Origin: an uncultured Clostridia bacterium
GTDB taxonomy: Bacteria; Bacillota; Clostridia; Oscillospirales; Acutalibacteraceae
DNA: 64,000 nt
NCBI GenBank assembly: GCA_946185345.1
Contig: CAMHJC010000001.1
Location: 486-64,485, forward strand
Direction of reading: 5' to 3'
Shown: piece after piece, positions 1 to 64,000 of the stretch
Layout of the letters: each line of letters opens with the position of its first letter
Position numbering within the stretch: the stretch's first letter is position 1
Made by a program: the position numbers and the translations under genes
Notes under the pieces: model-generated
Database searches by the model: none
What the model saw: only the letters and a program-made list of their open reading frames with translations
What the model was told of the DNA's origin: nothing

Positions 1-195
1 GCTCTCACTGGTCGAGATGCTTTCACTGGTGGAAATGCTTGCACTTGTGGAGACGCTTTCACTTGTGGAAATGCTCTCGCTTGTAGAAACGCTTGCACTG
101 GCGGAGATACTTGCACTGGTCGAAATGCTCTCGGATTGGCTCTTTGATACGCTGTCACTGTTCGAAGTGCTCTCAGAAGTGCTCTTGGAGGTAGA
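1..195. repeat. Coding tandem repeat (12/18-nt periodicity) specifying the Ser-x-Ser-x repeats of the SRR adhesin
   Basis: Reiterated gctttcactggt / ggaaatgcttgcacttgt units. The minus-strand translation is STSESISTSASIS-type. Confidence 0.8.
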
Positions 196-1104
196 ATCAG
201 ACATGCTGCCTTCCTTCTCCCAAGCTTCGATATCTCTCCACCACACCTTGAAGTTGAGTCTGTTGTTGAAAAGTTTTTTCTCTTCGTAGAGCGTTTCCTG
301 TGTGACGTACTTATATGCCTTACCGTCTTTTACGATGGTATACTCTACTTCCGCTCTTCCCTGACCGTAGTCTTTAATATCATCAATAATTAACTCGTCA
401 TATTCTCCGTGAATAAAGGAGCTGTAATCATAATCCGCTGCTTTTTTAGCCTCTGCAATCAACTTATTATTGGTATATTGGGTGTATTCTGACGAGGCAA
501 CCGAATAAGAACTGACGCTTGCACTGCGTTTGGTAACATTCGTTGTCTTGACCTCCTCAGCCTTGGTTTCCTCGGTCTTGACTTCCTCGGTCTTGACTTC
601 CTCGGCCTTGGTTTCCTCGGCCTTGACCTCCTCAGCCTTGGTTTCCTCGGTCTTGACTTCCTCAGTCTCGGCTTCCTCGGCCTTGACTTCCTCGGCCTTG
701 ACTTCCTCGGCCTTGGTTTCCTCAGCCTTGGTTTCCTCGGTCTTGACTTCCTCGGTCTTGACTTCCTCGGCCTTGACTTCCTCGGCCTTGGTTTCCTCGG
801 TCAGGGTCACAACATCCTGCTCTGCCAGTGTTTCCTCTGTCTCCAGCTCGGCTGCATAGGCGGTCTGTGAAGGAACCATCATTGCTCCGCCCATCAATAC
901 GCCGGCCGCAACACCGCCTCTGAGAAGCGATTTGCCAAACGAACCGCTCTGTACCGATACTTCATTTCTGGATTCGCTGTTAATGAGGTATGTGACAAAA
1001 CCTGTGATCTTGGACTTCACGTTGTACCACACGCCGTTCTTCTTGCGGAGCTTGATTCTGGTGGTTTCGCTGGTGATCAATTTCTTTGAATTGTTTGATC
1101 TCAT
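1..1104 (-). CDS. Serine-rich-repeat (SRR) surface adhesin, N-terminal part; 3' end lies beyond position 1
   Basis: Absent from the ORF track because it runs off the window. ATG at 1104-1102 (minus) follows GGAGGC (complement of 1111-1116). Translation starts MRSNNSKKLITSETTRIKLRKKNGVWYNVKSK, a long N-region with a KxYKxGKxW-like motif. It continues with hydrophobic core GGVAAGVLMGGAMMV and an AYA site, then (A/T)EE(V/T)K repeats and a unique region. SxSxSxS repeats (SESISTSASIS...) run to the window edge. Confidence 0.8.
   Translation of the reverse strand, partial: MRSNNSKKLITSETTRIKLRKKNGVWYNVKSKITGFVTYLINSESRNEVSVQSGSFGKSLLRGGVAAGVLMGGAMMVPSQTAYAAELETEETLAEQDVVTLTEETKAEEVKAEEVKTEEVKTEETKAEETKAEEVKAEEVKAEEAETEEVKTEETKAEEVKAEETKAEEVKTEEVKTEETKAEEVKTTNVTKRSASVSSYSVASSEYTQYTNNKLIAEAKKAADYDYSSFIHGEYDELIIDDIKDYGQGRAEVEYTIVKDGKAYKYVTQETLYEEKKLFNNRLNFKVWWRDIEAWEKEGSMSDSTSKSTSESTSNSDSVSKSQSESISTSASISASASVSTSESISTSESVSTSASISTSESISTSES
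547..801. repeat. 17 x 15-nt coding tandem repeat
   Basis: Units cttgacttcctcggc / cttggtttcctcggt are repeated head to tail. They encode the (A/T)EE(V/T)K pentapeptide repeats of the adhesin on the minus strand. There are no spacers, so this is not a CRISPR array. Confidence 0.9.
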
Positions 1105-1251
1105 TTTTTTGCCTCCATTTTTTTAATAATTTCTGACATTTTTCAGTCTGCGTCATACACCATTCCGTTTACGGCACAGGCCGCAAATGTCATTTTCATC
1201 AAGAAGTTTCATGTTATTTTAAATTATTTCTTTGTCATATTGCAATAAAAC

Positions 1252-1285
1252 TGGGATAAGCCGCAAAAAAGTGGGATAAACCGCA
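1252..1285 (+). promoter_or_regulatory. Candidate LytTR response-regulator binding site (imperfect direct repeat)
   Basis: TGGGATAAGCCGCA (1252-1265) and TGGGATAAACCGCA (1272-1285) lie 20 nt apart start to start. They sit in the divergent intergenic region between the adhesin gene and the LytTR/HK operon. TATAGT follows at about 1291-1296. Confidence 0.4.
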
Positions 1286-1504
1286 GTTTTATAGTGTCGT
1301 CGGCAGGTCATTTTGTCTTTTTATTATATTTCGTTCAAAAATTCATTACAAAAAAATCATGTGGCGGTCCTTTTGCCTGTGTCAGCTGCCGCTGACAATC
1401 AGGCACTGATTCACTCACAAATTTTTAAAACATATGGAAAACTCACGCAAAGTGTGATATAATATACGTAAAGGAAAATTCAACTGCAAAGGAAGTGATC
1501 CGCT

Positions 1505-2254
1505 GTGAATATTGCCATTGTGGATGACAATCCCCTCGACCTTGAGACCCTGGACAGAATACTGAAGGAATACTGTGCGGTCAACGCCATTGACGCCGAG
1601 ATTTCTGTTTTTGACGACGCACAGAAGCTGCTCGACGGCTACCGTCCGCTGCAATACACTGTCATTTTCCTCGACATTTACATGAACAGCATCACCGGCA
1701 TAGAGGCGGCCCGTTCGGTCAGAAACGCCGACCCTGACACGCTGCTGGTTTTTCTCACTTCCAGCACCGACCACATGTCCGAAGCCTTTACGCTGCACGC
1801 TTTTGACTATATTCAAAAGCCTGTCAATGCCTGTCAGATCTTCCGCGTGATGGACGATATTCTCAAACGCCGCACCGAATCGGAAAGCAACCGCCTGTCA
1901 TTCTACAGCAACAAACGTGACTACAGCCTGCCGTACAGCGAAATTGTCACCGTGATCACCAACGCCAATTACCTCGAAATCACCGACTGCCACGGCAACA
2001 CCTACAAAACCCGAATGACCTTTGTTGCGGCGAGCACCCAGCTCGAACAGGACAAACGGTTTCTCAGGCTGCTGCGAGGCGTGCTGGTCAATATGGATTT
2101 CATCGCAAGCTTCGGCAGCGACACCTGCCGCATCAAGGGCGGAGATGAACTTCCTATCAACATCAGAAGCCGCAAGAGCATTGAACAGACCTGGCGCAAC
2201 TACCTTTTCAGCAAAATACGCGGCGAATCTATGAGAAGAGGAGGAAATCAATGA
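1505..2254 (+). CDS. LytTR-family response regulator (CheY receiver + LytTR DNA-binding domain)
   Basis: GTG start. Receiver motifs are IAIVDDNPLD, FLDIYM and LTSSTDH. C-terminal LytTR-like segments are YLEITDCHGNTYKTRMTF and RGVLVNMDFI. The stop overlaps the next start (ATGA). Confidence 0.9.
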   Translation: MNIAIVDDNPLDLETLDRILKEYCAVNAIDAEISVFDDAQKLLDGYRPLQYTVIFLDIYMNSITGIEAARSVRNADPDTLLVFLTSSTDHMSEAFTLHAFDYIQKPVNACQIFRVMDDILKRRTESESNRLSFYSNKRDYSLPYSEIVTVITNANYLEITDCHGNTYKTRMTFVAASTQLEQDKRFLRLLRGVLVNMDFIASFGSDTCRIKGGDELPINIRSRKSIEQTWRNYLFSKIRGESMRRGGNQ

Positions 2255-3585
2255 CACTGCATCAATACACAGTCACCCTCTTCACTTATATGACATTGAT
2301 TCCCGCCGCTGTGATCTGCTTTTTTCCCATGAAGAACCGCATCAGACACAGCATGAGCTATCTGATCATCTACTCGGCGCTGCTTTTTGGCATCACCCTG
2401 CCGGCAGCGGCTCTTGTCAGCTGTGCTTTCAATGTTCCTTTTGACATTTTGCTGGTGGTGCTGCTGCCGACCTACTTTCTGACATACCATAAAAACATTC
2501 AGACCAACTTCAGCAAATCCATTGCGGTATTTGCGTTTGTCTGTGCTCTGATGAGCGTCAGCTCCAACATTACCGTTATCTTTGACGCCCTGTTATTCCC
2601 TCAGTCAGATCCCAATACATTCAGATTCAGTTCCGCCGCCATTCAGTTCGTCACCAACATCATCATAGCGGCGATGCTTTTCATTCCCATGGTCAACTAC
2701 GGCAGCAGGCTGATTGACAGTCTGGATGTCGACAGCGTGTGGTATGCCACCGTGCCGATTTCGCTGATTTTCCTCACGATGAACATCATGATACAGCCCG
2801 TTCATTACAGCACACTCTATTTCAACAATATCTATAAGACATTCATCTGGTCCATCGCACTGCTGTTTTCCATGATGATTCTGCTGCTCGTCATGTTTTA
2901 TTTCATCGTCAAATTCATTCTCAGCTACGTCAGTACAGAGCAGCGGAACCGCATTCTGGAAATGCAGGAGCGTCAGTACATAACCCAGCGCAGATATATA
3001 GAGGAAAGCGCCAGAGTGCGCCACGATTTCAAGCAGACCATCGCCGCGCTCAAATCGCTCTCCGACGCGAAGGATTATGACGCCATCGGCAGCTACCTGG
3101 ACAAATACGTTCAGTCTGTCCCGATAAGGGAGATAAAGGATTACTGCCAGAACAATGCGGTCAACGCTCTGCTCAATTACTATATGCAGCAGGCCGAACA
3201 GGAAGGCATTAAGACCAGCCTTCGCATAGATATTCCCGAAAATCTCCCCTTCAGCGATGTGGATCTCTGCGACATCATCGGCAATATTCTCGAAAATGCC
3301 ATTACCGCCTGCCGCAAGCTCGACGAGCACAAACGTTGGATCCAGCTGGCCGCCATCATTCAGAATGATTCACAGCTTTGCATCGTCGCCACTAACAGCT
3401 TTGACGGCCATGTGCGCAGTAAATCCGGCCATTATTATTCCACACGGCACAGCGGCAAGGGCATCGGACTGCTCTCCATCGCCTCCACTGCCGAAAAGTA
3501 CGGCGGCACCGCTGAATTCTCCCACGAGGGCGGCGAATTTTACACCGACATCATGATGCCGATAAACGACCATTACAACGATTGA
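2251..3585 (+). CDS. AgrC-like (HPK10-type) membrane sensor histidine kinase, GHKL ATPase
   Basis: About 6 N-terminal TM helices. H-box is VRHDFKQTIAAL, N-box is GNILENAITA, G-box is GKGIGLLSI. Translationally coupled to the LytTR regulator. Confidence 0.9.
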   Translation: MTLHQYTVTLFTYMTLIPAAVICFFPMKNRIRHSMSYLIIYSALLFGITLPAAALVSCAFNVPFDILLVVLLPTYFLTYHKNIQTNFSKSIAVFAFVCALMSVSSNITVIFDALLFPQSDPNTFRFSSAAIQFVTNIIIAAMLFIPMVNYGSRLIDSLDVDSVWYATVPISLIFLTMNIMIQPVHYSTLYFNNIYKTFIWSIALLFSMMILLLVMFYFIVKFILSYVSTEQRNRILEMQERQYITQRRYIEESARVRHDFKQTIAALKSLSDAKDYDAIGSYLDKYVQSVPIREIKDYCQNNAVNALLNYYMQQAEQEGIKTSLRIDIPENLPFSDVDLCDIIGNILENAITACRKLDEHKRWIQLAAIIQNDSQLCIVATNSFDGHVRSKSGHYYSTRHSGKGIGLLSIASTAEKYGGTAEFSHEGGEFYTDIMMPINDHYND

Positions 3586-3615
3586 CGGCCCGCATGGATC
3601 CGCCGTCAATACATA

Positions 3616-3794
3616 ATACTAATTTTCGGCTAAAATCAGACATTCTTTGCGGCCTATTTTGCGCCCTGCGGCGTCATCGTCCTAGGCAGGCGCCAGCCTG
3701 CCGTCGTCCTGCTGTCGACGAGTCGACAGCTATTCCTTGCAGGACACAAAATATTCTCCCAAATAATTGTCTACTTTCAACCGAAAATTAGTAT
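3616..3794 (+). mobile_element. MITE-like structured intergenic repeat, copy 1 (long form, 179 bp)
   Basis: 14-bp perfect terminal inverted repeat ATACTAATTTTCGG...CCGAAAATTAGTAT. Internal hairpins are GGCAGGC-GCCA-GCCTGCC and GCTGTCGAC-GAG-TCGACAGC. Near-identical copies are at 30815-30980 and 58169-58347. Confidence 0.85.
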
Positions 3795-3796
3795 AA

Positions 3797-3836
3797 ATCC
3801 CCGAAGCGCCTCTTTTCAGGGCTTCGGGGATTTTTG
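3797..3836 (+). terminator. Rho-independent terminator downstream of the HK operon
   Basis: Stem ATCCCCGAAGC (3797-3807) pairs with GCTTCGGGGAT (3821-3831) and is followed by TTTTT. Confidence 0.75.
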
Positions 3837-3991
3837 CGTCAATCGGACTTATTCAGTTCAAACAGCCTGCACTCCGGTTCCTGGCGGATTGCAGAGCGCA
3901 GGCTGTTGAGGTTGTAACGCCGTCTCACTGTACGGTGCGGTGATTCAATGAATCGGACGCTTCCTTCCGCCGGTCATCGTGAAATGAAGGC

Positions 3992-6900
3992 TTATTCCTC
4001 CGACTCGGACTTTCTTCTTCTGCCAAAGAGCAGGAAGATGATCAGACCGAGGAGAAGAACGGATACGCCCACGATGGAGCCGATGAAGAGAGGCGTATTG
4101 TTATACCAGCGCGCAAAGATGTTGGTTGTGATAAGGAATCCTTCCACATTCTCAAACTTGGTGCGGCCGGATCTGTCCTTGGCGACAATCATAAGGGTCT
4201 GCTTTTCTGTGGACTGAGGAACGTTGAATTTGTACAGATCGCCGACGGTCTCGTACTTCACTTCGTTGCCGGAGGTACACCTTGTGTCATCCGCCTTATC
4301 TCCCTTGATGAGATAAATTCTGACTGTGTCAAGCGCAATGTTATCCTTGATCTCAATAGCGACGTTTCTTCCGTCGGAAGCGTAGGTCTCTCCGCTTTCG
4401 ATGTTGGTCGGAATGATGCTCGGGGGCAGTTTGTCGATGATGAAGGAAATCTCGGCATCCTTGCCTTCGTCGATGTTTTCGTTCGAGTTGCCTGCGCTGT
4501 CTTTGGAGGAGAAGAACAGGGTGTACTTGCCGTTGTCCTCAAAGAGATCGCGATGAATCGAATAGGTGTAGCTGGATCTGCCGCCCTTATCGATGACGTT
4601 CAGATCGTAATCGGCATCTTCTTCAAGTACAAAGTGCTCGTCATTCTTGACAAGTTCCAGCGAGTAATCCGTCAGCTTGCCGAAAACGCTCTCGGTGACG
4701 ACAAGATCCTTGCCCGCCTGGTTGTAGTTGTTGTTGATATCTTCGATTCCGCTGAGCTCATAGACCGAACCGAATCTGTTGACATAGAATACCTTGGAAT
4801 CGGTCTTGCTGTTGCCGGCTTTGTCCTTGGCGGTCGCAGTAATCTTGTAGATGCCGTCAACCGACTGTTCCTCGGTGAAATTGTCGTAGTTGATGTCATA
4901 CTCATATTCACCGTTGAACTTAGCGCTTCTGGAGTAGCTGACCTTCTTCTGTTTATCCATCTTGGTCAGGACGACCGAGATGTTATCTTTGTTCAGGTTG
5001 GTATCCTTCACTACCACACTGGGTCTGACATCGCCGTTGGACGGCTTGGCAGGAACGGAAATAATGACTTCCGGAGAAGTTCTGTCCACATAGAACGAAT
5101 CCTTCTCGTAATCCTTGGCCGCATTGCCCGCCAGATCGGTGAAATCAATATCGAATGTGTAGTGGGCGTCATTGGAGAATGTGACGGTGGCGGTGTGAAC
5201 ATCGCCGTTGTTTCTCCAGCCGCTTACAGAAGGAGCCGCCTTGCTGCTGCCTCTGTCGATGGCTGTAATTTCGGTCTTGATGCGATCGGTGCTGAAGTTA
5301 TGCTCCTTGATCGTGATGGTGGCGGTTACCACGGTGCTGAAATAGCTGTCTTTCTTGGTGCTGCCGCTGACATTGTAGCTGACCGAAACAACCGGAATGG
5401 TCTTGTCGACGGTGAATTCCGTCGGAACAACGCCGTTGTAGCTGACCTTGTCATTGAAGTTGCCCGCAAGATCGGTGCAATTCATCGAGAAGGTATAATC
5501 GCCGTCCTCGCTGTAAACCAGCGTCGCTGTGTGGGTAGTGCCGTCTCCGTTGCCGCCTGCCGTGACCGTCTTCCAGCCGGAAAGCTTGGGAATAAAGCCG
5601 TGGGGATTGGAAATGGAAAGCTTGACAGCATTGGGATCGAAGTTTCTCTCCTTGACGACAATGGTCGCAGTGCGGTTGGCCTTGAAGTACTTGCCGCTGT
5701 CCACGTTGTTGTTGTCATAGGATACGGTCATTTCAGGCTTGGTGATATCGATCTTGACATCGACCGACTTCTCACTCTTGTTGCCTGCGTTATCCACGGC
5801 GTAAACGGTGATTCTGACATTGTTGCTGTTGTTCTTGTTCTTGTCAACGTTGATGAAGTTGTCGTTGGTGGTCTTGAACGTCCGGGCAGCGGAAATGCTG
5901 CTCTGGGTCAGTGTTCCTTTGAATTCAAAGAGCTTGCCTTTCTGGGTTTCCTGATTGTTTTTGACGTTGTCAAGATTCTCCACCTTGTAGGTGACGGACT
6001 TCAGACCGGAATAAACATTGTCCTTGCTGGGATCGACAACGGTGACATCCACTCTCACATCGTCATTGTAGATGCCGTTGACAGGCTGCTTTCTGGGTTC
6101 CAGAGTGATGATCGGAGCAACCGATTCAAACTCCGGCAGCTGGTCATCGACGATCAATCCGTCTGTGGAGAGATAGATGAAGTTGCCCGAACGGTCTGTG
6201 ACCTTGAGATAGACCACAAAATGTCTATTGCCTTCCTTGGCCTTGATCGAGAAGTCCTCATAATCCATCCATTCGATCCTGCCCGACTTCTCCAATGCCG
6301 TAAGTTCTTCGTCGCTGTACTTCGACTCGGCTTCGCCGTTGAGTCTGGTACCGTTCTCGAAATAGTCGATGTAGTACTTGACGCTGTCAACACCGGCAGT
6401 CAGATCGGAGGCCTTTTTGGTGAAGGAGATGCTGATGGTAGACCACAGGCTGAAGAGCATCTCGGTGCTGTTTTCGATCCAGCTCTGAGGCTTGGTTCCC
6501 TCTTCGCCGGCCTGAGCGATAATGGTGCCTTCCGGATCGGTCTTGTCAACGGTGAACAGGCTGTTGTATTTCTCCACGACAGGATTCTTGGCCATATCGG
6601 TGAAATCAACGCCGAAGGTGTAATTGGCATCGCCGCTGAAGTTGATGACAGCCACATGGGTGTCTTCATCGGGTGTGGCGCCCTTAGTGGTGACCCACTT
6701 GACGCCGCCGTCGTCATTCTTGACGATCTCGTAGGTGTTTTCTACGTCGTTTTTCTTGTAATCTTTGGCTTCAACAGTGATCACGGCGGCATCCGGGTCA
6801 AAGTGGTTGCTGCGCTCCGTGATGGTGACTGTTGCGGTTCTTTCAGCGGCAAAATAGCTTCTGCCGTCGATTACCTGATAAGGTGCTTCGTTGTTGAATT

Positions 6901-9900
6901 TGACGCTGACGGTAGGATTGGTCACGTCGATGTCGAGAGCCAGCTCCGCACTGCTTATGTTGCCTGCGTTGTCCATGGCTTCCACATAAACGACGACATT
7001 GCTGGAGTTGTTGAGCTGAGAATCGACGGTGATAGTAAAGGCGTCTTCATCGCTGTCCGGCGCTCTGGTGACGGACTGTGTTGCCTCTTGGTCGTCGGGA
7101 ATTACTTTGTAGGAAATCTGCTTGATGCGGGAACTGGGCAGATTGTCAAACAAATCGCTCGCAGCAATCTTCACTTCCACATCGCCGTTGTAAATATCCT
7201 GTTTTTCGACAGGCTCCACCGTGAGGGTCGGAGCTTTGTTGTCGACGGTGAATGATTCTTCGAATGACTCTGCGGCGTTGCCTGTGTTATCGGAGAAGCT
7301 GACACCGAAGGTGTATTTTGCGTCCTTGTTAAATGTGACGGTTGCCTTGTGTGTCGCTTCATCAGGCTTTCCTGCGACTTCTGTGGTCTCCCACTCGCTG
7401 ATTTCATAGGCGCCGTCAATGACGTTGCCATTGTGATCAAGGGCTTTGGTTTTGTTCTTGATGCCCGATGTAGCGGTTTCGGGATTGAAGTGAACGGTAC
7501 GCTCGGTAATGGTAACTTCAGCGGTTCTTCCGGTGAAATATCCGTCGGAAGCATCTTCGTTCTTTCTGTCGTCGGTAAATTGGACGTCAATCACGGGAGC
7601 GGTGGTGTCTATGTCAAGACCGAACATCGCTTCCTTGGAAGTATTGCCGCAATAATCCGTTGCCAATGCGTGTACCACAACATCGGAGGAATTGTTGGAA
7701 TCGGCTGATACAACCAGATTGACTGTATATTTGCCGGGCTTCTCTGTCTGAAGATCAATGGTTTCTTTCTCCTGCGTTGTCTGGCCATCGGCGGTCACCC
7801 AGTAGGAGATCGTTTTGATGCCGGAATACGCCTGAGCGGAGTGCTGGTCAACAACATCAATAATAACATTGACATCGCCGTTATAGCTCTCCTTGCTTTC
7901 TTCCGGAGTAATTGTCACGGAAGGCGGATCGTTGTCGATAATGAAGCCCTGGTCCGGAATGATGTACCGGTAGTTGCCCACCGTGTCGGTCAGCTTCAGA
8001 TAAACGATGAAGTTTTCCTTCTCCTTGGAGCTGTCAAATTCGAGGGGTGCTTTATACTCTTTGAATGTGAGCTTGTCGAGCGCTGCTCTGGCACTCTCCT
8101 CGGTATCGGCAACGACAGGAGTATTGGTCTTGCAGTATTCGATTCTGGCGGTGGTGGTTGCGTCCTCCGCTTCCGCTGTGACGGTAATGGTGTCGTGGCT
8201 GTAAAGACCGAAGGTGACAAACGATACAATGGCATCCCATGTCTTTTCCCAAATGGATTGTTCATCCTTGGTTTTGCCCTTGACGGTCATCTTGCCTGTC
8301 GGAGCGACGGTGTCCACCGTAAAGGGAGTGACGACCGGCTCCTTGACGAGCGATACATCCGCCTTGTTGGTGTAGGAAACCTTGACGGTGTAATTGGCGT
8401 CGGCCTTGAATCTGACGGTTGCGGTATGAGTTTTGCCTTTGTTTTCCCAGCTGATCATGGAGGCTTTGTCGATTGCGACAGTCTTGCCGGCCGCATCAAG
8501 CGCCGTTATGACAATGCCGTCCTGGGCGGCCTTCTGATCAAAGGTGAATTCTTCGTCGGTATAGGTGAGAACAAGCGTTCTGCCGTCTTTGTAATAATCT
8601 ACCCCATCGACGGAGGTCACCTTGCCTTTGGTGTCAAAGGAAGCGGTCACTTCGGGTTTCTGGGAATTGATGGCCACCGCATCGGAAGCCGAAACGATCA
8701 CGTTGCCGGCTTTGTCCTCCGCAACGACTACCACTCTCAGATTGCGGGTTGTGTTGTCATCGGCGGTGACGACAAGCGATTCATCCACCAGCAGGGGATC
8801 ATCAATCTTCACTTCGCCGGTTTTGGTGGCGGATTTGATCTGATCCTTGGCGGTCTTGCTTTCATCGTAATCCTTGATGACATAGTACCTGACGGATTTG
8901 ATTCCCGAGTGAGCCTTGTTCTCTTCGGGATCCTGAACCGTCAGTCTGAAATTCACATCGGAATGGAAGAATCCGTTGGAATTGGGTTCTTGGAGCTTCT
9001 TGATGGAGACGGTAGGCTTTGTCATGTCGATAATGACGCCGCTGGTGCTGATGTAAAGGGTATTGCCTGCCTTATCCGTGATACGGGCATAAACGGTGAA
9101 CTGTTCATCCTGTGTAAAGATGAAGGAATCATCGCTGAACTTGCCCTCTTTATACAGGGTCTCGAGATCCTCACCAAGAATGGCCTCCTCGGCGTCGGTT
9201 TTGTAATACTTAATGTACTGTATTTCGGAAAGATCGTCCTTCGCGTCGGTGACCTCAGCGGTGACCGGCTTGTTAACGAAAACATCGTATTGGAATTCGC
9301 CCGCAGCGGCAATCTTTGACCAGGTGAGACCGTTGACCGAGATGCTGCCTGTCGGAGCGGTCTTGTCGATGACGAAGGTCGCTTGGCTTACCGGATCGGC
9401 GGACATGCCTGCCTTGTTTGTGTAGGTGACGGTAAAGTCGGTGTACTTGCCTTCTTCGGAAAGGGTGAATGTACCGACCTTGTCTTTCCAGGTGACAACC
9501 ACATCGTGGCTGGCATTGTTGATTTTGGCGGTAACTTTAACGGCCGAAGGATTGAAGCAGTCGTCACTGTCGGTAATCGTTACGGTTCCGGTGCGTTCGC
9601 CGTTGTAGTAATTGGCAAGACCTTCCTCGTGCTTGCCGCCTTCCACGGAAACGGCGATTTCCGGCTTCTTGCTGTTGATATGGACGGCCTGCTTGGCTGT
9701 GACGACGTTTCCGGCACGGTCAGCCGCTTCCACGTATACAACCACGTTTTCGACGTTTCCGTATTCGGCTTCTGACAGGGTGACGGAATCCTCAAACACG
9801 CTGACTTCTTCGCCGTCGTAGGTAAAGAGTGTAGTCGCCTCTGTTTTCCCGGCGCCGGTTTCTATCCAGTACTTGACATAACTCAGATCGGAAGAAATCT

Positions 9901-11554
9901 CTCTGTCAGTAACCTTGACGGAAAGCTCCGCACTGCTGTTGAAGTATCCTTTTTCACAGTCGGCGGGAGAATTGGGATCAATCACTGCCTCCGGCTTGGT
10001 CTTGTCAAAGGCGATAACGAGATTGACCGACTTACCGTCAACCTTTACTTCACGCCAGCCAAAGTAGAAAATTCTGATTTTTTTGACGGTGCAGTCAGAT
10101 GTGATGACATACGAATTGTTTGCGCCCAAAAAATTGTGGATTTTCTTTGTTTCCTTGTCGGTGGTAACCTCAAACGCCACGTAATCCTTTGCGTTGAAGG
10201 TGACCTGCTTATCCTTGGCAAAAACATACTGGTTCTTGGCGCTGTTGAATTTGATACATTCGCTGCCGTTCCACTGAATCTGGCTGAAATCCATCGCCTC
10301 GGCTTTTTCAAACTTCACAGTGACAGCCTTATCCTCTGTTATTTTGCTGAGCTTGAGGGTCAGGTTGTTGTTGGCAAAATTCTCGTCAGGAGAAAGACTG
10401 TCCAGTTTGACCGCCTCTCCGTTGACGGAAACCGAGCTGACAACATAACCCGAATCAGGGATCAGTTTGACTGTAACCTCGGAATCGTCCCCATGCTCGA
10501 TCTGATTTCTGTCAATGGACACTTTGCCGTGTTCGCCCGATTCGGCGGTGATGTAGTACAGCTTGGCAACAAATCTGACTCTGACGGAAAAGTCCTTGTC
10601 CGAAGGCATGGAGAATTCATACTCGGTCTTGTTTCTGTCGGAATTTTCATTGTCGTCTGACTTCTTAAAGAGATCCTGGCCTTCGGGATGCGCTTCGTTA
10701 TAAACGATCACTCTGGAGATGCGCTTGCCTGCCTTTGCGGCAACCTTGACTTCGACTTCAGAGCCGGCCTTGGCGGAAACGCTGCCTATAGGACAATTGG
10801 CGGAATAATCGACAATTGTACCCTTCTGGCTGTCATATCGGATAGCGGCAACGTCTGTCTTCTCAAATTCCGTCTTGACCGTGGTATCGTCCGTTACGGT
10901 CAATGTTTCCTCGTACTTGGACTCGCCAAAGGTTTTGTCCTCGCCGTTGACTCTGATGCGAACGATGCGGTAGCCTTCCTTGGCGGTGACAGTCACCTTC
11001 GCCTTGACTCCGGTTTCGGATTCAAGCACGAAATCCTTACTCTTGGCCTCGCTGCCGTCTATCGCAAATGTACCCTGATCATCATTGCCCGTGACGGTCA
11101 GTTTGACATCTTTGGTAAACTTCACATCGACCTGCGTATCGGATTCCGCCTTGAAGCTGACTTGATTATCCTCAACCTTCAGGCTTTTGTCGCCGACGGT
11201 AACGCCTGCGATTTTCCATCCGCTGTCAGGTGTGAGCTTAAGCAGAACATCGGCGTCCTTCTGTAAGTTGGAAAGATCTGCGGTTTCACCGTTGACCGTC
11301 GCGGTAACAGAGCCTTTGCCCGTCTTATTCACGGTAACCTTCACCGCTGCCGAGACTTCAGGTTCTCCGCCTTCAGCAGGCTGGATTTCCGGAGTTTCTT
11401 CGGCATTGGCTTCTTTGGCTTCCTCTGTGGCGGGAGCCAAAGGTTCGGTGTCCGGACTTGCCCAGACTGTCGAAGGCATTGAGCCGACCAGCAGCATGAG
11501 AGCAAGCGCCGCAGACAATACCCTGTGAACAGTCTTGAACTTCAGTTCCTTCAT
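3992..11554 (-). CDS. Giant (2520 aa) surface protein with many Ig-like fold repeats, N-terminal signal peptide and C-terminal membrane anchor
   Basis: ATG 11554 follows GAGGAGA (complement of 11561-11567). The track start at 11620 adds 22 aa and has no RBS. Signal peptide is MKELKFKTVHRVLSAALALMLLVGSMPSTVWA. The linker motif [VI]D-x-[TKD]-x-P recurs at least 14 times (VDKTAPTG, IDMTKPTV, IDTTAPVI, IDVTNPTV and others), separating beta-rich modules with D.AGN motifs. C-terminal TM is LFIGSIVGVSVLLLGLIIFLLF followed by RRRK. No LPXTG motif. Confidence 0.85.
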   Translation of the reverse strand: MKELKFKTVHRVLSAALALMLLVGSMPSTVWASPDTEPLAPATEEAKEANAEETPEIQPAEGGEPEVSAAVKVTVNKTGKGSVTATVNGETADLSNLQKDADVLLKLTPDSGWKIAGVTVGDKSLKVEDNQVSFKAESDTQVDVKFTKDVKLTVTGNDDQGTFAIDGSEAKSKDFVLESETGVKAKVTVTAKEGYRIVRIRVNGEDKTFGESKYEETLTVTDDTTVKTEFEKTDVAAIRYDSQKGTIVDYSANCPIGSVSAKAGSEVEVKVAAKAGKRISRVIVYNEAHPEGQDLFKKSDDNENSDRNKTEYEFSMPSDKDFSVRVRFVAKLYYITAESGEHGKVSIDRNQIEHGDDSEVTVKLIPDSGYVVSSVSVNGEAVKLDSLSPDENFANNNLTLKLSKITEDKAVTVKFEKAEAMDFSQIQWNGSECIKFNSAKNQYVFAKDKQVTFNAKDYVAFEVTTDKETKKIHNFLGANNSYVITSDCTVKKIRIFYFGWREVKVDGKSVNLVIAFDKTKPEAVIDPNSPADCEKGYFNSSAELSVKVTDREISSDLSYVKYWIETGAGKTEATTLFTYDGEEVSVFEDSVTLSEAEYGNVENVVVYVEAADRAGNVVTAKQAVHINSKKPEIAVSVEGGKHEEGLANYYNGERTGTVTITDSDDCFNPSAVKVTAKINNASHDVVVTWKDKVGTFTLSEEGKYTDFTVTYTNKAGMSADPVSQATFVIDKTAPTGSISVNGLTWSKIAAAGEFQYDVFVNKPVTAEVTDAKDDLSEIQYIKYYKTDAEEAILGEDLETLYKEGKFSDDSFIFTQDEQFTVYARITDKAGNTLYISTSGVIIDMTKPTVSIKKLQEPNSNGFFHSDVNFRLTVQDPEENKAHSGIKSVRYYVIKDYDESKTAKDQIKSATKTGEVKIDDPLLVDESLVVTADDNTTRNLRVVVVAEDKAGNVIVSASDAVAINSQKPEVTASFDTKGKVTSVDGVDYYKDGRTLVLTYTDEEFTFDQKAAQDGIVITALDAAGKTVAIDKASMISWENKGKTHTATVRFKADANYTVKVSYTNKADVSLVKEPVVTPFTVDTVAPTGKMTVKGKTKDEQSIWEKTWDAIVSFVTFGLYSHDTITVTAEAEDATTTARIEYCKTNTPVVADTEESARAALDKLTFKEYKAPLEFDSSKEKENFIVYLKLTDTVGNYRYIIPDQGFIIDNDPPSVTITPEESKESYNGDVNVIIDVVDQHSAQAYSGIKTISYWVTADGQTTQEKETIDLQTEKPGKYTVNLVVSADSNNSSDVVVHALATDYCGNTSKEAMFGLDIDTTAPVIDVQFTDDRKNEDASDGYFTGRTAEVTITERTVHFNPETATSGIKNKTKALDHNGNVIDGAYEISEWETTEVAGKPDEATHKATVTFNKDAKYTFGVSFSDNTGNAAESFEESFTVDNKAPTLTVEPVEKQDIYNGDVEVKIAASDLFDNLPSSRIKQISYKVIPDDQEATQSVTRAPDSDEDAFTITVDSQLNNSSNVVVYVEAMDNAGNISSAELALDIDVTNPTVSVKFNNEAPYQVIDGRSYFAAERTATVTITERSNHFDPDAAVITVEAKDYKKNDVENTYEIVKNDDGGVKWVTTKGATPDEDTHVAVINFSGDANYTFGVDFTDMAKNPVVEKYNSLFTVDKTDPEGTIIAQAGEEGTKPQSWIENSTEMLFSLWSTISISFTKKASDLTAGVDSVKYYIDYFENGTRLNGEAESKYSDEELTALEKSGRIEWMDYEDFSIKAKEGNRHFVVYLKVTDRSGNFIYLSTDGLIVDDQLPEFESVAPIITLEPRKQPVNGIYNDDVRVDVTVVDPSKDNVYSGLKSVTYKVENLDNVKNNQETQKGKLFEFKGTLTQSSISAARTFKTTNDNFINVDKNKNNSNNVRITVYAVDNAGNKSEKSVDVKIDITKPEMTVSYDNNNVDSGKYFKANRTATIVVKERNFDPNAVKLSISNPHGFIPKLSGWKTVTAGGNGDGTTHTATLVYSEDGDYTFSMNCTDLAGNFNDKVSYNGVVPTEFTVDKTIPVVSVSYNVSGSTKKDSYFSTVVTATITIKEHNFSTDRIKTEITAIDRGSSKAAPSVSGWRNNGDVHTATVTFSNDAHYTFDIDFTDLAGNAAKDYEKDSFYVDRTSPEVIISVPAKPSNGDVRPSVVVKDTNLNKDNISVVLTKMDKQKKVSYSRSAKFNGEYEYDINYDNFTEEQSVDGIYKITATAKDKAGNSKTDSKVFYVNRFGSVYELSGIEDINNNYNQAGKDLVVTESVFGKLTDYSLELVKNDEHFVLEEDADYDLNVIDKGGRSSYTYSIHRDLFEDNGKYTLFFSSKDSAGNSNENIDEGKDAEISFIIDKLPPSIIPTNIESGETYASDGRNVAIEIKDNIALDTVRIYLIKGDKADDTRCTSGNEVKYETVGDLYKFNVPQSTEKQTLMIVAKDRSGRTKFENVEGFLITTNIFARWYNNTPLFIGSIVGVSVLLLGLIIFLLFGRRRKSESEE

Positions 11555-11684
11555 TGTTTTTCTCCTCACTTTTAGATTTTTTTGTACCGGGTTTCCGAAA
11601 AGCCGGCATGCGCACGACAAAACCTGCGGCGGGCAACCGCAAGCCTGTCACGGCCATTCTGCCGCTTTTGGAACATGAGCCGGG

Positions 11685-12206
11685 CTATCTGCGCCACAGC
11701 CTTCGCGCAAAAGCGGCAAGCTTTTCAAAAATCAGTACTGTATACTTATCATTTCTTCCGCTGTGCAGGATCACTCCCTCGAGCGAAAGAAACAAAAGCC
11801 ATAAATCAAGAATCACGGGTGTTATCCCGCTGACATTTTTCGCAATCATCACCGCCAGGATGAAGACCGCGGATACGAGCAAAAGTCCCCATGACATGGC
11901 CCGTCGGCCGGGCATGCGGAAGGCCGCTCCGGCATGTGGATGACCGGACGCTTTCGGTTCGGTCAGACGGCGCAGTCTGACGGTGGCGGCGCAGAAAACG
12001 GTGCCGCAGATCAGTCCTGCCCAGAAGATGCCGGCCGCAATGTACAACGCGGCGGAATGTTCATTGGTTTCCACCGAAATCACCAGCGGAATCAGCAGAA
12101 TCGAACAAACCGATACAAAATAGCCTGCCGCGGCAAGGGCATAATACAGCAGATGCCGCCTTTTGAGGGAGGATTCACTCTTATTGGTTTGATTGCTCAA
12201 GCGCAA
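11685..12206 (-). CDS. Hypothetical polytopic membrane protein (about 4 TM)
   Basis: 173-aa ORF with hydrophobic segments YYALAAAGYFVSVCSILLIPLVI, LYIAAGIFWAGLICGTVFCA, WGLLLVSAVFILAVMIA and ILDLWLLFLSL. It begins 4 nt after the upstream gene ends. No family recognised. Confidence 0.55.
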   Translation of the reverse strand: MRLSNQTNKSESSLKRRHLLYYALAAAGYFVSVCSILLIPLVISVETNEHSAALYIAAGIFWAGLICGTVFCAATVRLRRLTEPKASGHPHAGAAFRMPGRRAMSWGLLLVSAVFILAVMIAKNVSGITPVILDLWLLFLSLEGVILHSGRNDKYTVLIFEKLAAFARRLWRR

Positions 12207-12210
12207 CGCC

Positions 12211-13017
12211 TCATTCTATAACTTCGTCAGTGTGTATTTCCACCATGCTTCTCACTATGCGGAAGGAAACGGCGGCAGGATTGACGGGCTGCTCGGATAC
12301 GCCTTCCAGCACGGTAGTGCCTGCGCCCCGGTCTTCCCCGGAAAGCTCCGTGAGCTCCACGGCATCCGAGCCGGTGAGCAGAGCGGTTCCCTCTTCGTGG
12401 AGAGCCTCTTTGCTTCCCGTGAGAAGGGCGGTTCCTTCATCGGAGCAGATGCCTTTGGTGCTGTTGCCCGTGAGCAACGCCGTACCTTCCTGATCGTCAT
12501 CCGGCGCACCCATCGTTTCATATTCATTAGGTTCGGGAAGCTTCTGTGTCGGGGGACGGTTGGAAATTGCGGACTTTTCTCCGTAAAGCTCGCCGGTGGT
12601 CGGCTCCTCTTCCTCCGCAGAATAACCCGCCTGTTTAAACGCCTGCGGATTCAGCGATTCGCTGGTCTTGTCGAGTCTCTTTGAAGCGTGCGCAACAGGA
12701 ACGGCGCCGGGGGCCGGTACTCCGTATGCCTGAACGGAAGGCGCGGACATATTGGACGGCATGGCGCCTGAATTGCCGACCTGCTGTGTCAGCTTGCCTC
12801 TGGCAGCATTGACGCTGCTCGGACGGTGAAGCTTGGCGCCGCTCGCCGAATTATTCTCACGCATGGCCTTGATCTCACGGGCGACTGTTTTGCCCGTAAG
12901 ATCACCGATAACGGACGGAATCTTAAGCTTGATGAATATCAGGATTGCCGCTATCAGCGCTATTCCCGACAGCAAAAAGCCTACTATCGAAATGATATTC
13001 CAGGTTTGTGCGCTCAT
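12211..13017 (-). CDS. Bitopic membrane protein with a disordered tail carrying reiterated E-G-T-A-L-L-T-G motifs
   Basis: N-terminal TM is IISIVGFLLSGIALIAAILIFI. The Pro/Ser-rich tail has 3 x EGTALLTG and 1 x AGTTVLEG (aa 177-239). It is 2 nt from the kinase gene stop. Confidence 0.7.
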   Translation of the reverse strand: MSAQTWNIISIVGFLLSGIALIAAILIFIKLKIPSVIGDLTGKTVAREIKAMRENNSASGAKLHRPSSVNAARGKLTQQVGNSGAMPSNMSAPSVQAYGVPAPGAVPVAHASKRLDKTSESLNPQAFKQAGYSAEEEEPTTGELYGEKSAISNRPPTQKLPEPNEYETMGAPDDDQEGTALLTGNSTKGICSDEGTALLTGSKEALHEEGTALLTGSDAVELTELSGEDRGAGTTVLEGVSEQPVNPAAVSFRIVRSMVEIHTDEVIE

Positions 13018-13019
13018 AA

Positions 13020-14783
13020 TCAGTTCTCCTTATTTTTAAATGCGTTGGCAATGGCTTTTCTGGCGACGGGCAGTTTCTCCTTGACCTTGTCTACTTTAGG
13101 ATTAAAGCTCTCGTCGTTGGACGTTACTTCGTCAATCTCCCTCAGATAATCCTCCACAGAATCCAGAAGATCGGTCATTTCTTTCCTGGACACGTTATCT
13201 CTGCTGAATTTATGGGCATACTGAATGATGGTCGACACCGTCAGACGGCAGGCCTCCAGATCCATTACCTCATCGTCGGCATTGTCTTTTCTGGCTTCTT
13301 CCACAATCAGGCTGATATTCTTCCACTGATTTTTAAAGGTATTCTGCGGAATATCTCCTTCTTCAAGCTGGAACTCGATCGAAGAGATGAAATCACCGGT
13401 CTGGTTAAAGAGCTTTGCCTTGTAATAAAATTCGTCGCTCTTGGAAGAATGTGATACGGCTTCGCCGAACCAATAGGTGGCGCTTTTTCTGCGGGTGATA
13501 TCGTTTTCGGAACTGTTCCCGTTCTCATCCTGGCCGTAATCATAATAACCCCAGTACAGCTTTCCGATCTCATAAGAAAGCTTGCCGTAAAAATCGGTTT
13601 TATTGAGCCAGCTGAGGCTTCCCTGTTTATTGTCGGATTGATTGGTGTCCTGATTTTCGTCATCCTTGAGGTGCAGCACATTCAGCAGCACCTTCTCCTC
13701 ATCCTGGGTGAAGGATCTGTCTGCCTTAAAGGTATCGATCAGTGTGAAATAGGCATCGCTTCTGTCGGGAATGATTTTGATGGCGTTGGTGTAGTACTCC
13801 ACCTTTTTATCGTAATCGCTTTCCTCATTGCCGAGCCGGAAATTATTGTCGTAGTCCTTGTCGTTGATATATGTCTTCATGACAAGACCGACAATGCCCA
13901 CTATCAGAAACAGCAGGCAGGCGGCAGAAGTCGCAATGAAGGCCCCCAGCTTTTTCTTTTGAATTTTTCTGTACGCTGCGCCGTTTTCATGATAATGCTG
14001 CAGCGCATAAAGCAGCTCGGCGCATGACTGGTATCTGTCATTGGGATTGAGCTGTGTACACTTTTCGATAATGGCCTCAAAGCCCGGATCGAGCTGCGGA
14101 TTCCAGTATCGGATGGGATAGATTTCATAAGGCGGTTCACACGGATTTTTACCGGTAACCAGATGATACAGCGTAACGCCGAGACAGTACACATCGGTAC
14201 GGGCATCGGTCTGGCCCTTGCCTCCGAACTGTTCCGGAGCGGCATAGCCCTTGGTGCCGAGACTCACCGTATCGGCAAGGCTGTGATCCTTGTATTCACG
14301 GGCGATACCGAAGTCGATGATCTTGATGTTGCCGTCAGGTCTGAGCATGACGTTGGACGGCTTCATATCACGGTAAATGATAGGAGGCTTGCGGGTGTGG
14401 AGATACTCGAGCGCTTCGCATATCTGCATGGCCCACTCGATAACAAGCTCCTGAGGCTGCGCACCGTTCTGCTTGAGAATGGTGTTGAGCGTTTCGCCTT
14501 CTATGTAGTCCTCGATGATGTAAATGTAATTCGGATCCTCTAAGATATCCACGATTCGCACGATGGCGGTATGATCCAGCTGCTTAATCATATTGGCCTC
14601 GGCAATGGCGCTCTGGACAACGATTTCGTTGGCCTTGTCCCTCGTCTTTTTCGGCACTATCTTGATGGCCCACTGTTTATTGAGGCGCCTGTCTCTTGCG
14701 AGAAACACCTCGGACATGCCGCCTTTGCCTATCGACGTAAGTATTTCGTACTTGTCGTCAATGACTTGTCCCACAAAGTTCAA
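13020..14783 (-). CDS. Transmembrane Hanks-type Ser/Thr protein kinase with helical (TPR-like) extracytoplasmic domain
   Basis: G-loop GKGGMSEV, WAIK lysine, catalytic loop YRDMKPSN, DFG, AAPE. One TM (FIATSAACLLFLIVGIVGLV). About 290-aa C-terminal non-PASTA domain. Confidence 0.9.
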   Translation of the reverse strand: MNFVGQVIDDKYEILTSIGKGGMSEVFLARDRRLNKQWAIKIVPKKTRDKANEIVVQSAIAEANMIKQLDHTAIVRIVDILEDPNYIYIIEDYIEGETLNTILKQNGAQPQELVIEWAMQICEALEYLHTRKPPIIYRDMKPSNVMLRPDGNIKIIDFGIAREYKDHSLADTVSLGTKGYAAPEQFGGKGQTDARTDVYCLGVTLYHLVTGKNPCEPPYEIYPIRYWNPQLDPGFEAIIEKCTQLNPNDRYQSCAELLYALQHYHENGAAYRKIQKKKLGAFIATSAACLLFLIVGIVGLVMKTYINDKDYDNNFRLGNEESDYDKKVEYYTNAIKIIPDRSDAYFTLIDTFKADRSFTQDEEKVLLNVLHLKDDENQDTNQSDNKQGSLSWLNKTDFYGKLSYEIGKLYWGYYDYGQDENGNSSENDITRRKSATYWFGEAVSHSSKSDEFYYKAKLFNQTGDFISSIEFQLEEGDIPQNTFKNQWKNISLIVEEARKDNADDEVMDLEACRLTVSTIIQYAHKFSRDNVSRKEMTDLLDSVEDYLREIDEVTSNDESFNPKVDKVKEKLPVARKAIANAFKNKEN

Positions 14784-14798
14784 TGCTCTTCAACCTCC

Positions 14799-15572
14799 TC
14801 AGACTGCCTTAATCAGCAAAGCCGTTATGTTGTCGTTTTCGTGACGGTATTTATTCAGATCAATCAGCTGCACGATATGCGACTCCATCTCCTGCTCTGA
14901 GTGATTGACAGACGGGCCGAGTGTCCTGGCAATTTCCTCCGCCGTGATCTCGTGGCGGAAGCCGTCCGAACAGAGCATATAACATTCTCCGGAATTCGCC
15001 CTGCCGTAATAGAAGGCCGGCTCGACTGTCCTTGAAGCGCCTACGCACTGAAGAAGCACATTCCGGCGGGGATCCTTTTCGGCCGCTTCGGGAGTAAGTC
15101 TGCCCTTCTGAATTTCTCTGGCGACAAGGGTCTGATCCTCGGTAAGCACTTCGGCGTTGGAATCGGTGATGCGGTAGGCTCTGGAATCGCCCACATGACC
15201 GATAATATACCTTCCGTTTTCGAGAATCAGCATGGCGGTCACGGTAGAACCCAGCTGAATGCGAAAACGCTCACCGTATTCCGAAATAATCTGATTCTGC
15301 TGCCGGATCATCCTTCCCCATGAATAGGCCACGTCTCCGATGACGTTATCGCCTGAGAGAAATGCAGGGAATTCATTTTCGAACCAGTCGCAGAAAGCTT
15401 TGATCACGGCAGCGCTCGCCACTTCGCCCTTGGACAATCCGCCCATACCGTCACAAATGACTGCGAGAAGGATATTTCCCTTGTCGGTGACGGCCTGCTT
15501 GATGCAGCAGCTATCCTGATTTGTTTTTTTCTGAATGCCTACGTCTGTACTTAACGAGAGGTTAAATTCCAT
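14799..15572 (-). CDS. PP2C-family Ser/Thr phosphatase
   Basis: Motifs TDVGIQKKTNQDS, CDGMGG, VGDSRAY, LCSDGF and DNITALLI. Confidence 0.9.
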   Translation of the reverse strand: MEFNLSLSTDVGIQKKTNQDSCCIKQAVTDKGNILLAVICDGMGGLSKGEVASAAVIKAFCDWFENEFPAFLSGDNVIGDVAYSWGRMIRQQNQIISEYGERFRIQLGSTVTAMLILENGRYIIGHVGDSRAYRITDSNAEVLTEDQTLVAREIQKGRLTPEAAEKDPRRNVLLQCVGASRTVEPAFYYGRANSGECYMLCSDGFRHEITAEEIARTLGPSVNHSEQEMESHIVQLIDLNKYRHENDNITALLIKAV

Positions 15573-15584
15573 TTAAACACCTGC

Positions 15585-16892
15585 TTATTCAACGTAAAAT
15601 GTAAATTTTTCATTTGCCAGAAGTATCTCAGAACCCGAAAAGACTTCCACTTCGGTTTCTCTTTTAATCACTCTGCCGTCAACATAGGTTTTGTTGGTGG
15701 AATTTTTATCCACCACATAGAAGTGATTTCCTCTGGTGACGATATCCGCATGGCTTCTGCTGACATAACTGTTGTCCGACACGAAATAATCGCAGTACTC
15801 TCTTTCGCTGCCTATGCGGAACACCGGTTTATCCACCGGTATTTTCTCACGGCTCTTTTCCCTGATAAGGTAAGGATAAGCCGGCGCAGGCAGTTCGTCA
15901 CACCCCAGCACCACGGTGCCTCGTCTCTCGTTGTATCCAAGAACAACCGTACCCGAAGGAGGCGCCTGGCCGGCCGCCGGATCGGGATCAATCTGATCCC
16001 GGACAGGTGTCGGAACCTGATTCCGTGTCTGAACAGGAGACGGAGCCGGAGTCTCAGCCGGAGTCTGAGCGGCGCCTTTGTCGGATACTCCGCCGGCGGT
16101 TCTGCCGCCGTTGACGCCGTTCGGTTTGACCAGCGGCTTGCCGCAGAAGGAACAGTAGCTGGATTCGATGGTGTTTTTTGTGCCGCAGTACATACAGAAA
16201 AGCGTGCGTCTTTTTTCTTCGATGATCTTTATCCTTCGCTTTTCGTCAAAGGGGTTGTATTCGATTCCCTGAGGAGTCTCACGGCTTTTCTGGTCCTTCG
16301 GTTTTTCTCTGAGCTGATCGGAAGGCGCCTGATAACTGTATTCTTCTTTTCTGCCCATCAGATACTTAATCAGACGCTGGAAATTATTGATGGAAAAAGG
16401 CGCTCCGCTGCTGAAGAAGGCGTAATAGCTGTTGAGAAAGCCCATGTTTTCTCCCGGAATGAAGCTGAAAAACCCCGGCAGCTGATGAAAGAACAAGCCC
16501 TTTTCCTCGTAATTATAATTATTCAGAACCGGCCAAAGTATACATCTGACGGTACCCTGCGGATCAAGAAAAATTCTGTCCGGATCCAGGTCAATATGAT
16601 TGCTGCTCAGTCCCAGATCCTCACATTTTTTGATGATATTGATCAGCTGATCCACTACCTTGAGGAAGTAGGTTTTGTTGACAGAGTACCCGTTATTGTG
16701 CGACACAGGATTCAGTCCCTGCACAATACACTCAAGCACGGTTGTCTTGCCGCTCTTTTTTACGATGACCGGCAAAAAGGCCCCCAGCGAAGAGCTTACA
16801 TTCAGTTCCCGTTCATATAATACTTCAGGATATGTAAATTTATTTGTTATGATGATTCTGCCTGATGTGATTTTTGTCGTTATTTTACTCAA
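15585..16892 (-). CDS. Pseudokinase-like N-domain + zinc-ribbon + Pro-rich linker + C-terminal FHA domain protein
   Basis: The N-domain has a degenerate catalytic-loop-like stretch NHIDLDPDRIFLDPQGTVRCILWP. Zn ribbon is CMYCGTKNTIESSYCSFCG. The linker carries SGTVVLG and RGTVVLG. FHA motifs are FRIGSE, SRSHA and STNKTYVDG. Confidence 0.8.
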   Translation of the reverse strand: MSKITTKITSGRIIITNKFTYPEVLYERELNVSSSLGAFLPVIVKKSGKTTVLECIVQGLNPVSHNNGYSVNKTYFLKVVDQLINIIKKCEDLGLSSNHIDLDPDRIFLDPQGTVRCILWPVLNNYNYEEKGLFFHQLPGFFSFIPGENMGFLNSYYAFFSSGAPFSINNFQRLIKYLMGRKEEYSYQAPSDQLREKPKDQKSRETPQGIEYNPFDEKRRIKIIEEKRRTLFCMYCGTKNTIESSYCSFCGKPLVKPNGVNGGRTAGGVSDKGAAQTPAETPAPSPVQTRNQVPTPVRDQIDPDPAAGQAPPSGTVVLGYNERRGTVVLGCDELPAPAYPYLIREKSREKIPVDKPVFRIGSEREYCDYFVSDNSYVSRSHADIVTRGNHFYVVDKNSTNKTYVDGRVIKRETEVEVFSGSEILLANEKFTFYVE

Positions 16893-16952
16893 TGGACATC
16901 ATCATTCCTTTATTCTGGCCTATAAATAGAGTTTGCCTGTCTTTCCGATCCG

Positions 16953-17270
16953 TCAGAACCATCTTCTGGACAGTCTTTCCGCTCTGTTGATCGCATTGAT
17001 CTGCGCATTCTTATACTGAGCGGCGGCAAACCGGAGGTATTCCGCATACGCAGTCAATGACTGTACCATAGCGGCATGCACTGAACTGCTATCATCTATC
17101 GTGTGCCATTTGGCCATGAACGCATCGTAATCAGAGCCTTTCCAGCCCGAAGAAAGCTCCTCCGCCGCCTGATTGGCTCTGTTCATGCCCTGATCGAGTT
17201 TTCTGACATATTCTTCAACTGCCTTGGCGGCGCCTTCAAAACAGCTGTGATCCACATAAATACTTGCCAT
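16953..17270 (-). CDS. WXG100-like small helical protein
   Basis: SGWKGS motif at mid-length. About 105 aa, predicted helix-turn-helix hairpin. ATG at 17270 is preferred (GAGGTG upstream); the track start is 17279. Confidence 0.7.
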   Translation of the reverse strand: MASIYVDHSCFEGAAKAVEEYVRKLDQGMNRANQAAEELSSGWKGSDYDAFMAKWHTIDDSSSVHAAMVQSLTAYAEYLRFAAAQYKNAQINAINRAERLSRRWF

Positions 17271-17296
17271 TTCATTCACCTCATATATATGCTGAA

Positions 17297-17602
17297 TTAC
17301 TTAAACGCATCCGCCAGGGATGTATTCTGCTCTTCAACGCTCACATAGCCTTTGGCTATCAGTTCATGAAGCGCATTGACATAATTCTGCATCGTATTGT
17401 ATCTCGGCTGGCGACAGCTTTTCATAATGCTTTTGAATGTCCCTATAGCGTGCTCCGCTGCGGGACCCTGCCATGATGAATCGAGCCTTGCCATACTATT
17501 CCTCATCACAGAATCGACATCATCGTCAAGCCTGCTGTTGATGACATCAATCGTACTTGCCGTAGAGTCAACAATGTCTGTATTGACATACATTTCGTCC
17601 AT
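17297..17602 (-). CDS. WXG100-like small helical protein
   Basis: SSWQGPAAE motif. The C-terminal EEQNTSLADAFK resembles the tail of the EsxA-like protein (AEAQNISIAEAFR). ATG 17602 follows GGGAGG. Confidence 0.7.
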   Translation of the reverse strand: MDEMYVNTDIVDSTASTIDVINSRLDDDVDSVMRNSMARLDSSWQGPAAEHAIGTFKSIMKSCRQPRYNTMQNYVNALHELIAKGYVSVEEQNTSLADAFK

Positions 17603-17748
17603 GATAATACCTCCCGTCAGTATTATTATCATACTTAATAACTATATCACAATATATCTGTTTTACTGTAAAATCGTATCATTGAATAACCGCATCATGG
17701 CAGCAGGTTATTGTATGCATACCATTTTACTCCAAAACAGCGGCGGAG

Positions 17749-17988
17749 TCAAGCTTCACTTGTCTCCATATCGGCCATTACTTCTGAAATGTTGATGTTG
17801 CTTAATCTGTTATAGACTTTTTCGTAATTGCGGGCGACATCCGTAATGGCGCCGGCGCACATCTCCGTACCGATTCCCTGAAAATTCTCACCCCGGAGAT
17901 CTTCCGCAATTCCGTAAAGATCTTTGATGATTCTGCTCAGATCATTCTTGATATCACGTATCTGTTCCTTTGCTTCATATTCTGTCAT
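17749..17988 (-). CDS. 79-aa helical hairpin protein (FQG in place of WXG), putative effector partner
   Basis: ATG 17988 follows GGAGG. The track start at 18066 would overlap the upstream gene. Central ENFQGIG turn. Sits directly downstream of lipase effector 2. Confidence 0.55.
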   Translation of the reverse strand: MTEYEAKEQIRDIKNDLSRIIKDLYGIAEDLRGENFQGIGTEMCAGAITDVARNYEKVYNRLSNINISEVMADMETSEA

Positions 17989-18010
17989 ATAAAACAACCT
18001 CCTCGCATCT

Positions 18011-19519
18011 TTACATTGCGCCGGTGATAGTTGATTCCACCGCATCAAATTCCCTCGCCGTATCATTCAGATAGGATACGCACGACGCCAGCAGTCCGCT
18101 TCCGTTGGTTCTGATGTCTGCCGCCATTAGATTCCATTTATCAAAAAGATTCAGGGCGGAATACAGTCTGTCCATCCTGTCGTCTATGGATACCAGTTTT
18201 TTGTTGATTCCGGCCAGTTTAGTGGCATATTTTGTCAGCTTGCCCGTATCCACTCTGATTTCGGTGTAGGACTGGGCGTAGATGTATCCTTTGTTGAAGT
18301 TGGAATTATACCACTCTTTGATGTTATTATAAATAGTCTGGATGGCGTCTTTGAATTCCCTGACTTTTTGCTTTGTCCAGTTGTACGCGGTTTCGAGCAT
18401 ATTGGCAACGCCTTCGATCACGTTGTTGATGAATTCCGTTACCGCCTCGTAAACGTATTCATAGGCATATGCCACAATCGCCGCCACGATGATGGCCGCC
18501 ACCTCCGCCATGATGAGCGAAGTGATATTGAGTTCCGTGAGAACAAGAATGGTGCCTATCAGATTAATCACGCCGTTAACCGAAATATTGCCGTCTTCAT
18601 CATACAATATATCAAGTCCGGCGGTTGTGACAATCATCAGATCAGCCGCAATCCATTTGATCTTGTTTCCGATAATCGAAGGCATATGGTCCACGCCGAG
18701 GGAAATCTTCTGCGTGATCCTGGAAAGGGTGTCCTGTTCGCCTTCGACCAGCGAATCGCCGTCGTAATCAAGATATTTTGTATCATGCCGGTTAAATGAA
18801 TTATATTTGTCGTCGTCCCTGTTTCTCACAGCCACATAGTGATACTCGCAATCCGGCAGGTCATTGAGCAGGTTGCCGACAAAGCTCCACCGGTAATGCT
18901 TCATTTTGGGACTCATATGGGCGATCTTATCCTTGTATTTTTTCAGAAACTCGCCCGAAAAACCAGGGCCGTCGAGACTGACGCACTGTGTGATATTTCC
19001 GTCGAGGCCGTACTCTTCCGAGACGATGGTGGCGTATTCCGCCAGATTGCCGCCCAGTGAATGGCCGGTCATACAGAGTTCATTATATCGGCTCAGAAGC
19101 TCCTTGTTTCTCTTCAGAAAATTTCTTACCTCACGCTGCTGCTTTGTGCAGGTCTCATTGATCAGCAGGATATCGGCTTCCGTCCAATCATGGATACCGT
19201 TGGCCAGTGAGGTGAGAGCTTCACTTCCTCTGAAGCCGACCACGCCGGCGCCGTCCGGCGTCTCCATCACGCAGCAGCTGAAGCCGTTTTTGTCATTGGT
19301 ATCGTGAACGGCGACGATTTTCCAGTCGTCGATATCACTGGCAAGCTCGTTTTTGATATAGTTGTAAATCCTCAGATTGTCTCCTGTCAGTCTTTTGGCA
19401 ATTTCCTTGAAGGTGAAGCTGGCGTTTTTTCCCATTTTTTCCATTGCTTCCTGAAAGAAGGAATCGAGATGCATATACGCCACCTGAGAGGCGGCCACCA
19501 TTCTTTTATCCGACTGCAT
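18011..19519 (-). CDS. Putative T7SS lipase/esterase effector 2: N-terminal alpha/beta-hydrolase (DUF2974-like, GHSLGG) + hydrophobic middle + C-terminal LXG-like helical domain
   Basis: Nucleophile elbow is GHSLGGNLAEY. Hydrophobic stretch is IMAEVAAIIVAAIVAYAY. The C-terminal about 110 aa (IRVDTGKLTKYATKLAGINKKLVSIDDRMDRLYSALNLF...) is homologous to the tail of the 20262-21773 product. Confidence 0.7.
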   Translation of the reverse strand: MQSDKRMVAASQVAYMHLDSFFQEAMEKMGKNASFTFKEIAKRLTGDNLRIYNYIKNELASDIDDWKIVAVHDTNDKNGFSCCVMETPDGAGVVGFRGSEALTSLANGIHDWTEADILLINETCTKQQREVRNFLKRNKELLSRYNELCMTGHSLGGNLAEYATIVSEEYGLDGNITQCVSLDGPGFSGEFLKKYKDKIAHMSPKMKHYRWSFVGNLLNDLPDCEYHYVAVRNRDDDKYNSFNRHDTKYLDYDGDSLVEGEQDTLSRITQKISLGVDHMPSIIGNKIKWIAADLMIVTTAGLDILYDEDGNISVNGVINLIGTILVLTELNITSLIMAEVAAIIVAAIVAYAYEYVYEAVTEFINNVIEGVANMLETAYNWTKQKVREFKDAIQTIYNNIKEWYNSNFNKGYIYAQSYTEIRVDTGKLTKYATKLAGINKKLVSIDDRMDRLYSALNLFDKWNLMAADIRTNGSGLLASCVSYLNDTAREFDAVESTITGAM

Positions 19520-19523
19520 GCCG

Positions 19524-20243
19524 TCACGCTCCTATTGATTCTTCCATTTCGGCAGGCGTCACCGAACTGACGCCGTTATCTATCAGCACATTCTGCATTC
19601 CGAGCGGATCATAATTCTGAATGGCTGCCAGCGTCACGCCGGGATAATCCTCCATCTCCTGCCGGCAGGGTTCATAGGCATCCTCCCGCATGGCAAAAAC
19701 CAGTGCGCCCAGGTCGATCTCCAAAGATTTCCCTGTGTCGATCAGAGCGTTCAGCACCTTTTCGCCGTAATTATCTCCCGGAATAAATATCAGCCGCACA
19801 TGGAACCGCTCTATGCCGTGCCTGCTTAAGAATTCACTGACGCTGATGCCGGTATCGGTTTCACTGACGCTGTCGGCTATATACACTTCAGAAGCGCCGG
19901 TCAGGCCTGACTTCTGAAGATGGCCGTCAATCACTCTCTCCACTTCACGGCATTTGAGAGCGGTGACGTAATTTTCCGTAATGGTGCCGTCCTTGTCAAT
20001 GGTGGCGGTAAACACCAGATCGGGGTCGTTTTTGGGAACAATGTAAAGAAGCGCATGGCTTGTATTCAGTCTGTCGCCGATGTGTGTCGCGGTAAATTCG
20101 CAGCCATAGACATTTTCCAGATAACTGCACACCTTGTCAGCCGTAGGTTGATTGATTTCCAGACATGCGCCCATTCCGATCATCATGCCCAAAGCCATAA
20201 TAATTCCTCCGATACGAATGATAATCCGACTCATTTTTTTCAT
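19524..20243 (-). CDS. Lipoprotein, putative immunity protein (paralog of 21787-22446)
   Basis: Lipobox in signal MKKMSRIIIRIGGIIMALGMMIGMGAC. Shares YLENxY..(K/E)F and GT(I/F)(T/S)(E/D)NY motifs with the other lipoprotein. Its stop is 4 nt from the effector 2 start. Confidence 0.65.
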   Translation of the reverse strand: MKKMSRIIIRIGGIIMALGMMIGMGACLEINQPTADKVCSYLENVYGCEFTATHIGDRLNTSHALLYIVPKNDPDLVFTATIDKDGTITENYVTALKCREVERVIDGHLQKSGLTGASEVYIADSVSETDTGISVSEFLSRHGIERFHVRLIFIPGDNYGEKVLNALIDTGKSLEIDLGALVFAMREDAYEPCRQEMEDYPGVTLAAIQNYDPLGMQNVLIDNGVSSVTPAEMEESIGA

Positions 20244-20261
20244 AACAAGTCCCTCGTAAGA

Positions 20262-21773
20262 TTAACCAAATGATTTGATGATGTTGTTTTCCACATTTTC
20301 AAATTCCTGCGCCACATCGTTAAGATAATCGCCGCAGGCCTTCAGCTTTCTGCTGTACTCAGTGGTAACATCCGCGCTGAGAAGCTTGAGCCCGTCAAAC
20401 AGATTGAGCCTGAAATACAGTCGGTCCATATCACGGTCAATGGTATCCAGCTGACCGTTAATTTCCGCAATTCTGTCACAGTAGCGATAGAGCTTGCCGG
20501 TATCCACCCGAATCACCGTACCTGCCTCTGCGACCATCCGCTCGATCCTTCCGGATTTTTTATTATACCAGTCTACTACCTTGTTGAAAAAGTCGGTAAT
20601 TTTTTTCACATTCTGCTTGATCACATCAAAGGGAAGTTTCACGATATCGACTACCAGATTTTCAACCAAAAGCGAAAGGTTGTCAATTTCGACTCTGAGA
20701 TTGACCAGTGTTTTATCGTCAATCGTAAAAGGACTTGTCATGACGATGCCCAGAATGATTCCGCCGATGTCCGCCAGCGTATTCGTTATCGTACCGATCA
20801 CCGGTATGTCGGAAACCAGCGCCAATCCCACTGTAATATTATGGAGCCACTTGCAAACCTCTTCCTGCTCCACATACGCTTCCTCCCGGAAGTTGCCGTT
20901 TTCGTCAAAGCTGCCGTTTCTGTCGGCATAGGTGAGTATGCCGTAGCTGCCGTGATTGAATATGGCGTCTTCGGCTCTTTCGTTGTCCGTCATATCCTCC
21001 TTGTGCTTTTTATTCCGATCGGGAATGCCGGTATGGGCATCTTCCAGATCGGACTTGGAGCCATGACCGCTGTCGCTCTTGACATATACGGTTTCTCCGG
21101 CTATATCTATCAGCAGGATATCGACAAAATCCTTGGAGCCGTTGATATTTTTGATCTTGTCCTTGTTGCGCGCGATCTGCCGGTCATAGCCCTGGACAAA
21201 CTCCTTGCTGAATCCCTGGCCTTCATACGAAACGCACCTGTCAATCTTGTCTCCGCAGACAATGGTCACATACATCGCCTGATTGCCGCCGTTTGAATGG
21301 CCTGTGACATCCATATGGTCATACGGAAGCGATCTGATGTACTCCGCCGCGGCCTCCTGCGATTTCTGGGACATATCCCCGTAACCGTGCGTATTGTTGT
21401 TCCATTGTTCGCTTGATCCGCCGGTGCCTCGGAAGGCCACCGTCACATCCCCCGAAGGCTCAACAAAACAGGCGGCACGTATTCCGCCGTAATCCTTTTG
21501 TGTAGGATACGTGACCTTCAGACTGCACAGCTTGTCGTCCTTCAGAATCTCCTCGAACAGGTGCTTGACAGCGGGAAGATCCGATTCCAGACCTCCCGAA
21601 AGGCTCCTGGAGCGACTGCCGAAAATCTTTTCGATCTTCTCCATGGAAACGCTGCCGTCCTCATTCTGGAATTCCGCCAGAATCTTGCCGAGAGGCTTAT
21701 TGTAATGGCAGTCTGTAAGATCGGTGTACATCAATGTATCAAGTAAAAGCATCTGTCGTTCTGACAAAGCCAT
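20262..21773 (-). CDS. Putative T7SS lipase/esterase effector 1 (same architecture as 18011-19519)
   Basis: Nucleophile elbow is GHSNGGNQAMY. The C-terminal tail VIRVDTGKLYRYCDRIAEINGQLDTIDRDMDRLYFRLNLF... is paralogous to effector 2. Confidence 0.7.
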   Translation of the reverse strand: MALSERQMLLLDTLMYTDLTDCHYNKPLGKILAEFQNEDGSVSMEKIEKIFGSRSRSLSGGLESDLPAVKHLFEEILKDDKLCSLKVTYPTQKDYGGIRAACFVEPSGDVTVAFRGTGGSSEQWNNNTHGYGDMSQKSQEAAAEYIRSLPYDHMDVTGHSNGGNQAMYVTIVCGDKIDRCVSYEGQGFSKEFVQGYDRQIARNKDKIKNINGSKDFVDILLIDIAGETVYVKSDSGHGSKSDLEDAHTGIPDRNKKHKEDMTDNERAEDAIFNHGSYGILTYADRNGSFDENGNFREEAYVEQEEVCKWLHNITVGLALVSDIPVIGTITNTLADIGGIILGIVMTSPFTIDDKTLVNLRVEIDNLSLLVENLVVDIVKLPFDVIKQNVKKITDFFNKVVDWYNKKSGRIERMVAEAGTVIRVDTGKLYRYCDRIAEINGQLDTIDRDMDRLYFRLNLFDGLKLLSADVTTEYSRKLKACGDYLNDVAQEFENVENNIIKSFG

Positions 21774-21786
21774 TGTTACACACTCC

Positions 21787-22446
21787 CTATCTTATTACAG
21801 TATTCAAAGGCGGTACGGAACTGTAGCTGTCAACATACTGATCCACGCTTTCCTGACTGTCCAGCGCTCCGTACTGCTCCGGAGCAAGCGGATATAACGC
21901 CACATAGCCCCCGAAATGCTCCGACTGAAGATCAGAACAGACAGCATCAAAAAGCTTCTGATCCTGTCCGGCTGACGACGGAACGAGAATGTGGATGTCC
22001 GTCCTGAAATGCTCGGGATATCTGACACGATAGCTGTCGAAGTCGTCCATATCCACCGCTTCGTCCGGAAAATAGGACGAAGTGAAATAAAACGTAAATT
22101 TCGCATCCTGTATATGCCTGTTCAGGATGGTCTGTATTCTGTCGCGGCAGACGGCTTTTGCCATAATGCCGTAATAATTATCTGAAAATGTCCCGGAATC
22201 CCGACACACTACTATTTTCTCGTTTGGATATGCGTCAGAAGAAAAAAGGATCTCAGCGTAAGGTATATCCATGCTCGGATAAATCACCGTCACCAGGTCA
22301 AACTTCTGATGGTATTTGTTTTCCAGGTATTTCTGCGCCTCACCCGCAAAATCGTAATTCTTATCCATACAACCGCTCACTCCCGAAATCAAAATTATCG
22401 CTACGGTCAGAAAAATACTTATGATTGATTTTCTTGCCAAATTCAT
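21787..22446 (-). CDS. Lipoprotein, putative immunity protein
   Basis: Lipobox in signal MNLARKSIISIFLTVAIILISGVSGC. Lies immediately upstream of effector 1. Confidence 0.65.
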   Translation of the reverse strand: MNLARKSIISIFLTVAIILISGVSGCMDKNYDFAGEAQKYLENKYHQKFDLVTVIYPSMDIPYAEILFSSDAYPNEKIVVCRDSGTFSDNYYGIMAKAVCRDRIQTILNRHIQDAKFTFYFTSSYFPDEAVDMDDFDSYRVRYPEHFRTDIHILVPSSAGQDQKLFDAVCSDLQSEHFGGYVALYPLAPEQYGALDSQESVDQYVDSYSSVPPLNTVIR

Positions 22447-22575
22447 ACTCCGACATTCCTATCCGTTACTTCATCATAAGGCTGCTTACAGGCATACAGG
22501 CAACAGCCGGGAATTACAGCTTAGGTAAAACTTCCCGACTGTCGCCAATACGTGTAGAATAATCGAGGATGCTGA

Positions 22576-22884
22576 TTATCTGAATGCTTCAGCAATGCTG
22601 ATATTCTGTGCTTCAGCGGCGTCATAACCTTCGGCTACATTGGCTCTGAGGAATTTGACATATTCGTTGATGATATCCTCGTACAGCTGGAAGAACTTTG
22701 AGGCAAACTCATTGTATGCGTCAATGGTGGAAGCGGAAGCTTCACCTTCCCAGATATTTGCCAGATGATCTACGGTTTCCTTGCTGCGCTGGAGCTCTTC
22801 TGTGAGCTTTTTATTCAGACTTTCAAGCTGGCTTGCGATCTCAAGCACTTGATCTGTACTTATTCTGATACTGTTACCGGCCAT
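22576..22884 (-). CDS. esxA: WXG100 protein (EsxA-like)
   Basis: 102 aa. Central IWEGEA (WXG) motif, two-helix layout, GGAGG-type RBS. Confidence 0.85.
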   Translation of the reverse strand: MAGNSIRISTDQVLEIASQLESLNKKLTEELQRSKETVDHLANIWEGEASASTIDAYNEFASKFFQLYEDIINEYVKFLRANVAEGYDAAEAQNISIAEAFR

Positions 22885-22906
22885 GTAATTTCACCTCCGT
22901 AAAAAA

Positions 22907-23212
22907 TTAGTTTGTCAGCTTACCTACCTGTGTGATGTTGTCATCCTGACGGGCAACATAGTTGGCTCTCTGCTTGTCAAGCGCTTCGCTTGCAAGAGCG
23001 AGCTTCTCCGCCATTTTCTTCAGCTCCTCGGTAAAACCGGTAATGCGCTGAACATAAGCGAGATTGTCAGCACCGTCCCAGGCGCTGCCCATGGTGCTTG
23101 CAGCCTGCATCAGCTGAGTGTAAATCTGTGTATAATTCTCGGAACTTGCGCGAAGCTTCTGCGACGCGGCAGCCATCTCCTCAAATGATGCAACATAGAT
23201 TGTTTTTCCCAT
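22907..23212 (-). CDS. WXG100 protein (second paralog)
   Basis: SAWDGAD motif. ATG 23212 follows AAAGGAGAA; the track start is 23233. Confidence 0.8.
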   Translation of the reverse strand: MGKTIYVASFEEMAAASQKLRASSENYTQIYTQLMQAASTMGSAWDGADNLAYVQRITGFTEELKKMAEKLALASEALDKQRANYVARQDDNITQVGKLTN

Positions 23213-23241
23213 AACAAGGTTCTCCTTTCGCAAAAATTGAA

Positions 23242-23499
23242 TTATATCAGCATGAGCCGGGAGCCGTTATGTATGCCAAGCTCCGCAACAATCATGTTAA
23301 TATTGTAAATAATGCCTGTGTCGGCGTCGCACAATACCGCATCACGCGACGCCTTGTATTCTCCTCCGGAGAGATCGCTGAGCGCGCTTGCGACAAGCTG
23401 CACAACTTCGCTCATTCTGCTCTCGAGAGGAATGAACACGTCAAATGTTTCTCCCGACGCGGGAACGGATATTTCAACCAAAGCTTTGTTACTCAGCAT
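23242..23499 (-). CDS. esaB: YukD/EsaB-like ubiquitin-fold T7SS protein
   Basis: 85 aa. The pattern ...FDVFIP....M.EV.......L......(long loop)....L.ELGI.NGS.LMLI is typical of YukD. Overlaps the essC stop by 11 nt. Confidence 0.75.
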   Translation of the reverse strand: MLSNKALVEISVPASGETFDVFIPLESRMSEVVQLVASALSDLSGGEYKASRDAVLCDADTGIIYNINMIVAELGIHNGSRLMLI

Positions 23500-26400
23500 C
23501 TTCTTCCTCCGTTTTGCTCTTCAGCAGCTTAATCTTGACGCACTTGCCCTTCTGCATGACATAGCCGAAGCCGGAGCCGATCGGTTTGCGCAGCTCAGGC
23601 GTCATGGTGGTCGGCTTCAGATAGAACTGGTCAGAGAAGCCGTTGCCTATCCATATGCCGTCCACCTGCGATACATTCTGTTTGTACCACTTCTCGTACG
23701 ACACAGCTGAAATGGCGTTGATCTGCTCGGCGATGACGATATTGATCCTGTAATCGACACTGCCTTTTTCCAAAATCAGCGACAGCCGTTCGTTGGCGTC
23801 CTGACTGAGCACGCCTTTGAGGGCGGCCAGCGAATTGATGATGACAAATACGCTTTCAAACGCCTCGGGATCCTGTCCCGCCGCCAGAGCATCCTTGTAG
23901 GTGTTGTTTCTGTAGAGCACCAGATCAAAGAGCTTTCGCACTTCGCTCTCGCAGTCCTTGGCCGAATTGCAGAGCGTCAGCGTGCCGGTGGGAACGGAAA
24001 CGGATTTGGGCGCATCAAAAACGACGCCCTTTACCACTTCGGTTGTACCCGCCAATTCCGCAAAATCGGCGATAAAATCCTGATATTCATTGCCGGAGGA
24101 ATGAACCATATTGATATAGGCCGCTCCGAAGGGGTAATAGCAGACATTGAGGGTGCTTTTTTCCATACCGACAGGAATCCGGATCCTGTCATTCGGGCGG
24201 ATATATCCCCGCAGGAATTCAACATCCACCTTCTCGGGGAGAATGGGAACCCTCTTGGCGACTTCGCCTTTCCACGAGGCGCTGACCTTGCGGCAGTCGT
24301 CACGGATAAAGGCAAAGGGTACGCTCTCGTCGGTCAGGCTGGCCGCCTGGAATTCATACAGCGCTTCCTGCCGGATAAGGCCTCTGCCCTTGATTTTGGC
24401 AGGATAAAGACCCTCGGTCTTGCCCACAACGGAGGAATAATCCGATTCGTCGTTGAGCTGCATTACCAGGAGCTGCTTGAAATTCTGAAGCATTCTGAAT
24501 TTGACACTCGTTGTGCCGAGGGCGGTGAGTACAAAATAAATGCCGTACTTGGTGCCTTCACGGGAAAGGAATGCCACGGCCTCCTCCCGGTCGCTGTATG
24601 TCTCGGTAAACGCGGAGAAATTGTTGATGGCCACCACTATGGACGGCAGAGTTTCTCCCGAAGTGCCGATATAGGAGCTGTAATCGCCGCCGTAATTGGC
24701 AAAGAGCTTTTTGCGCCGTCCGGTCTCTTCGAGCAGCATCTTGAAGAGATTGCCTACCTTCTCGGCTTCATAGGAAAGGATCACATCGCCCACATGAGGC
24801 GCATCGGCAAATGCCCTGAGCGTCTCGGATGCGAAATCGAGTATGTAAAGGTTGACTTCGTCGGGCGTGTGCTCGTGAATGAGCGAATAGATCATTGCGT
24901 TGAGGAATGTGGTCTTGCCGCTTCCCGCAACACCGTAGACCACGGCGTTGCCTTCTTCGGATATGGGAAGCCGCAGCACGCACTGCCTCTGGTTGGCCGG
25001 ATCGTCAAGCTCGCCGATGACGGGATTGAGCTTGAATCGTTCGGATACGACCGAGTATTTCTTCTTGACGTCTTCCATCATGATCACGGCAGGAATAGGC
25101 TCGAGCCAGAGCGGTCTGATCTTAATGCCTTCTTCCTCGGCGGTTTTCTTCAGATATTCAGTGATAACGTCAAGCTGCTTTTTGGCGTTGCCTCCGGCAT
25201 TCTTTCTGCCGGGCTTTACTTCTTTGATAACGTGTCCGTTGCGGTCGATGACGGCAACGCTGTTGTCTTTTTCCTTGACGACCGTTTCAGAGGGATAGTA
25301 CGGCGCTCCCGACCATGCAGACTGTCCGAGTTCAAACAGCTCGTTATAGCCGACCTGAAGATAGAAACGTCCGGTATCGGTCAGCTCGGCGGCGTCGGGA
25401 CGCTTGAGCATATCCATACTGTCGGCACGCTCCTGCACCTTGAGACACACACGGAACTTACTGTTGCTCCATATCTGATCGTCAACCACGCCGCTCGGCT
25501 TCTGGGTCGCCAGTATCAGGTGAACGCCAAGGCTTCGGCCGATACGGGCGGCACTGACCAGCTGGGTCATGAATTCCGGCTGCTGGGTTTTCAGCTCGGC
25601 GAACTCGTCGGAGATGATAAACAGATGCTGCAGCGGCTCCTCCACGGTGCCTTCCCTGTAGAGCTTCTGATACTTGTAGATATCGATGTTGCTGACGCCG
25701 ACCTTCTTGCTGGCGTCGGCAAAAATCGCCTGTCGGCGCTTCAGCTCACTCTCGATGGAAACGAGCGATCTCTTGATGGCGGCGCCGTCGAGATTGGTGA
25801 TAATGCCGGCGGTGTGCGGCAGATGTTCAAATGACTTCGCCATGCCGCCGCCCTTGTAGTCGATGAGGATAAAGGCCACCTCGTTGGGGTGATAATTGAC
25901 GGCCAGCGAAAGAATATAGGTAATGATAAACTCGGATTTACCCGAACCGGTCATACCCGCGACCAGACCGTGAGGGCCGTGGAATTTTTCGTGCAGATCA
26001 AGCTTGAAGGTCTCGCCGAGGGTATCCACACCCACAGCGGCTTCAAGAGATTTGGTGGGATCATTGTCTCTCCATCTCGCCAGGGCGTTGAGATGTTCGA
26101 CCATGCCGACTCCGAACATTTCCAGGAAGGTCAGCGTTCTGGGCAGCTTAAAGCTTGTCGCGCTGTTATCCAGCGTGATATTGGCAAGTCTCACGCTCAG
26201 GTCGAGCGGATCCTGCAGCGGCTTTATGTCAGGGAAAAATTCCGTGCTCTTGCCGGAAATGTCGTTTTTGTCAAAGAGTCTCGCTCTGTTGCCCGACAGC
26301 TCGACCACCATGGAACATTCCTTGGGCAAATCCTTCAGCTCGTCATAGATGGATATCACGCTGATGTTGAGATTTTCCTTCTTGGCGAGCACCTGTTTGA

Positions 26401-28042
26401 CCACTTCCGTGTGAACCGCCAGCGTCTTGCTCATGGAGAATATGATGAAATAAGGAGATGTGTCCTTGAGATCATTCTCATTCATGGCAATGCGGGCCTC
26501 GACAATATTCTCAAGATAGGCGGAAAGTTCCTTCGCCTCGTTGTTGTTGGTGGCGATAAAGCGGAATTTATTGTCGTCGTTCCAGACATGCGGGAGCCAT
26601 TTGACAAATCCGAATTCATCCTCATCATCAATGTCATACAGGAACACCAGCTTGACTTCGTCATAGCTGTAGAGAGCCGACAGCTGAATAATCAGTCCCT
26701 TGGCGAATTCAGCCGCCTGCTGCTTCTGGCCTATGATACCCGAAATGTGATCTTCCGCCAGTGAATAGGTAATGGGTATGTTGTGAAGCTCCTTGGGTCT
26801 TTCGCACAGGATGTACATTTCCTCTTCCAGAATGTCGTCATCCGTGGAGAACCTGCGTTCGGAATAGGAAAACTCGGCGTCAAGAAGTCCGCTGCCGTGG
26901 CCGACTCTCACTCTGAGAAAATCATTCTGTCCCGGAGCGCGTTCCCACAGATTTCTCTGGACGTTTCTGATGCGGTTTTCACACTCCCCGACGGTAATGC
27001 AGTTCTCATTGAGGATGGAAACCTGTTCCTGGCTCGCCTCGTTGATTTTAACGGAGAGATGATTGAGGTATTCCCTGTATTTTTTCTGCCGGATGACTTC
27101 CTTTTCCTTTTTCCTCCGGCGCTCATATGTCTTGATCAGCATCGGCATGAGCAGCGTGCCGATCATCATGCTTCCGCCCATTACCATAGACATCACATTG
27201 CCGGTAATCGCGGCGTTTGTCACTGTCACTACCGACATCATGCCCATGGCCATCGAGGAACCGATCACCAGAGGCCACGGCATTTCCTCCGTAACGGGAC
27301 TGCTGGGAGGAGAATCAATTTTGAATTCCGCCGTTTCAATGTCTCTCTTGAATCTCGGGGAACGGTAAAAGAAATCCGGATCCCTGAGCTCGTATTCCTC
27401 CTCGTCATCCGACTCGGCTACCGGCTGGCTGATATACCGCTGCAGCTTGGCCGAAGCGGTAACCCTGCCGTCAGGATTATTAAATGCGATAAAATTCTTT
27501 CCTATTATAATCTTAAGGCCCATAATAAAGACCACATCGCCCACATAAAGCTCCGCTTTTTCTATTCTGGCCTTATTGACGAATGTTCCGTTGGTACTGC
27601 CGTTGTCAAAGATGTACCAGTGGCCGGACTTATAGGACAGCACCGCATGCCCGGAAGAAACAAAACTGTTGCTGAAACAGATATCGTTGCGCTCGTTTCT
27701 TCCTATAAAGATATCGACATCGTTTTCCACCAGATATTTGCTGAATTCCTGTCTGTCATCGGTAACAGGCTCGGTAAACACAAAAATCTTTTCTTTATTC
27801 TGCTTGGAAAGCACGTAAATACTCATGGGCTTTGCCACTGTATTCTTAAGCACGTTCTCCTTGCCGTCAGTCACCTTTACGGTGCGGTTTGACTTGAGCA
27901 CCCACTTGTCGCTGATGCCTTCAATGCCCACCAGTCTCATCGGGCCATTATCGGTTTCCTCATACAGCCAGTATCTGCCGGTAATTTTGTCAGGCAGCGA
28001 CACCGTATTCAGATATGACTTGGTAATCGTAGTAACAATCAT
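23489..28042 (-). CDS. essC: EssC/YukB-type FtsK-SpoIIIE T7SS ATPase with N-terminal FHA domains
   Basis: N-terminal FHA (GRNERNDICF...SSGHA...STNGTFVN), then 2 TM helices, then three P-loop ATPase domains (GMTGSGKSEF, GVAGSGKTTF, and a degenerate third). ATG 28042 is preferred (MIVTTITKSYL...; GGAGAAG upstream). The track start is 28114. Confidence 0.9.
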   Translation of the reverse strand: MIVTTITKSYLNTVSLPDKITGRYWLYEETDNGPMRLVGIEGISDKWVLKSNRTVKVTDGKENVLKNTVAKPMSIYVLSKQNKEKIFVFTEPVTDDRQEFSKYLVENDVDIFIGRNERNDICFSNSFVSSGHAVLSYKSGHWYIFDNGSTNGTFVNKARIEKAELYVGDVVFIMGLKIIIGKNFIAFNNPDGRVTASAKLQRYISQPVAESDDEEEYELRDPDFFYRSPRFKRDIETAEFKIDSPPSSPVTEEMPWPLVIGSSMAMGMMSVVTVTNAAITGNVMSMVMGGSMMIGTLLMPMLIKTYERRRKKEKEVIRQKKYREYLNHLSVKINEASQEQVSILNENCITVGECENRIRNVQRNLWERAPGQNDFLRVRVGHGSGLLDAEFSYSERRFSTDDDILEEEMYILCERPKELHNIPITYSLAEDHISGIIGQKQQAAEFAKGLIIQLSALYSYDEVKLVFLYDIDDEDEFGFVKWLPHVWNDDNKFRFIATNNNEAKELSAYLENIVEARIAMNENDLKDTSPYFIIFSMSKTLAVHTEVVKQVLAKKENLNISVISIYDELKDLPKECSMVVELSGNRARLFDKNDISGKSTEFFPDIKPLQDPLDLSVRLANITLDNSATSFKLPRTLTFLEMFGVGMVEHLNALARWRDNDPTKSLEAAVGVDTLGETFKLDLHEKFHGPHGLVAGMTGSGKSEFIITYILSLAVNYHPNEVAFILIDYKGGGMAKSFEHLPHTAGIITNLDGAAIKRSLVSIESELKRRQAIFADASKKVGVSNIDIYKYQKLYREGTVEEPLQHLFIISDEFAELKTQQPEFMTQLVSAARIGRSLGVHLILATQKPSGVVDDQIWSNSKFRVCLKVQERADSMDMLKRPDAAELTDTGRFYLQVGYNELFELGQSAWSGAPYYPSETVVKEKDNSVAVIDRNGHVIKEVKPGRKNAGGNAKKQLDVITEYLKKTAEEEGIKIRPLWLEPIPAVIMMEDVKKKYSVVSERFKLNPVIGELDDPANQRQCVLRLPISEEGNAVVYGVAGSGKTTFLNAMIYSLIHEHTPDEVNLYILDFASETLRAFADAPHVGDVILSYEAEKVGNLFKMLLEETGRRKKLFANYGGDYSSYIGTSGETLPSIVVAINNFSAFTETYSDREEAVAFLSREGTKYGIYFVLTALGTTSVKFRMLQNFKQLLVMQLNDESDYSSVVGKTEGLYPAKIKGRGLIRQEALYEFQAASLTDESVPFAFIRDDCRKVSASWKGEVAKRVPILPEKVDVEFLRGYIRPNDRIRIPVGMEKSTLNVCYYPFGAAYINMVHSSGNEYQDFIADFAELAGTTEVVKGVVFDAPKSVSVPTGTLTLCNSAKDCESEVRKLFDLVLYRNNTYKDALAAGQDPEAFESVFVIINSLAALKGVLSQDANERLSLILEKGSVDYRINIVIAEQINAISAVSYEKWYKQNVSQVDGIWIGNGFSDQFYLKPTTMTPELRKPIGSGFGYVMQKGKCVKIKLLKSKTEEEDAE

Positions 28043-28530
28043 TATACCTGCTTCTCCAATCGCAACTATCAGTATGAACGACGTACAATCATACAACGCA
28101 TTATTCAGAGACATGCTTATACATTCTCAATTTTATATTTTACATCGAGTTGCCAAAAATGTCAATATCTTTATAAAAGAAAGCATAATGTCGTAATTAT
28201 CGCAAGACTTCACTTATTAGACATAATTCACTCAATAAATACTGCTCAAATTTTAATAATCAAACTAACAAATCATCTTCAGACTTTCCTTTTTCTGCGG
28301 ATTAATCAAAAAAAAGCAATCAAAATCCGGCGATATTTTTGCACAGTGTCATATATCTTCGCTGTTTCCCATAGTTGCGTTTTTACAATCGGCTAGTTAA
28401 TTCATGAAAAAGAGGTGCGGTTTACCATCATTATTCATTTTTCAGTCTTAAGTTTTCCGTCTTAAGTTGGAAAATCCTGTCTTGGAAACCGAAGAATGAA
28501 AACTTAAAACTTAAAAAAGAATAATACAAA

Positions 28531-28570
28531 GCAAAAAATCCCATCGACGTTAGTCGACAGGATTTTTTGC
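28531..28570. terminator. Bidirectional hairpin terminator downstream of the tRNA cluster
   Basis: GCAAAAAATCC...TCGAC-GTTA-GTCGA...GGATTTTTTGC, with A/T runs on both sides. Confidence 0.6.
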
Positions 28571-28572
28571 TT

Positions 28573-28665
28573 TGGCGGAGAAGGAGGGATTTGAACCCTC
28601 GCGCCAGCGATTAACCAGCCTACTCCCTTAGCAGGGGAGCCTCGTCACCACTTGAGTACTTCTCC
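28573..28665 (-). tRNA. tRNA-Ser (anticodon GCT)
   Basis: Manual cloverleaf: acceptor GGAGAAG/CTTCTCC, anticodon arm CTCCC-CTGCTAA-GGGAG, long variable arm, T-arm GAGGG-TTCAAAT-CCCTC, encoded CCA. Confidence 0.9.
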
Positions 28666-28711
28666 GAATGTGCTGACACAAAGTCAATATTATTAAATAA
28701 AAGAAAGGGTG

Positions 28712-28800
28712 TGGCGGAGGGGAAGGGATTCGAACCCTTGGTAGGTTGCCCTATCACTAGTTTTCAAGACTAGCTCCTTAAACCGCTCGGACACCCCTCC
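28712..28800 (-). tRNA. tRNA-Ser (anticodon TGA)
   Basis: Acceptor GGAGGGG/CCCCTCC, anticodon arm CTAGT-CTTGAAA-ACTAG, long variable arm, TTCGAAT T-loop, encoded CCA. Confidence 0.9.
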
Positions 28801-28805
28801 ATAGT

Positions 28806-28892
28806 TGGTGCGGATAACAGGACTTGAACCTGCATGAACTTGCATTCACTAGAACCTGAATCTAGCGCGTCTGCCAATTCCGCCATATCCGC
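28806..28892 (-). tRNA. tRNA-Leu (anticodon CAG)
   Basis: Acceptor GCGGATA/TATCCGC, anticodon arm CTAGA-TTCAGGT-TCTAG, long variable arm, TTCAAGT T-loop, encoded CCA. Confidence 0.9.
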
Positions 28893-28953
28893 ATAAAGTG
28901 GCTAACCCGGTTTGCTCTAACTCAGTTAGTCGCTAACTCAGTTAGCAAGAATT

Positions 28954-28982
28954 ATATTATCATACCGCAGGCGATTTGTCAA
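28954..28982 (-). promoter_or_regulatory. Sigma-A type promoter of the tRNA cluster
   Basis: On the minus strand, TTGACA (28982-28977), a 17-nt spacer, then TAATAT (28959-28954). Confidence 0.6.
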
Positions 28983-29128
28983 GGTTTTTTTTTAAATTTA
29001 TCCGATAATTTTTTTGTGTGCCAAAAGGTTAAATCATAATTATTTGAACTAAGTTTACATATTCGTAATAAAGCAGTCCAAAAACTGTGCCATAATGTTT
29101 TATATAATGTAAATTGAGGGGCAGAATA

Positions 29129-30079
29129 TTGTTCGGATATGTACGCATTTTTAAACCGCAATTGAGAATATGCGAATATGAAACCTATCGCTCTGTGTAC
29201 TGCACGCTGTGCAGGCATCTCGGAAAGCAGATGGGGCCGGTTTCCAGACTGCTGCTCAATTACGACTACACATTCATGACCATGCTCATGATCGCGCTCA
29301 GCGGTGAAAAGCCGGAGTTTGTTCCGGGCAGATGCGCCGTGAATCCAGCCAAGAAATGCGGCCTGTGCCGGACGCACAATGACGCTTTTGCGTACACCTC
29401 GGCGCTCACCGCCATCATGTTCTATTATAAACTCAAAGACAACATCAGGGATTCCTCTCCCGGCAAGCGGCTCTTATGGCGTACTCTGACGCCTTATGCC
29501 TCGCATGTGCGCAAAAAAGCCAGTAAGCTTTATCCGCAGGAGGACGCCCTGGTCAGCGAATACATAACACGGCAGTTCGAGGCGGAGAGCAAAGCCGTCC
29601 CGGGCGGGGAACTGGTGATTGACGAGCTTTGTGAACCGACCGCCGATGTGATTTCCTCATTTGCCGTCAGACTCTCCGACAGGGAAAGCGACAAGGTGAT
29701 TTTAAAGCACTTCGGGTATTTTCTGGGCCGGTGGATCTACATGATAGACGCACTGGACGACCTGAAGGACGACCTGGAGGACGGCTCCTTCAATCCGCTT
29801 GTACTTAAATTCGGCCTCACTCCCGAAGACGCCGCCACGAAGAGCGAACGCTGGGAGCAGGCCAGATGCTACGGCAATGACAGCCTCAACATGTCGGCCG
29901 CCCAGGCGGTCAAGTATTACGAACTGCTTGATCTAGGCGAATTCAAACCCATCACCGACAATATCATGTATCTCGGCATCTCCGAGGCACAGCGAACCGC
30001 ACTGTTTCCGCCTGCCAAAAAAAGGCGCAGACGTTCAGATAAGAATCAAATTGATACAGGAGTTGAAGAAAATGAATGA
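29129..30079 (+). CDS. DUF5685-like protein (MFGYV... N-terminus, Cys-containing)
   Basis: TTG 29129 follows GAGGGG; the track start is 29114. The N-terminus [31 protein letters not shown] matches my recollection of the DUF5685 family, which is commonly adjacent to a J-domain protein. Confidence 0.6.
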
Positions 30080-30740
30080 TCCATATTCCGTACTGGGTGT
30101 TTCTCCGAACGCATCCGATGACGAGGTAAAGACAGCCTACAGAAACCTCGCCAAAAAGTATCACCCCGACAATTACGCCAATACCCCGGACGTTGCCGAG
30201 CTTGCCGCCGAGAAGATGTCACAGGTCAACGAAGCCTATGACATGATTGTCACGTCACGCAAAAACGGCACACCTGTCGGCGGTTCCTCCTCCAATGCCG
30301 GCACAAGCGGCACCAAAACCGCCAACGATCACAGCTCCTTCTCCGGCACGCAGCACACGGATTTTGCCGATGTGCGCAACCTTTTCAGCGCAGGCAGAAT
30401 CACCGACGCGGAAATGGTGCTCGACGGCGTGCCTAATTCCCGCAGAAACGCCGAATGGTATTTCCTCAAGGGAAGCGTGCTTTACCGCAGGGGCTGGATT
30501 GATCAGGCATACGCCTACTTCCAGACAGCCGTCAACAAGGCTCCCAACAACGCCGAATATCGCGCTGCCTACACGCAGGTTTCACAGCAGCGCACCGGAA
30601 GGACTGCCGGCTACAACTACAACAACGGCGGCGGTTCCTCCTGCGCAAGCGGCTGCGGTCCCTGCTCCACCTGTATGGGTCTGCTCTGTGCCGACTCCTG
30701 CTGCGAATGCTTCGGCGGCGACCTCATCACCTGCTGCTGA
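30072..30740 (+). CDS. J-domain protein with TPR-like middle and Cys-rich C-terminal tail
   Basis: J domain is [31 protein letters not shown]. The tail [34 protein letters not shown] has 10 Cys in 33 aa. ATG 30072 follows AGGAG. Confidence 0.85.
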
Positions 30741-30814
30741 GCCTTCGGCAAATCTGTTTTTCATCGCAAATCATTTACCAAGGCAGCACCGTGCGGATTG
30801 TACGGTGTTGCCTT

Positions 30815-30980
30815 ATACTAATTTTCGGCTAAAATCAGACTTTCTTTGCGGCCTATTTTGCGCCGTCCTAGGCAGGCGCCAGCCTGCCGTCGTCCTGCTG
30901 TCGACGAGTCGACAGCTATTCCTTGCAGGACACAAAATATCCTCGCAAATAATTGTCTACTTTCAACCGAAAATTAGTAT
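30815..30980 (+). mobile_element. MITE-like structured intergenic repeat, copy 2 (short form, 166 bp)
   Basis: Same termini and internal hairpins as copy 1. It lacks a 13-nt segment (CTGCGGCGTCATC) present in copies 1 and 3. Confidence 0.85.
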
Positions 30981-31004
30981 TAATTTTTAGAGGAGGTACC
31001 TTTT

Positions 31005-31547
31005 ATGAATTCAGGCTCTGTTTCCTCCAAAATTGCACTGTGCGGAATATTAACCGCACTGAGCGTTGCGGCAATGATTGTCGCTGGATTTATGGGAATC
31101 CTGACCTACGCTGCGCCGATGATCGCCGGAGGAGTGCTGATCGTGCCGGTGAGGCAATACGGAACCGGCACGGCGCTCACTATGTTTGCCGCCGTATCGC
31201 TGCTGGGTCTGATGCTTATTCCCGACAAGGAGATGGCTCTGTTTTATCTGCTGCTTTTCGGGCATTACCCCGTCATTCAGCCTTTGCTCAACCGGATCAA
31301 CAAAAAGCCGCCCAGGGTTCTGGTAAAGGCTTTGGTATTCAACTGCGGTGCGGTGCTTTCCGTTCTGCTGGCAAAGCTGATTTTTGCCGTGCCGGTTTTT
31401 GATTCCGATAAGCCGGTATGGATACTGGCGGCGGCCTATCTGATTGCCGCCAATGTCTGCTTTGCGTTGTACGACCGCGCACTGCTGGGTTTTTATACGC
31501 TGTACGACGTGCGGATAGGCCCTTTGCTCAACAAGCTTTTCAAATAA
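31005..31547 (+). CDS. Polytopic membrane protein (function unknown; possibly a small-molecule transporter component)
   Basis: 180 aa, about 5 TM helices, strong RBS AGAGGAGG. No confident family assignment. Confidence 0.6.
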   Translation: MNSGSVSSKIALCGILTALSVAAMIVAGFMGILTYAAPMIAGGVLIVPVRQYGTGTALTMFAAVSLLGLMLIPDKEMALFYLLLFGHYPVIQPLLNRINKKPPRVLVKALVFNCGAVLSVLLAKLIFAVPVFDSDKPVWILAAAYLIAANVCFALYDRALLGFYTLYDVRIGPLLNKLFK

Positions 31548-31554
31548 ACAGACA

Positions 31555-31597
31555 GACGGGCGGATTTCGGTTGATTCCGGAATCCGCCCGTCCTTTG
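31555..31597. terminator. Bidirectional terminator between convergent genes
   Basis: Stem GACGGGCGGATT (31555-31566) pairs with AATCCGCCCGTC (31581-31592). T-rich sequence follows. Confidence 0.75.
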
Positions 31598-31598
31598 A

Positions 31599-32588
31599 TT
31601 ATTTGTATTTTTTGGCGACCTGCTCGGCTCTTACGAGATAGCTGAAGCCTTTTGCCATCAGGGATCCGCTCACACGGAGCCGGTTCAGCTGAAGGAAATC
31701 ATCTCCCCGTCTCACCACTCCGCTGGTTGTGGTAAACGCCAGACGGAATCCGGCCTGTCTGAGTATTTCCTTTGAATTTCCTCCGTAGGTGCCGTACGGA
31801 TAGGCGAAGTATTTGGATCCGTTCAGTTTTGCGGAGGATTTTTTCAGATCCTTCACACCCGCTTCCACCGACACGCCCTGCATCATTCCCCTGTTGGTGG
31901 GAACGCCGCCGCTCTCGACGGTACCCTTGTGCATATTGTGGGTATGAGAATGAAGCTCCACATTCGGCAGAGTGAGTTTGTAGGGAAGATTCTTGCGCCA
32001 TCCGGTAATGACAAAGGATGTGGCGACAAATCCGTACTTGTGAAGCTCCGGCTGAAGCAGATCGAAGAAATTATCCTGTCCGTCATCCGAAGTAAGCAGC
32101 ACGCATTTGGCAGGAATTTCAATATTGCCCTGGAGCCATTCGTAAAGCTCGTCCATGGTCAGGGTGACATATCCGTTTTCCCATAGCCACTGAAGGTGAG
32201 TTTTCACCGCCTGAATGGCATGGCTGTTATTACCTTTGGTCGGTTTTTCCGTGGCGGCGTCGTAAAAGAAGTGGTACATCAGCACCGGAACGAAATCCGC
32301 TTTCGGGCCGTTATACCCGCGGAAACGCTGGACATATTCCGGTTCTCTGGGAACAAAATCAGAGTCAAACGCCGACTGCTCCATCGAAATATCAGAGCCG
32401 GAAACAATCCCGCAGCACAGAAGCGCCATTCTGTCGGCAGCGCTTCGGGCGTCTTTTGACCCGTCCGGGAGACCGCCTTCAGAGGCAGCCGAGACATGTC
32501 CCGTGAAAATCACCCCGCAAACGGCAAATATCGCCGCCGCAAGAGTGATGGCGGTGAAAAACGCCGCAGATTTATTCTTCATATTCAT
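31599..32588 (-). CDS. Polysaccharide deacetylase (NodB homology) family protein, membrane-anchored/secreted
   Basis: N-terminal TM/signal sequence. Motifs LTSDDGQDN and HSHTHNMH. Confidence 0.8.
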   Translation of the reverse strand: MNMKNKSAAFFTAITLAAAIFAVCGVIFTGHVSAASEGGLPDGSKDARSAADRMALLCCGIVSGSDISMEQSAFDSDFVPREPEYVQRFRGYNGPKADFVPVLMYHFFYDAATEKPTKGNNSHAIQAVKTHLQWLWENGYVTLTMDELYEWLQGNIEIPAKCVLLTSDDGQDNFFDLLQPELHKYGFVATSFVITGWRKNLPYKLTLPNVELHSHTHNMHKGTVESGGVPTNRGMMQGVSVEAGVKDLKKSSAKLNGSKYFAYPYGTYGGNSKEILRQAGFRLAFTTTSGVVRRGDDFLQLNRLRVSGSLMAKGFSYLVRAEQVAKKYK

Positions 32589-32634
32589 ACATCCCCCTTA
32601 ATCCGGATAATTCCCGGCCGATAAATCGGCCTGA

Positions 32635-33369
32635 TCATACAACATATCCGCCGTTCGGACAGAGCACCTGACCCGTGATGAAGGAGGCTTCGTCCGATGA
32701 CAGAAAGTAAATCGCCCTGGCCACTTCCTCAGGAGTGCCGAGACGCATAAGCGGCGTGCAATCCGCCAGCTCACGCAGATCCTCCACGCTGAGGTGTGAA
32801 TTCATATCGGTATCAATGACGCCGGGCGCCACACAATTGACCCGTATGCCGCTGGGGCCGACTTCCTGCGCAAGCGCCTTTGTCAGGCCGATCACGGCGG
32901 CTTTAGTGGCGGAATAAAGCGTTTCGCATGACGCTCCTACCTGTCCCCACATGGAGGATAGGTTGACAATGCTGCCGCGATGCTCCCTCAGCATTGACGG
33001 AAGGGCCGCCCTGGCGCAGAGGAACATGCCGTCCACATTGACCGCGAAGGTGGAACGCCATTCGTCATAGTCGATGTCGGTGAAAAGGCTCTGCCGGGCA
33101 ACCGCCGCATTATTGACCAGAATGCCTACGCCGCCAAGCTGCCCGTTGATTTTGTCAAACATGGCGGCGACCTCCTCCGGCCGCGAAACGTCTGCCTTGA
33201 CCGCCATGGCGACTCCGCCGGAAGCGTTGATCTCACGGGCCGCTTCCAGCGCCGGCTCACGGCTGCGGTTGTAATTGATGACGGTCGGGTGTCCTTTGGC
33301 GGCAAAGAGCCGTGCCGCAGCCAGACCGATTCCCCGTGAAGCGCCTGTGACCAGCACTGTCGGTTTCAT
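32635..33369 (-). CDS. SDR-family oxidoreductase (FabG-like 3-oxoacyl-ACP reductase)
   Basis: TGASRGIG, NNAA and the YSATKAA catalytic motif. Confidence 0.85.
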   Translation of the reverse strand: MKPTVLVTGASRGIGLAAARLFAAKGHPTVINYNRSREPALEAAREINASGGVAMAVKADVSRPEEVAAMFDKINGQLGGVGILVNNAAVARQSLFTDIDYDEWRSTFAVNVDGMFLCARAALPSMLREHRGSIVNLSSMWGQVGASCETLYSATKAAVIGLTKALAQEVGPSGIRVNCVAPGVIDTDMNSHLSVEDLRELADCTPLMRLGTPEEVARAIYFLSSDEASFITGQVLCPNGGYVV

Positions 33370-33528
33370 CCGGCACGCCTCCCTCGTTTTTGTTTTGATT
33401 TTTGTTGATTGTTAAACAGTAAAAGCTACGAAAATCAGGGATTTACAGTATTTGAAACAGCAAGCTTTTCTCCATTCAGGGGAAGGCAAAGCTTAAACAT
33501 TTCCCTTATCGGTTGTGCCCTGATTGAT

Positions 33529-34125
33529 TCATTGATGTGATTCTTCTTTGATCAGTTTTTTAAAATCGATCTTCCCGAATCTGCCGAAAAAACGCTCCCT
33601 GTCAAAGCCTTCCGGCTCCAGACGGCGGCACATGAAGCTCATGGTCCAGATATCCTCGGCAACGCCGTCGGTCACAACACCGTCGGAAGTGTAGGATATT
33701 TTGACAAATCCCAGCCGCGTATAGGTGCGGATGGCATTGTAGTTGGAAGCCCGCACCTCCAGACGAATCTCATTGAAGCCGCACTTTTTGGCGTCGTCGA
33801 TGGCGGCGGTCATCAGACGTGATCCCCAGCCGGCGCCCCTGTAGGGTTTGTCGATTCCTACCCCCAGATATCCCACGTCGTCCGGTTCGTCAACACGTCG
33901 CACAATGTCGCACCAGCCGACCGCTCTTGAGTCGGGAGCAATCAGCAGAAACTGTGGATAGCCGCATTCACGGCATGCCCTGATGAATCCGATGATATCC
34001 TCCAGCGGATATCCTCCCGAAATGGACAGGAATTTGCCTTCCCTGGCCACCCGGTCAAATGTCTCGCAGTAGGAAACGGCGTATTTTTCGGAGGAACGCA
34101 CGATCTTAAGCTTGTCCATAATCAA
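33529..34125 (-). CDS. GNAT-family N-acetyltransferase
   Basis: YRGAGWGSRLM acetyl-CoA loop; LEVRASNYNAIRTYTRLGF. Confidence 0.8.
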   Translation of the reverse strand: MIMDKLKIVRSSEKYAVSYCETFDRVAREGKFLSISGGYPLEDIIGFIRACRECGYPQFLLIAPDSRAVGWCDIVRRVDEPDDVGYLGVGIDKPYRGAGWGSRLMTAAIDDAKKCGFNEIRLEVRASNYNAIRTYTRLGFVKISYTSDGVVTDGVAEDIWTMSFMCRRLEPEGFDRERFFGRFGKIDFKKLIKEESHQ

Positions 34126-34132
34126 ATGTCCG

Positions 34133-35488
34133 TCAGTCGGCCAAAGCCGCCTGCATCATGATGGCACATTCCAGACGCTTTTTTTCCATCTCGCAGTAGA
34201 GACTGTAGGGCTCCAGAATGTCGCCGTTCTTTTCGTTGTTGATGGCGTTGCAGCCGCCGCTGCAATAGAATCTTGCCCAGCAGTCACGGCACTTTTTCTT
34301 GTTGTAGATAGTGGTGCGGGCGAATTTCTTTTTGATGTCGGTGTTGAAGGTGCCGTCATTGAGATTGCCCATCTTCCACTCGTCGTGACCCACAAACTGG
34401 TGGCAGGGGAAGATATCTCCCTGAGGGGTAATGGCGACGTATTCATTGCCGCAGCTGCATCCTCTCAGACGGCGGATGGCGCAGGGGCCTTGATTCAAGT
34501 CTATCATAAAGTGGAAGAAGTTGATCTTCTCCCCCGCCTTCTTCATCTCAATGAGCTTCTGCGCGAGCGTCTCGTACTCCTCGAATATCCTCGGCAGGTC
34601 GGACTCCTGAATGGAGAAATCCAGCTTGGGATCCGAAACGACAGGCTCCTCCGAGAGCTGATCGAATCCCTGCTCGTAGAGATACATGATGTCGTTTGTA
34701 AAGTCGAGATTGTAGCGTGTGTAGGTGGCCCTGGCATAATAGTCCTTGTCGCCCCGCTGCGCCACCAGTTTCCTGAATTTGGGCAGGATCCGGTCGTGGC
34801 AGCCCTTGCCGCCCCAGTCGAGACGAAGCCGGTCGTTGACTTCCTTGCGGCCGTCAATGGAAAGCACGCAGTTGTGCATTTCACGGTTGATGAAGTCGAT
34901 CTTGTCGTCGTCGAGCAGCAGTCCGTTGGTGGTGATGGTGAAGCGGAAATTCTTGCCGAATTCAGCCTCCTTGGAACGAGCGTACTCTACTGTTTTTTTG
35001 ACCACTTCAAAATTCATCAGCGGTTCTCCGCCGAAGAAATCCACTTCCAGATTGCGTCTGCCCACCGATTTGTCGATGAGGAAGTCAATGGCCTTGCGGG
35101 CAATCTCCTCGCTCATCAGGCAGCGTTCGCCGCCGAATCCTCCCTTGCTCGCAAAGCAGTATTCGCAGGCGAGATTGCAGTCGTGGCTGATGTTGAGACA
35201 CATCGACTTGACCGAAGCGTTGATCATCATATCGGCGAATTTCTCATAATCGTCCGCGGCGTGAAGCTGGCCCATGTCAAAGATTTCGTAAAGCTCGGCG
35301 TAAGCCGAATCGATTTCCTCACGGCTGTAATCGCCGAGCGCTTCATACGCTTCGGCAGGAGTCTGAGCGGTCATATTTTCGTCTGTGAAATCGACCAGTC
35401 TGTATGTGAGATCGTCCACAACATGCACCGCTCCGCTGTACACGTCAAGTATGATGTTGTAGCCGCCTAAACTGTATTTATGTATCAT
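34133..35488 (-). CDS. scfB: Radical SAM/SPASM thioether-forming SCIFF peptide maturase
   Basis: CNLACEYCFA (CxxxCxxC) cluster. SPASM motifs are CAIRRLRGCSCG and CRDCWARFYCSGGC. N-terminus is MIHKYSLGGYNIILDVYSGAVHVVD. ATG 35488 is preferred; the track ORF extends to 35653 across a terminator-like hairpin. Confidence 0.85.
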   Translation of the reverse strand: MIHKYSLGGYNIILDVYSGAVHVVDDLTYRLVDFTDENMTAQTPAEAYEALGDYSREEIDSAYAELYEIFDMGQLHAADDYEKFADMMINASVKSMCLNISHDCNLACEYCFASKGGFGGERCLMSEEIARKAIDFLIDKSVGRRNLEVDFFGGEPLMNFEVVKKTVEYARSKEAEFGKNFRFTITTNGLLLDDDKIDFINREMHNCVLSIDGRKEVNDRLRLDWGGKGCHDRILPKFRKLVAQRGDKDYYARATYTRYNLDFTNDIMYLYEQGFDQLSEEPVVSDPKLDFSIQESDLPRIFEEYETLAQKLIEMKKAGEKINFFHFMIDLNQGPCAIRRLRGCSCGNEYVAITPQGDIFPCHQFVGHDEWKMGNLNDGTFNTDIKKKFARTTIYNKKKCRDCWARFYCSGGCNAINNEKNGDILEPYSLYCEMEKKRLECAIMMQAALAD

Positions 35489-35564
35489 TTGGCAAATATC
35501 CTTCCGTCGGGATAAAATAACGGATTTCCGTCGGTCTTTCACGGTTCCGTTACTTAAAAATTTT

Positions 35565-35608
35565 AAATAAAAGAGTACAAAGCCGCCGGACCTTTCTGAT
35601 CCGGCAGC
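35565..35608 (-). terminator. Intra-operon attenuator/terminator between SCIFF precursor and maturase
   Basis: Minus-strand RNA GCUGCCGGA-UCAGAAAGG-UCCGGCGGC (one G-U pair) is followed by UUUGUACUCUUUUAUUU. Confidence 0.6.
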
Positions 35609-35670
35609 CTTGTAAAACACTGCGCACAAATTCGCAAAAAATCTGTGCCGCACAGAAATTACGTCAAAAA

Positions 35671-35811
35671 TTACTTCTCACACTTCTGATTTGCCACTGT
35701 GCAGGAAGTTTTGCATGCGGACTGGCAGGAAGCCTGGCACTCGCCGCAGCCGCCTTTGACAGCGCTTTCCTTCAGATTGGCCTTGTTGAGAGTCTTGATG
35801 TGCTTTTCCAT
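35671..35811 (-). CDS. scfA: SCIFF (six cysteines in forty-five) RiPP precursor peptide
   Basis: 46-aa ORF below the track cutoff: MEKHIKTLNKANLKESAVKGGCGECQASCQSACKTSCTVANQKCEK. It has six Cys and RBS GGAGG. It lies directly upstream of the radical SAM maturase. Confidence 0.9.
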   Translation of the reverse strand: MEKHIKTLNKANLKESAVKGGCGECQASCQSACKTSCTVANQKCEK

Positions 35812-35844
35812 GGTTTAACCTCCAATCGTATAACGAATAAAGAT

Positions 35845-35873
35845 ATTATAACAAATATTTTTTTATATTTCAA
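35845..35873 (-). promoter_or_regulatory. Sigma-A type promoter of the SCIFF operon
   Basis: On the minus strand, TTGAAA (35873-35868), a 17-nt spacer, then TATAAT (35850-35845). Confidence 0.65.
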
Positions 35874-35985
35874 CCTATAAATGCATAAATTTACACATCA
35901 CATTTTTTGGTCTTTTATACAACTTCATTACTGAAAGTATTGAAAAACCGAATTGACGGCCTGCCGGGCTTTTCCTTCTCCGGAC

Positions 35986-36435
35986 TCAGTGCGAATACTT
36001 CCTGCGCGGCCTGACACGATTGGAGCCGAGCCAGCCGCCGCATCCTCCCGCAAGCAGAAGGAGTACCAGCTTGACGGCCACCAGAAGGCTGAAGGCGTCC
36101 TCGTCCATGGCAATGCCGATGATCCACGCACCGACGAACACTGCCAATCCTATGGCAAGGCCGTAGAACAGGCCTCTTTCACGGGAAATCGACCCGCAGA
36201 TGTATCCGCCCGCAAAGCAGCCCAGCATAAGCGCCACCACCGACAGCGGAATGACCGCCGATGAAACGATGGACTTCATCACGACAAACACCAGCGCAAA
36301 AATCATCACAAATGCCATCGCAACCACCAGCGCCGCCGTCAGTCCGATCAGAAATGGTTTGGCGATTCTGATCGCCGGATTCCGGCCGCCGCAGGATCTG
36401 GAATACCTGAGTTTTCTCGATTTTACATGTGTCAT
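35986..36435 (-). CDS. Small polytopic membrane protein (TIGR04086-like, commonly next to yajC in Clostridia)
   Basis: ATG 36435 follows GGAGGT. About 4 TM helices. Gly-rich ICGSISRERGLFYGLAIG motif. Confidence 0.6.
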   Translation of the reverse strand: MTHVKSRKLRYSRSCGGRNPAIRIAKPFLIGLTAALVVAMAFVMIFALVFVVMKSIVSSAVIPLSVVALMLGCFAGGYICGSISRERGLFYGLAIGLAVFVGAWIIGIAMDEDAFSLLVAVKLVLLLLAGGCGGWLGSNRVRPRRKYSH

Positions 36436-36538
36436 AAAAAATACCTCCCGGCTCTCTGAGCAATTTACTGGTAAATAAATACTCAAAGATCCGGGAGAAT
36501 ATGCCTATGTTCTGCTTTGTGAAAAAGACAAAAAGCGA

Positions 36539-36922
36539 TTACTTCTTGAGGAAGCCGAAAAGGCCCTTCTTTTCCTTGGCGTTATCCTTCTTATCCTCGG
36601 TCTTAGGCGCTGTGCGGCGTGTCTCGTTGCTGCCGATAGCCCACTTCTTGATCTTGACCTTGTTGCGGTCGGCACCGGTTTCAATGACGATGTCGTCATC
36701 CTTGATGCTGACCACTCTGCCGATGATGCCGCCAATGGTCACGATGGTGTCGCCGACTTCAAGTGTGTTTCTCATTTCCTCTTCCTTTTTCTTCTGCTTG
36801 GACTGAGGTCTGATGAGAATGAAGTAGAATACAGCAATGATAACGCCGTAGAGAAGTATCATGGTGATCATGCTGCCCGAATTGTTGCCGCCTGCGCCTG
36901 CGCTGAATCCTATAAGGTTCAT
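36539..36922 (-). CDS. yajC: Preprotein translocase subunit YajC
   Basis: TM followed by FYFILIRPQSKQKKKEEEM...LEVGDTIVTIGGIIGRVVSI, the signature YajC layout. Confidence 0.85.
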   Translation of the reverse strand: MNLIGFSAGAGGNNSGSMITMILLYGVIIAVFYFILIRPQSKQKKKEEEMRNTLEVGDTIVTIGGIIGRVVSIKDDDIVIETGADRNKVKIKKWAIGSNETRRTAPKTEDKKDNAKEKKGLFGFLKK

Positions 36923-37043
36923 ATTGAATTACCTCCAAAAGAAAAAATATAAATCATTATATCAATTAAAATACAAAAGTGCAAGTCAATTTTTGAATAA
37001 ACAAGCCATAAATGTAAATATTCCGTAAACGCACCGCCCGATA

Positions 37044-38174
37044 TTACAGCCGTCTGCCCAGAATTTCTCTCTGTTCACGGTAGAATTCCTCAAAACGTCC
37101 TTCGCTGAGCGCCTGACGGATTTTTTCCATAAGGGTGTTGTAAAAATACAGATTGTGCATCACGGTGAGCCGCATGGCAAGCATTTCGCCGCTCTTGATG
37201 AGGTGGTGAATATACGCCCTCGAATGTCTGCGACAGGTCGGACAGTCGCAGGCTTCGTCCAGCGGACGTTCATCCAGACGGTACTTGGCGTTGTTCATAT
37301 TGATGACGCCCCGGGAAGTGAAGATATGTCCGTGCCGTGCGTTCCGGGACGGCATGACGCAGTCGAACAGGTCAACTCCTCTATAAACCGCCTCCAGAAT
37401 ATTCACCGGCGTGCCGACGCCCATAAGATATCTCGGCTTGTCCTTTGGCATGAACGGCTCCACCGTCTCAATGATGTCATACATCACCTCCGCCGGTTCG
37501 CCGACGGCCAGGCCGCCGATTGCGTAGCCGTTCAGGTCAAGTCCGGCTATTGCCTTCATGTTGTCGATGCGGATATCCTTGTAAGTGCCGCCCTGATTGA
37601 TGCCGAAGAGCATCTGGCTTTTGTTGATGGTGGTTTCAAGCGAATTGAGCCGCTCCATCTCCGCCCGGCAGCGCTTCAGCCAGCGGATGGTGCGGTCGGA
37701 GCTTTGTTTGACATACTCGTAGGGCGAAGGATTCTCCACGCACTCGTCGAACGCCATGGCGATGGTCGAGGCGAGATTCGACTGAATCCGCATACTTTCC
37801 TCCGGTCCCATGAAGATTCTGTGTCCGTCGATATGGGAGCGGAAATGGACGCCTTCCTCGGTGATCTTTCGCAGCTGCGAAAGCGAAAACACCTGGAATC
37901 CTCCGCTGTCGGTGAGAATCGGCCCGTCCCAGCCGGTGAATTTGTGCAATCCTCCCAGCGTGTGGACGTTTTCATCACCCGGTCGCAGGTGAAGATGGTA
38001 GGTATTGCAGAGCTGCACCTGACAGCGCAGCTCCTTCAGGTCGTAGGCCGACACGGCGCCCCGGATGGCGCCCGTGGTGGCGACATTCATAAACGCCGGC
38101 ATATGCACCGTGCCGTGAACCGTCTCAAAATCGCCCAGCCGGGCGTGTCCTTCCTGTTTGATGAGTTTGTACAT
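37044..38174 (-). CDS. tgt: Queuine tRNA-ribosyltransferase (tRNA-guanine transglycosylase)
   Basis: NTYHLHLRPG, ILTDSGGFQVFSL, and Zn site CDCPTCRRHSRAYIHHL. Confidence 0.95.
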   Translation of the reverse strand: MYKLIKQEGHARLGDFETVHGTVHMPAFMNVATTGAIRGAVSAYDLKELRCQVQLCNTYHLHLRPGDENVHTLGGLHKFTGWDGPILTDSGGFQVFSLSQLRKITEEGVHFRSHIDGHRIFMGPEESMRIQSNLASTIAMAFDECVENPSPYEYVKQSSDRTIRWLKRCRAEMERLNSLETTINKSQMLFGINQGGTYKDIRIDNMKAIAGLDLNGYAIGGLAVGEPAEVMYDIIETVEPFMPKDKPRYLMGVGTPVNILEAVYRGVDLFDCVMPSRNARHGHIFTSRGVINMNNAKYRLDERPLDEACDCPTCRRHSRAYIHHLIKSGEMLAMRLTVMHNLYFYNTLMEKIRQALSEGRFEEFYREQREILGRRL

Positions 38175-38256
38175 AGATTAATAGCAAACCTTTCCTGTAG
38201 TTATTCTTTTCCTCCGTCAATATTTCTCCTGATTCTTCCGAATACTTCCTCATGTG

Positions 38257-38406
38257 TCATTGTCTCATCTGTATTTCTTGCAATCTCAGGACAAGCATCG
38301 TTCCATATCCGTTCTCTGTCAGATAAACAGGATGGCCGCTTTGAACTGTATTCTCTATCTCGGAAAAATAGTCCCTTAAATCTGTTACGGGTCGGATCCC
38401 AATCAT
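38257..38406 (-). CDS. Phd/YefM-like antitoxin, short or frameshifted, orphan
   Basis: Below the track cutoff. Sequence is MIGIRPVTDLRDYFSEIENTVQSGHPVYLTENGYGTMLVLRLQEIQMRQ. A second frame continues ...PEIARNTDETMTHEEVFGRIRRNIDGGKE, a typical antitoxin C-terminus. No toxin gene follows. Confidence 0.5.
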   Translation of the reverse strand: MIGIRPVTDLRDYFSEIENTVQSGHPVYLTENGYGTMLVLRLQEIQMRQ

Positions 38407-38498
38407 TCTTCTTCCTCCAACGCTTTCGGGTTACAGCCCCTTTTTATCGCTATCTTAAAATCCTTCTTGAACTGACCGATAAATTCTATACTAAGCAT
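38403..38498 (-). pseudogene. Truncated YafQ/RelE-family toxin stub (31 aa)
   Basis: MLSIEFIGQFKKDFKIAIKRGCNPKALEEEE matches only the N-terminus of YafQ-type toxins. The start overlaps the DinJ-like stop, and the stop overlaps the next ATG (ATGA). Confidence 0.55.
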
Positions 38499-38757
38499 TG
38501 AGTGCCTCCATCAGTTCCTCCACACTGTCAAAAGTTCCGTAAAGGTCTTCCCACTTTTCAGCTGCATCCATTGCAGCTGAAGTTGCTTCATTCGGTGACT
38601 GACGTGTGATTTCAAAAGGCATGGCGTGTTCCCAGATCGCCTGACGGAAGAATATAGTGACTGCTGTGGATAAATCCATTCCCAATTCCGCGAAAAGCTC
38701 CTGCGCCTGCCGCTTGGTCTCCGCGTCTATGCTGATGTTGGCTGTTGTTTTCGCCAT
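38491..38757 (-). CDS. RelB/DinJ-family antitoxin
   Basis: MAKTTANISIDAETKRQAQELFAELGMDLSTAVTIFFRQ is a ribbon-helix-helix DinJ signature. Confidence 0.8.
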   Translation of the reverse strand: MAKTTANISIDAETKRQAQELFAELGMDLSTAVTIFFRQAIWEHAMPFEITRQSPNEATSAAMDAAEKWEDLYGTFDSVEELMEALNA

Positions 38758-38844
38758 AATGATAACCTCCTGTCTTTTTCTATCATTATATATGATTCAC
38801 CTGAAATTGTCAATCATTATGCGCATGTTATGAATATATTATAA

Positions 38845-39870
38845 TTATAAAATGGCCATTGCATCGCCGAAGGAAAAGAATCTGTATCTTTCCTCGACGG
38901 CGACCCTGTAGGCGTTCATCACATTGTCAAAGCCGGCGAAGGCTGACACCAGCATGATGAGAGTGCTCTCCGGCAGGTGGAAATTGGTGATCAGTCCGTC
39001 AATCACCTTGAATTCATAGCCCGGATAAATGAATATCTGCGTCCAGCCATCGTCCGGCTGAATCTTTCCGTCTGTCACGGGGCAGGATTCCAGCGTGCGG
39101 CAGCTGGTGGTGCCGACCGAAATGACCCTTCCGCCCTGCGAATGGGTTTCGTTGATGAGGTCGGCTGTCTCCTTCGGCAGACAGTAATGCTCGGAATGCA
39201 TCACATGGTTGTTCACGTCGTCCACCTTGACCGGACGGAAGGTGCCGAGTCCGACGTGCAGGGTGACAGTGCCGATTTTGACACCTTTGGCACGGATTGC
39301 GTCAAGCAGTTCATTGGTGAAGTGCAGTCCGGCGGTCGGAGCGGCGGCGGAGCCGAGTTCACGGGAATAGACCGTCTGGTAGCGCTCCCTGTCCTCCAGC
39401 TTTTCGGTGATGTAAGGCGGCAGCGGCATCTGTCCGATTCGGTCGAGCACCGAGAAGAATTCGTCCTCACATTCAAAGCGCACGATCCGGTTGCCGTCCT
39501 CCAGCACTTCGACGACTTCGCCTGCCATCAGGCCTTCGCCGAATACAAACCGTGTGCCGACCCTGGCACGTTTGCCCGGCTTGGTCAGACATTCCCACAC
39601 CTTCTGCTCCTTCTGGGTCAGCAGCAGGAATTCGTTGACCGAATCGCCGCCCTCCTTCACGCCGAATATCCTCGCCGGAAGCACCCGGGAATCGTTGACG
39701 ATCAGGCAGTCGCCGGGATGCAGGCAATCAATGACGTCGCGGAATATTTTATGTTGCAGCGCTCCGCTCTGTCTGTCCATGACCATCAAGCGGGAGGAAT
39801 CCCTCGGTTCCACCGGATGCTGGGCAATCAGTTCCTGCGGAAGGTCGTAATAAAAATCGGAAGTTTTCAT
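38845..39870 (-). CDS. queA: S-adenosylmethionine:tRNA ribosyltransferase-isomerase
   Basis: N-terminus is [30 protein letters not shown]. Full-length QueA-like sequence. Confidence 0.95.
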
Positions 39871-39975
39871 CTTGTTTCATTCATCCTTTTTTGTTCAAAT
39901 TTGTGCGCACAGTCACTAAACCGGCGGCATATTATAGGTAAAAATAAGCAAAATCGGCGATTTGCCGCAAAGCCC

Positions 39976-40003
39976 TTGACATTTGGCGATTATGCGTTAT
40001 AAT
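39976..40003 (+). promoter_or_regulatory. Sigma-A type promoter upstream of the lysine riboswitch
   Basis: TTGACA (39976-39981), a 16-nt spacer, then TATAAT (39998-40003). Confidence 0.65.
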
Positions 40004-40029
40004 AATCCTAAAGACGATAAAATAAACAG

Positions 40030-40330
40030 AATTTCTGATAGAGGTGCGGCATTCAAAAGAGTATCTCCGGCCGAGGCAGCCATTGCCGTCGGCAGGCCGG
40101 TGGGAAAGGTTGTGCCGCCGAAGGGCTTGTCCGTGTATGGCAGGGCATGCGCCTGGGTGTGCGGTCAACAGCCGTACAACTGTCATCATGCGTGATGGAG
40201 TGCTACTCAGATAATATTGCCGTTCGACCGGCGGAAAGACACATTTCAAACGAAGTCTGCACCGCTTTCCGGCAGCGGTTAATATTATAACGCATGGATG
40301 ACCGGTTATCAACCGGTTTTTTGTTTTTTT
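40030..40330 (+). promoter_or_regulatory. Lysine (L-box) riboswitch with terminator expression platform
   Basis: P1 is TCTGA (40034-40038) with TCAGA (40207-40211). Conserved AGAGGTGCG (40040-40048), GCCGAAGGG and TGGAGTGCTAC. Terminator ACCGGTT-ATC-AACCGGT plus a T-run is at 40301-40330. It lies upstream of asd. Confidence 0.8.
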
Positions 40331-40381
40331 GTTTTATTTGTCAACAATATATCATTTATTCTTTTTGGAGGTCTGTAAATT

Positions 40382-41464
40382 ATGAAACAGTCTTACAACG
40401 TAGGTATTATCGGAGCCACAGGCATGGTTGGTCAGAGATTTGCCACTCTGCTGTCCAATCATCCCTGGTTCAAAGTGACCGCTCTCGCAGCCAGCGCACG
40501 CTCTGCGGGTAAAACATACAAAGAAGCGGTCGGCTCCCGCTGGAAGCTGTCCACTCCCATGCCGGCGGAGATGGAGGACATGATCATTCTCGACGCTGAC
40601 GCAGACATCGAAAAGATCACCGCTGCCGTTGACTTCGTTTTCTGCGCGGTCGATATGAAAAAAGACGAGATCCGCGCTCTGGAAGAAAAATACGCCAGGC
40701 ACGAATGTCCCGTTATGTCCAATAACAGCGCACACCGCTTCACCGAGGACGTTCCCATGATCATCCCCGAAATCAACGCAGACCATTCCCAGATCATCGA
40801 AGCGCAGCGCAAGCGCCTCGGCACCAAGCGCGGCTTTATCTCGGTCAAATCCAACTGCTCCATCCAAAGCTATGTTCCTGCGCTCACTCCCCTGCTCGAG
40901 TACGGCGTTCAGGACGTGCTCGCCTGCACCTACCAGGCCATCTCCGGCGCCGGCAAGAATTTTGAGACATGGCCTGAAATGATCGACAACCTCATTCCCT
41001 TCATCGGCGGCGAGGAAGAGAAGTCCGAAAAAGAGCCCCTCAAGGTCTGGGGCCAATATGAGGACGGCAAAATTACGCTGCGTGACGATATCCGCATCAC
41101 CACACAGTGCCTGAGAGTGCCTGTTTCCGACGGTCACACGGCTGCGGTCTTCGTGCGCTTCAAGAACAAGCCCACCATCGAGGAAATCAAGGCAAAATGG
41201 GCGGCCTTCTCCGGCGAACCCCAGAAGCTCGGCCTTCCCAGCGCCCCCAAGCAGTTCATTCACTACTTCGAGGAGGACAACAGACCGCAGGCCAAGCTCG
41301 ACCGCAATCTGGAAGGCGGCATGGCTGTCAGCTGCGGACGCCTTCGTGAAGACACTCAGTACGACTACAAATTCGTCTGCCTTTCCCACAACACCCTCCG
41401 CGGCGCTGCCGGAGGCGCTGTCCTCATGGCGGAACTCCTCTGCGCACAGGGATGGCTGGACTGA
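40382..41464 (+). CDS. asd: Aspartate-semialdehyde dehydrogenase
   Basis: GATGMVGQRF NAD motif; SNCSI active-site Cys. Full length, 360 aa. Confidence 0.95.
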   Translation: MKQSYNVGIIGATGMVGQRFATLLSNHPWFKVTALAASARSAGKTYKEAVGSRWKLSTPMPAEMEDMIILDADADIEKITAAVDFVFCAVDMKKDEIRALEEKYARHECPVMSNNSAHRFTEDVPMIIPEINADHSQIIEAQRKRLGTKRGFISVKSNCSIQSYVPALTPLLEYGVQDVLACTYQAISGAGKNFETWPEMIDNLIPFIGGEEEKSEKEPLKVWGQYEDGKITLRDDIRITTQCLRVPVSDGHTAAVFVRFKNKPTIEEIKAKWAAFSGEPQKLGLPSAPKQFIHYFEEDNRPQAKLDRNLEGGMAVSCGRLREDTQYDYKFVCLSHNTLRGAAGGAVLMAELLCAQGWLD

Positions 41465-41466
41465 AC

Positions 41467-41560
41467 GCGCAGCGGAGCTGCGCTTAGAGAATAGAGAATA
41501 GAGAATAGATAATAGATACTAGTTTCGGAGCGCTTCGCGCTGGAATATATATTTTTTATT
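41467..41560 (+). repeat. Heptamer-array + GC-hairpin intergenic module (copy A)
   Basis: Hairpin GCGCAGC-GGA-GCTGCGC (41467-41483). Heptamers TAGAGAA x3, TAGATAA and TAGATAC (41485-41522). Then TTTCGG-AGCGC-TTC-GCGCT-GGAATATA. Confidence 0.8.
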
Positions 41561-41643
41561 CGGTACGCTATTTCTTATTTGGAATACAATAGTTAATATA
41601 GGGCTTTTACAAATTACATTCAAAATGAAAGAAGGACTGTCGC

Positions 41644-42531
41644 TTGAAGAACACAATTTTTACCGGTTCCGGCGTTGCCATCGTCACTCCTATGAACGAG
41701 GACGGCTCCGTTAACTATGAAGCTTACGCCGATCTGATTGATTTCCAGATCGAAAACAAGACCGACGCCATCATCACCTGCGGCACCACAGGTGAATCCT
41801 CCACTCTCAGCGATGACGAGCACTGCGAGGTCATCCGATTCGCCATCGAGCAGACCGCCGGCAGAGTTCCGGTTATCGCCGGAACAGGCAGCAACGACAC
41901 CAAGTACGCCATCGAGCTTTCCAAGGCCGCCGAGGAAATGGGTGCGGACGGCCTGCTGCTGGTCACTCCCTACTACAACAAGACTTCTCAGCGGGGGTTG
42001 GTCGCCCACTTCGGCATGATCGCCGAGAGCGTCAAGACGCCTATCATTCTCTACTCCGTCCAGAGCAGAACCGGCGTCAATATCGCTCCCGAAACCGCCT
42101 ATGAGCTTTCCAAGTACGATACCATCGCCGCCATCAAGGAGGCCAGCGGCAACATCTCGCAGGTTGCCAAAATCAGAGCCATGTGCGGCGACAATCTCGA
42201 TGTCTACTCCGGCAACGACGATCAGATCGTTCCGCTGCTTTCACTCGGCGGCAAGGGTGTGATTTCCGTTCTCGCCAATGTCGCTCCCGAAGTCGCCCAC
42301 AACATCTGCCAGTATTACTTTGACGGCAAGGTCGCCGAAAGCGCCGCTCTCCAGCTTGAATACCTCGACCTCTGCAACGACCTCTTTATCGATGTCAATC
42401 CCATTCCCGTCAAGGAAGCCCTCAATATGATGGGCATGAACGCCGGTCCCTGCCGTATGCCTCTCTACGAAATGACCGAAGCCGCCAAGGATAAGCTCGC
42501 CGCCACTCTCGCAAGACACGGACTTTTATGA
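41644..42531 (+). CDS. dapA: 4-hydroxy-tetrahydrodipicolinate synthase
   Basis: TTG start. GTTGES motif; full-length DapA-like sequence. Confidence 0.95.
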   Translation: MKNTIFTGSGVAIVTPMNEDGSVNYEAYADLIDFQIENKTDAIITCGTTGESSTLSDDEHCEVIRFAIEQTAGRVPVIAGTGSNDTKYAIELSKAAEEMGADGLLLVTPYYNKTSQRGLVAHFGMIAESVKTPIILYSVQSRTGVNIAPETAYELSKYDTIAAIKEASGNISQVAKIRAMCGDNLDVYSGNDDQIVPLLSLGGKGVISVLANVAPEVAHNICQYYFDGKVAESAALQLEYLDLCNDLFIDVNPIPVKEALNMMGMNAGPCRMPLYEMTEAAKDKLAATLARHGLL

Positions 42532-42544
42532 CGCTCGCCTGGGT

Positions 42545-42630
42545 AAAAAACGTTCGCTTAGAGAATAGATAATAGATAATAAAGAATAGATAATAGTTTC
42601 GGAAGCCCTTCGGGCTTGAAAAGTAATATT
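42545..42630 (+). repeat. Heptamer-array + GC-hairpin intergenic module (copy B)
   Basis: CGTTCGCT, then TAGAGAA/TAGATAA/TAGATAA/TAAAGAA/TAGATAA (42559-42596), then TTTCGG-AAGCCC-TTC-GGGCTT-GAAAAGTA. It aligns with copy A over about 65 nt. Confidence 0.8.
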
Positions 42631-42702
42631 TCCACATGCTTTCGGTTGTAATTCCGGCCGGAAGCATGTGTTGTAATTGGGATAAATGGAGCTGAGTGAA
42701 AA

Positions 42703-43184
42703 ATGTGCCTGATCTGTGACAGAATTAATATGATCAAAAAGGGCGTCAATCCTTATTTTGTCAGGGAGCTTGCAACGGGGTACGTCGTGATCGGCGACAA
42801 CCAGCATTTTTATGGCTACACGCTTTTCCTTTACAAGCATCACGGGGACAAGACCGAGCTCTTTCATCTGGATTCCGCTGAACGGGCGAAATTCATGGAG
42901 GAGATGCAAGCGTGGCCGAGTCGGTTTTCCGTGCCTTCGGCGCCGAAAAGATGAATTATGAGCTGCTCGGCATGGGCGACTCGCACCTGCACTGGCATTT
43001 GTTCCCACGCAGAACCGGCGACATTGAAAACTGCGGCAATCACGGCAAAGGTCCCGTCTGGTGGTACCCTATGGAAAAGATGTATGCCGACGACAACCGA
43101 CCTTCCGAGATTCAGCTTGCCGAGATGAAGCAAAGACTTGCCGCTGAGCTGGACAGGCTGCTGCCGGATAAGACTTCCGATTAA
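42703..43184 (+). pseudogene. HIT-family hydrolase interrupted by a 1-nt frameshift (or sequencing error)
   Basis: ORF 42703-42954 (MCLICDRINMIKKGVNPYFVRELATGYVVIGDNQ...FMEEMQ) and ORF 42912-43184 (VAESVFRAFGAEKMNYELLGMGDSHLHWHLFPRR) together form one HIT protein. The frames meet at about 42908-42912. Confidence 0.75.
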
Positions 43185-43190
43185 TCCAAG

Positions 43191-43862
43191 GTGAAACAAT
43201 TGATGGATTTGATAAAAAAATGTAAGGATAAACTGGACGGCATACGGAAACCGGCGCATAACGGCAAACAATCAAACATAGTCACTGACGGAGGAATATT
43301 TCTGCTTATCGGCATGCTGCTCGGGGTATTCTCCAAATGGCTGGACTGTCTCGGCATCAACGACGGCGTGTGGTGGCAGCGTCTTCTGGGCATGATCGAC
43401 CTCGGAAATCTGCTTTCGCTTTTTCCGGTATGGCTTCTGATTGCGCTGGCCATCGCTGTTTACGCCGGATCGCCGCTGAAGGCGGCGCTGCGTGTTTTCC
43501 TCTTTTTTGCCGGAATGTGCGCGGCCTATCACATCTCTTCCATACTCATTGCCGGATTCAATCCTATGGACTACATGATGATCTGGTACGGATTCACAGC
43601 CATTTCTCCTCTGCTCGCCGCTGTCTGCTGGTACGCCAAAGGAACATCCATCCCGTCGCTCGTGATTACCACGCTGGTTCTCTGGAATATGATGTCCTGC
43701 TGCTTTGCGATCGGTTTCTGGTATTTTGATTTCAGAAGCGTCATGGACACGCTGATTTTTATCGGAGCGGCCGTCATTCTCCATGTTTCCCCGAAAAATA
43801 CGGCAATCAGCCTGGCCGGCGCCTTGGCATTGGCTTTGCTGTTCCGGTTGCCTTTAGGTTAA
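43191..43862 (+). CDS. Hypothetical polytopic membrane protein
   Basis: About 6 TM helices. The start may instead be ATG 43203, which follows AAGGTG. No family recognised. Confidence 0.6.
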   Translation: MKQLMDLIKKCKDKLDGIRKPAHNGKQSNIVTDGGIFLLIGMLLGVFSKWLDCLGINDGVWWQRLLGMIDLGNLLSLFPVWLLIALAIAVYAGSPLKAALRVFLFFAGMCAAYHISSILIAGFNPMDYMMIWYGFTAISPLLAAVCWYAKGTSIPSLVITTLVLWNMMSCCFAIGFWYFDFRSVMDTLIFIGAAVILHVSPKNTAISLAGALALALLFRLPLG

Positions 43863-43894
43863 TAAAATCAAAAAACGAAAGGACGTAAAAATTG

Positions 43895-44653
43895 ATGACA
43901 AAAATCATTCTCTGCGGCTGCAACGGAAAAATGGGCGCCGCCATTACGGGTATTGTCAACGAGCGCAGCGACTGCGAAATCGTCGCCGGCGTTGACGTGA
44001 ATACCGCCAACATTCACGGTTATCAGGTGTATTCCGGCATTGCCGACGTGACCGAAAAAGCCGACGTGATCATTGACTTCTCCCATCCCAGCACGCTGGA
44101 TTCCATTCTGACCTATGCGGTGGAAAAGTCGGTTCCCGCCATTCTCTGCACCACCGGCTATTCCGAAGCCCAGATCAGCAGGATCGAGGAAACTTCCCAA
44201 AAGATCGCCCTTTTCCATTCCGGCAACATGTCGCTCGGCATCAACCTGCTGATTGCCCTTTCCCGCAAGGCGGCGCAGATTCTCGGCGGCAGCTTCGATG
44301 TGGAAATCGTCGAGAAGCACCACAATCAGAAGCTCGACGCGCCCAGCGGCACCGCTCTGATGATTGCCAAGGCCATCAGCGAGGAACTTCCCTATGAATC
44401 ACGCTACGAATACGACCGCCACAGCGTCCGCAGAAAGCGTGAGCGCAGTGAAATCGGCATTCATTCGGTCCGGGGCGGCAGCATTGTCGGCGAGCACGAG
44501 GTCATCTTCGCCGGACACGACGAAGTGGTCACCATCGCCCACAGCGCACAGTCTAAGGGTGTATTTGCCGCCGGCGCCGTGAACGCTGCGGTCTATCTCT
44601 GCGGCAAGCCCGCAGGACTCTACGACATGAACGATCTGATTGCCGAAGCCTGA
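43895..44653 (+). CDS. dapB: 4-hydroxy-tetrahydrodipicolinate reductase
   Basis: N-terminus is MTKIILCGCNGKMGAAI. Motifs EKHHNQKLDAPSGTA and HSVRGG. Confidence 0.9.
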   Translation: MTKIILCGCNGKMGAAITGIVNERSDCEIVAGVDVNTANIHGYQVYSGIADVTEKADVIIDFSHPSTLDSILTYAVEKSVPAILCTTGYSEAQISRIEETSQKIALFHSGNMSLGINLLIALSRKAAQILGGSFDVEIVEKHHNQKLDAPSGTALMIAKAISEELPYESRYEYDRHSVRRKRERSEIGIHSVRGGSIVGEHEVIFAGHDEVVTIAHSAQSKGVFAAGAVNAAVYLCGKPAGLYDMNDLIAEA

Positions 44654-44906
44654 ATTTGTTAAGTTTATACAATTTTAATAAATTAGAATTGTGCGATTTG
44701 TGTGAGAGATTGATTGTCATTTCTCCTGCAAATCGCTTTTTTCTTTGTCAAAAATACATATGAATTGTCCGTTCTGTTAAAAGATGTTTTCTACATTGCC
44801 ACAATTAATGGATATCCGGCACATTCGTTAGTTTTACGAATTGACAGGAATGTAAAATAATAATACAATAAGGTCAGAAATCTCATATTGGAAAGGAAGG
44901 ATTATT

Positions 44907-46913
44907 TTGGAAAAATTGATGTATCTCTCAGCCGGAGTCGGCGCTCTCGCCCTGCTTTACGCTTTGTTCCTCACCATGAGGGTCAAGCGTCAGGAGGAAG
45001 GCACCGACAGAATGAAGCAGATTGCCGCCTCGATCAACGAAGGCGCAAGGGCTTTCCTTTTTGCGGAATACCGCATTCTGGTCATCTTTGTGGCGGTGCT
45101 GTTCCTGGCCATCGGCATCGGTCTGAACAACTGGCTGACGGCCGTCTGCTTCCTCTGCGGCTCGGTACTCTCGACCCTTGCCGGATACTGCGGCATGTCG
45201 GTCGCCACCAAAGCCAACGTCCGCACGGCTAACGCCGCCAAAAAGCACGGCATGAGCAAGGCGCTCTCGGTGGCCTTCTCCGGCGGTGCCGTCATGGGAA
45301 TGTGCGTTGCCGGTCTCGGACTGCTGGGCGTCTGCCTGATCTACGCCATTTCGGGCAACACCGACATTCTCTTCGGATTCAGCCTGGGCGCTTCTTCCAT
45401 TGCGCTGTTTGCCCGTGTGGGCGGCGGCATTTACACCAAAGCGGCCGACGTCGGCGCTGATCTCGTCGGCAAGGTGGAGGCAGGCATTCCGGAGGACGAT
45501 CCGAGAAACCCTGCTGTTATCGCCGATAACGTCGGCGACAACGTGGGCGACGTCGCCGGCATGGGAGCCGACCTCTTTGAAAGCTATGTCGGGTCGCTGA
45601 TCTCCGCCATTACACTGGGTGTAGGCATTTCCGGCGGCATGAGCGTCAATGCGGCGCTCTTCCCGGCCATTCTCTCGGCGGTAGGCCTGGTCGCCTCCAT
45701 TATCGGCACCTTCTTCGTGCGCGGCAAGGAAGGCGGCAACCCCCAGACAGCTCTGAATATTGGCACCTACGTCGCTTCGGGCGCCGTGATTGTCGTTTCT
45801 CTGATTCTCAGCAAAACCCTTATGGGCAGCCTGAGATATTCCATTCCCGTCATTGCGGGTCTGGTAGTAGGTCTGCTGATCGGTATTATCACCGAACTTT
45901 ACACTTCCGATCAGTTCCTTTTCGTCCGCAAGATTGCCGACCAGTCCAAGACCGGCCCGGCTACCACCATCATCAGCGGCATTGCGGTGGGTATGCAGTC
46001 CACCCTCTTCCCCATTATCCTTATCGGAATCGGCGTGCTGGCGGCGTACCGTTCCTGCGGCGGCGGATACAACGGACTCTACGGCATTGCTTTGGCTGCC
46101 GTGGGTATGCTTTCCACCACAGGCATTACGGTGGCGGTTGACGCATACGGCCCGATTGCGGACAACGCCGGCGGCATTGCCGAAATGAGCGGCCTAGACG
46201 AATCGGTCCGCAAGATCACCGACAGCCTGGATTCCGTCGGCAATACCACCGCCGCCATCGGCAAGGGATTTGCCATCGGTTCCGCAGCACTCACCGCATT
46301 GGCGCTGTTTGTTTCCTATGCGCATGCGACAGAGCCGGTTCTCGGCGCCATCAATATTCTCGACCCGAAGGTCATCGTCGGTCTGCTCGTGGGCGGTATG
46401 CTGCCCTTCCTTTTCTCGTCGCTCACCATGGACAGCGTTTCAAAGGCGGCCAATGAGATGATCGAGGAAGTCCGCAGACAGTTCCGTGAGATGCCGGGTC
46501 TGCTGGAAGGCACGCAGAATCCCGATTACAAGACCTGCGTCAGCATTTCCACACACGCGGCACTCAAGCAGATGCTCATTCCCGGCATTATCGCCATTAT
46601 CTGCCCGCTGGTGGTAGGCTTCCTGCTCGGTACCGAAGCGCTCGGCGGAATGCTCGCCGGTGCGCTTGTCACAGGTGTGCTGCTGGCCATCTTCATGTCC
46701 AATTCCGGCGGTGCGTGGGATAACGCCAAGAAATTCATCGAAGGCGGCGGAGAGGACGGCAAGGGCAGCGAATCCCACAAGGCCGCCGTTGTCGGCGATA
46801 CGGTCGGCGATCCCTTCAAGGACACTGCCGGTCCCTCCATCAATATTCTCATTAAACTCATGACCATTGTTGCGCTTGTCTTTGCCCCGATGTTCGGCGG
46901 CGGATTCTTTTGA
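44907..46913 (+). CDS. hppA: Membrane-bound ion-translocating pyrophosphatase
   Basis: 668 aa, polytopic. Motifs [28 protein letters not shown] and GGAWDNAKK. Confidence 0.95.
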
Positions 46914-46923
46914 TTAGCGTGAA

Positions 46924-49805
46924 GTGAGTTGCTTTCATCCTAAGAAGGTTTTCATCTTGCAACTATCCAATTATCTTTCTCTCCCTGCCCGTTTCAGACT
47001 GCTGAAACCGAAGCAGAAACGGCTCGTCAGACTGGGCTGCGCAGCGCTTGCGCTGACGCTCTCGGTGGGAGCGGTTTCCTTTCTGACCACACGCGCTTCG
47101 GATGATGTCGTCACCAATAGCGATGTCAATGTGGTTACCAACAGCGATGCGGAAATGCCCGCCAAGAACAGCGTGACCTTCACCCGCTCCGCAGAACCGG
47201 TGCGTACTCTCAGCAGCATCGTGGAAGAAGGCAGCTGCGGCGACAATGCCACCTACACGATTGACAGCAACGGTCTGCTGACCGTCAGCGGTTCCGGCGC
47301 AATCAATCGTGAGGCATTTATTAATCCGGCAATAAAATATCTATAAACCAATTTCTGCTAAATGCCGTTAATTTCGAAATACGAATTATCAACATTTAAT
47401 TGCCGGAGTAATAATAACAAGACCAATATCACCGCTGTCTCCTTTGGGAACGGCATCACAACTGTAAACGCCTTCGCATTCAAAGGCTGTACCGGACTTA
47501 CATCCGTCACATTTCCAAGCAGCATAACAACCATACAAATGGCTGCGTTTTATGGCTGCAGCGGTCTGCAATCCGTCACCTTTAATGGCAATGTAACCGC
47601 AATGGGCAACAGTGCGTTTGTGCAGTGTAATAACCTGAACGCCCTGACCATCGAGGGAATGTCATTCGGAGGCGCGAGTTTTCCGTATTTAAAAACCGGC
47701 ACCATTGTAACACTTACCAAGGGTTTCACATTTAACGGTACCGAAGTGACGCAAGATAACGCCGAAAGTTATTTCGGCAATGCAACTGTCAATTTCCGTG
47801 TGCCCGTCACCGGCGTAACGCTGAACAAGAACAGTATGACTCTACCCATTGGCAGTTCCGAAACGCTCACCGCGACGATTTTGCCGGAGGACGCGACAAA
47901 TCAAAACGTCACATAGTCGAGCAGCAATACCAACGTGGCAACCGTTGACCAGAACGGCAAAGTGACAGTTAATAAGAAAGGCAGAGCGACCATTACCGCC
48001 ATTACCGCCACTACCGAAGACGGGGCATTTACTGCCGCATGCGAAGTGACTGTGACCGTGCCGGTCACGGGTATATATCTAAGAAGAAGCAACGGTTATC
48101 TGAGAAAAGGTCATACCAGAAACTACAGCGATTATGTTGTGGTGGAGCCGGGGTATGCCGACAACCAGAATGTCACATGGTCAAGCAGTGATACAAGCGT
48201 GGCAACCGTTGACCAGAGCGGCAATGTAACACTCGTTGAGGAAGGAACCGCCACCATTACCGTTACCACCGTGGACGGCGGCTATCAAGCCTCCTTCGAG
48301 TTGGGAGTGTACATTCCTCCCACAAGCGTATCGCTGAATAAGAGCAGTATGGATCTTTATGTGGACGAAATCCAAACCCTCACCGCAACAGTAGAGCCGG
48401 AAAACACCGCTTGTCTCATAGATTGGTGCATTGAAGCAAATTATTGTCCAAAAGATATATATTATGCGGCAGATATTACCGGCAACGGCAGGTCATGCAC
48501 GGTAAGAGGAATTACCGCTAGTGGTATACTTAACACTAATTACATCATTGTTGTGCTTTACTGCTTGACCCTGAAACAATGGAACCCCTCTTGACGGATA
48601 GCTGCTATGTAAAAGTTTACGATCTTGCTGCGGGCATAACACTGAACAAGAACGAGTTGAATCTGAATAAGGGCGAATCCGAAACCCTCACCGCAACGGT
48701 GGAAACAGATGATTGCTATGGCCACCCCAACCCAAACGTCACATGGTCGAGCAGTAACGCAAATGTGGCAGCCGTTGATCAGAACGGTACTGTGACAGCC
48801 GTTGACAGAGGAACCGCCACCATCACCGCCACGACCGCGGACGGCGGCTTTACCGCCTCCTGTCAGGTGACCGTTGCCGCTCCTGTCACAGGCGTAAAAC
48901 CGAACAAGGACGAACTGAAGCTGCATACGGGCAATTCGGAAACGCTCACCGCAACGCTTGTGCCGCAGAACGCCAACAACCAGAATGTCACATGGTCGAG
49001 CAGCGATCCTTCTGTCGCTACGGTTGATCAAAGCGGCAAGGTGACAGCCGCTGGCGTTGGCACGGCTTCCGTTACCGTTACCACCGAGGATGGCAGCTTC
49101 ACCGCCTCCTGTCAGGTGACGGTGGTCATTCCTGTCACGGGCGTAACGCTGGACAAGAGCGAACTGCATCTGATCAAGAGCGAATCCGCAACCCTCACAG
49201 CGACGGTTGAACCGGAGGACGCCACCGATCAGATTGTCACATGGTCGAGCAGCAATACAACCGTGGCTGCCGTTGACCAGAACGGCAAGGTGACAGCCAA
49301 GAACGCAGGCAGCGCGACCATTACCGCCGCTACCGAAGATGGGGCATTTACTGCCGCATGCGCAGTGACAGTCAAGGAAGCCTCCTACGTGGTTCAGCAG
49401 GAAAGCGTCCTGGATTGGACAAAGGGCAGCGGAAAGGATATGATCGTTGTCATCAAGAACGCCGAAAACGACAAAGAAACGCATTTGAAATTCACTGCGC
49501 TGTATGTCGATGACGCCGCAGAAGCAGTTGCCCCAAGCAATTATGAAACGGCAAAGGGCAGTCTGCGGCTGACGCTGAAAGCGTCCTATCTGGAAACCCT
49601 GAGCGTCGGAGAGCATACCTTCACCGTAGAATTCAAAGACGGTTCCGTCAGGCAATCCTTCACGGTTCATGCTGCCTCCGCCGGCAATGATTCTCCCGGC
49701 ACAGGCGAGAGCAACACATTTGCGATGCTTTGCCTCATTATGCTGGCCGTTTCCGGTGTGTGCGCAGTTTCTGTGGTCATTCGCAGAAAACTCTCCCGAG
49801 CATAA
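46924..49805 (+). pseudogene. Disrupted cell-surface protein (signal peptide, BspA-type LRR, multiple Big_2 domains, sortase-type C-terminal signal)
   Basis: Four track ORFs (46924-47346, 47362-47916, 47935-48594, 48579-49805) belong to one gene. The first three share a frame and are separated by in-frame stops TAA 47344, TAA 47359 and TAG 47914. The last needs a frameshift near 48540-48580. Repeats VTGVTL.K..L.L..G.SETLTATV.PE.A..Q.VTWSSS are Big_2-like. The C-terminus is SPGTGES followed by a hydrophobic segment and RRK. Confidence 0.8.
47320..47412. mobile_element. 93-nt inverted-repeat-bounded insertion inside the surface-protein gene
   Basis: ATTAATCCGGCAAT (47320-47333) and ATTGCCGGAGTAAT (47399-47412) match 12 of 14 as an inverted repeat. 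The AT-rich insert carries both TAA stops. Conceptual removal restores ...GSGAINREAF|NNKTNITAVSFGNG in frame. Confidence 0.5.
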
Positions 49806-49913
49806 GAGCAAGGGTCTACCCTCTGCGGATAAAGCATAAAAATTAAAGACGCCCGACACGTTTCCGATGGACGGAAAAGTGCCGGGCGTTTTTTGATGTC
49901 GTAATAGTGTTCA

Positions 49914-50816
49914 TCAGCAGAGATAACTGTCAATAAATTCCATATAGGGATTGCGCCGGTAAACACTGTCGGGATGGTCTTTGTACCATTCAAATTCTTC
50001 CTTAATTCCCTGCTCCAGCGGCATTGTTTCGGGCATCAATTCGCTTTGCCGGCTGACGTCCAGCACATATTCGTAATCGTGGAAGCAGAAGTATTTCCGC
50101 TGGAACACCGATCTGTCCACGCTGACGAATTCCGGCGTTTTTCCTGCCGCCCTGTAGCAGATGTCCACCCATTCCTTCACGGTCACGGTTTCCCGATTGC
50201 CGACGTTATAGACGGTTTGATCCGGATGCTTTTCGAGAAGAATCTCTACAAAGCGGCACAGATCGCGGACGTGGAAGAATTGCAGCTTCATTCCGCCTTC
50301 GCCCGGAAGACAGAAGGTTCTGTCCTGCATGGCGCAGTCAAAGACAAACGCCTCCCGGTAAAGATTTTCGTATATTCCATAGAAATACGGAGGACGGAGG
50401 ATGTATGCGCCGGAAACATTCCCGGCTAAATATTGCTCCGCCGCCAGCTTGTTGGTGCCGTAATCGCCCCAGACCGAATTGCGGCCGCATTCCTGCTCCT
50501 CGGTGAATGGCTGGGGATTGGTTTCGGGATAGACCGCACTGGAACTGATCAGAATATAATCGTCAAACGCAATGCCTGATTCCACCAGTGTCCTGACATG
50601 CTCCTCCGTGTAGGCGGTAATGTCCAGAATCACGTCGAAATGCTTTCCGCTGAGCATTTTTCCCAATTGCGTGCGGTCGCATTGGATGTGCGTCACACCG
50701 CTGACCTGCGGTCTGCTTCCCCGGTTGAGAACGGTGACCTCATTGCCTTTTGACAAAAAATATTCCGCGGCGTATCGGCTCACAAATGTAGTGCCGCCTG
50801 TGATAAGAATCGTCAT
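49914..50816 (-). CDS. NAD-dependent epimerase/dehydratase family protein
   Basis: The N-terminus ILITGGTTFVSRY is a Rossmann motif. 300 aa, extended-SDR-like. Confidence 0.75.
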   Translation of the reverse strand: MTILITGGTTFVSRYAAEYFLSKGNEVTVLNRGSRPQVSGVTHIQCDRTQLGKMLSGKHFDVILDITAYTEEHVRTLVESGIAFDDYILISSSAVYPETNPQPFTEEQECGRNSVWGDYGTNKLAAEQYLAGNVSGAYILRPPYFYGIYENLYREAFVFDCAMQDRTFCLPGEGGMKLQFFHVRDLCRFVEILLEKHPDQTVYNVGNRETVTVKEWVDICYRAAGKTPEFVSVDRSVFQRKYFCFHDYEYVLDVSRQSELMPETMPLEQGIKEEFEWYKDHPDSVYRRNPYMEFIDSYLC

Positions 50817-50831
50817 TTTTTTCAGGCTCCT

Positions 50832-51074
50832 TTAGACAACGGATTCAAAAAGTCGGTCGGCTGATTCCTTGGTGGCGTATTCGCTGACTTCCAGCACGCG
50901 GATTTTGACGGAGCGCGCGCCGAGTGTCACTTCTATAATATCGCCCACCTTCACATCATAGGATGCTCTCGCAATCTTGCCGTTGACCAGCACCCTTCCG
51001 GCGTCGCAGGCTTCATTGGCCACCGTGCGGCGTTTGATGATGCGGGACACCTTCAGATATTTGTCAAGTCTCAT
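50832..51074 (-). CDS. rqcP: S4-domain RNA-binding protein, RqcP/YabO-like
   Basis: MRLDKYLKVSRIIKRRTVANEACDAGRVLVNGKIARASYDVKVGD closely parallels B. subtilis YabO. Confidence 0.75.
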   Translation of the reverse strand: MRLDKYLKVSRIIKRRTVANEACDAGRVLVNGKIARASYDVKVGDIIEVTLGARSVKIRVLEVSEYATKESADRLFESVV

Positions 51075-51202
51075 ATTGTTTCCTCCTAGCAGAAAATAAC
51101 AGGTATGTGCTTTGTTTCTTCATTATACCATACCTTCATCAAAAATGCGAGGATTATTTCATTCTTAAGCAATTCTTAATCTTCGCCTGTCTCCTCCTTT
51201 TT

Positions 51203-51522
51203 TTCCTGAAAAAATTTAGATGATTGTAAAACTTGATTGACAGCGTAAATCAGGGCTTTTACACTTGATACTATTAATCCGGCAATAAAATATCTATCCA
51301 TTTTTTCTTCAGCCGAGGGAAGGATTTTTTTGGTTTTTGCCTTTTGCGTATTCGCCTGACTGCATTGCTTTTCCCAGTGCGTCGCAGCGAGGGGCGCTGC
51401 CCTTAACCTGCGAGGAGGTCCAGATCCCCTCGACTCCCACGCTCACATTCGTTCGCTAGTTGTGCGCTGCGCTATGCTTTTTTTCTATTTCTTTTACAAT
51501 CGCCTATTCCTGAAAAAATTTA
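51203..51522. mobile_element. Possible ~280-bp miniature insertion with inverted ends and flanking 16-nt direct repeat
   Basis: The direct repeat TTCCTGAAAAAATTTA occurs at 51203-51218 and 51507-51522. The inverted repeat is GATTGTAAAA (51222-51231) with TTTTACAATC (51492-51501). The interior holds the 25-nt sequence (51273-51297) also found at 47320-47344. Confidence 0.4.
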
Positions 51523-51586
51523 CAACTCATCGGTTGACAAATTCCGTTTTTTACATCATGATATAGTATATAAAGTATGCATTGCG

Positions 51587-53491
51587 GTGATAAATCAAAT
51601 GAGAAACCTGAAACAAGAATTCACCCGTGTCGGCAGACAGCTGCTGGACGCATTTTATGCCGGGCGAGCGCTGGTGGCGCACAATCATCTCGGAGCGCAT
51701 TTTTCCCTTGAGGACGGCGTGCAGGGCGTGCGATTCACGATTTTCGCCCCTTACGCCGTGAAGATTGCCGTTCTGGGCGACTTCAACGGCTGGAATGAAA
51801 ACGCTCACACGATGCGCAAAATAGACAACCTCGGCATGTATTCGGTATTTGTTCCGGGTGCGGTCAGAGGACAGTTATATAAATACCGTATCTGGCAGGC
51901 GGGCGGATCGGTCTGTGACAAGGCCGATCCTTATGCCCAGATGGGACAGCGCAGACCCTACAATTCCTCGGTCATCATGGAAGTGGACGATTCCTCCTTT
52001 ACCGACCGTGAATGGATGCGCAGCCGCTCCCGATGCTTCGAAAAGCCGCTGAACATCTATGAGGTGCATCTCGGGGCGTGGTGCCGCAAGCCCGGCCTGA
52101 GCACCGAGCAAAGCTGGCACACCTACGACGAAATCGCCGAACGTCTGGCCGATTACGCTCTCGACAACGGCTTCACCCATATCGAACTGATGCCCCTGAC
52201 CGAACATCCCTTCGACGGCTCCTGGGGTTACCACGTCAGCGGCATGTTCGCCGCCACTTCACGCTACGGTTCTCCGCAGCAGCTTATCAGGATGATTGAT
52301 ATCTGCCACAACAAGGGCATCGGCGTCATTCTCGACTTCGTGATGGTGCATTTCGTGAGGGACAGCTTCGGACTGGGCCGCTTCGACGGCACGCCGCTTT
52401 ACGAATATCCTCTTGACTTCATGGCCAACAGCGAGTGGGATTCCTACAATTACGATTTTTACAAGGGACACGTCCAGAGCTTTCTGCTGTCGGCGGCTTA
52501 CTTCTGGCTGAGCACCTACCACATCGACGGACTCCGCATTGACGCGGTGAGCAATATCATCTACTGGCAGGGACAGAGCGAGAGAGGCGTCAATCAGGGC
52601 GCCGTGGAATTCATGCGGCGGTTCAACGATGAACTGCATGCGGTCTGCCCGGAAGTGATGATGATTGCGGAGGATTCCAGCTCCTATTACAATGTCACCT
52701 CCAGATATTCCGACCACTGGCACCTGGGATTCGACTACAAATGGGACATGGGCTGGATGAACGATACCCTCAAATATTTTGCGCTCGATCCTTTCTTCCG
52801 CCGCGGAAGCCACGAGAAACTGACCTTTTCCATGGATTACTACAGCGCCGAAAATTACCTTCTGCCCTTTTCACACGACGAGTCCTCCCACGGCAAGAAA
52901 TCCATTCTCGGCAAAATGTGGGGAAACACTGGGCAGAAATTTGCCCAGTGCCGCACGCTTTATGTGTATATGTTCACACATCCCGGCAAAAAACTCAATT
53001 TCATGGGCAACGAACTGGCCCAGCTCGACGAGTGGAAAATCACCGAGGAAATCCACTGGTACGAGCTTCAGAATGAGTACAACGGCAAATTCCACGCCTT
53101 TTTCCGTGAGATGAGCCAGATTTACCGCTGGTATCCTTCCCTGTGGGAAATGGATTACAACGGCGTCGGCTTTGAATGGATAGACCGCACCGACGCTTAC
53201 AACAATATTTTCGCCTATATCAGACGGGGCGGAGGTCAGGAGACCGTGGTGGTGCTCAATCTCTCGACCAATCCCCAGTACAAATACGTTCTCGGACTAC
53301 CGCACCAGGGCGTCATCAGGGAGATTATGAACAGCGACGCCGTGGAATACGGCGGACAGGGACTTGCCCGCAATGAGGAACAAAGTATTTCTCCCTATCC
53401 TCACGGTGAAATGCCCTGCAGTGTGACGGTGCAGATTGCGCCGCTTTCGGGGCATGTGTTTGTTATTGAAGAAGAGAGGAAGCCGGATTAA
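51587..53491 (+). CDS. glgB: 1,4-alpha-glucan branching enzyme
   Basis: GH13 motifs DFVMVHF, GLRIDAV and FSHDES. The start is uncertain (GTG 51587 or ATG 51599). Confidence 0.9.
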   Translation: MINQMRNLKQEFTRVGRQLLDAFYAGRALVAHNHLGAHFSLEDGVQGVRFTIFAPYAVKIAVLGDFNGWNENAHTMRKIDNLGMYSVFVPGAVRGQLYKYRIWQAGGSVCDKADPYAQMGQRRPYNSSVIMEVDDSSFTDREWMRSRSRCFEKPLNIYEVHLGAWCRKPGLSTEQSWHTYDEIAERLADYALDNGFTHIELMPLTEHPFDGSWGYHVSGMFAATSRYGSPQQLIRMIDICHNKGIGVILDFVMVHFVRDSFGLGRFDGTPLYEYPLDFMANSEWDSYNYDFYKGHVQSFLLSAAYFWLSTYHIDGLRIDAVSNIIYWQGQSERGVNQGAVEFMRRFNDELHAVCPEVMMIAEDSSSYYNVTSRYSDHWHLGFDYKWDMGWMNDTLKYFALDPFFRRGSHEKLTFSMDYYSAENYLLPFSHDESSHGKKSILGKMWGNTGQKFAQCRTLYVYMFTHPGKKLNFMGNELAQLDEWKITEEIHWYELQNEYNGKFHAFFREMSQIYRWYPSLWEMDYNGVGFEWIDRTDAYNNIFAYIRRGGGQETVVVLNLSTNPQYKYVLGLPHQGVIREIMNSDAVEYGGQGLARNEEQSISPYPHGEMPCSVTVQIAPLSGHVFVIEEERKPD

Positions 53492-54394
53492 ATGTCACAG
53501 ATCTATTCCAAAATCGACCGAATTCCCTCAGGGCAGGCCTCCGAAAAGCTCGTCGAAGGCTGCCTTGTGCTGGAGGGCGGCGCTTTCCGGGGATTGTATA
53601 CCCAGGGTTTTCTTGATGCCATGATGCTGAACGACCTCAATCTCAGCTGCGTCATCGGCGTTTCCGCCGGCGCGCTGGGCGGCCTGAATTATGTATCGGG
53701 TCAGATCGGCCGGTCTGCCCGCATCAATCTCAGCTACCGTCACGACAGCCGATACATCGGCGTCAAGGCCCTGATACACAGTCACAGCATACTGGACGTA
53801 GGATTTCTCACAGAGGACAGAGGCATTATCTCCGAGCCTTTGGACGAGCAGAGATTCTACCGTCCCGAACAGCGTTTCGCAGCAGTGGCGACAAACTGCG
53901 TTTCCGGCAAGCCCGTGGTCTTTGAAAAAGGCAAATGCGGCGATTACCTTCTGGATGGCGTGAAGGCCTCCGCTACCATGCCGTATATTTCCCCTATGGT
54001 GCAGATCAACGGCATCCCGTATCTTGACGGAGGCTGTTCCTGCGCCATTCCCTACCGCTGGGCGATTAAACAGGGGTTTGAAAAAATCATCGTCATCCGC
54101 ACACGGGATCCGCTTTTCCGCAAGAAGGATACCCGCATCTCACCGGCGCTCCGCATTTACAGCCGTTACCCCGCGCTGGCGTTGAAACTCATACAAAGCA
54201 ACAGCAGATACAACCGCCAGTGCGATGAAATAGAGCTTCTCCACAAAAACGGACGGCTGCTCCGTCTCGCTCCCTCAGAACCGGTCACTGTCGGCCGAGT
54301 GGAGCCGAATCTGGAAAAACTCGGAGAACTGTACTGGCTCGGCTACAACGACTGCCTTTCACATCTGTCACGTATAAGAAATTATCTGTCCTGA
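53492..54394 (+). CDS. Patatin-like phospholipase family protein
   Basis: LEGGAFRG oxyanion motif, GVSAGA (GxSxG), and DGG at the catalytic Asp. Confidence 0.85.
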   Translation: MSQIYSKIDRIPSGQASEKLVEGCLVLEGGAFRGLYTQGFLDAMMLNDLNLSCVIGVSAGALGGLNYVSGQIGRSARINLSYRHDSRYIGVKALIHSHSILDVGFLTEDRGIISEPLDEQRFYRPEQRFAAVATNCVSGKPVVFEKGKCGDYLLDGVKASATMPYISPMVQINGIPYLDGGCSCAIPYRWAIKQGFEKIIVIRTRDPLFRKKDTRISPALRIYSRYPALALKLIQSNSRYNRQCDEIELLHKNGRLLRLAPSEPVTVGRVEPNLEKLGELYWLGYNDCLSHLSRIRNYLS

Positions 54395-54436
54395 GATTTC
54401 CGAGTGTTCAGAACAACGGCAAACGGAAGGTTAGAT

Positions 54437-54627
54437 GAGTGTGGAGTGTGAAGTGTGGAGTGTGGAGTAAATGAGCGCCTGTGACGCTGGAATATAAACG
54501 CTCACTTGGAAAAAAGACGTTCGCTTTTATAGTGAAACCCAATCAGTCTGAGAAAAGCCATTAAGCGAGCTTGCGAGCGTATATTTTTCAAGCCCGCAGG
54601 GCTTCCAAAACTCCACACTCCACACTT
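54437..54627. repeat. Heptamer-array inverted-repeat structure (copy C) enclosing two hairpin modules
   Basis: Heptamers GAGTGTG/GAGTGTG/AAGTGTG/GAGTGTG lie at 54437-54468. An 18-bp perfect inverted repeat pairs AAGTGTGGAGTGTGGAGT (54451-54468) with ACTCCACACTCCACACTT (54610-54627). Inner motifs CGCTGGAATATA and AAGCCC-GCA-GGGCTT match copies A and B. Confidence 0.8.
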
Positions 54628-54688
54628 AAGCACAGCTCCGCTGTGCGTTTTACGGTCTTCGGATAATGGAAGCAGAGAAGGAGATACA

Positions 54689-55672
54689 ATGAGCAACATA
54701 AAAATATTTCTAAAAAACTTCACCGCCGGCAGGAGGGCGCTTTTCAAGCGCATGGGAATCTATCTCGGATCGGCGCTGGCGGTCTTTGAGGCCGCCAATA
54801 TCCTGCTTGAGGACGGAGCGGTCGCCAATTGGTGCGCCGGAATGACCCTGGGCGGAATCAGTCTGCGCTCGGTGCTCACCAATGTCTTTGTCTATCTCGG
54901 TGCGGGAGCGGTTCTGGCGCTGCTGCGTCAGGGATCCTTTGCGCATTACTGCATGAATATCATCGGCACCGACGTCAAAATCGAAATCGCCATGTCGGAC
55001 ATCTTCTCCAACCGGGGAGAAATCGTCGTGCCGTGCAATACCACTTTTTCCGGCCGCAGGGAAGTCATCGGGGGCAGAAGCATTCAGACACAGATGACCG
55101 AGCGTCTCCGCCTGCCGAAAGACGAAAACGGTTCGGCGGAAAACGGCGGCGAATACTTCGAGAACGCCGTGAAGCAGGCGCTTCAGCGTCCCGAGTGCCG
55201 GAAACGGCGCATCGAGGGACAGAAGGAGCTTGCCGGCCGGCTGTACGACATTTACCAATACGGCACCATGGCGCCCGTGACATTCCCTGTGGACGGAAAG
55301 CAGCGCAATGTCATTTTGTTAGCGGTCGCCGAAATGCTCGAGCCGGACAAGCCCAAAACCGACGGGCAGCATCTGATGAAGAGCATTGACGATATGTGGG
55401 AGCAGATTGCCGCCTGCCGCACCCGGGAACAGACACTTGTTGTGCCGATTCTCGGCACCGGAAGCGCAGGCATTACCGACAAGCCGCAGCAGACGGTGGC
55501 AAGGTATATTCTGCGCACATTCGCCGACAACGCCCACAGGCTCGGCATCAAAAAGCTCATTCTCAGCGTTTATCCGCAGGATTATCTGGACGACAAAATC
55601 AATCTGGAAGAGCTGCGCTGCTACGCCGATTACCTGTGCAGATTCCCCGACAGCGATTTTAATATTTCGTAA
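54689..55672 (+). CDS. Hypothetical protein: N-terminal 2 TM helices + C-terminal macro-like (DUF6430-like) domain
   Basis: RBS AGAAGGAG. TM helices are IYLGSALAVFEAANILL and LTNVFVYLGAGAVLALL. Motifs VVPCNTTF...IGGRSIQ and LVVPILGTGSAG resemble macro-fold phosphate-binding loops. Family assignment is tentative. Confidence 0.5.
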   Translation: MSNIKIFLKNFTAGRRALFKRMGIYLGSALAVFEAANILLEDGAVANWCAGMTLGGISLRSVLTNVFVYLGAGAVLALLRQGSFAHYCMNIIGTDVKIEIAMSDIFSNRGEIVVPCNTTFSGRREVIGGRSIQTQMTERLRLPKDENGSAENGGEYFENAVKQALQRPECRKRRIEGQKELAGRLYDIYQYGTMAPVTFPVDGKQRNVILLAVAEMLEPDKPKTDGQHLMKSIDDMWEQIAACRTREQTLVVPILGTGSAGITDKPQQTVARYILRTFADNAHRLGIKKLILSVYPQDYLDDKINLEELRCYADYLCRFPDSDFNIS

Positions 55673-55711
55673 CGCGGCAGCATTCTCTTTCAACGGAGGT
55701 ATTTTGAAAAC

Positions 55712-56584
55712 ATGTCATCATTGTCAGACATAGGCACCATCAGGGACATCATGCAGCGCCACGGGTTTTCTTTTTCCAAGGGACTCGGACAGAACTTCCT
55801 GGTCAATCCGTCGGTATGTCCCAGAATGGCCGAAATGGGCGGCGCCAAGCCGGATGCCGGCGTGCTGGAAATCGGCCCGGGCATCGGTGTATTGACCGCC
55901 GAGCTGGCCTGTCGTGCCAAAAAAGTAGTGGCGGTCGAGCTTGACGACCGCCTGATTCCCGTGCTTAGCGAGACGCTCGGGCAGTTCTCCAACGTAAAGG
56001 TCATTCACGGAGACGCCCTCAGGCTCGACCTCGCCTCCATTATCCGGGAAAATTTTGCCGATTGCGGCAGCGTCGCCGTATGTGCCAATCTTCCCTATTA
56101 CATCACGTCTCCCATTATCATGGCGCTGCTCGAAAGCAGGCTTCCCATCGAATCGGTCACCGTAATGGTGCAGAAGGAGGCCGCCGACCGCATCTGTGCG
56201 CCTGTCGGCAGCCGTGAAAGCGGCGCATTGACCGTGGCCATCAATTATTACTCCGAGCCGCACATGCTTTTCCGTGTCAGTCCCGGCAGCTTCATGCCGC
56301 CTCCCAAAGTGACTTCCGCCGTGATCCGTATGGATATTCTGCCCGAACCCGCATACGACGTGGGCGACGAAAAGGTATTCTTCCGCATGGTCAGGGCAGG
56401 ATTCTCCCAGAGGCGCAAAACGCTGACCAATGCCCTTACATCGGGAGGCTTCCTTACAAGGGAAGAAGCAGCGCAGGCGCTTGCCAATGCGTCCATCGCT
56501 CCTTCCGCGCGAATAGAGGCTCTGAATATGGACCTGCTCGCATCGCTTTCCAGAAGCATTTGTCAGTTGAATAATAAAAAGTGA
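55712..56584 (+). CDS. rsmA: 16S rRNA (adenine1518/1519-N6)-dimethyltransferase
   Basis: GQNFLVN, LEIGPGIGVLT, and NLPYYITSPI. Confidence 0.95.
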   Translation: MSSLSDIGTIRDIMQRHGFSFSKGLGQNFLVNPSVCPRMAEMGGAKPDAGVLEIGPGIGVLTAELACRAKKVVAVELDDRLIPVLSETLGQFSNVKVIHGDALRLDLASIIRENFADCGSVAVCANLPYYITSPIIMALLESRLPIESVTVMVQKEAADRICAPVGSRESGALTVAINYYSEPHMLFRVSPGSFMPPPKVTSAVIRMDILPEPAYDVGDEKVFFRMVRAGFSQRRKTLTNALTSGGFLTREEAAQALANASIAPSARIEALNMDLLASLSRSICQLNNKK

Positions 56585-56684
56585 TAAAATTGATAAAAAG
56601 ACTGTACAATTCGTGATAAGTGTTGTATAATAAAATGCAGCCGGTTTTGTCAAGCTTTTTTCATATGCAGGGAGGATTACAATC

Positions 56685-57620
56685 GTGAACAACGACTTCA
56701 AAAAATCGTCTTATCTTTTGACCTTTCTTTTCTTTTTCATTGGTGTCATCGCTCTGGTCGGTGTATCAGCCGCTAAATATTTTACCTTTGATGAACTCGT
56801 GGTGACCGTCTGCCAGATCGTTTCCTTGCTGTCATTCTTCATCATGTTTATCAACTGCGTCTATTCCAAGAGCAAATACAACAGCGCTTGCATCAGATTC
56901 GCCGACTATCTCATCGCCAACCGCCGCAAGGAAGCCGAGAGAAGAGCCGCCGACAACGAACGCATGAAGGAAATGCAGAATATCCGCGCGGCAGCCGAGA
57001 AAGACAGGGAAAAAGCCGTGGCGGCAGCCCTTCAACAGGGACGCAGCGAGGGCGCGCAATCGGCCGGCTTCACGCAGACGCCCCGTCAGGCCGCTCCTGC
57101 TCCGGCACCCGTACAGCAGAACGCCATGCCGATGCCTCAGCAGATGCCCGTACAGCAGAATGCCATGCCAATGCCTCAGCAGATGCCACAGGCTCACGTA
57201 CAGCCACCGGCTCCCGTTCAGACTCAGAACCGCATGCCCGTTGCACCCGTTGCACCCGTTGCACAGCCCGTTGCACCCGTTGCACCCGTTGCACAGCCCG
57301 TTGCGCAGCCGGTTCCCCAGAGAATTCCCCAGCCGGCCGTTCAGAAGGTCATTTCCGAGAACCGAGAACCGGTCGGTATGCCCAACGAAGAGGTACTCTA
57401 CAACGAATACGGCGAGCCGGTAATGGTGCGCCGCCGTGTGCGCAAGTCCGCATTTTCCCCTGACGGCGAAATGCTTTACGACAGCCACGGCAATCCTGTT
57501 ATCCGCCGCAATCAGGGATTGTGGGAACCGCTGGAACAGAGGCATGAAATCGTCGTCAAGGTCGAGACGGCTCCCGGCATGACAGTGTCACAGCCTTCCG
57601 AAAGGGATCATCAGCAATGA
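56685..57620 (+). CDS. Membrane protein with Gln/Pro-rich low-complexity repeats
   Basis: Two N-terminal TM helices, a coiled Lys/Glu/Arg-rich stretch, then QQNAMPMPQQMP x2 and (VAP/VAQP)n repeats. Confidence 0.65.
   Translation: MNNDFKKSSYLLTFLFFFIGVIALVGVSAAKYFTFDELVVTVCQIVSLLSFFIMFINCVYSKSKYNSACIRFADYLIANRRKEAERRAADNERMKEMQNIRAAAEKDREKAVAAALQQGRSEGAQSAGFTQTPRQAAPAPAPVQQNAMPMPQQMPVQQNAMPMPQQMPQAHVQPPAPVQTQNRMPVAPVAPVAQPVAPVAPVAQPVAQPVPQRIPQPAVQKVISENREPVGMPNEEVLYNEYGEPVMVRRRVRKSAFSPDGEMLYDSHGNPVIRRNQGLWEPLEQRHEIVVKVETAPGMTVSQPSERDHQQ
57111..57309 (+). repeat. Coding tandem repeats (39 nt x2; 30 nt x2 built from 9-nt CCCGTTGCA units)
   Basis: The 39-nt unit is duplicated at 57111-57149 and 57150-57188. 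The 30-nt unit is duplicated at 57238-57267 and 57268-57297, with a partial unit after. Confidence 0.85.
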
Positions 57621-58045
57621 GCCGCCCGGTCGTTCCCTATCTCCACACCGCCCAGTATTATGAAACGGACTGCATGGGCATTATTCATCACTCCAATTAC
57701 ATACGTTGGATGGAAGAAGCGCGCATCGACTTTCTCAGGCAGTTCGGACTGAGCTATGCGACACTCGAGGCAGACGGTCTGCTTTCTCCCATCTTTGAAG
57801 TCAGGTGCCAATACCGGCGCATGGTGAAGTTTGAGGACGTGGTGGCCATTGAAGTCGGTATCGTAAAATACACCGGTGTCAAGCTGATTCTGTCCTATCG
57901 CATGACCAACCGGTCTTCCGGTGAACTCTGCGCCGAAGGTGAAAGCACCAGCTGCTTCGTGAATTCCGAAGGAAAGCTGATTTCACTCAAAAAGGAGTAT
58001 CCCGATCTTCACAGACTCTTTGAGGAGCTTGTCCCTGTTCAATGA
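57617..58045 (+). CDS. Acyl-CoA thioesterase (YbgC/4HBT hot-dog fold)
   Basis: YYETDCMGIIHHSNYIRWMEEAR signature. 142 aa. The start overlaps the upstream stop. Confidence 0.85.
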   Translation: MSRPVVPYLHTAQYYETDCMGIIHHSNYIRWMEEARIDFLRQFGLSYATLEADGLLSPIFEVRCQYRRMVKFEDVVAIEVGIVKYTGVKLILSYRMTNRSSGELCAEGESTSCFVNSEGKLISLKKEYPDLHRLFEELVPVQ

Positions 58046-58168
58046 TTCTACTAAAAATAGTATAACAAAAGCCCGTTGACGCGGCTTGATTGAATTTCTC
58101 GGTCACCCCCTGCGTTCTTCGGGCTTTTTTTGCATATTTTGCATATACTATCAACAGGAATCCTATTC

Positions 58169-58347
58169 ATACTAATTTTCGGTTGAAAGTAGACAATTAT
58201 TTGCGAGGATATTTTGTGTTCTGCAAGGAATAGCTGTCGACTCGTCGACAGCAGGACGACGGCAGGCTGGCGCCTGCCTAGGACGATGACGCCGCAGGGC
58301 GCAAAATAGGCCGCAAAGAATGTCTGATTTTAGCTGAAAATTAGTAT
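58169..58347 (-). mobile_element. MITE-like structured intergenic repeat, copy 3 (long form, inverted orientation)
   Basis: Reverse complement of copy 1, including the 13-nt segment. There is one mismatch in the terminal repeat (TAGCTGAAAATTAGTAT). Confidence 0.85.
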
Positions 58348-58371
58348 CAGCTTTCTCGGAGGTACTGCCAT

Positions 58372-58509
58372 ATGCATGAAGCGGTTTGTGTTTTTATCGG
58401 TCTGTTTGTCGGAGGTATTGTCGGCGTTGTGACAATGTGCCTGGTTCAGGTCAATCACTGCAAGGACTGCCCTCACCGCAAAAGCGTCCTCAACCGGGGC
58501 GGCAGGTGA
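58372..58509 (+). CDS. 45-aa small membrane protein (DUF3789-like)
   Basis: Below the track cutoff. GGAGGT lies 8 nt upstream of the ATG. Sequence is MHEAVCVFIGLFVGGIVGVVTMCLVQVNHCKDCPHRKSVLNRGGR. It overlaps the convergent gene end by 20 nt. Confidence 0.45.
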   Translation: MHEAVCVFIGLFVGGIVGVVTMCLVQVNHCKDCPHRKSVLNRGGR

Positions 58510-59065
58510 CCTTAAGGCCTGCCAGCGCAGCAATGCCGGCGGCTTCGGCATAATCCGCTATACGGGAGGCGCCCATTGCCGCCGCTTCTCCGTACAGGTC
58601 GATAAAATACAGCGTAATTCCGGACTGACCGGCATATTCATTGAATAATGCCGCCCATGAGGCAAGATCCTTTTTCGGATCAAAACACAGCCTGTCAAAG
58701 GAAAAAACCATCCCGGCAGCCCTGAGCACTTCCCTGAGCGCCGAGGTAAATTCATCAGCGGAACAACCGGCATCCATCAGCCTCATATATCCCTCCGTCA
58801 CGGCCGAACCTACGGCGGCAATCACGCAGAGCCACGGCTCGGCTTCGGATGAATATTTCAGCCCGAATCTGTCAAGCAGCTCTCCCCGGGAGGAAAAATA
58901 GTCACGGGTATCGGCAAGGCAGCCGGCAATATCCGCCGCAACGGCTTCATTCTGACATGTGAGCATGCCGAAGGAGGTCTTAAGCGCCTCTGACGGCTGC
59001 ATGAATTCCTCTGCGGCAGTTTCCGGCAGATCGCCGCCCGATAATAACAGTTCGATGAGTTTCAC
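58490..59065 (-). CDS. Hypothetical cytoplasmic protein
   Basis: GTG 59065 (VKLIELLLSGGDLPE...) follows AAGGGTGA; the track start is 59137. No family recognised. Confidence 0.5.
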   Translation of the reverse strand: MKLIELLLSGGDLPETAAEEFMQPSEALKTSFGMLTCQNEAVAADIAGCLADTRDYFSSRGELLDRFGLKYSSEAEPWLCVIAAVGSAVTEGYMRLMDAGCSADEFTSALREVLRAAGMVFSFDRLCFDPKKDLASWAALFNEYAGQSGITLYFIDLYGEAAAMGASRIADYAEAAGIAALAGLKVTCRPG

Positions 59066-59297
59066 GTCTATCACCCTTTCATGACAATTTTTTGCCGTAA
59101 TCATTCTATCACATTGCCATGACGATTGCAAGATCAACAGAATTTTTCACCCGACATTCATCTGTCACGCTATTCTTTTAATTGAATGTTCACATAACAG
59201 TCAAACAATCGGTTGACTTGATAGTCAGAATGTGCTATTATTTAAGGAACGCCGCATGCTTACTGATCGGCAATCCATTTCTGAGAAGGTATGTGTT

Positions 59298-60518
59298 ATG
59301 AGAACATTTCATAAATCGCACAAGCTGGATAATGTGTGCTACGACATAAGAGGCCCCGTCATGGACGAAGCCAACCGCATGATCGCCGCCGGAGAGACCA
59401 TACTCAAGCTCAACATCGGCAATCCGGCTCCGTTCGGCTTCCGCGCACCCGATGAAGTCATTGAAACCATGCAGTCCAATCTCACCTCCACTGAGGGATA
59501 TTCCGACTCAAAGGGTCTGTTCGCGGCACGTCAGGCGATAGCGGACTACTGCGTGAATGTCAAGCATATCGAAGGTGTAACGCCGGACGATGTTTACACC
59601 GGAAACGGCGCCAGCGAATTGATCACGCTCTCGATGCAGGGCCTGCTCGACAACGGCGACGAAGTGCTCGTGCCTGCGCCGGACTATCCCCTGTGGACGG
59701 CTTCCGTCACGCTGGCCGGCGGCAAGGCGGTGCATTACATATGCGATGAGAGCGCCGACTGGTTCCCCGACATAGACGACATCCGCTCCAAGGTCACTCC
59801 CAGAACCAAGGGCATCGTCATCATCAATCCCAACAATCCAACGGGTGCGCTTTATTCACGTGAACTGCTGGAAGAAATTGCGCAGATCGCCCGTGAAAAC
59901 GGCCTCATCGTATTCTCGGACGAAATCTACGACCGACTTGTGATGGACGGTCTGGAGCACACTTCCATTTCCTCCATCGCGCCGGATATTTTCTCCGTTA
60001 CCTTCAACGGACTTTCCAAATCCCACCTTATCGCAGGCTACCGCTGCGGCTGGATGTCTCTCTGCGGCGAGAAATCGCATGTCAAGGGCTACATCGAGGG
60101 CATCAATCTGCTCTCCTCCATGCGCCTCTGCTCCAACGTGCCTGCGCAGTCGCTCATTCCCGTGGCGCTCAAGAACGCTTACACGGCAAAGGAACTGCTC
60201 GTTCCCGGCGGCAGAATTTACGAACAGCGCGAATTCATCTGCAGCGCCATCAACGACATTCCCGGCATGAGCGTTGTCAAGCCCAAGGCGGCCTTCTACA
60301 TCTTCCCCAAAATGGATATCAAGCGGTTTAACATCACCGATGATGAGAAATTCGTGCTTGATTTCCTCAAACAGAAAAAGATTCTGCTCACCCACGGAGG
60401 CGGCTTCCACTGGGAAACGCCCGACCACTTCCGCATTGTCTACCTGCCCCGGCTCGAGGAACTCAGGCAGGCGGCCGAAGGACTGCGTGACTTCCTGGCG
60501 GATTACCGTCAGAATTGA
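59298..60518 (+). CDS. Class I/II pyridoxal-phosphate aminotransferase (AlaA-type)
   Basis: N-terminus is MRTFHKSHKLDNVCYDIRGPV. NIGNPAPFGF motif. SKSHLIAGYRCGW carries the PLP lysine. Confidence 0.9.
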   Translation: MRTFHKSHKLDNVCYDIRGPVMDEANRMIAAGETILKLNIGNPAPFGFRAPDEVIETMQSNLTSTEGYSDSKGLFAARQAIADYCVNVKHIEGVTPDDVYTGNGASELITLSMQGLLDNGDEVLVPAPDYPLWTASVTLAGGKAVHYICDESADWFPDIDDIRSKVTPRTKGIVIINPNNPTGALYSRELLEEIAQIARENGLIVFSDEIYDRLVMDGLEHTSISSIAPDIFSVTFNGLSKSHLIAGYRCGWMSLCGEKSHVKGYIEGINLLSSMRLCSNVPAQSLIPVALKNAYTAKELLVPGGRIYEQREFICSAINDIPGMSVVKPKAAFYIFPKMDIKRFNITDDEKFVLDFLKQKKILLTHGGGFHWETPDHFRIVYLPRLEELRQAAEGLRDFLADYRQN

Positions 60519-60548
60519 TTTTTTTTGAATAATAGCATTGACCGTTTG

Positions 60549-60591
60549 AAACCGGACGAGAGGCAGTTTCACTGTTCGTCCGGTTTTTTTT
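60549..60591 (+). terminator. Rho-independent terminator
   Basis: AACCGGACGA ... TCGTCCGGTT followed by TTTTTTT. Confidence 0.8.
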
Positions 60592-60712
60592 GCATGTGTG
60601 GATAAATATTTTTCAGCAAGAAATATTTATATAATTTAAGAATTATTCTTGGCAAAATATTGGTTGCTTGTTAAGATGTATTTATAATAAAACAGGAGGA
60701 CAACATGCATTA

Positions 60713-60925
60713 CATATTTACCATTGCAGCCGGTATCTGGTGTCCGCCTACAGGCTCAGCTCGGACGAAGTTACGGTTGACGCCGGGGAATTCACACGGT
60801 ATCTGCTTGAAAACAACGATTTTGCCGACAAGGACGGCATTCCCGTGACCGAGGTCACAAATCCCGCCGGGATTTCATCGCAGCCGTATCAAGGGCGGCA
60901 ATTGACTGACGGTTCATGCCATTAA
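60713..60925 (+). pseudogene. Fragment of a paralog of the downstream lipoprotein gene
   Basis: HIYHCSRYLVSAYRLSSDEVTVDAGEFTRYLLENNDFADKDGIPVTEVTNPAG aligns with TYYTCGRYLVAALSYNVAGIDADAAEFGNSLLEDSKYTTADGQPVTEVQSIGDG of the 61059-61961 product. It lacks a signal peptide and an N-domain. Confidence 0.6.
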
Positions 60926-61058
60926 GGATAAAAGCCGTACAAGCTTAATATTATTTGTTGATTGTTTTTATTTTTAAAAGCGAAAAATAAACTCTTGACA
61001 AAATTTTAATAATCTGTTACAATAGTATTATCAAAATACCGAATGGAGGAATACACCA

Positions 61059-61961
61059 ATGAAAACAGCAAAAAGACTCATCACACTGACTGCCGTGCTG
61101 GCACTGCTCCTTTGCCTGGCCGCTTGCGCCAAAAAACCGAATTTCACCCAGAAAATCACCGCAGGCAACATCGAGGTGACCGTTCGTGACGACATGAAGG
61201 AGGATCCTTCCATCACCTCAAAGGCGGAATCCTACATCACATGCTATTTCTGGAACGGCTACGGCGTCAATGTGGGTTCCGTCAAATCAACTGACTACAA
61301 AATCAAGGGTATGACTGCCGAGGATTTCCTTCAGGATGCGCTCAAGGACCAGAAGAACGTCTCAGGTATTATGAAGTACGGCGAGATACCTTATATGGAA
61401 TACACTATCGTTGACGACGGCAAGGATTATCTCTTTACCAACTTCGTTCTGGAAGAAGGCTATGAATTCTATCTGCTGGAGTTCTACACGCTCTCCAAAA
61501 CATCCGACAAATACATGGATCAGTACAAAACCATCCTGAACAGCGTCAGAATGATCGAAGAACCTGCCAAGACGACTGATATCGTCATCAAGGGAGTAAA
61601 ATTGACCGTTGACGGCGATGCTTACACCGATGATGATACGTATTATACCTGCGGCAGATACCTGGTAGCCGCACTCAGCTATAATGTAGCAGGCATCGAT
61701 GCGGACGCCGCAGAATTCGGCAATTCCCTGCTGGAAGACAGCAAATATACCACTGCTGACGGACAGCCTGTCACAGAAGTCCAGTCCATCGGCGACGGCA
61801 TGGCATACTTTGAAGGTATTGAAGACAATATGGCCTCTTATCACTATATCAGGATAGTGGACGACACACTGGTTTATGTCATCTTCTTCACCAACCAGCC
61901 TGTCGATACAGCGATGAAGGCTGAATTCTCCTCTATTGCCAGCTCCGCAACACTTGCGTAA
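61059..61961 (+). CDS. Lipoprotein of unknown function
   Basis: Signal MKTAKRLITLTAVLALLLCLAAC with lipobox LAAC. RBS GGAGGA. Confidence 0.75.
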   Translation: MKTAKRLITLTAVLALLLCLAACAKKPNFTQKITAGNIEVTVRDDMKEDPSITSKAESYITCYFWNGYGVNVGSVKSTDYKIKGMTAEDFLQDALKDQKNVSGIMKYGEIPYMEYTIVDDGKDYLFTNFVLEEGYEFYLLEFYTLSKTSDKYMDQYKTILNSVRMIEEPAKTTDIVIKGVKLTVDGDAYTDDDTYYTCGRYLVAALSYNVAGIDADAAEFGNSLLEDSKYTTADGQPVTEVQSIGDGMAYFEGIEDNMASYHYIRIVDDTLVYVIFFTNQPVDTAMKAEFSSIASSATLA

Positions 61962-61999
61962 GTTGCTATTGAGAGCCGGTTGATTCGGTAAGACATCAA

Positions 62000-62046
62000 A
62001 AACCGCAGACATCCTTCCGTTATCGGAATGTGTCTGCGTTTTTTTG
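62000..62046. terminator. Bidirectional terminator between convergent genes
   Basis: AAAAACCGCAGACA ... TGTCTGCG followed by TTTTTTT. Confidence 0.75.
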
Positions 62047-62084
62047 GGTTGTATCGGAGCAGGACTGCCCGGATTCCGTCAGAT

Positions 62085-62357
62085 TCAGTTTTCCAGCGCG
62101 GAGAAGAACATTTCGTAGGCGTCGTCCCAGCCGTCAGGGCCTTCCACGCCTCCGCCGTTGACGCTGCGCAGCATGGCGGCATTGAATTCCTCCCCCATAG
62201 TGAATAATTCGCCTACCGTCACGGGATATCCCAGCGATGTGGCACATTCGCAGAACGCCGCAGACGGATCGGGGGCATTTCTTGTGGCAAGCAGCGCCGA
62301 CTTGATGCTTTCATCATGAAGCGCCGCAACAAGCAGTTTGTTCAGAGTTTCATTCAT
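62085..62357 (-). CDS. Nif11-domain-like small protein
   Basis: ATG 62357 follows GAGAGG. MNETLNKLLVAALHDESIKSALLATRNAPDPSAAFCECATSLGYPVTVGELF resembles the Nif11 N-terminal domain. It is followed by ...SVNGGGVEGPDGWDDAYEMFFSALEN. Confidence 0.5.
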   Translation of the reverse strand: MNETLNKLLVAALHDESIKSALLATRNAPDPSAAFCECATSLGYPVTVGELFTMGEEFNAAMLRSVNGGGVEGPDGWDDAYEMFFSALEN

Positions 62358-62629
62358 ATGGTTCGCCTCTCGGTTCATTCAGTATTTTCGGCATGTTTAC
62401 ATATTAACCGACTGAATGTATTATACCACAAGGTCCGCCGTTTTTCTACCGTTTTGCGCCCAATAATATTGATTTTTTTGTGATTGAAAGGTATAATACG
62501 GAGTGTGGATTTCATAAAAAAAGTGCGGCTCATCCGCCAATCTGACAGGCGGAGTGATGGAAGGCGCATGCGCTCCGCACTCCGCAATGAAAAAAATCCA
62601 CGCTCCAATCCGAATCAGGGAGGAATATC

Positions 62630-63112
62630 ATGCTCACCGTCAATATCATCTGCGTCGGAAATCTGAAGGAACAGTACTGGCGGGACGCCTGTGCCGAATA
62701 CGCCAAAAGGCTCGGCGGCTTCTGCAAATTTTCCATTGCGGAGGTGAGCGAGAGCCGCCTGCCCAAGTCTTATTCCGACGCCGACATCGCAAAGGTCATC
62801 GAAAGCGAAGGCGCGAGAATTCTTGAAAAAATCCCCTCAGGCAGCTTCGTCGCCGCAATGTGCATAGAAGGCAGGGAACTCAGTTCCACACAGCTCGCCG
62901 CCCGTCTGGAGCAGATCGCTCTGAACGGCAAAAGCCGTGTGGATTTCATTATAGGCGGCTCCTACGGCCTGAGCGAAAGCGTCAAAAGACGTGCCGACCT
63001 GCGGCTCTCCATGTCGCCCATGACCTTTCCGCACCAGCTGGCCAGAGTCATGCTTTGCGAGCAGATCTACCGTGCGTTTTCGATCAACGCCGACACCAAA
63101 TATCACAAATAA
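62630..63112 (+). CDS. rlmH: 23S rRNA (pseudouridine1915-N3)-methyltransferase
   Basis: N-terminus is MLTVNIICVGNLKEQYWRDACAEYAKRL. The SPOUT C-terminus has IGGSYGL and the tail PHQLARVMLCEQIYRAF. Confidence 0.9.
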   Translation: MLTVNIICVGNLKEQYWRDACAEYAKRLGGFCKFSIAEVSESRLPKSYSDADIAKVIESEGARILEKIPSGSFVAAMCIEGRELSSTQLAARLEQIALNGKSRVDFIIGGSYGLSESVKRRADLRLSMSPMTFPHQLARVMLCEQIYRAFSINADTKYHK

Positions 63113-63126
63113 CCGCTGTCTTCCGC

Positions 63127-63582
63127 CTATCGCACCGTGGTGAACATCCAGTAGATGATCCCGTAGATCACCGAAGCGGATATGCCGAACACCAGCACAG
63201 GCCCGGCTATCTTGAACATATTGGCGCCGATGCCGAATACATGTCCCTCCGATTTGAATTCGATGGCGGGTGACACGATGGAATTGGAAAATCCCGTGAT
63301 AGGCACAAGCGTTCCCGCACCGGCGAATTTGGCTATTTTGGCAAACAGTCCCAACGCGGTCAGAATCGCCGCCGCCGCTATCAGGGCAATGGAGGCGGCG
63401 GTCTTTGAGGTATCCTGCGCAAATCCGGCCTTCATCATGACATCGGTCACAAGCTGTCCGACGCAGCACACCAGGCCGCCGATGACAAAGGCATAGACAC
63501 AGTCCTTGATCACCGGAGAGGGAGGCACGGCCTGCCGGGTCATCTTTTGGTATTCCTGGGGTGATATCTTTATACTTGACAT
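63127..63582 (-). CDS. spoVAC: Stage V sporulation protein AC
   Basis: 151 aa. Motifs KDCVYAFVIGGLVCCVGQ and GAGTLVPITGFSNSIVSPAIEFKSEG are typical of SpoVAC. Confidence 0.9.
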   Translation of the reverse strand: MSSIKISPQEYQKMTRQAVPPSPVIKDCVYAFVIGGLVCCVGQLVTDVMMKAGFAQDTSKTAASIALIAAAAILTALGLFAKIAKFAGAGTLVPITGFSNSIVSPAIEFKSEGHVFGIGANMFKIAGPVLVFGISASVIYGIIYWMFTTVR

Positions 63583-63889
63583 TGATCTGTCAGCTCCTTT
63601 CAGGGATTATTTTTCCCGTGGCGGCCGGATTTATTTTTTTATCCCGCAAAAAAATCCCATGAGTCAGACAAGGGGAGCATCGCTTTACCGCAATAATATG
63701 TCAGATTGCTAAAAGATGGGCCGTAATATTGATTTTATAGTAAAAATAATCATAAATTTTTGTATGGTATGTGAAAATAGTATGATGACGCTTTACAAAT
63801 AAAAAAGCTTGATGTATAATATATGGTAGGATTTATGTAAATAATTAGTTCTATTCTTTCATATTTTATTTGAATGGAGGCCAATTGAC

Positions 63890-64000
63890 ATGGCATGTAC
63901 AGATACAGAAATGAAGCTCTATGAAATTTGGAAAACCAAGGCGGCGGACGGTGATATCCTCGCCGAACTCAATGAAGTCGAAGGCAAGGACGAAGAAATA
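63890..64000 (+). CDS. Phospho-sugar mutase-like protein, N-terminal fragment (continues past the window end)
   Basis: ATG 63890 follows GGAGG. MACTDTEMKLYEIWKTKAADGDILAELNEVEGKDEEI resembles the N-terminus of Firmicute PgcA-type mutases. Only 37 codons are visible. Confidence 0.45.
   Translation, partial: MACTDTEMKLYEIWKTKAADGDILAELNEVEGKDEEI

Follow-up and report, generated by a model that had tools for sequence, protein, structure and literature searches.

A T7SSe-type type VII secretion locus with a kinase, phosphatase and FHA cassette and candidate Thr-x-x-Leu phosphorylation sites

Among the closest described systems is the T7SSe (Garrett, Higginson & Palmer 2024, microLife; PMC11217815), for which the names TseD, TseF and TseJ are used and a cluster in Neobacillus sp. 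114 was named. The same paper recorded that T7SSe loci encode "reverse" lipases and that the T7SSc kinase TscD resembles EssB in topology while keeping its active site intact; it proposed phosphorylation control for these systems and drew the analogy with the T6SS, whose threonine phosphorylation pathway is cited there. In that pathway (PpkA/PppA/Fha1 in Pseudomonas, TssL phosphorylation in Agrobacterium), a phosphorylated membrane component recruits an FHA protein, and the secretion machine is activated. In T7SSb, EssB is membrane-anchored, has its own ectodomain and contacts EssC independently of phosphorylation, the EssC FHA being devoid of phosphothreonine-binding residues; the YukC pseudokinase domain was reported to bind the FHA of YukB (Oka et al. 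2025, as cited in PMC13037476). In Actinomycetales, the Esx-linked epibiont-sensing pathway Esr (Wang et al. 2026, preprint; PMC13622651) controls Esx in Schaalia through a kinase, a phosphatase and an FHA protein, including post-translational control.

The window analysed here is a 64,000-nucleotide stretch of DNA. The original prediction had placed a transmembrane Hanks kinase, a PP2C phosphatase and an FHA protein at 13020-16892, embedded in a T7SS operon. All three ORFs were confirmed there on the minus strand, within a same-strand operon of about 24 kb that begins with EssC, ends with the 2542-aa surface protein and has intergenic gaps of 2-130 nt (Table 1). The earlier assignment to T7SSb had to be abandoned: family profile searches detected no EssA, EssB or EsaA in the operon, and the locus is a T7SSe-type type VII secretion locus of an uncultured Bacillota host. 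With the published T7SSe it shares the host phylum, TseC with a phosphothreonine-binding FHA, two WXG100 proteins, the YukD-like TseB, "reverse" lipase cargo, the transmembrane kinase TseD, the PPM phosphatase TseF, TseJ with DUF6382 and FHA, a single-TM TseH and a giant TseI with signal peptide, Ig repeats and C-terminal TM; the gene order equals that of a Neobacillus T7SSe-type locus (L001). It differs in the TseK slot (a polytopic protein here, one TMH in PMC11217815), in the Ser of TseJ at the FHA "GR" position, and in TseH motifs of the form T-A-L-L instead of T-E-V-L.

Table 1. Features of the T7SSe-type locus (nucleotide positions in the window)
Feature	Nucleotides	Residues	Strand	Remarks
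Terminator-like hairpin	28527-28574			strong; precedes promoter-like site
Promoter-like site TTGACA-17-TAAAAT	28137..28165		-	just upstream of EssC ORF; consensus match only
TseC/EssC ATPase	23489..28114	1541-aa ORF	-	TIGR03928 1074 bits; FHA E=1e-17; FtsK_SpoIIIE
TseB, YukD/EsaB-type ubiquitin-like	23242..23499	85 aa	-	PF08817 E=2e-6
TseA1, WXG100 protein	22907..23233	108 aa	-	PF06013 E=6e-8
TseA2, second core WXG100 protein	22576..22884	102 aa	-	PF06013 E=3.6e-8
Variable cargo region	18011..22446		-	
Two predicted lipoproteins	21787-22446; 19524-20243		-	one before each lipase
Two Mbeg1-like/Lipase_3 proteins	20262-21773; 18011-19519		-	C-terminal helical regions; PF11187 E=1.6e-12, 3.7e-15
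Three small helical proteins	16953..18066	105, 111, 108 aa	-	two WXG100-like, PF06013 E=8.6e-6, 3.8e-6
TseJ	15585-16892	435 aa	-	FHA E=7.7e-14; Zn_Ribbon_1 E=4e-5, just under cut-off; weak DUF6382
TseJ DUF6382	16344-16892	aa 1-183	-	predicted kinase-like pseudokinase fold
TseJ zinc ribbon	16131-16199	aa 232-254	-	
TseJ linker motifs G-T-x-V-L-G	15906-15950	T315, T326	-	two, conserved
TseJ FHA domain	15588-15845	aa 350-435	-	
TseF, PP2C/PPM phosphatase	14799-15572	257 aa	-	PP2C_2 E=5e-11
TseD, Hanks Ser/Thr kinase	13020-14783	587 aa	-	Pfam Pkinase E=6.5e-55
TseD kinase domain		aa 12-252		
TseD TM helix	13860-13955	aa 277-308		
TseD ectodomain		aa 309-587		helical repeat
TseH-like membrane protein	12211..13017	268 aa	-	N-terminal TM helix, disordered cytoplasmic tail
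TseH tail motifs	12307-12483	T179, T196, T211, T234	-	3x EGTALLTG, 1x AGTTVLEG
Polytopic membrane protein	11685..12206	173 aa	-	3-4 hydrophobic segments; slot between TseH and TseI
TseI, giant surface protein	3992..11620	2542-aa ORF	-	Big_13, Flg_new_2, Big_3_3 matches

The true start of TseC may be Met25 of the ORF, and TseB keeps its position in four compared loci (L001-L004). Mbeg1-like proteins occupy the matching place in L001 and L002; the lipoproteins preceding them are candidate immunity proteins, and the three small helical proteins are probably the secretion partners of the cargo. The trio, the TseH-like protein, the small polytopic protein and TseI constitute a six-gene cassette. 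The polytopic protein may correspond to TseK; genes of similar size fill the slot in L002 and L003, and weak homologues occur in Tad-linked cassettes. Translation of TseI probably begins with the Met of MKELKF (11554). The protein bears a signal peptide, numerous Ig-like repeats and, at the C-terminus, a TM anchor; its hydrophobic segments span aa 34-53 and 2508-2535, and its orthologues were found in matching position in about 60 loci.

The trio with its intact kinase was borne out by motifs, domain matches, the transmembrane segment and the helical ectodomain. TseD carries GKGGMSEV (aa 19), AIK (aa 39), YRDMKPSN (aa 137), DFG (aa 157) and APE (aa 182), its single hydrophobic segment is the TM helix of Table 1, and the C-terminal 288 aa are all-helical in a structure model (pLDDT 83.7). 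The activation loop reads D-T172-V-S-L175-G-T177; its Thr and the catalytic residues are invariant across 74 homologues, and T172-x-x-L175 is kept in 71 of the 74. In TseF, the metal-binding residues D20, D41, D203 and D247 are intact, and the ligands are invariant in 79 homologues. The proposal that the kinase is an active EssB analog survived in part. Topology and catalytic motifs agree with it, but a PDB search with the ectodomain gave no EssB/YukC match, the best hits being TPR proteins (E=0.016); the likeness of TseD to EssB is thus limited to topology.

The string NHIDLDPDRIFLDPQGTVRCILWP and the predicted zinc ribbon and FHA were all located in TseJ, whose DUF6382 is weak in the window protein and clear in all homologues. 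An AF2 model of DUF6382 (pLDDT 86, pTM 0.83) gave as best PDB matches TraF-N (8cba, 4e-7), YukC (6z0f, 7.5e-6) and 9qks_C from the B. subtilis T7b core unit (1.4e-5), then true kinases; the kinase-homology domain of Rv3910 (3uqc) was also among the matches. The fit to EssB was moderate (TM about 0.53-0.56, rmsd 6-7 Å), and no sequence-level similarity between DUF6382 and EssB was found. As the fold confidently modelled for this domain is kinase-like and most similar to TraF and EssB/YukC, the part of the locus that resembles EssB would reside on TseJ, as had been suggested for its N-domain. With EssB/YukC and TraF (pIP501 T4SS) the locus would have in common that a kinase-like fold devoid of catalytic motifs goes together with an EssC that bears FHA. 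Unlike EssB, the pseudokinase-like domain is a soluble module fused to FHA, and the TM and ectodomain lie on a separate, catalytically intact kinase. In the TseJ FHA, S378, R379, H381 and N400 are invariant; the "GR" position lacks the canonical Arg, with Lys in 73/83 sequences and Ser362 in the window protein alone.

TseH homologues contained Thr-x-x-Leu (TxxL) motifs far more often than shuffled sequences did. The median was 8 against 1.8 in 74 homologues, with the observed count reached by at most 5 of 500 shuffles in 58 of them; a set of 120 database homologues gave a median of 10 against about 2. In that set the motifs occupy the distal tail, their consensus being N-[A/G]-T-E-V-L-S. The C-terminus is conserved (FRIVRSMVEIHTDEVIE). 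Thr precedes [ETDA][VIL]L in 792 of 809 cases (98%) and Ser in two, in tails with 13.6% Thr and 10.6% Ser. FHA domains are specific for phosphothreonine, and this Thr preference matches that specificity. The window TseH holds just four motifs, of the atypical T-A-L-L form. Of 83 TseJ sequences, 75-79 retain the linker motifs. Both proteins foreseen earlier as possible substrates, of 268 aa and 435 aa, thus carry conserved motifs that are candidate kinase targets and FHA ligands, although the arrays could serve some different purpose.

The FHA domain predicted on the ATPase was also confirmed: the N-terminal FHA of TseC has the canonical phosphothreonine-binding residues (R139, S153-x-x-H156, S173-T-N175-G-T), with GR/SxxH/STNGT kept in 25 of 26 aligned orthologues. 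A T7SS component therefore appears equipped to read the signal directly. We infer that the cassette gates secretion as follows. A surface signal, perceived by the TseD ectodomain and/or TseI, would activate TseD, which would autophosphorylate at T172/T177 and then phosphorylate Thr-x-x-Leu sites in the TseH tail (four here, typically about 10) and the TseJ linker (two). The FHA domains of TseC and TseJ would read the pThr-x-x-Leu marks, and the resulting multivalent membrane scaffold would join the ATPase with the soluble EssB-like module of TseJ, followed by assembly or activation of the secretion complex; TseF would strip the phosphates and reset the system. Where T7SSb relies on a constitutive EssB-EssC(FHA) contact, the present system would have a conditional one that depends on phosphorylation. 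Taken together, T7SSe identity of the trio and this switch are, in our judgement, the somewhat favoured account.

The logic of a membrane Hanks kinase, a PP2C and an FHA protein is shared with the T6SS pathway, but this is an analogy and not homology of systems: the T6SS is an unrelated machine with other sensor domains in Gram-negative hosts, whereas here the ATPase itself bears FHA and the candidate substrate has a multi-site array. Esr resembles the cassette in its Ig-repeat surface protein, Ser/Thr kinase, phosphatase and FHA output protein, the last phosphorylated on Thr in a disordered linker; its genes often adjoin T7SS and sometimes lie apart, and one copy controls secretion post-translationally. 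It belongs, however, to Actinomycetota, it needs MoxR, vWA, transglutaminase and a beta-propeller tip, none of which was detected at the window locus, and the N-domain of EsrG is a pseudophosphatase, not a pseudokinase; the two were compared by architecture. Mycobacterial MviN-FhaA likewise joins a pseudokinase domain, a PknB-type kinase and an FHA reader in a phosphorylation-dependent complex (PMC12599244), but regulates peptidoglycan synthesis, with another domain arrangement and a single phosphosite.

Gene neighbourhoods, named in the original prediction as a check, gave a divided answer in 80 species-representative loci. The order EssC-YukD-WXGx2-cargo-TseJ-TseF-TseD-TseH-(K)-TseI was present in 32. 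Neobacillus and gut Clostridia loci with TseJ just 30-40% identical have this order too, and the trio adjoins matching T7SS genes (30-60% identity) in many Bacillaceae and Clostridia; chance is far from explaining either the domain E-values or the synteny kept across dozens of species. On the other hand, TseJ-F-D-H-(K)-I followed complete Tad operons in 16 of the 80 loci and in all 40 analysed metagenome loci of at least 15 kb, with no match to EssC, YukD or WXG upstream or in the covered 1.4-5 kb downstream of TseI. In three loci (L058, L060, L065), the cassette lies beside a LytTR/GHKL two-component system with EssC not within reach. The cassette is thus not exclusive to T7SS. Since it occurs beside Tad or LytTR without EssC, EssC cannot be the sole output and is perhaps not a direct output either.

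These neighbourhoods speak for an unlikely alternative, an autonomous surface-sensing module around TseI whose output is other than T7SS assembly: its target might be transcription, display of TseI or adhesion, or a partner shared with Tad pili, the T7SS linkage reflecting co-regulation or shared ecology as for stand-alone Esr1 in Actinomycetota. The zinc ribbon of TseJ, zinc fingers being frequent in EsrG variants, and the transcriptional action of Esr1 (both PMC13622651) point the same way. Against this, domain searches detected a DNA-binding domain in no cassette protein, the T7SSe ATPase retains a canonical phosphothreonine-binding FHA (here and in PMC11217815), the modelled fold of DUF6382 comes nearest to EssB and TraF, scaffold pseudokinases of T7SS and T4SS, and TseH carries about twofold more TxxL motifs when T7SS-linked (10) than when Tad-linked (5.5).

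A mainly structural role for TseD and TseJ, as core subunits in place of EssB with phosphorylation constitutive or incidental and not a switch, is in our view rather improbable. TseD is bitopic like EssB and TraF (PMC13037476), the modelled fold of TseJ is EssB-like, and no EssB, EsaA or EssA was detected in the operon; but a dedicated phosphatase is hard to account for without switching, the substrate-like arrays are Thr-specific, and the strictly invariant catalytic residues of 74 kinases and 79 phosphatases argue for selection on reversible catalysis. A housekeeping trio of PrkC/PrpC (Stk1/Stp1) type that adjoins a T7SS by chance is hardly credible. The top NCBIfam matches are indeed PknB_PASTA_kin and Stp1_PP2C (Stp1/IreP-type, E=1.6e-48), but the scores fall far under the cut-offs (235 vs 450 bits for the kinase, 165 vs 230 for the phosphatase), the kinase alignment is confined to the catalytic domain, and PASTA repeats are absent, the ectodomain being a helical repeat. 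The kinase family has kept its cassette partners in about 70 of the 80 species loci, and this conserved synteny refutes the reading.

The idea of a phosphorylation switch is not new, because the T7SSe paper of 2024 already proposed it. Three findings were not met with in the searched literature: the conserved TxxL arrays on the 268-aa protein and the TseJ linker, the predicted kinase-like DUF6382 fold closest to TraF and EssB/YukC, and the TseJ-F-D-H-(K)-I cassette after Tad pilus operons; PMC11217815 mentions neither the arrays, nor this fold, nor EssC-less cassettes. The sequences point to likely phosphorylation sites of the T7SSe cassette.

The kinase, PP2C and FHA genes were found to lie in a compact minus-strand operon with intergenic gaps of 2-130 nt and some overlapping genes, and a promoter-like site together with a terminator-like hairpin marks the start of this 24-kb operon. 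Every part of the kinase/PP2C/FHA description in the original prediction was confirmed by the domain searches. Pfam returned Pkinase (E=6.5e-55) for the kinase TseD, which has the motifs quoted in that prediction at aa 19, 39, 137, 157 and 182 and one hydrophobic segment at aa 277-308; the phosphatase TseF gave PP2C_2 (E=5e-11), and TseJ gave FHA (E=7.7e-14) and a zinc ribbon slightly under the cut-off (4e-5). The two lipase-like proteins of the operon are paralogous ~500-aa Mbeg1-like/Lipase_3 proteins with C-terminal helical regions; a probable role is that of T7SS lipase toxins of the 'reverse-domain' type with immunity proteins alongside, comparable to TslA-type effectors. The long antisense ORFs opposite TseJ and EssC are probably mechanical.

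Features of the operon in the window, in the order of its minus-strand genes
Feature	Coordinates	Strand	Remarks
Terminator-like hairpin	28527-28574		strong, 20-bp stem; ~400 nt upstream of the promoter-like site
Promoter-like site	28137-28165		sigma-70-like, 11/12 match; before EssC
EssC/TseC ATPase	23489-28114	-	TIGR03928, 1074 bits; FHA (aa ~125-205) E=1e-17
Antisense ORF, 577 aa	24101-25834	+	opposite EssC
YukD-like ubiquitin-fold protein	23242-23499	-	PF08817
Two core WXG100 proteins	22907-23233, 22576-22884	-	PF06013 x2; directly after the ATPase and YukD-like genes
Two lipase-like proteins, lipoprotein before each	18011-22446	-	
Three small helical proteins	16953-18066	-	
TseJ, 435 aa	15585-16892	-	
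Antisense ORF, 365 aa	15723-16820	+	opposite TseJ
TseF, 257 aa	14799-15572	-	
TseD, 587 aa	13020-14783	-	
TseH-type protein, 268 aa	12211-13017	-	single TM helix, unstructured cytoplasmic region
TxxL motifs of the TseH-type protein	12307-12483	-	
Conserved C-terminus of the TseH-type protein	12211-12261	-	
173-aa protein	11685-12206	-	3-4 hydrophobic segments
TseI protein, 2542 aa	3992-11620	-	Sec signal, Ig-like repeats, C-terminal TM

The module had been assigned to a T7SSb setting, and this did not stand: the locus is T7SSe, not T7SSb, and the EssA, EssB/YukC and EsaA/YueB families were not found when all operon proteins were searched against Pfam and NCBIfam. The T7SSe architecture was defined by Garrett, Higginson and Palmer in 2024 with the components TseA1, A2, B, C, D, F, H, I, J and K (PMC11217815). 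In agreement with it, the window carries a TseC with an N-terminal FHA domain retaining the phosphothreonine consensus, the two core WXG100 proteins and the YukD-like protein after the ATPase (22576-23499), the membrane Ser/Thr kinase TseD, its active site conserved, and the PPM phosphatase TseF, and its 435-aa protein matches the soluble TseJ with N-terminal DUF6382 and C-terminal FHA. The features of TseH and of the giant TseI were also matched, with orthologues holding the same positions; TseK of T7SSe is described as small with one TM helix, and the 173-aa protein, the sole candidate, may correspond to it and has 3-4 hydrophobic segments. The FHA domain of T7SSb EssC lacks the phosphothreonine-binding residues, unlike that of TseC (PMC11217815), and in the window the canonical residues are present (R139, S153/H156 and S173-T-N-G-T), the GR, SxxH and STNGT motifs recurring in 25 of 26 aligned orthologues. 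The homologues of TseJ in the databases are DUF6382+FHA proteins, and the gene order EssC-YukD-WXGx2-variable cargo-DUF6382/FHA-PP2C-kinase-~220 aa-(~160 aa)-giant Ig protein recurs in relatives, including Neobacillus sp. Marseille-Q6967 and gut metagenome contigs, despite FHA protein identity of only 30-40%; the best species-representative match to the window TseJ was only 42% identical.

Phosphorylation control as in the T6SS has already been suggested for such systems (PMC11217815), and the central idea of the original prediction is therefore a published bioinformatic hypothesis; its phospho-switch interpretation was partly supported by our analysis and largely anticipated by that paper. 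The window system appears, by analogy, to work like the T6SS threonine phosphorylation pathway and is not a member of it, the operon holding no T6SS gene and the TagH-type FHA model scoring 22 bits against a cut-off of 120. In Schaalia, an Esr kinase/phosphatase/FHA pathway was shown experimentally to control Esx secretion, one copy acting post-translationally (2026 preprint, PMC13622651). The MoxR ATPase, vWA, transglutaminase and beta-propeller-tipped EsrA domains that characterise the Esr pathway were not found in the operon proteins. No experimental work on T7SSe was found in the literature searched.

A housekeeping PrkC/PrpC trio, the alternative which the original prediction had itself named, was ruled out by sub-threshold family scores, the lack of PASTA domains and conserved synteny. 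Compared with the housekeeping equivalogs NF033483 and NF033484, the kinase reached 235 bits where the PrkC/PknB-PASTA model requires 450, and aligned by its catalytic domain only (model positions 2-273 of 563), the phosphatase reached 165 against 230 bits for Stp1/PrpC, and Pfam found no PASTA domains in TseD. For the synteny, a TseJ profile scan of one genome per species yielded 80 loci, whose six-frame ORFs were then searched with the window proteins; PP2C, kinase and 268-aa-type protein lay beside the FHA protein in about 70 of them. The exceptions were mostly contig ends, the real ones being three loci with lone FHA genes (L023, L024, L026) and one hybrid locus (L082).

Both the enzymes and the FHA readers are under selection. 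Across 74 kinase homologues the glycine loop, K41, D139 of YRD, K141, N144, DFG and the Pro and Glu of APE were invariant, as were T172 and T177 of the activation loop; Glu62 of the C-helix was kept in 70 and replaced by Asp in 4, and APE began with Ala in 67. The metal-binding Asp residues were likewise invariant in 79 TseF-type phosphatases, and S378, R379, H381 and N400 of the TseJ FHA domain in 83 sequences, where the canonical Arg after Gly was Lys in 73, elsewhere Thr or Ala, and Ser (aa 362) only in the window. In one TseD homologue (P0127, 889 aa) the TM helix occurs twice within the protein, together with portions of the kinase domain and ectodomain; this may reflect either an error of assembly or a genuine tandem duplication.

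The kinase had further been proposed as an active analog of EssB. Its topology agreed with this proposal, and for TscD, the T7SSc kinase, a topology resembling EssB with an intact active site has been described (PMC11217815); its ectodomain did not. The C-terminal 288 aa of TseD formed an all-helical repeat in the AlphaFold2 (AF2) model (pLDDT 83.7), for which the best Foldseek matches in the PDB were TPR proteins (E=0.016, TM 0.2-0.3), and no EssB/YukC chain was present among the top 50 PDB matches.

It was instead the N-domain of TseJ, described in the original prediction as reminiscent of EssB, for which such a resemblance was supported. Window TseJ scored 17.6 bits for DUF6382 (cut-off 26.7) and is homologous over its full length to 100+ DUF6382+FHA proteins; DUF6382 itself was detected in 4405 representatives at E<=1e-3. 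An AlphaFold2 model of the N-domain built from 19 sequences (pLDDT 86, pTM 0.83) consists of a lobe with five strands and, after it, a helical one, and Foldseek against the PDB retrieved the TraF N-domain of the pIP501 T4SS (8cba; E 4e-7, TMq 0.54), the YukC/EssB pseudokinase (6z0f; E 7.5e-6, TMq 0.53) and the B. subtilis T7b core unit (9qks_C; E 1.4e-5, TMq 0.56), with true kinases and the MviN kinase-homology domain (3uqc) ranking after them. DUF6382 is thus predicted to have a kinase-like bilobal, EssB-like fold with degraded catalytic motifs, and because its alignment has no invariant Lys or Asp, we regard it as a pseudokinase-like domain. A PDB-sequence profile search at E<=10 found no sequence-level link between DUF6382 and EssB, and Pfam at E<=10 returned DUF6382 alone and no YukC for the N-domain; the proposed link is one of modelled fold only. 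EssB, YukC and TraF are bitopic with a C-terminal extracytoplasmic domain, whereas no TM segment was found in TseJ. Recent work identified TraF as a homologue of EssB (PMC13037476), and the same paper cites Oka et al. (2025) for binding of the YukB FHA domain by a dimer of the YukC pseudokinase.

Candidate phosphosites and kinase targets were suggested by arrays of a Thr-x-x-Leu (TxxL) motif in TseH and TseJ. In the alignment, TseJ has two nearly invariant G-T-T-V-L-G motifs right before its FHA domain (GTVVLG in the window, with T315 and T326). The tail of the window's 268-aa protein holds EGTALLTG three times and AGTTVLEG once and is probably cytoplasmic, since an N-terminal TM helix is followed by basic residues; its homologues carry tandem [A/G]-T-E-V-L-S repeats. 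Among 74 locus-derived TseH homologues the median TxxL count per protein was 8, compared with 1.8 after composition shuffling, and in 58 of them the observed count was reached by no more than 5 of 500 shuffles; 120 database homologues gave a median of 10 against about 2, with the motifs in the distal half of the tail. In a count made independently of Thr, 809 residues preceding [ETDA][VIL]L in TseH tails comprised 792 Thr and 2 Ser, the tails themselves containing 13.6% Thr and 10.6% Ser. An FHA reader that is specific for pThr and prefers a hydrophobic residue at pT+3 would impose just such a constraint, with Thr kept strictly and Leu at +3. The activation loop of TseD has the same spacing (T-x-x-L-G), its L175 being kept in 71 of 74 homologues. 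The paper and supplement of Garrett et al. (2024) do not comment on TxxL motifs (PMC11217815).

The window's own TseH and TseJ motifs read T-A-L-L and T-V-V-L against the usual T-E-V-L and T-T-V-L, and together with Ser362 of the TseJ FHA domain this may represent reader-ligand co-variation. The extreme C-terminus of the 268-aa protein is also conserved (F-x-I-V-...-(I/V)-H-T-D-E-(V/I)-I-E); it is common to T7SS-linked and Tad-linked TseH-like proteins and may be a putative docking peptide.

The proximity of the trio to essC held in part, and exclusivity to T7SS did not. EssC or YukD lay within 10 kb upstream in 32 of the 80 species loci and WXG100 genes only in 5 more; a Tad pilus operon was directly upstream instead in 16, and neither T7SS nor Tad genes were detected within reach in 27. 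In one such Tad-linked locus (L056), Pfam identified TadZ, a CpaF-type ATPase, TadB, TadC, prepilin peptidase, TadE and DUF5702, followed without gaps by DUF6382-FHA, PP2C, kinase, a TseH-like protein and a 2330-aa TseI-like protein. TseI extended past the ends of the GTDB Tad-linked loci, and the downstream side was covered by scanning metagenomes with Tad-linked TseH-like proteins as the anchor (80 loci, 40 of them analysed, each at least 15 kb). In all 40, Tad genes were followed by F-D-H-(K)-I, a TseJ-like match was present in 38, and EssC, YukD or WXG matches were found in none, including the 1.4-5 kb beyond TseI; an EssC gene downstream of TseI was thereby rejected over that distance.

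The six-gene cassette at the 3' end of complete Tad operons (L055-L081, e.g. L056:1-21377; L086-L165, e.g. L110 and L160) consists of DUF6382-FHA, PP2C, kinase, TxxL-array TM protein, small polytopic protein and giant Ig protein, is orthologous to that of T7SSe but has no T7SS genes nearby, and its hosts are gut Lachnospiraceae, Oscillospiraceae and Acutalibacteraceae. The Tad-linked TseH-like proteins keep E-T-T-V-L-type repeats, with a median of 5.5 TxxL against 10 in T7SS-linked TseH, a descriptive comparison that ignores phylogeny. In the upstream 10 kb of three loci (L058, L060, L065) the cassette adjoins a divergent pair of LytTR response regulator and GHKL histidine kinase, and in the latter two also a ~1000-aa protein in which a GDSL lipase is combined with a microbial PARG domain and a further Ser/Thr kinase domain. 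The hybrid locus of an Acutalibacteraceae MAG (L082:61-16721) holds Tad genes and, after them, DUF6382-FHA (a 627-codon stop-to-stop ORF), PP2C, EssC, YukD and two WXG100 genes, and no kinase was detected in it; it resembles the published T7SSf and suggests a Tad/T7SS continuum. The lone DUF6382-FHA genes without adjacent PP2C or kinase comprised a second copy ~6 kb downstream of the T7SSe cluster of Neobacillus sp. Marseille-Q6967 and, in Rossellomorea aquimaris and Bacillus sp. EB01, copies linked to EssC. The survey of Garrett et al. (2024) was anchored on EssC, and cassettes without EssC would therefore have escaped retrieval. No report of TxxL arrays, the DUF6382 pseudokinase fold or the Tad-linked cassette was found in the literature, whose coverage was incomplete and does not prove absence.

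The analysis establishes which parts are present, how they are conserved, the statistics of the motifs and the fold assigned; the best-supported reading of the cassette in T7SSe is a reversible phosphothreonine switch, of which we infer every functional step. TseD would write pThr onto the TxxL arrays of both TseH and TseJ; TseC and TseJ would read these marks through their FHA domains and so gather the EssB-like module and the ATPase at the membrane; and TseF would erase them. In the chief alternative reading, the cassette would be a self-contained sensing module built around TseI, with an output other than T7SS assembly, and the Tad-linked and stand-alone cassettes lend this reading real support. 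Against it, however, the T7SSe ATPase has a canonical FHA domain, and we therefore argue that in T7SSe at least the ATPase reads the signal directly.

The occurrence of the cassette in Tad operons also argues against TseI as a T7SS-specific conduit and favours a general module for surface sensing and assembly control. We tentatively extend the phosphothreonine switch to a broader reading, which we consider rather unlikely in its entirety: J-F-D-H-(K)-I would be a portable 'contact-to-assembly' cassette that gut and soil Bacillota plug into different nanomachines of the envelope, either T7SSe or Tad pili. A surface signal received through the giant Ig filament and the kinase ectodomain would be converted into a multivalent pThr-x-x-Leu array on a tail-anchored scaffold, where FHA readers would recruit the soluble EssB-like pseudokinase adaptor and, in T7SSe, also the ATPase. 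EssB-type scaffolding, constitutive in T7SSb, would thus become conditional on phosphorylation, and TseI would serve for sensing, not as a conduit for secretion.

These results bear on how type VII secretion gets switched on in Gram-positive bacteria, T7SSe-type loci being abundant in human-gut Clostridia and soil Bacillaceae; culturable T7SSe hosts include Neobacillus niacini, N. notoginsengisoli and Caldifermentibacillus hisashii (loci L011, L007 and L012). Beyond the literature, they add mutable candidate targets (the TseH arrays, T315/T326 of TseJ and T172/T177 of TseD), a structural link of TseJ to the EssB/TraF scaffold pseudokinases, and the presence of the cassette in Tad operons as well. 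Because Neobacillus and Caldifermentibacillus, among other hosts, can be cultured, the model is directly testable.

Follow-up and report, generated by a model that had tools for sequence, protein, structure and literature searches.

Reverse substrates of type VII secretion systems (T7SS) have been known since 2023; a second family was described in 2026. TslA (Tsl1) of Staphylococcus aureus (Garrett et al. 2023; PMC10730906), which was modelled on the class-3 lipase Lip2 of Yarrowia, and TslM (Tsl2) of the same species (Higginson et al. 2026; PMC13560087) were established by experiment as phospholipases that are reverse T7SS substrates; both have immunity proteins located in the envelope and are accompanied by WXG-like partners. 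Garrett, Higginson & Palmer (2024; PMC11217815) mention a further 'reverse' lipase (WP_284036497.1), encoded in the T7SSe locus of Neobacillus sp. 114, in one sentence with an accession, and do not define a family or describe immunity, partners or domains. The authors of the reverse-substrate studies ask if the signal can be read in both directions and if the reverse layout extends to non-lipase cargo.

Here, a 64,000-nucleotide stretch of DNA from an uncultured Clostridia bacterium (the window) was analysed, and positions 18011-22446 were assigned, with a probability of about three in four, to a tandem pair of effector-immunity cassettes lying in the variable cargo slot of a T7SSe-type locus. 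Each of the two ~500-aa proteins is predicted to be a reverse T7SS substrate with an N-terminal lipase domain, hydrophobic helices and a C-terminal ~84-aa WXG100-like module. Domain content, fold predictions, homologies, gene order and co-occurrence were obtained directly and are given below.

Cassettes and locus

The cassettes occupy the minus strand in the order lipoprotein-lipase-lipoprotein-lipase (table 1); all four ORFs (4/4) were present at the listed coordinates and are separated by gaps of 4-18 nt. Lipase-1 and lipase-2 are paralogous, sharing 29% identity across 449 BLASTP columns (E 3e-35), and the two lipoproteins are also related by BLASTP, so that the two paralogous lipoprotein-lipase pairs recognised in the sequence-only reading were recovered. 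Identity between the lipases is 46% in the C-terminal ~125 aa, their best-kept part and the mutually homologous helical domain pointed out in that reading, versus 33% in the lipase domain.

Table 1. Features of the cassettes and of the surrounding T7SSe-type locus (positions in the window).
Feature	Position	Strand	Details
WXG100 pair, TseA/TseA2-like, upstream border of cargo slot	22576..23233	-	PF06013 E 3.6e-8, 5.9e-8
YukD-like ubiquitin-fold protein	23242-23499	-	PF08817
FHA-EssC ATPase	23489-28114	-	FHA + FtsK_SpoIIIE; TIGR03928 1074 bits
Lipoprotein-1	21787..22446	-	219 aa; ORF; candidate immunity protein for lipase-1
Lipase-1	20262..21773	-	503 aa; ORF; PF11187 match
Lipase-1, Mbeg1-like lipase domain	about 20874-21773	-
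Lipase-1, weakly hydrophobic middle	20643-20873	-
Lipase-1, C-terminal helical domain	20265-20642	-
Lipase-1, core ~84-aa putative targeting module	20265..20516	-	residues 420-503; start set by IRVDTGKL motif
Lipoprotein-2	19524..20243	-	239 aa; ORF; candidate immunity protein for lipase-2
Lipase-2	18011..19519	-	502 aa; ORF; PF11187 + Lipase_3 matches
Lipase-2, Mbeg1-like lipase domain	18734-19519	-
Lipase-2, hydrophobic helices	18401-18679	-
Lipase-2, C-terminal helical domain	18014-18397	-
Lipase-2, core ~84-aa putative targeting module	18014..18262	-	residues 420-502
Small protein 1	17749..17988	-	about 79 aa from internal Met; weak WXG100 match, E 0.01
Small protein 2	17297..17602	-	about 101 aa from Met11; WXG100 E 8.6e-6; longest ORF to 17632
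Small protein 3	16953..17279	-	108 aa; WXG100 27.5 bits vs 27.3 cutoff; WKG motif
Rest of T7SSe-type locus after slot	3992..16892	-	DUF6382/FHA protein through Ig-repeat protein
DUF6382/Zn-ribbon/FHA protein, downstream border of slot	15585-16892	-	Pfam; DUF6382 weak, E 0.008
PP2C phosphatase	14799-15572	-	Pfam
Ser/Thr kinase, one TM	13020-14783	-	Pfam, hydrophobic segments
Two membrane proteins	12211-13017, 11685-12206	-	hydrophobic segments; TseH/TseK assignment by position and topology only
2542-aa Ig-repeat protein, signal peptide + C-terminal anchor	3992-11620	-	Pfam, hydrophobic segments

Placement within a T7SS operon, likewise proposed earlier, was confirmed by the flanking genes: the cassettes are flanked by two WXG100 genes on one side and by the FHA protein on the other, in a locus whose components correspond to the published description of T7SSe (PMC11217815). 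The locus genes follow one another closely, all on the same strand, and a search between them gave no strong terminator-like site; at the FHA-EssC end a promoter-like site is located at 28165-28137, with a terminator farther upstream. LXG was matched just once in the locus, below cutoff (E 1.3e-5), by the core WXG100 protein at 22576-22884. Among TseJ-anchored metagenome loci, 23 slots were fully visible; six contain the cassette, and the remaining 17 hold unrelated genes or almost nothing. The cassette is cargo in a variable slot and does not belong to the core of the T7SSe locus. Where relatives of the cassette occur, their position and gene order are kept (Neobacillus, Bacillus, Ureibacillus, Paenibacillus, Ruminococcus, Lachnospiraceae), and paralogue expansion and orphan copies away from T7SS genes are also found among them.

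Lipase domain and hydrophobic segment

In Pfam searches both lipases scored above the gathering cutoff of PF11187 (Mbeg1-like/DUF2974; 21.1 bits), with 56.4 bits (E 3.7e-15) for lipase-2 and 47.8 bits (E 1.6e-12) for lipase-1, and Lipase_3 was matched by lipase-2 (E 1.1e-4); relatives carry DUF2974/Mbeg1-like names in RefSeq. The nucleophile motif is GHSLGG in lipase-2 (Ser154) and GHSNGG in lipase-1 (Ser160, codon 21294-21296). The lipase-2 triad is kept among relatives (Ser154 in 66/66, Asp183 in 65/66, His245 in 65/66); lipase-1 has Glu in place of the family Asp and keeps the His in 'EDAHT'. A GxSxG lipase domain with a Ser/acid/His triad, as in the TslA/TslM class, is thus present in both proteins. 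In Foldseek, the AlphaFold2 model of lipase-2 (mean pLDDT 86.8) matched a T6SS lipase effector as well as class-3 lipases (E 1e-5 to 1e-3), and the domain is predicted to be a class-3-type serine lipase, most likely a phospholipase. Pfam, motifs and fold agree with the DUF2974-like alpha/beta-hydrolase with a GHSxGG elbow that had been read from the sequence; the accompanying suggestion that the catalytic fold differs from that of TslA was not upheld, because TslA, too, is class-3-lipase-like. A hydrophobicity scan found no N-terminal hydrophobic signal in the lipases.

The hydrophobic helical middle described in the sequence-only reading was recovered in both lipases and in relatives. The Kyte-Doolittle peak (19-residue window) is 2.45 in lipase-2 (residues 324-354) and 1.7 in lipase-1, and in most of the 66 lipase relatives it reaches 3.3 across 45-60 residues; a Gly-Pro turn within the segment was seen in five of six Bacilli sequences inspected by eye.

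C-terminal module and small proteins

The C-terminal domain of lipase-1 matched the C-terminal profile with E 6.5e-39, a profile whose source alignment included the lipase-1 tail. For the lipase-2 model (residues 375-502, mean pLDDT 85.7), nearly all of the top 30 PDB matches in Foldseek were EsxA, EsxB or PE/PPE proteins of T7SS, with probabilities up to 0.99, target-normalised TM-scores of 0.6-0.72 and E-values that are weak (0.2-1), as is usual with short helical hairpins, and do not settle the matter. In shorter relatives that share the lipase domain, the tail is a canonical Pfam WXG100 domain with WxG motif, and the alignment of lipase-2-type tails with these WXG100 tails reached 76.8% in hhalign (E 2e-5). 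The module consensus reads IxVDTxKLxxYAxRL...LDxRxDxLY...YLxxTAxxFExxE; the turn has NLFD or GLxDLW in place of WxG, and close to the end lies an FxxxE motif in which F491 and E495 (lipase-2) are nearly invariant, F491 being present in lipase-1 as well.

By Pfam, PF04740 (LXG) was unmatched at E <= 1 by both full-length lipases and was not among the 25 most-matched families listed for 42 tails; WXG100 (PF06013) weakly matched one of the 42 (E 0.018) and did not reach significance, and generic coiled-coil families were matched with weak E-values. A Pfam match was likewise lacking for the TslA tail (PMC10730906). Of the earlier proposal of an LXG-type domain at the wrong end of the protein, the C-terminal placement and a WXG-like helical fold (EsxA/EsxB-type hairpins by Foldseek) stood, and the LXG assignment did not. 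The tail is WXG100-sized and WXG100-like, the likeness being at the profile-profile and fold level only.

In six related loci of T7SSe type, non-lipase proteins of 367-445 aa also begin with the ~84-aa module (hmmsearch E 1e-23 to 1e-30), and the C-terminal lipase module and this N-terminal module were aligned by hhalign with 99.93% (E 8.5e-36). Since the last ~84 residues of the lipases recur at the front of other proteins, we read them as one targeting module used at either end. By fold, hhalign and N-terminal use, the lipases carry the C-terminal helical WXG/LXG-like domain of the TslA/TslM class.

The small helical proteins announced downstream of the cassettes in the sequence-only reading are encoded by three genes, two with WxG motifs. 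Small protein 1 is the most degenerate, with FQG in place of WxG, and its longest ORF extends to 18066, where it would overlap lipase-2; in 24 of the 79 related loci the gene directly after the lipase encodes a homologue of 65-80 aa. Small protein 2 has a WQG motif, an EsxA-like C-terminus and matches to ESAT-6 models (E 3e-8 and 6e-7), and small protein 3 is kept after the lipase in 35/79 related loci. Small WXG-like genes lie within 3.5 kb downstream of 96% of 69 tail-bearing lipase ORFs versus 0% of 49 ORFs without the tail, and T7SS genes are present in the locus for 91% of the 69. Judged by gene content and co-occurrence, the adjacent genes typical of the TslA/TslM class, for small WXG100-like proteins and for a candidate envelope-located immunity protein, are present.

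Lipoproteins

Lipoprotein-1 (hydrophobic residues 1-29, PROSITE-type lipobox Cys in GVSGC) and lipoprotein-2 (hydrophobic residues 4-31, lipobox Cys in GMGAC, invariant among 30 relatives) are weakly but significantly related (BLASTP E 3e-6, 23% over 107 aa). ORFs, lipoboxes and BLASTP agree with the earlier description of a diverged paralogous lipoprotein gene directly before each lipase, and the immunity role proposed there is likely. The lipoprotein family HMM matched them with E 1e-30 and E 2.9e-62, respectively, matches that are partly circular in that its seed alignment contained both window lipoproteins. Neither has a Pfam family at E<=1; lipoprotein-1 is therefore not a DUF576 or DUF1433 protein, lipoprotein-2 matched neither of the two, and DUF576 is absent from the 25 most-matched families listed for the 30 relatives. 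The family is distantly DUF5037-like. A gene of this family stands directly upstream of 84 of 108 lipase ORFs, irrespective of tail type, and tandem lipoprotein arrays of 4-7 copies occur in three loci (L031, L076, L024), recalling the immunity arrays of S. aureus T7SS toxins.

Interpretation and alternatives

Secretion, partner binding, lipase activity, toxicity and immunity, as we infer them, would be connected as follows. In the cytoplasm the C-terminal module would bundle with the small WXG100-like proteins, one partner set being common to both lipases; the FHA-EssC ATPase would recognise the composite helical signal and export the complex. Outside the cell, the hydrophobic segment would seat the lipase on a membrane, where lipids of competing bacteria would be hydrolysed, and the lipoprotein encoded directly upstream, tethered to the outer face of the producer membrane, would bind and block its cognate lipase. 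Several features sit uneasily with an effector: a tail that lacks significant Pfam LXG or WXG100 matches and has weak Foldseek E-values, a single small-partner set for two lipases, the Glu for Asp and the much weaker hydrophobic segment of lipase-1, and a strongly hydrophobic 45-60-residue segment that is unusual for a soluble exported toxin and could mean retention in the producer membrane. The conserved position and order from Bacilli to Clostridia would be compatible with a housekeeping function in the secretion system as well.

The last two features lead to an unlikely reading in which the lipases serve the T7SSe machine as membrane-anchored accessory factors, exported and held in the producer membrane by a hydrophobic hairpin, where they remodel lipids or envelope at the secretion site or process other cargo, with the lipoprotein as regulator or partner. 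Gene order kept from Neobacillus to Lachnospiraceae and, in nearly all relatives, the long hydrophobic segment, with a Gly-Pro turn in five of the six Bacilli sequences inspected, would suit such a factor; the absence of the cassette from 17/23 related slots speaks against it, as do paralogue expansion, orphan copies and tandem lipoprotein arrays, which are typical of polymorphic toxin-immunity systems, and no lipase is listed among the T7SSe core components (Garrett 2024; PMC11217815). Considerably less probable is that the lipases are T7SS-exported effectors directed against an animal host or against dietary or host lipids, the lipoprotein serving only against self-damage during export. This would accord with the origin of the family's founding member, Mbeg1 of Gemella, in a screen for NF-kB-inducing genes and with the many relatives from gut and rumen metagenomes, but Neobacillus, Bacillus, Paenibacillus and Ectobacillus, mainly soil or environmental genera, also have full-length relatives in the same kind of cassette. 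Multi-copy lipoprotein arrays, moreover, argue for protection from neighbours' variants, and the characterised reverse T7SS lipases are antibacterial, TslA being dispensable in a mouse abscess model.

Slightly less credence still is given to bitopic or hairpin membrane lipases that are inserted by the general machinery and are not T7SS substrates, the tail being an oligomerising coiled-coil and the T7SS linkage incidental. The hydrophobic segments could serve as anchors for such proteins, and in Pfam the tail matches generic coiled-coil families only, with weak E-values; against this stand its homology to WXG100 tails and to the N-terminal modules of neighbouring proteins, its near-perfect co-occurrence with small WXG-like and T7SS genes, and best structural matches that are T7SS substrates. 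The effector-immunity reading is preferred. A wider proposal, to which we give slightly less than even odds, is that the ~84-aa module is a T7SSe targeting signal working at either protein end with one common set of small partners, and that the lipases make up a third family of reverse substrates, separate from Tsl1 and Tsl2, whose hydrophobic helical hairpin seats the enzyme in a membrane after export and which gut and rumen Clostridia use as a major weapon against other bacteria.

The module, C-terminal on lipases and N-terminal on other proteins in the same kind of locus with the same small partners, offers a natural test of the direction question. A candidate function is provided for a large share of the 'DUF2974/Mbeg1-like' proteins of gut and rumen Clostridia, the DUF5037-like lipoprotein family is linked to a candidate immunity role, and the T7SSe locus gains a defined cargo slot. 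The general picture of type VII secretion is unchanged and a recently found class is extended.

Comparison with known systems

The analogy to TslA drawn in the sequence-only reading holds, with the same domain order (N-terminal class-3-type lipase, GxSxG, Ser-Asp-His triad, C-terminal helical WXG/LXG-like domain) and the same gene order (co-directional lipoprotein upstream, small helical partner genes downstream). Geobacillus EsxA (3ZBH), the template on which the TslA tail was modelled, is one of the matches of the lipase-2 tail, too, and TslA is embedded in T7SS loci in some species. The systems differ in that TslA immunity is a DUF576 (Til1) lipoprotein, whereas the window lipoproteins lack a DUF576 match and are distantly DUF5037-like; TslA has two partners versus three here, common to two lipases; no hydrophobic middle was reported for TslA; and TslA belongs to T7SSb, the window cassettes to T7SSe. 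TslA is not the only reverse lipase, as had been assumed in the sequence-only reading, given TslM (2026; PMC13560087) and the Neobacillus T7SSe example (2024; PMC11217815). TslM is likewise a reverse lipase of ~500 aa in three regions (lipase, middle, helical tail), with a conserved motif in the tail turn, a WXG100-family partner and several paralogues per genome; its middle is predicted to be unstructured whereas that found here is helical and hydrophobic, its DUF1433 membrane immunity protein is encoded divergently in contrast to the co-directional lipoproteins without DUF1433 match, and it has a single partner in place of three.

Antibacterial GxSxG lipases with envelope immunity proteins are also known as Tle-type T6SS effectors and DUF2974/Lipase_3 T4SS effectors; a T6SS lipase effector (9cys/7ubz) is among the best structural and sequence matches of the lipase domain, and DUF2974 domains are listed among Xanthomonadales T4SS effectors. 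These use another secretion machine and another targeting signal, without a WXG-like module. The Neobacillus sp. 114 lipase shares with the window both the secretion-system subtype (T7SSe) and the reverse idea, and it very probably belongs to the same family, because three other Neobacillus genomes (L037, L038, L066) carry full-length relatives of the window lipases in the same slot with the same neighbours. The cassettes match neither the immunity of Tsl1 (DUF576) nor the arrangement of Tsl2 (divergent DUF1433, one WXG100 partner), and by these published descriptions we regard the lipases as a third, uncharacterised family of reverse lipases: the layout is already known from Staphylococcus, and it recurs here in a family that is common among gut Clostridia but unstudied.

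Organization of the locus

Genes between 3992 and 28114 were all found on the minus strand and closely packed (see table), with a promoter-like site directly upstream of the ATPase gene and a terminator before it. In its components the locus corresponds to T7SSe as defined by Garrett, Higginson and Palmer 2024 (PMC11217815); the 2542-aa Ig-repeat protein, for instance, matches the TseI-type component, for which an envelope-spanning position has been proposed. The two cassettes thus occupy the interval that separates the second WXG100 gene from the gene for the FHA protein in a T7SSe locus. Two lipoprotein-lipase gene pairs were confirmed at 18011-22446; by BLASTP the lipases are paralogues (E 3e-35) and the lipoproteins more distant ones (E 3e-6), both lipoproteins carrying a hydrophobic N-terminus leading to a lipobox cysteine.

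Features of the T7SSe locus in the window and N-terminal-module proteins of six related T7SSe loci (L numbers)
Feature	Location	Strand	Remark
FHA-bearing EssC-type ATPase	23489-28114	minus	TIGR03928, 1074 bits
YukD-like protein	23242-23499	minus	
WXG100 proteins (two)	22907-23233, 22576-22884	minus	
Lipoprotein-1	21787-22446	minus	
Lipase-1	20262-21773	minus	
Lipoprotein-2	19524-20243	minus	
Lipase-2	18011-19519	minus	
Small proteins 1-3	17749-18066, 17297-17632, 16953-17279	minus	
FHA protein (TseJ-like)	15585-16892	minus	weak DUF6382, zinc ribbon, FHA
PP2C phosphatase	14799-15572	minus	
Ser/Thr kinase	13020-14783	minus	one membrane helix
Membrane proteins (two)	12211-13017, 11685-12206	minus	
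2542-aa protein	3992-11620	minus	many Ig-like repeats, signal peptide, C-terminal membrane anchor
N-terminal-module protein	L003 11796-12914		
N-terminal-module protein	L004 5733-6983		
N-terminal-module protein	L005 11958-13208		
N-terminal-module protein	L006 11774-13111		
N-terminal-module protein	L009 7093-8196		
N-terminal-module protein	L015 12048-13346		

Several neighbouring features were recorded. Adjoining the end of the T7SS locus (1505-3585, plus strand) are genes for a LytTR-type response regulator and a GHKL sensor kinase rich in membrane helices, which resemble an Agr-like two-component pair. Close upstream of the T7SS operon, on the opposite strand (29114-30740, plus strand), the gene for a DUF5685 protein (E 3e-70) precedes one for a DnaJ-domain/TPR protein whose C-terminus is Cys-rich. 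A 506-aa radical SAM/SPASM-domain enzyme (34133-35653, minus strand) and, close to it, a GNAT acetyltransferase and a polysaccharide deacetylase appear to have no relation to the lipase cassettes. Tandem-repeat arrays at 1-133 and 547-802 (periods 18/54 nt and 15/75 nt, 75-90% matches) are probably part of a repetitive coding sequence extending past the window start.

Lipases and their catalytic domain

Lipase-1 and lipase-2 were 46% identical over their C-terminal ~125 residues and 33% over the lipase domains. Both passed the Pfam gathering score of Mbeg1-like/DUF2974 (E 3.7e-15 for lipase-2, 1.6e-12 for lipase-1), and the GHSxGG elbow was seen as GHSLGG in lipase-2 and GHSNGG in lipase-1, in line with the sequence-only reading; the hydrophobic middle, weak in lipase-1, was strong in lipase-2 and very strong in most relatives. 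NCBIfam gave a weak sub-threshold SA1320-family match on the lipase core and nothing else, a plasmid search gave a single weak match, to a Lactobacillus DUF2974 protein, and a search of PDB sequences with lipase-2 gave no useful match. The AlphaFold2 model of lipase-2, based on a 66-sequence alignment, had a mean pLDDT of 86.8, with an alpha/beta fold in residues 1-260 and an all-helical region in residues 264-502. Foldseek against the PDB matched this model to class-3 lipases (M37, the Malassezia and Penicillium diacylglycerol lipases, Thermomyces and Rhizomucor) and also to a T6SS lipase effector, with E-values overall of 1e-5 to 1e-3, and a profile search of PDB sequences agreed in matching lipase cores only. 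The catalytic triad was conserved among the 66 relatives (Ser154 66/66, Asp183 65/66, His245 65/66); lipase-1 retains the Ser and a His and has Glu at the acid position, likewise in its closest orthologue. A catalytic fold apparently unlike that of the S. aureus reverse lipase TslA had been suggested, which is not supported, since the template for modelling the lipase part of TslA was Yarrowia Lip2 (3O0D), itself a class-3 lipase (PMC10730906), and the second S. aureus reverse lipase, TslM, was compared with Yarrowia Lip2 too (PMC13560087).

C-terminal domain, a predicted targeting module

Full-length lipases were searched with PF04740 (LXG), which had no match at E <= 1 in either. When 42 isolated tails were scanned against Pfam, generic coiled-coil families were obtained, LXG was absent among the 25 most-matched families shown, and WXG100 was matched weakly by only one tail; at sequence level the C-terminal domain is neither LXG nor WXG100. 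Residues 375-502 of lipase-2 were modelled separately (mean pLDDT 85.7), and nearly all of the best 30 PDB matches were EsxA, EsxB or PE/PPE proteins, with probability up to 0.99, target-normalised TM-scores of 0.6-0.72 and E-values of just 0.2-1, weak Foldseek E-values being usual for short hairpins. Geobacillus EsxA 3ZBH, the template used for the TslA tail (PMC10730906), was also among these matches. Shorter relatives (430-450 aa) were found to combine the same lipase domain with a canonical Pfam WXG100 tail bearing the WxG motif, and profile-profile comparison of this tail with the window-type tail gave 76.8% probability (E 2e-5, 84 columns). Close to the end of the ~84-residue module (420-502 in lipase-2) an FxxxE motif is nearly invariant in both N- and C-terminal layouts, its residues being F491 and E495 in either window lipase. 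Its likeness to the F/YxxxD/E motif, which has been quoted for the export of T7SS substrates and their partners (PMC10730906), suggests a possible role in export. By its fold, its WXG100-tailed relatives, its N-terminal use and this motif, we identify the domain as a T7SS targeting module, in line with the targeting role proposed for the tail though not with a Pfam LXG assignment.

The same module was found at the beginning of 367-445-aa proteins in six related T7SSe loci (table), followed by Gly/Ala-rich regions in which Pfam gave no match. N-terminal and window tail modules were related by hmmsearch at E 1e-23 to 1e-30 and by hhalign at 99.93% probability (E 8.5e-36, 36% identity, 84 columns), so that one module serves both the canonical N-terminal and the reverse C-terminal position. 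Genes for these proteins are usually flanked by a small-protein-1 homologue and a small-protein-2/3 pair, and their products are likely canonical-orientation toxins with the same small partners as the lipases. Among 1.84 billion representative proteins the tail profile matched 751 clusters at E <= 1e-3; in the best 150 the tail domain was at the extreme C-terminus, with one exception that has an additional C-terminal CHAP domain, and the candidate non-lipase proteins with a C-terminal module were mostly short fragments.

Three representative proteins from this search were noted individually. In P0214 (799 aa) the module lies in mid-protein (464-581), after an Mbeg1-like lipase and the hydrophobic segment and before a Gly/Ser-rich linker that leads to a C-terminal CHAP domain, an order that places cargo on either side of the module. 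P0155 (318 aa) and P0243 (296 aa), apparently complete, each join a non-lipase N-terminal region to a hydrophobic segment and the same C-terminal module, and are possible reverse substrates with non-lipase cargo; the P0155 tail gave a weak Pfam T7SS_signal match (PF21725, E 9e-4, below cutoff).

Gene linkage and the lipoprotein family

Relatives of lipase-2 were searched in one genome per species and the window proteins were mapped onto the resulting 79 loci. A recurrent order was seen in ~30 loci: ATPase, YukD, WXG, WXG, one or two lipoprotein-lipase pairs, small proteins 1-3, FHA protein, phosphatase and kinase. Hosts were Neobacillus, Bacillus, Ureibacillus, Lysinibacillus, Ectobacillus, Paenibacillus, Mesobacillus, Caldifermentibacillus, Ruminococcus, Lachnospiraceae, Oscillospiraceae and Acutalibacteraceae, and several of these lineages have lipase-1-type and lipase-2-type genes in tandem, so the duplication is old. 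Among lipase ORFs with a window-type tail (n=69), small WXG-like genes followed within 3.5 kb in 96%, and T7SS genes were present in the fetched locus in 91%; within the same downstream distance, small WXG-like genes were found for 0/49 lipase ORFs lacking this tail. A lipoprotein-family gene lay directly upstream of 84/108 lipase ORFs, that is, 51/63 with and 33/45 without the window-type tail. The lipoprotein thus tracks the lipase domain and the small proteins track the tail, as would be predicted if the former confers immunity and the latter are targeting partners.

Most members of the lipoprotein family retain the signal peptide and lipobox cysteine. Neither DUF576 nor DUF1433, the immunity families of TslA and TslM, was among the 25 most-matched families shown for 30 members, which places the candidate immunity lipoprotein in a third family; DUF5037 was matched weakly by 5/30, and the family profile matched the hypothetical protein 4gl6 in the PDB (E 2e-6). 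In Caldifermentibacillus hisashii (L031 14-5912) six or seven lipoprotein genes in a row precede a single lipase gene, and two further loci likewise have tandem copies. These arrays, of 4-7 genes, are reminiscent of the immunity arrays reported for T7SS toxins of S. aureus.

Core component or cargo

Since the cassette position is conserved over two classes of Bacillota, the hypothesis that the cassette is a core T7SSe component was put to the test. Metagenome contigs were scanned with the TseJ-like FHA protein as anchor, the slot being defined as the stretch from the second WXG100 gene to the FHA protein. Among 23 fully visible slots the cassette was present in 6 and absent in 17, of which one was nearly empty and the others held ~3.5 kb of unrelated genes. 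The core-component hypothesis was rejected on these counts; the slot is a variable cargo site, which favours an effector role of the cassette over a structural one.

The only cassette-free slot inspected (L093 6255-9776) encodes an 814-aa lipoprotein, a 176-aa membrane protein and a 171-aa WXG-like protein with a long charged tail, and this gene set is alternative cargo for the same machine. Human-gut T7SSe loci similar to it (L089-L106) have unrelated genes in the slot.

Proposed mechanism

From the domains, folds, homologies and linkage, the following sequence of events may be proposed. The tail module would bundle with small WXG-like proteins, one set being common to lipase-1 and lipase-2, and this sharing would account for the conservation of the paralogues being highest in their tails; the complex of lipase and small proteins would be exported by the ATPase. 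The hydrophobic helices (residues 281-373 in lipase-2; in five of six Bacilli relatives inspected, 45-60 residues with a Gly-Pro turn at the centre) could then seat the lipase on a membrane, and the membrane-tethered lipoprotein would block it at the surface of the producer. Small protein 1, which is without a WxG motif, may, more speculatively, shield the hydrophobic segment before export.

Comparison with known reverse lipases

Two reverse T7SS lipase families have been experimentally established, Tsl1 and Tsl2 (PMC10730906, PMC13560087). Tsl1/TslA has DUF576 lipoprotein immunity and two partners and belongs to T7SSb (PMC10730906); Tsl2/TslM has a divergently encoded DUF1433 membrane immunity protein, one partner and an unstructured linker (PMC13560087, August 2026). 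The sequence-only reading was right in its main point, a TslA-type arrangement, in that the cassettes would work as TslA does; TslA is no longer the only reverse-domain lipase known, as that reading had it, because the class now includes TslM (PMC13560087) and a T7SSe case had been glimpsed, in one sentence of Garrett 2024 that mentions a 'similar reverse lipase' in the T7SSe locus of Neobacillus sp. 114 (PMC11217815). Full-length relatives of the window lipase were found in the same slot in three other Neobacillus genomes, the two proteins with retrieved RefSeq names being called 'Mbeg1-like' or 'DUF2974', and the Neobacillus sp. 114 protein is very probably of the same family. With the class published and the T7SSe case already glimpsed, the novelty is smaller than had been held. 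The present analysis defines the family and adds its pairing with a DUF5037-like lipoprotein, the hydrophobic segment and the view of the slot as a site for cargo. It also adds that a single targeting module is used at either terminus, a point that bears on an open question posed in the 2026 TslM paper (PMC13560087). The window cassettes differ from both Tsl1 and Tsl2 in immunity family, partner number and secretion-system subtype, and we file the window lipases as a putative third, uncharacterised reverse-lipase family.

Follow-up and report, generated by a model that had tools for sequence, protein, structure and literature searches.

The dapA gene of an uncultured Clostridia bacterium is bracketed by two similar modules, each composed of 7-nt tandem repeats followed by a GC hairpin, which raises the question of whether the pair is a device for dapA and lysine synthesis or belongs to something more general. 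From the window, by which we mean the whole 64-kb stretch of DNA analysed, and from related loci in other genomes, the answer is the latter: the two modules are copies of a repeat family found between genes in uncultured rumen Clostridia, and not a dapA or lysine device.

Two modules on either side of dapA

The modules, denoted M1 (41467-41560, between asd and dapA) and M2 (42532-42621, downstream of dapA), match in sequence their first description. They form a direct repeat that aligns without gaps over 49 nt at 90% identity and can be aligned across ~75 nt, and the homology put forward in the initial annotation is real. In both, a GC-rich boundary motif comes first, a period-7 array and a linker with GG at its end follow, and a GC hairpin of 5-6 bp leads into GRAA and AT-rich DNA. 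TRF assigned period 7 to both arrays (4.6 copies with 96% matches for M1, 5.4 copies for M2), and the pattern (TAG-N4)x3-TAG was matched three times, every time within M1, against 0.00 expected from 100 shuffles.

M1, on the + strand, begins 2 nt past the asd stop codon with a perfect 7-bp boundary hairpin that the initial annotation passed over, GCGCAGC-GGA-GCTGCGC (41467-41483). This is followed by an array of three TAGAGAA units, TAGATAA, TAGATAC and a last TAG (41485-41522, by TRF and the pattern test), whose units read RNK-AATA in the register of the family. The linker TTTCGG (41523-41528) leads into the hairpin AGCGC-TTC-GCGCT (41529-41541), one of the two dominant subtypes of the family; with the closing GGAA, linker and hairpin span 41523-41545. 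The AT/U-rich tail TATATATTTTTTATT (41546-41560) is lineage-specific, being absent from the L001 and L013 lineages. M2, also on the + strand, begins immediately 3´ of the dapA stop codon with a long form of the boundary motif, CGCTCGC-CTGGGTAAAAAA-CGTTCGCT (42532-42558), and continues with the array TAGAGAA, two TAGATAA, TAAAGAA, TAGATAA and TAG (42559-42596, by TRF), the linker TTTCGG (42597-42602), the hairpin AAGCCC-TTC-GGGCTT (42603-42617) and the closing GAAA (42618-42621), the last three parts together occupying 42597-42621. A U-rich tail is present in M1 and absent from M2, and both stems can be extended by the flanking UUUC...GRAA bases. At the asd-dapA boundary position, relatives carry the direct-repeat form CGCTCRC-N3-CGYTCGCT instead of the hairpin form of M1, while the long form seen in M2 recurs at 54499-54525 and in the M1 spacers of L208 and L213-L215, with an A-run of variable length. 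A separate, conserved 16-bp hairpin is found 3´ of M2 at 42633-42670.

The asd-dapA-dapB order is conserved in all relatives, and both modules are kept at both positions in all relatives examined (88-100% DapA identity). The arrays vary: among loci with identical DapA, lengths differ by +14 nt (L007 versus L009) and +7 nt (L201 versus L202), and the arrays of L013, L014 and L015 also differ. The comparison of copy number between strains proposed in the initial annotation thus reveals gain and loss in 7-nt steps, in agreement with its description of the arrays as prone to slippage. Copy number and unit type of the M1 array vary among strains, the M2 array ranges from 4 to ~10 units in relatives, and arrays across the family have 2-10 copies. 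Strains with identical DapA also differ by allele swaps and hairpin-type swaps, and AGCGC and AAGCCC hairpins replace one another at the asd-dapA site between lineages. Boundary and hairpin subtypes are thus exchanged at one and the same site.

A dispersed family in rumen Clostridia

Counted from ~64 kb of the window genome and roughly 8-kb pieces of other genomes, modules occur at at least 15 unrelated intergenic sites in ~10 rumen Clostridia MAGs; they are not unique to the dapA locus, whereas uniqueness to it was what the initial annotation had named as telling against its reading. When a genome collection was scanned for the hairpin, a period-7 array lay directly 5´ in 16 rumen Clostridia MAG matches versus 0/39 in other taxa, and the loci recovered in this way contained further module copies. 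The linker-hairpin segment of M2 adjoins, in identical form, period-7 arrays at many rumen MAG loci. Away from dapA the modules flank ordinary operon genes, and no module was found in viral contigs and plasmids. The hairpin subtypes AGCGC and AAGCCC are represented by 11 and 6 copies, and they form the two ends of the palindromic composites L028, L036 and L037. What had been taken as a local compensatory change between M1 and M2 is actually the difference between two standard subtypes of a dispersed family.

Genes around the modules were called with a codon-usage ORF caller validated on known genes. Solitary modules lie in the sense orientation between co-directional genes, beginning 0-5 nt past the upstream stop codon and with the hairpin 26-100 nt ahead of the next start codon. 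Ten independent loci are sense and two antisense (binomial p ~0.04), a bias for which gene-strand and replication bias are confounding factors. Inverted pairs of modules were seen at the third window locus described below (M3), L007-M2, L028, L036 and L037. Some composites (L070 5750-5940; window 54499-54579 with 54630-54646) have a boundary motif at either end, in inverted orientation, and single modules have one at one end only.

The third locus in the window (54436-54646) is an inverted pair with GTGGAGT units. Its left half, M3a (54436-54496, + strand), comprises the array (GTGGAGT/GTGAAGT)x5, the hairpin AGCG-CCTGTGA-CGCT (54474-54488) and GGAATATA. The centre of the composite (54499-54579) has boundary motifs facing both ways, CGCTCAC...CGTTCGCT on the + strand (54499-54525) and CGCTCGCAAGCTCGCT on the - strand (54564-54579). 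The right half, M3b (54580-54646), reads on the - strand as the boundary hairpin GCACAGC-GGA-GCTGTGC (54630-54646), the array TTAAGTGTGGAGTGTGGAG (54610-54629) followed by TTTTGG, and the hairpin AAGCCC-TGC-GGGCTT (54590-54604) followed by GAAAAATATA. The M3b boundary hairpin is that of M1 with two compensated changes (GCACAGC/GCTGTGC), and the entire composite folds at -84.9 kcal/mol (z = -6.5). The spacer between patatin and ThsA-Macro measures 294 nt with M3 (window and L227) versus 22-30 nt in L217-L226. M3 is an insertion, ~265 nt long, in a spacer that relatives have in short form, and this comparison of filled and empty sites shows that the family has colonised at least one new site; the relatives used, at 77-85% protein identity, are too diverged to define the insertion ends. 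A decayed copy at 51440-51475 (+ strand) retains a boundary motif, CGCTCACATTCGTTCGCT, and a truncated GCGC-TGC-GC hairpin with no heptamers. In all, 4-5 module copies are present within the 64-kb window, across which GC skew is weakly negative throughout and gives no indication of the leading strand. No transposase was detected among the roughly 40 window proteins scanned, and no target-site duplication or mobilising machinery was identified among the window proteins and the diverged empty-site relatives.

We consider it probable that M1 and M2 belong, independently of each other, to a mosaic family of intergenic repeats that is dispersed and confined to one clade. Each member would consist, in order, of a boundary (CGCTCRC direct repeat or short hairpin), an AATA-R array, a GG-ending linker and a 5-6 bp GC hairpin with GRA, and would occur singly or in tail-to-tail inverted pairs that form long palindromes. 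Since boundary and linker are conserved and the hairpin is near-identical at unrelated loci, whole modules appear to have been copied rather than to have arisen independently. The copies would spread and be homogenised by a transposition or recombination route, and the arrays would grow and shrink by replication slippage, which others have proposed as the reason why 7-nt units are in excess. The modules would be co-transcribed with the operon, and the purine-rich, C-poor array may be tolerated only in the sense orientation or paired with its complement; a possible reason for the sense bias is that Rho could load on an antisense C-containing, G-poor tract. If the modules affect the expression of asd-dapA at all, the effect would be generic, for example through uncoupling of cistrons or through mRNA processing and stability set by the flanking hairpins, and would not be lysine-specific, given that the riboswitch at 40031-40213 already senses lysine.

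Constraint on the modules and competing explanations

A conserved stem is supported by family-wide covariation, with 92.9% of cells paired, compensated changes at 3/6 pairs and 0/500 shuffles as high; the preserved pairing claimed from the two dapA modules holds across the family. Folding of sense versus antisense RNA split 3:3 for the composites, and the slight sense advantage of single modules follows from composition; these folds do not discriminate RNA from DNA structure. Pairing of the 5´ AGCGCT with a hairpin arm as an antiterminator was rejected, as there is no covariation with AAGCCC-type hairpins. The boundary half-sites were likewise considered and rejected as a DNA-binding dimer site, their spacings of 8, 10, 12, 18 and 19 nt showing no helical phasing.

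Constraint on the array unit was measured over 125 units from at least 15 loci. The core AATA is 96-99% invariant and the following base is a purine in 123/125 units, while two positions are free. Such strong AATA-R constraint is unlike what slippage plus neutral drift would give, and hints at a sequence-specific recognition that the repeat-family explanation leaves unaccounted for. UAG is present in 62% of units only, the rest having UAA or UAC (e.g. TAATGAA, TACTGAA, TAAAGAA), and in ~7/32 arrays the core has drifted to another sequence (GTGGAGT, CTGAAAA, ATGAAAG) with the flanking parts kept. UAG as the recognition unit, an earlier suggestion, is not conserved, and the HutP-like UAG-N4 site, the first idea from the window alone, was dropped in view of these units in relatives. 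Most arrays present TAR or TGA every 7 nt, and CGGAATG and GTGGAGT units are without stops. The array as a designed stop barrier in all frames was discarded in light of these two stop-less unit types and because chance alone puts a stop in about half of A/T/G-rich heptamers.

The retention of AATA-R with two free positions also speaks for an alternative that we regard as unlikely, in which the array would be a periodic platform for an oligomeric RNA-binding protein (HutP/TRAP-like) or a ribosome-associated protein and, with the hairpin, would act in many operons on the downstream cistron, through its processing, stability or translation. The spacing of HutP sites corresponds to a 7-nt period. 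The sense modules inside operons, which lie directly past stop codons and whose hairpins precede the next start by 26-100 nt, fit such a platform, as does the stem maintained by covariation, and MacGregor (PMC4679880) proposed protein binding for TAACTGA arrays. Opposed to this are the lack of UAG conservation, the arrays with other cores yet intact flanks, the copy number of 2-10 that differs between near-identical strains, and the absence of a HutP/TRAP-like gene among the roughly 40 window proteins scanned. Moreover, the array is outside the stem, so protein binding would not obviously switch the structure. In the broadest version, the modules would constitute a new class of clade-wide intercistronic RNA element whose unstructured tract offers AAUA-R every 7 nt, and with it a stop codon in all three frames, to a candidate oligomeric RNA-binding or ribosome-associated protein, and tract and bracketing hairpins together would set processing, stability or translational coupling of neighbouring cistrons in dozens of operons. 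We give this version little credence as well; if true, it would provide the first defined function for bacterial heptamer arrays.

It is far less probable that the modules are a dapA-specific pair selected at this locus, in which M1 would attenuate or terminate transcription between asd and dapA, M2 would terminate the operon, and the stems would co-evolve by compensatory mutation. The retention of both modules in every relative examined would suit such a pair, as would the U-rich tail after the M1 hairpin and GGAA in the window and the L007 lineage, but the L001, L013 and L194 lineages lack this U-tract and a terminator scan called neither hairpin. GRAA follows both hairpins, where an intrinsic terminator would have its U-run, and the U-run, found in some M1 lineages only, begins past GGAA; the terminator role envisaged in the initial annotation is not conserved. 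The hairpin type at asd-dapA switches between lineages, the operon is already under the lysine riboswitch, and the separate 16-bp hairpin at 42633-42670 follows M2. The distribution of the family, with modules at many unrelated genes, already largely refutes a dapA-specific pair. An Rfam search of the whole window at the gathering threshold yielded only the lysine riboswitch and three tRNAs, and a permissive search of 41400-42720 gave only chance-level matches, none covering the module spacers.

Still more doubtful is the origin of the modules as recombination sites or scars, either integron attC-like cassette boundaries or the ends of a mobile dapA cassette. The gene content between dapA and dapB does differ by lineage (none; HIT; HIT plus a membrane protein; SMI1_KNR4 plus DUF6487), and hairpin-forming sites 3´ of ORFs resemble attC. 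These variable genes, however, begin after the 42633-42670 hairpin and not at M2, there is no integrase or recombinase near the modules (a resolvase gene of L007 and L010 lies past queA, >2.8 kb upstream), and the modules elsewhere flank ordinary operon genes. The cassette-like insertion of dapA once proposed fails against the constant asd-dapA-dapB order, the direct rather than inverted arrangement of the modules and the same modules at many unrelated loci.

Around metagenome-wide arrays, hairpins were found downstream of 10/90 and upstream of 7/90 versus 14/180 control windows, and a general array-then-hairpin rule across bacteria was rejected on these counts. We attach just as little weight to a mutational by-product with neither mobility nor function, in which a stable hairpin stalls replication and repeatedly seeds adjacent 7-nt slippage: the arrays are always directly 5´ of the hairpin in this clade and strain-variable in copy number, and slippage has been proposed for heptamers in the literature, but the shared boundary, linker and near-identical hairpin at unrelated loci, the complete 265-nt composite inserted at one site, the AATA-R constraint against neutral drift and the metagenome-wide arrays without adjacent-hairpin enrichment all argue against it.

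Comparison with known systems

Among protein-binding sites, that of HutP, the antiterminator of the Bacillus subtilis hut operon, has UAG triplets 4 nt apart and overlaps the 5´ half of the terminator, so that binding prevents termination, and a hutP gene is part of the operon. The window units resemble it in reading as UAG plus a 4-nt spacer, six of them before a hairpin. They differ in that UAA and UAC replace UAG in many units and relatives, with AAUA-R as the core that is conserved instead. The array stops short of the stem, conservation does not extend to the U-tract, the element occurs beyond a single operon, and no hutP-like gene is present among the window proteins scanned. TRAP sites have nine to eleven (G/U)AG triplets spaced 2-3 nt, compared with a spacing of 4 nt (period 7) and 2-10 units in the modules. 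The omega-type operator of inc18 plasmids consists of contiguous WATCACW heptads at promoters, with one RHH dimer per heptad; the rumen arrays have another unit sequence, lie past stop codons inside operons and had no plasmid match. An integron cassette has an imperfect inverted repeat with R''/R' core sites 3´ of a mobile ORF and a nearby integrase, whereas dapA is syntenic in all relatives with no integrase near the modules.

Dispersed repeats offer closer parallels. The REP/BIME/REPIN elements of Proteobacteria are short GC-rich imperfect palindromes dispersed in transcribed spacers and at operon 3´ ends. The rumen modules are like them in occurring as singlets and as inverted doublets with long hairpins, in lying near stop codons, in being polymorphic for presence and absence and in being excluded from promoter-type (divergent) spacers. 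M3 folds as one hairpin in the manner of a REPIN-type inverted doublet (z = -6.5), L007-M2, L028, L036 and L037 are also inverted pairs, and the patatin to ThsA-Macro spacer exhibits the presence or absence at an orthologous site that is typical of MITEs. REPs, in contrast, are without a tandem heptamer arm and share no sequence similarity with the modules; their cognate RAYT (Y1 transposase) gene, flanked by the repeats, had no counterpart among the window proteins scanned. BOX elements of Streptococcus pneumoniae (boxA-boxB(n)-boxC) and mycobacterial MIRUs are mosaic, with variable internal tandem units. The modules have in common with them conserved ends, variable internal units, a location within operons, mostly one orientation and strain-variable copy number; the rumen unit is 7 nt versus 45 nt (boxB) or 46-101 nt (MIRU), with no sequence homology.

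The closest likeness is to heptanucleotide arrays. The over-representation of 7-nt tandem repeats in bacterial intergenic DNA has been known since 1990-2007, and to our knowledge no mechanism or function has been established for intergenic heptamer arrays. Known examples are cyanobacterial STRR, Xanthomonas GGGAATC, Nostoc GGGGAYT and Beggiatoaceae, cyanobacterial and Bacteroidetes TAACTGA. Among long simple-sequence repeats (SSRs), those with heptanucleotide units are reported to outnumber every other class in many prokaryotes (Mrazek 2007, cited in PMC4679880, PMC4692102), and the initial annotation was wrong to see such arrays as unusual. The citing papers describe heptanucleotide long SSRs as over-represented and intergenic, with convergent pairs, indels of 7 nt and relatives in which the site is empty (PMC4692102, PMC4679880); they put convergent inverted pairs at 70-75 per Xanthomonas genome (PMC4692102) and describe units that carry stop codons in forward orientation (PMC4679880). 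Convergent inverted pairs numbered 23/98 versus 3/98 in our metagenome sample. As in this LSSR/STRR type, the rumen arrays repeat beyond chance, are intergenic and are polymorphic in length by unit steps, and they share with it the tandem 7-nt units, 7-nt strain indels, short empty spacers, mixed heptamers and inverted pairs.

The rumen arrays differ from the other heptamer arrays in being part of a larger module with a boundary, a linker and a specific GC hairpin, and module flanks were found beside 0/132 unrelated GAATANN metagenome arrays. Their units are A-rich with no G-quadruplex, the arrays are short, with 2-10 imperfect units that each leave two positions free, and the hosts are a Firmicutes/Clostridia clade. 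With the array tied to recognisable flanks, copies, empty sites, orientation and unit constraint can all be counted. The sampled arrays are constrained at AATA-R, their solitary copies are sense and directly past stop codons, and they appear to be entering new spacers to this day; should complete genomes and transcriptomes confirm these properties, the question of why heptamers occur could be studied in this family with relative ease. For annotation, the flanks of dapA are to be read as generic repeat copies and not as regulators of the lysine pathway. The rumen family is a clade-specific variant of the known intergenic heptanucleotide arrays, with conserved companion parts.

Modules flanking dapA

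Each dapA-flanking spacer carries a heptamer array followed by a GC hairpin, as the initial annotation described. The module in the asd-dapA spacer (M1, 41467-41560) begins with a boundary hairpin, GCGCAGC-GGA-GCTGCGC (41467-41483), followed by the array (41485-41522), the linker TTTCGG, the hairpin AGCGC-TTC-GCGCT (41529-41541), and GGAA with a U-rich tail. The module just after dapA (M2, 42532-42621) comprises a boundary motif, CGCTCGC...CGTTCGCT (42532-42558), the array (42559-42596), TTTCGG, the hairpin AAGCCC-TTC-GGGCTT (42603-42617), and GAAA. Given that M1 and M2 form a 49 nt direct repeat (90% identity), that TRF assigned period 7 to both arrays, and that the pattern (TAG-N4)3-TAG had three matches versus 0 expected, the modules are real and not due to chance.

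The gene order around dapA suggests an operon. Upstream of asd (40382-41464) lies a lysine riboswitch (RF00168, 83.5 bits; 40031-40213, + strand), and thus a lysine sensor of the asd-dapA operon is already present, independent of the modules; a terminator-like hairpin (40300-40318) with a T-run lies between the two. A 179 nt spacer containing M1 separates asd from dapA (41644-42531; TTG start, AGAAGGA ribosome-binding site), which is followed by a 171 nt spacer containing M2, a frameshifted HIT-family gene (42703-43184, +; split into 83-aa and 90-aa ORFs), a 223-aa membrane ORF, dapB (43892-44653), and an H+-pyrophosphatase gene. The HIT-family gene is unbroken (153-185 aa) in the close relatives L194, L195 and L207; the split copy is either a frameshift/pseudogene or an assembly error. 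Across fetched loci (L001-L018, L194-L216), the dapA-dapB interval (42532-43891 in the window) contains, depending on lineage, nothing, HIT, HIT plus a 219-aa membrane protein, or SMI1_KNR4, DUF6487 and a ~209-aa protein, and is a small gene-turnover hot spot within a conserved biosynthetic operon. These lineage-specific genes start 3´ of a 16-bp hairpin (CACATGCTTTCGG...CCGGAAGCATGTG; 42633-42670, +) just 3´ of M2, which is kept, with small changes, in all relatives examined and may either terminate the operon or be an element in its own right.

A dispersed repeat with two hairpin subtypes

Sequence comparison places M1 and M2 in one clade-restricted family of mosaic intergenic repeats, the variable part of which is a heptanucleotide array of a known but unexplained kind. 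A scan of 185,579 species genomes with the hairpin query GGAAGCCC-N3-4-GGGCTTGAAA gave 55 matches (~35 expected by chance). Sixteen were in rumen Clostridia and 'Ruminococcus' MAGs, at many different loci and almost all with a period-7 array directly 5´; no such array was found beside the matches from other phyla. Viral contigs and plasmids gave no module matches, and no Rfam family matched the modules. Further copies turned up once the fetched loci were searched for period-7 arrays of whatever sequence; among them are AGCGC-type modules whose boundary motif is CGCTCACATTCGTTCGCT and additional stem variants, and in L028, L036 and L037 an AAGCCC-type module is fused tail-to-tail with an inverted AGCGC-type module in a palindromic composite.

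When the entire window was scanned for period-7 arrays, a third locus came to light: in the spacer separating the genes for a patatin-like and a ThsA-Macro-domain protein, two inverted modules form a composite (M3, 54436-54646). The + strand part has the array (GTGGAGT/GTGAAGT)x5 and AGCG-CCTGTGA-CGCT GGAATATA, two boundary motifs in opposite orientations occupy the centre, and the - strand part is a complete module (GCACAGC-GGA-GCTGTGC, TTAAGTGTGGAGTGTGGAG, TTTTGG, AAGCCC-TGC-GGGCTT, GAAAAATATA). The arms are complementary across 53 nt, with a predicted fold of -84.9 kcal/mol (z = -6.5). Since the outer hairpin of the - strand module is the M1 5´ hairpin with two compensated changes, the unusual M1 5´ end is a true variant of the boundary element. 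At 51440-51475, a decayed copy retains a boundary motif and truncated hairpin but no heptamers. The gene directly 3´ of the composite (54689-55672, +) encodes a ThsA-type Macro domain protein (PF20016), and the order glgB, patatin, ThsA-Macro, ksgA is conserved at this site. Elsewhere, the window encodes a type VII (WXG100/Esx-type) secretion cluster (16953-28114, -) with three WXG100 proteins, a YukD protein and a 1541-aa ORF, near a 2542-aa ORF (3992-11620).

The AGCGC and AAGCCC stems of M1 and M2 had been taken as compensatory changes. As both recur across loci and in composites, they are standard family subtypes (11 and 6 unique copies), though preservation of pairing by compensatory change does hold across the family. 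Among 21 hairpins chosen independently of hairpin pattern, 92.9% of cells in the 6-bp stem are paired, three stem pairs are changed on both sides, and covariation scores higher than in any of the 500 shuffles or any of the slid controls; 7/9 doubly changed cells reflect a single GC-to-CG flip dividing the subtypes, and thus few independent events. Other stems are AAGCGC, AAACGC and GGTGC, and the loop is either T(T/G)C or a 4-nt variant.

The array units are also constrained. Across 125 GAATA-class units, the positions of AATA are 96-99% invariant, a purine follows in 123, and the other two positions are free, indicating that the conserved unit is AATA-R-N-K and not UAG; such arrays present a TAR stop at 7-nt intervals, hence in all three frames. 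The units CTGAAAA, ATGAAAG, GTGAAAT, GTGAAGT, GTGGAGT and CGGAATG are 1-3 substitutions from GAATA-class units and homogenised within arrays. Slippage and neutral drift do not predict such uneven variation, the main reason for retaining the possibility, which we consider unlikely, that a binding protein reads the array.

Variation, placement and spread

Relatives' contigs were chosen by DapA (88-98% identical to that of the window), and all have a module, hypervariable, at both dapA-flanking positions. The comparison of heptamer copy number showed strains with identical DapA differing by one unit (+7 nt, L201 versus L202) or two (+14 nt, L007 versus L009, L010 and L012), all comparative sequences being assembled from short metagenome reads, where the number of repeats can be misassembled. 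Slippage would drive these changes. One DapA group (P0036) has two unrelated M1 alleles, with the short versus the long boundary motif, and varies in A-run length. In the long motif, CGCTCAC-CTGG-A7-8-CGTTCGCT (asd-dapA spacers of L208, L213, L214 and L215), the A-run differs among identical-DapA strains and is a second slippage-prone tract inside the module. Subtypes have been exchanged at one site, the asd-dapA hairpin being AGCGC in some lineages and AAGCCC in others; 3´ of dapA, there is a single module or a composite with CTGAAAA units, depending on lineage. In the L211 asd-dapA spacer (1320-1400), the boundary motif and asd stop codon are deleted, and the heptamer array now supplies the stop codon of the 362-aa asd ORF. 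A terminator role had been proposed, but the U-rich tail after M1 occurs in some lineages only and a terminator scan called neither module hairpin, and thus a conserved role of this kind is not supported.

Using genes called by codon usage (caller validated on known genes), we placed the solitary modules relative to their neighbours. They separate co-directional genes, with the sense order of array before hairpin at 10 independent loci and the antisense order at 2, a modest bias (p about 0.04) confounded with gene-strand or replication bias. The boundary element begins 0-5 nt past the upstream stop codon, and 26-270 nt separate the end of the hairpin from the start codon that follows. The modules likely are co-transcribed with the operon, with at most a generic effect on expression of flanking cistrons; a dapA-specific regulator is unsupported, as the same modules are found at many other loci. 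The remaining antisense copies are partners within composites. Selection against a single-stranded antisense array, which is pyrimidine-rich and C-containing, could explain why antisense arrays are mainly paired in composites and convergent pairs are dominant metagenome-wide.

One insertion polymorphism was detected. The patatin-like to ThsA-Macro spacer is 22-30 nt in relatives (patatin-like protein 77-85% identical) and 294 nt, with the M3 composite, in the window and one strain whose patatin-like protein is identical. This empty site, its exact insertion ends and any target-site duplication blurred by divergence, is the best evidence that modules colonise new sites, and copies probably multiply and spread by some copy-and-spread route. 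The idea that dapA was inserted as a cassette, leaving the modules as scars, finds no support, given that they are dispersed repeat copies. The ~40 window proteins scanned included no transposase or recombinase and nothing resembling HutP or TRAP.

Heptanucleotide arrays in other taxa

Scanning metagenome contigs for four GAATANN units gave at least 120 stretches (L074-L193). Among the matches listed, contigs ranged from 25-72% GC and came from many habitats, and none had the rumen hairpin or boundary motif beside the array. A reverse-complement array was found within 250 nt downstream in 23/98 of these matches, upstream in 3/98, and in 4/98 for a reversed control; an adjacent GC hairpin was not enriched (10/90 downstream, 7/90 upstream, 14/180 control windows). 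Paired arrays among them were strongly polarised, with the purine-rich array first and its complement second. A switch from one heptamer to another is frequent within the metagenome arrays (L086, L103, L109, L160, L171). Two unrelated contigs, L105 (~900-1030, -) and L191 (5375-5480, +), have a GAATANN array, xxGTGG, a GC hairpin of different stem, and TCA(A/G)AAA, a layout that suggests sister families in other taxa.

In many prokaryotes, heptanucleotides reportedly outnumber every other class of long simple-sequence repeat, with polymerase slippage proposed as the explanation (Mrazek 2007, as cited in PMC4679880 and PMC4692102). GGGAATC arrays form 70-75 convergent pairs per Xanthomonas genome (PMC4692102). 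In TAACTGA arrays, strains differ by 7-nt indels, relatives have short repeat-free spacers, and the forward orientation contains stop codons; these arrays have been proposed to serve as binding sites at the post-transcriptional level (PMC4679880). None of these arrays has an established function. The rumen modules have in common with them the heptanucleotide unit, 7-nt indels, short empty spacers, and convergent pairs.
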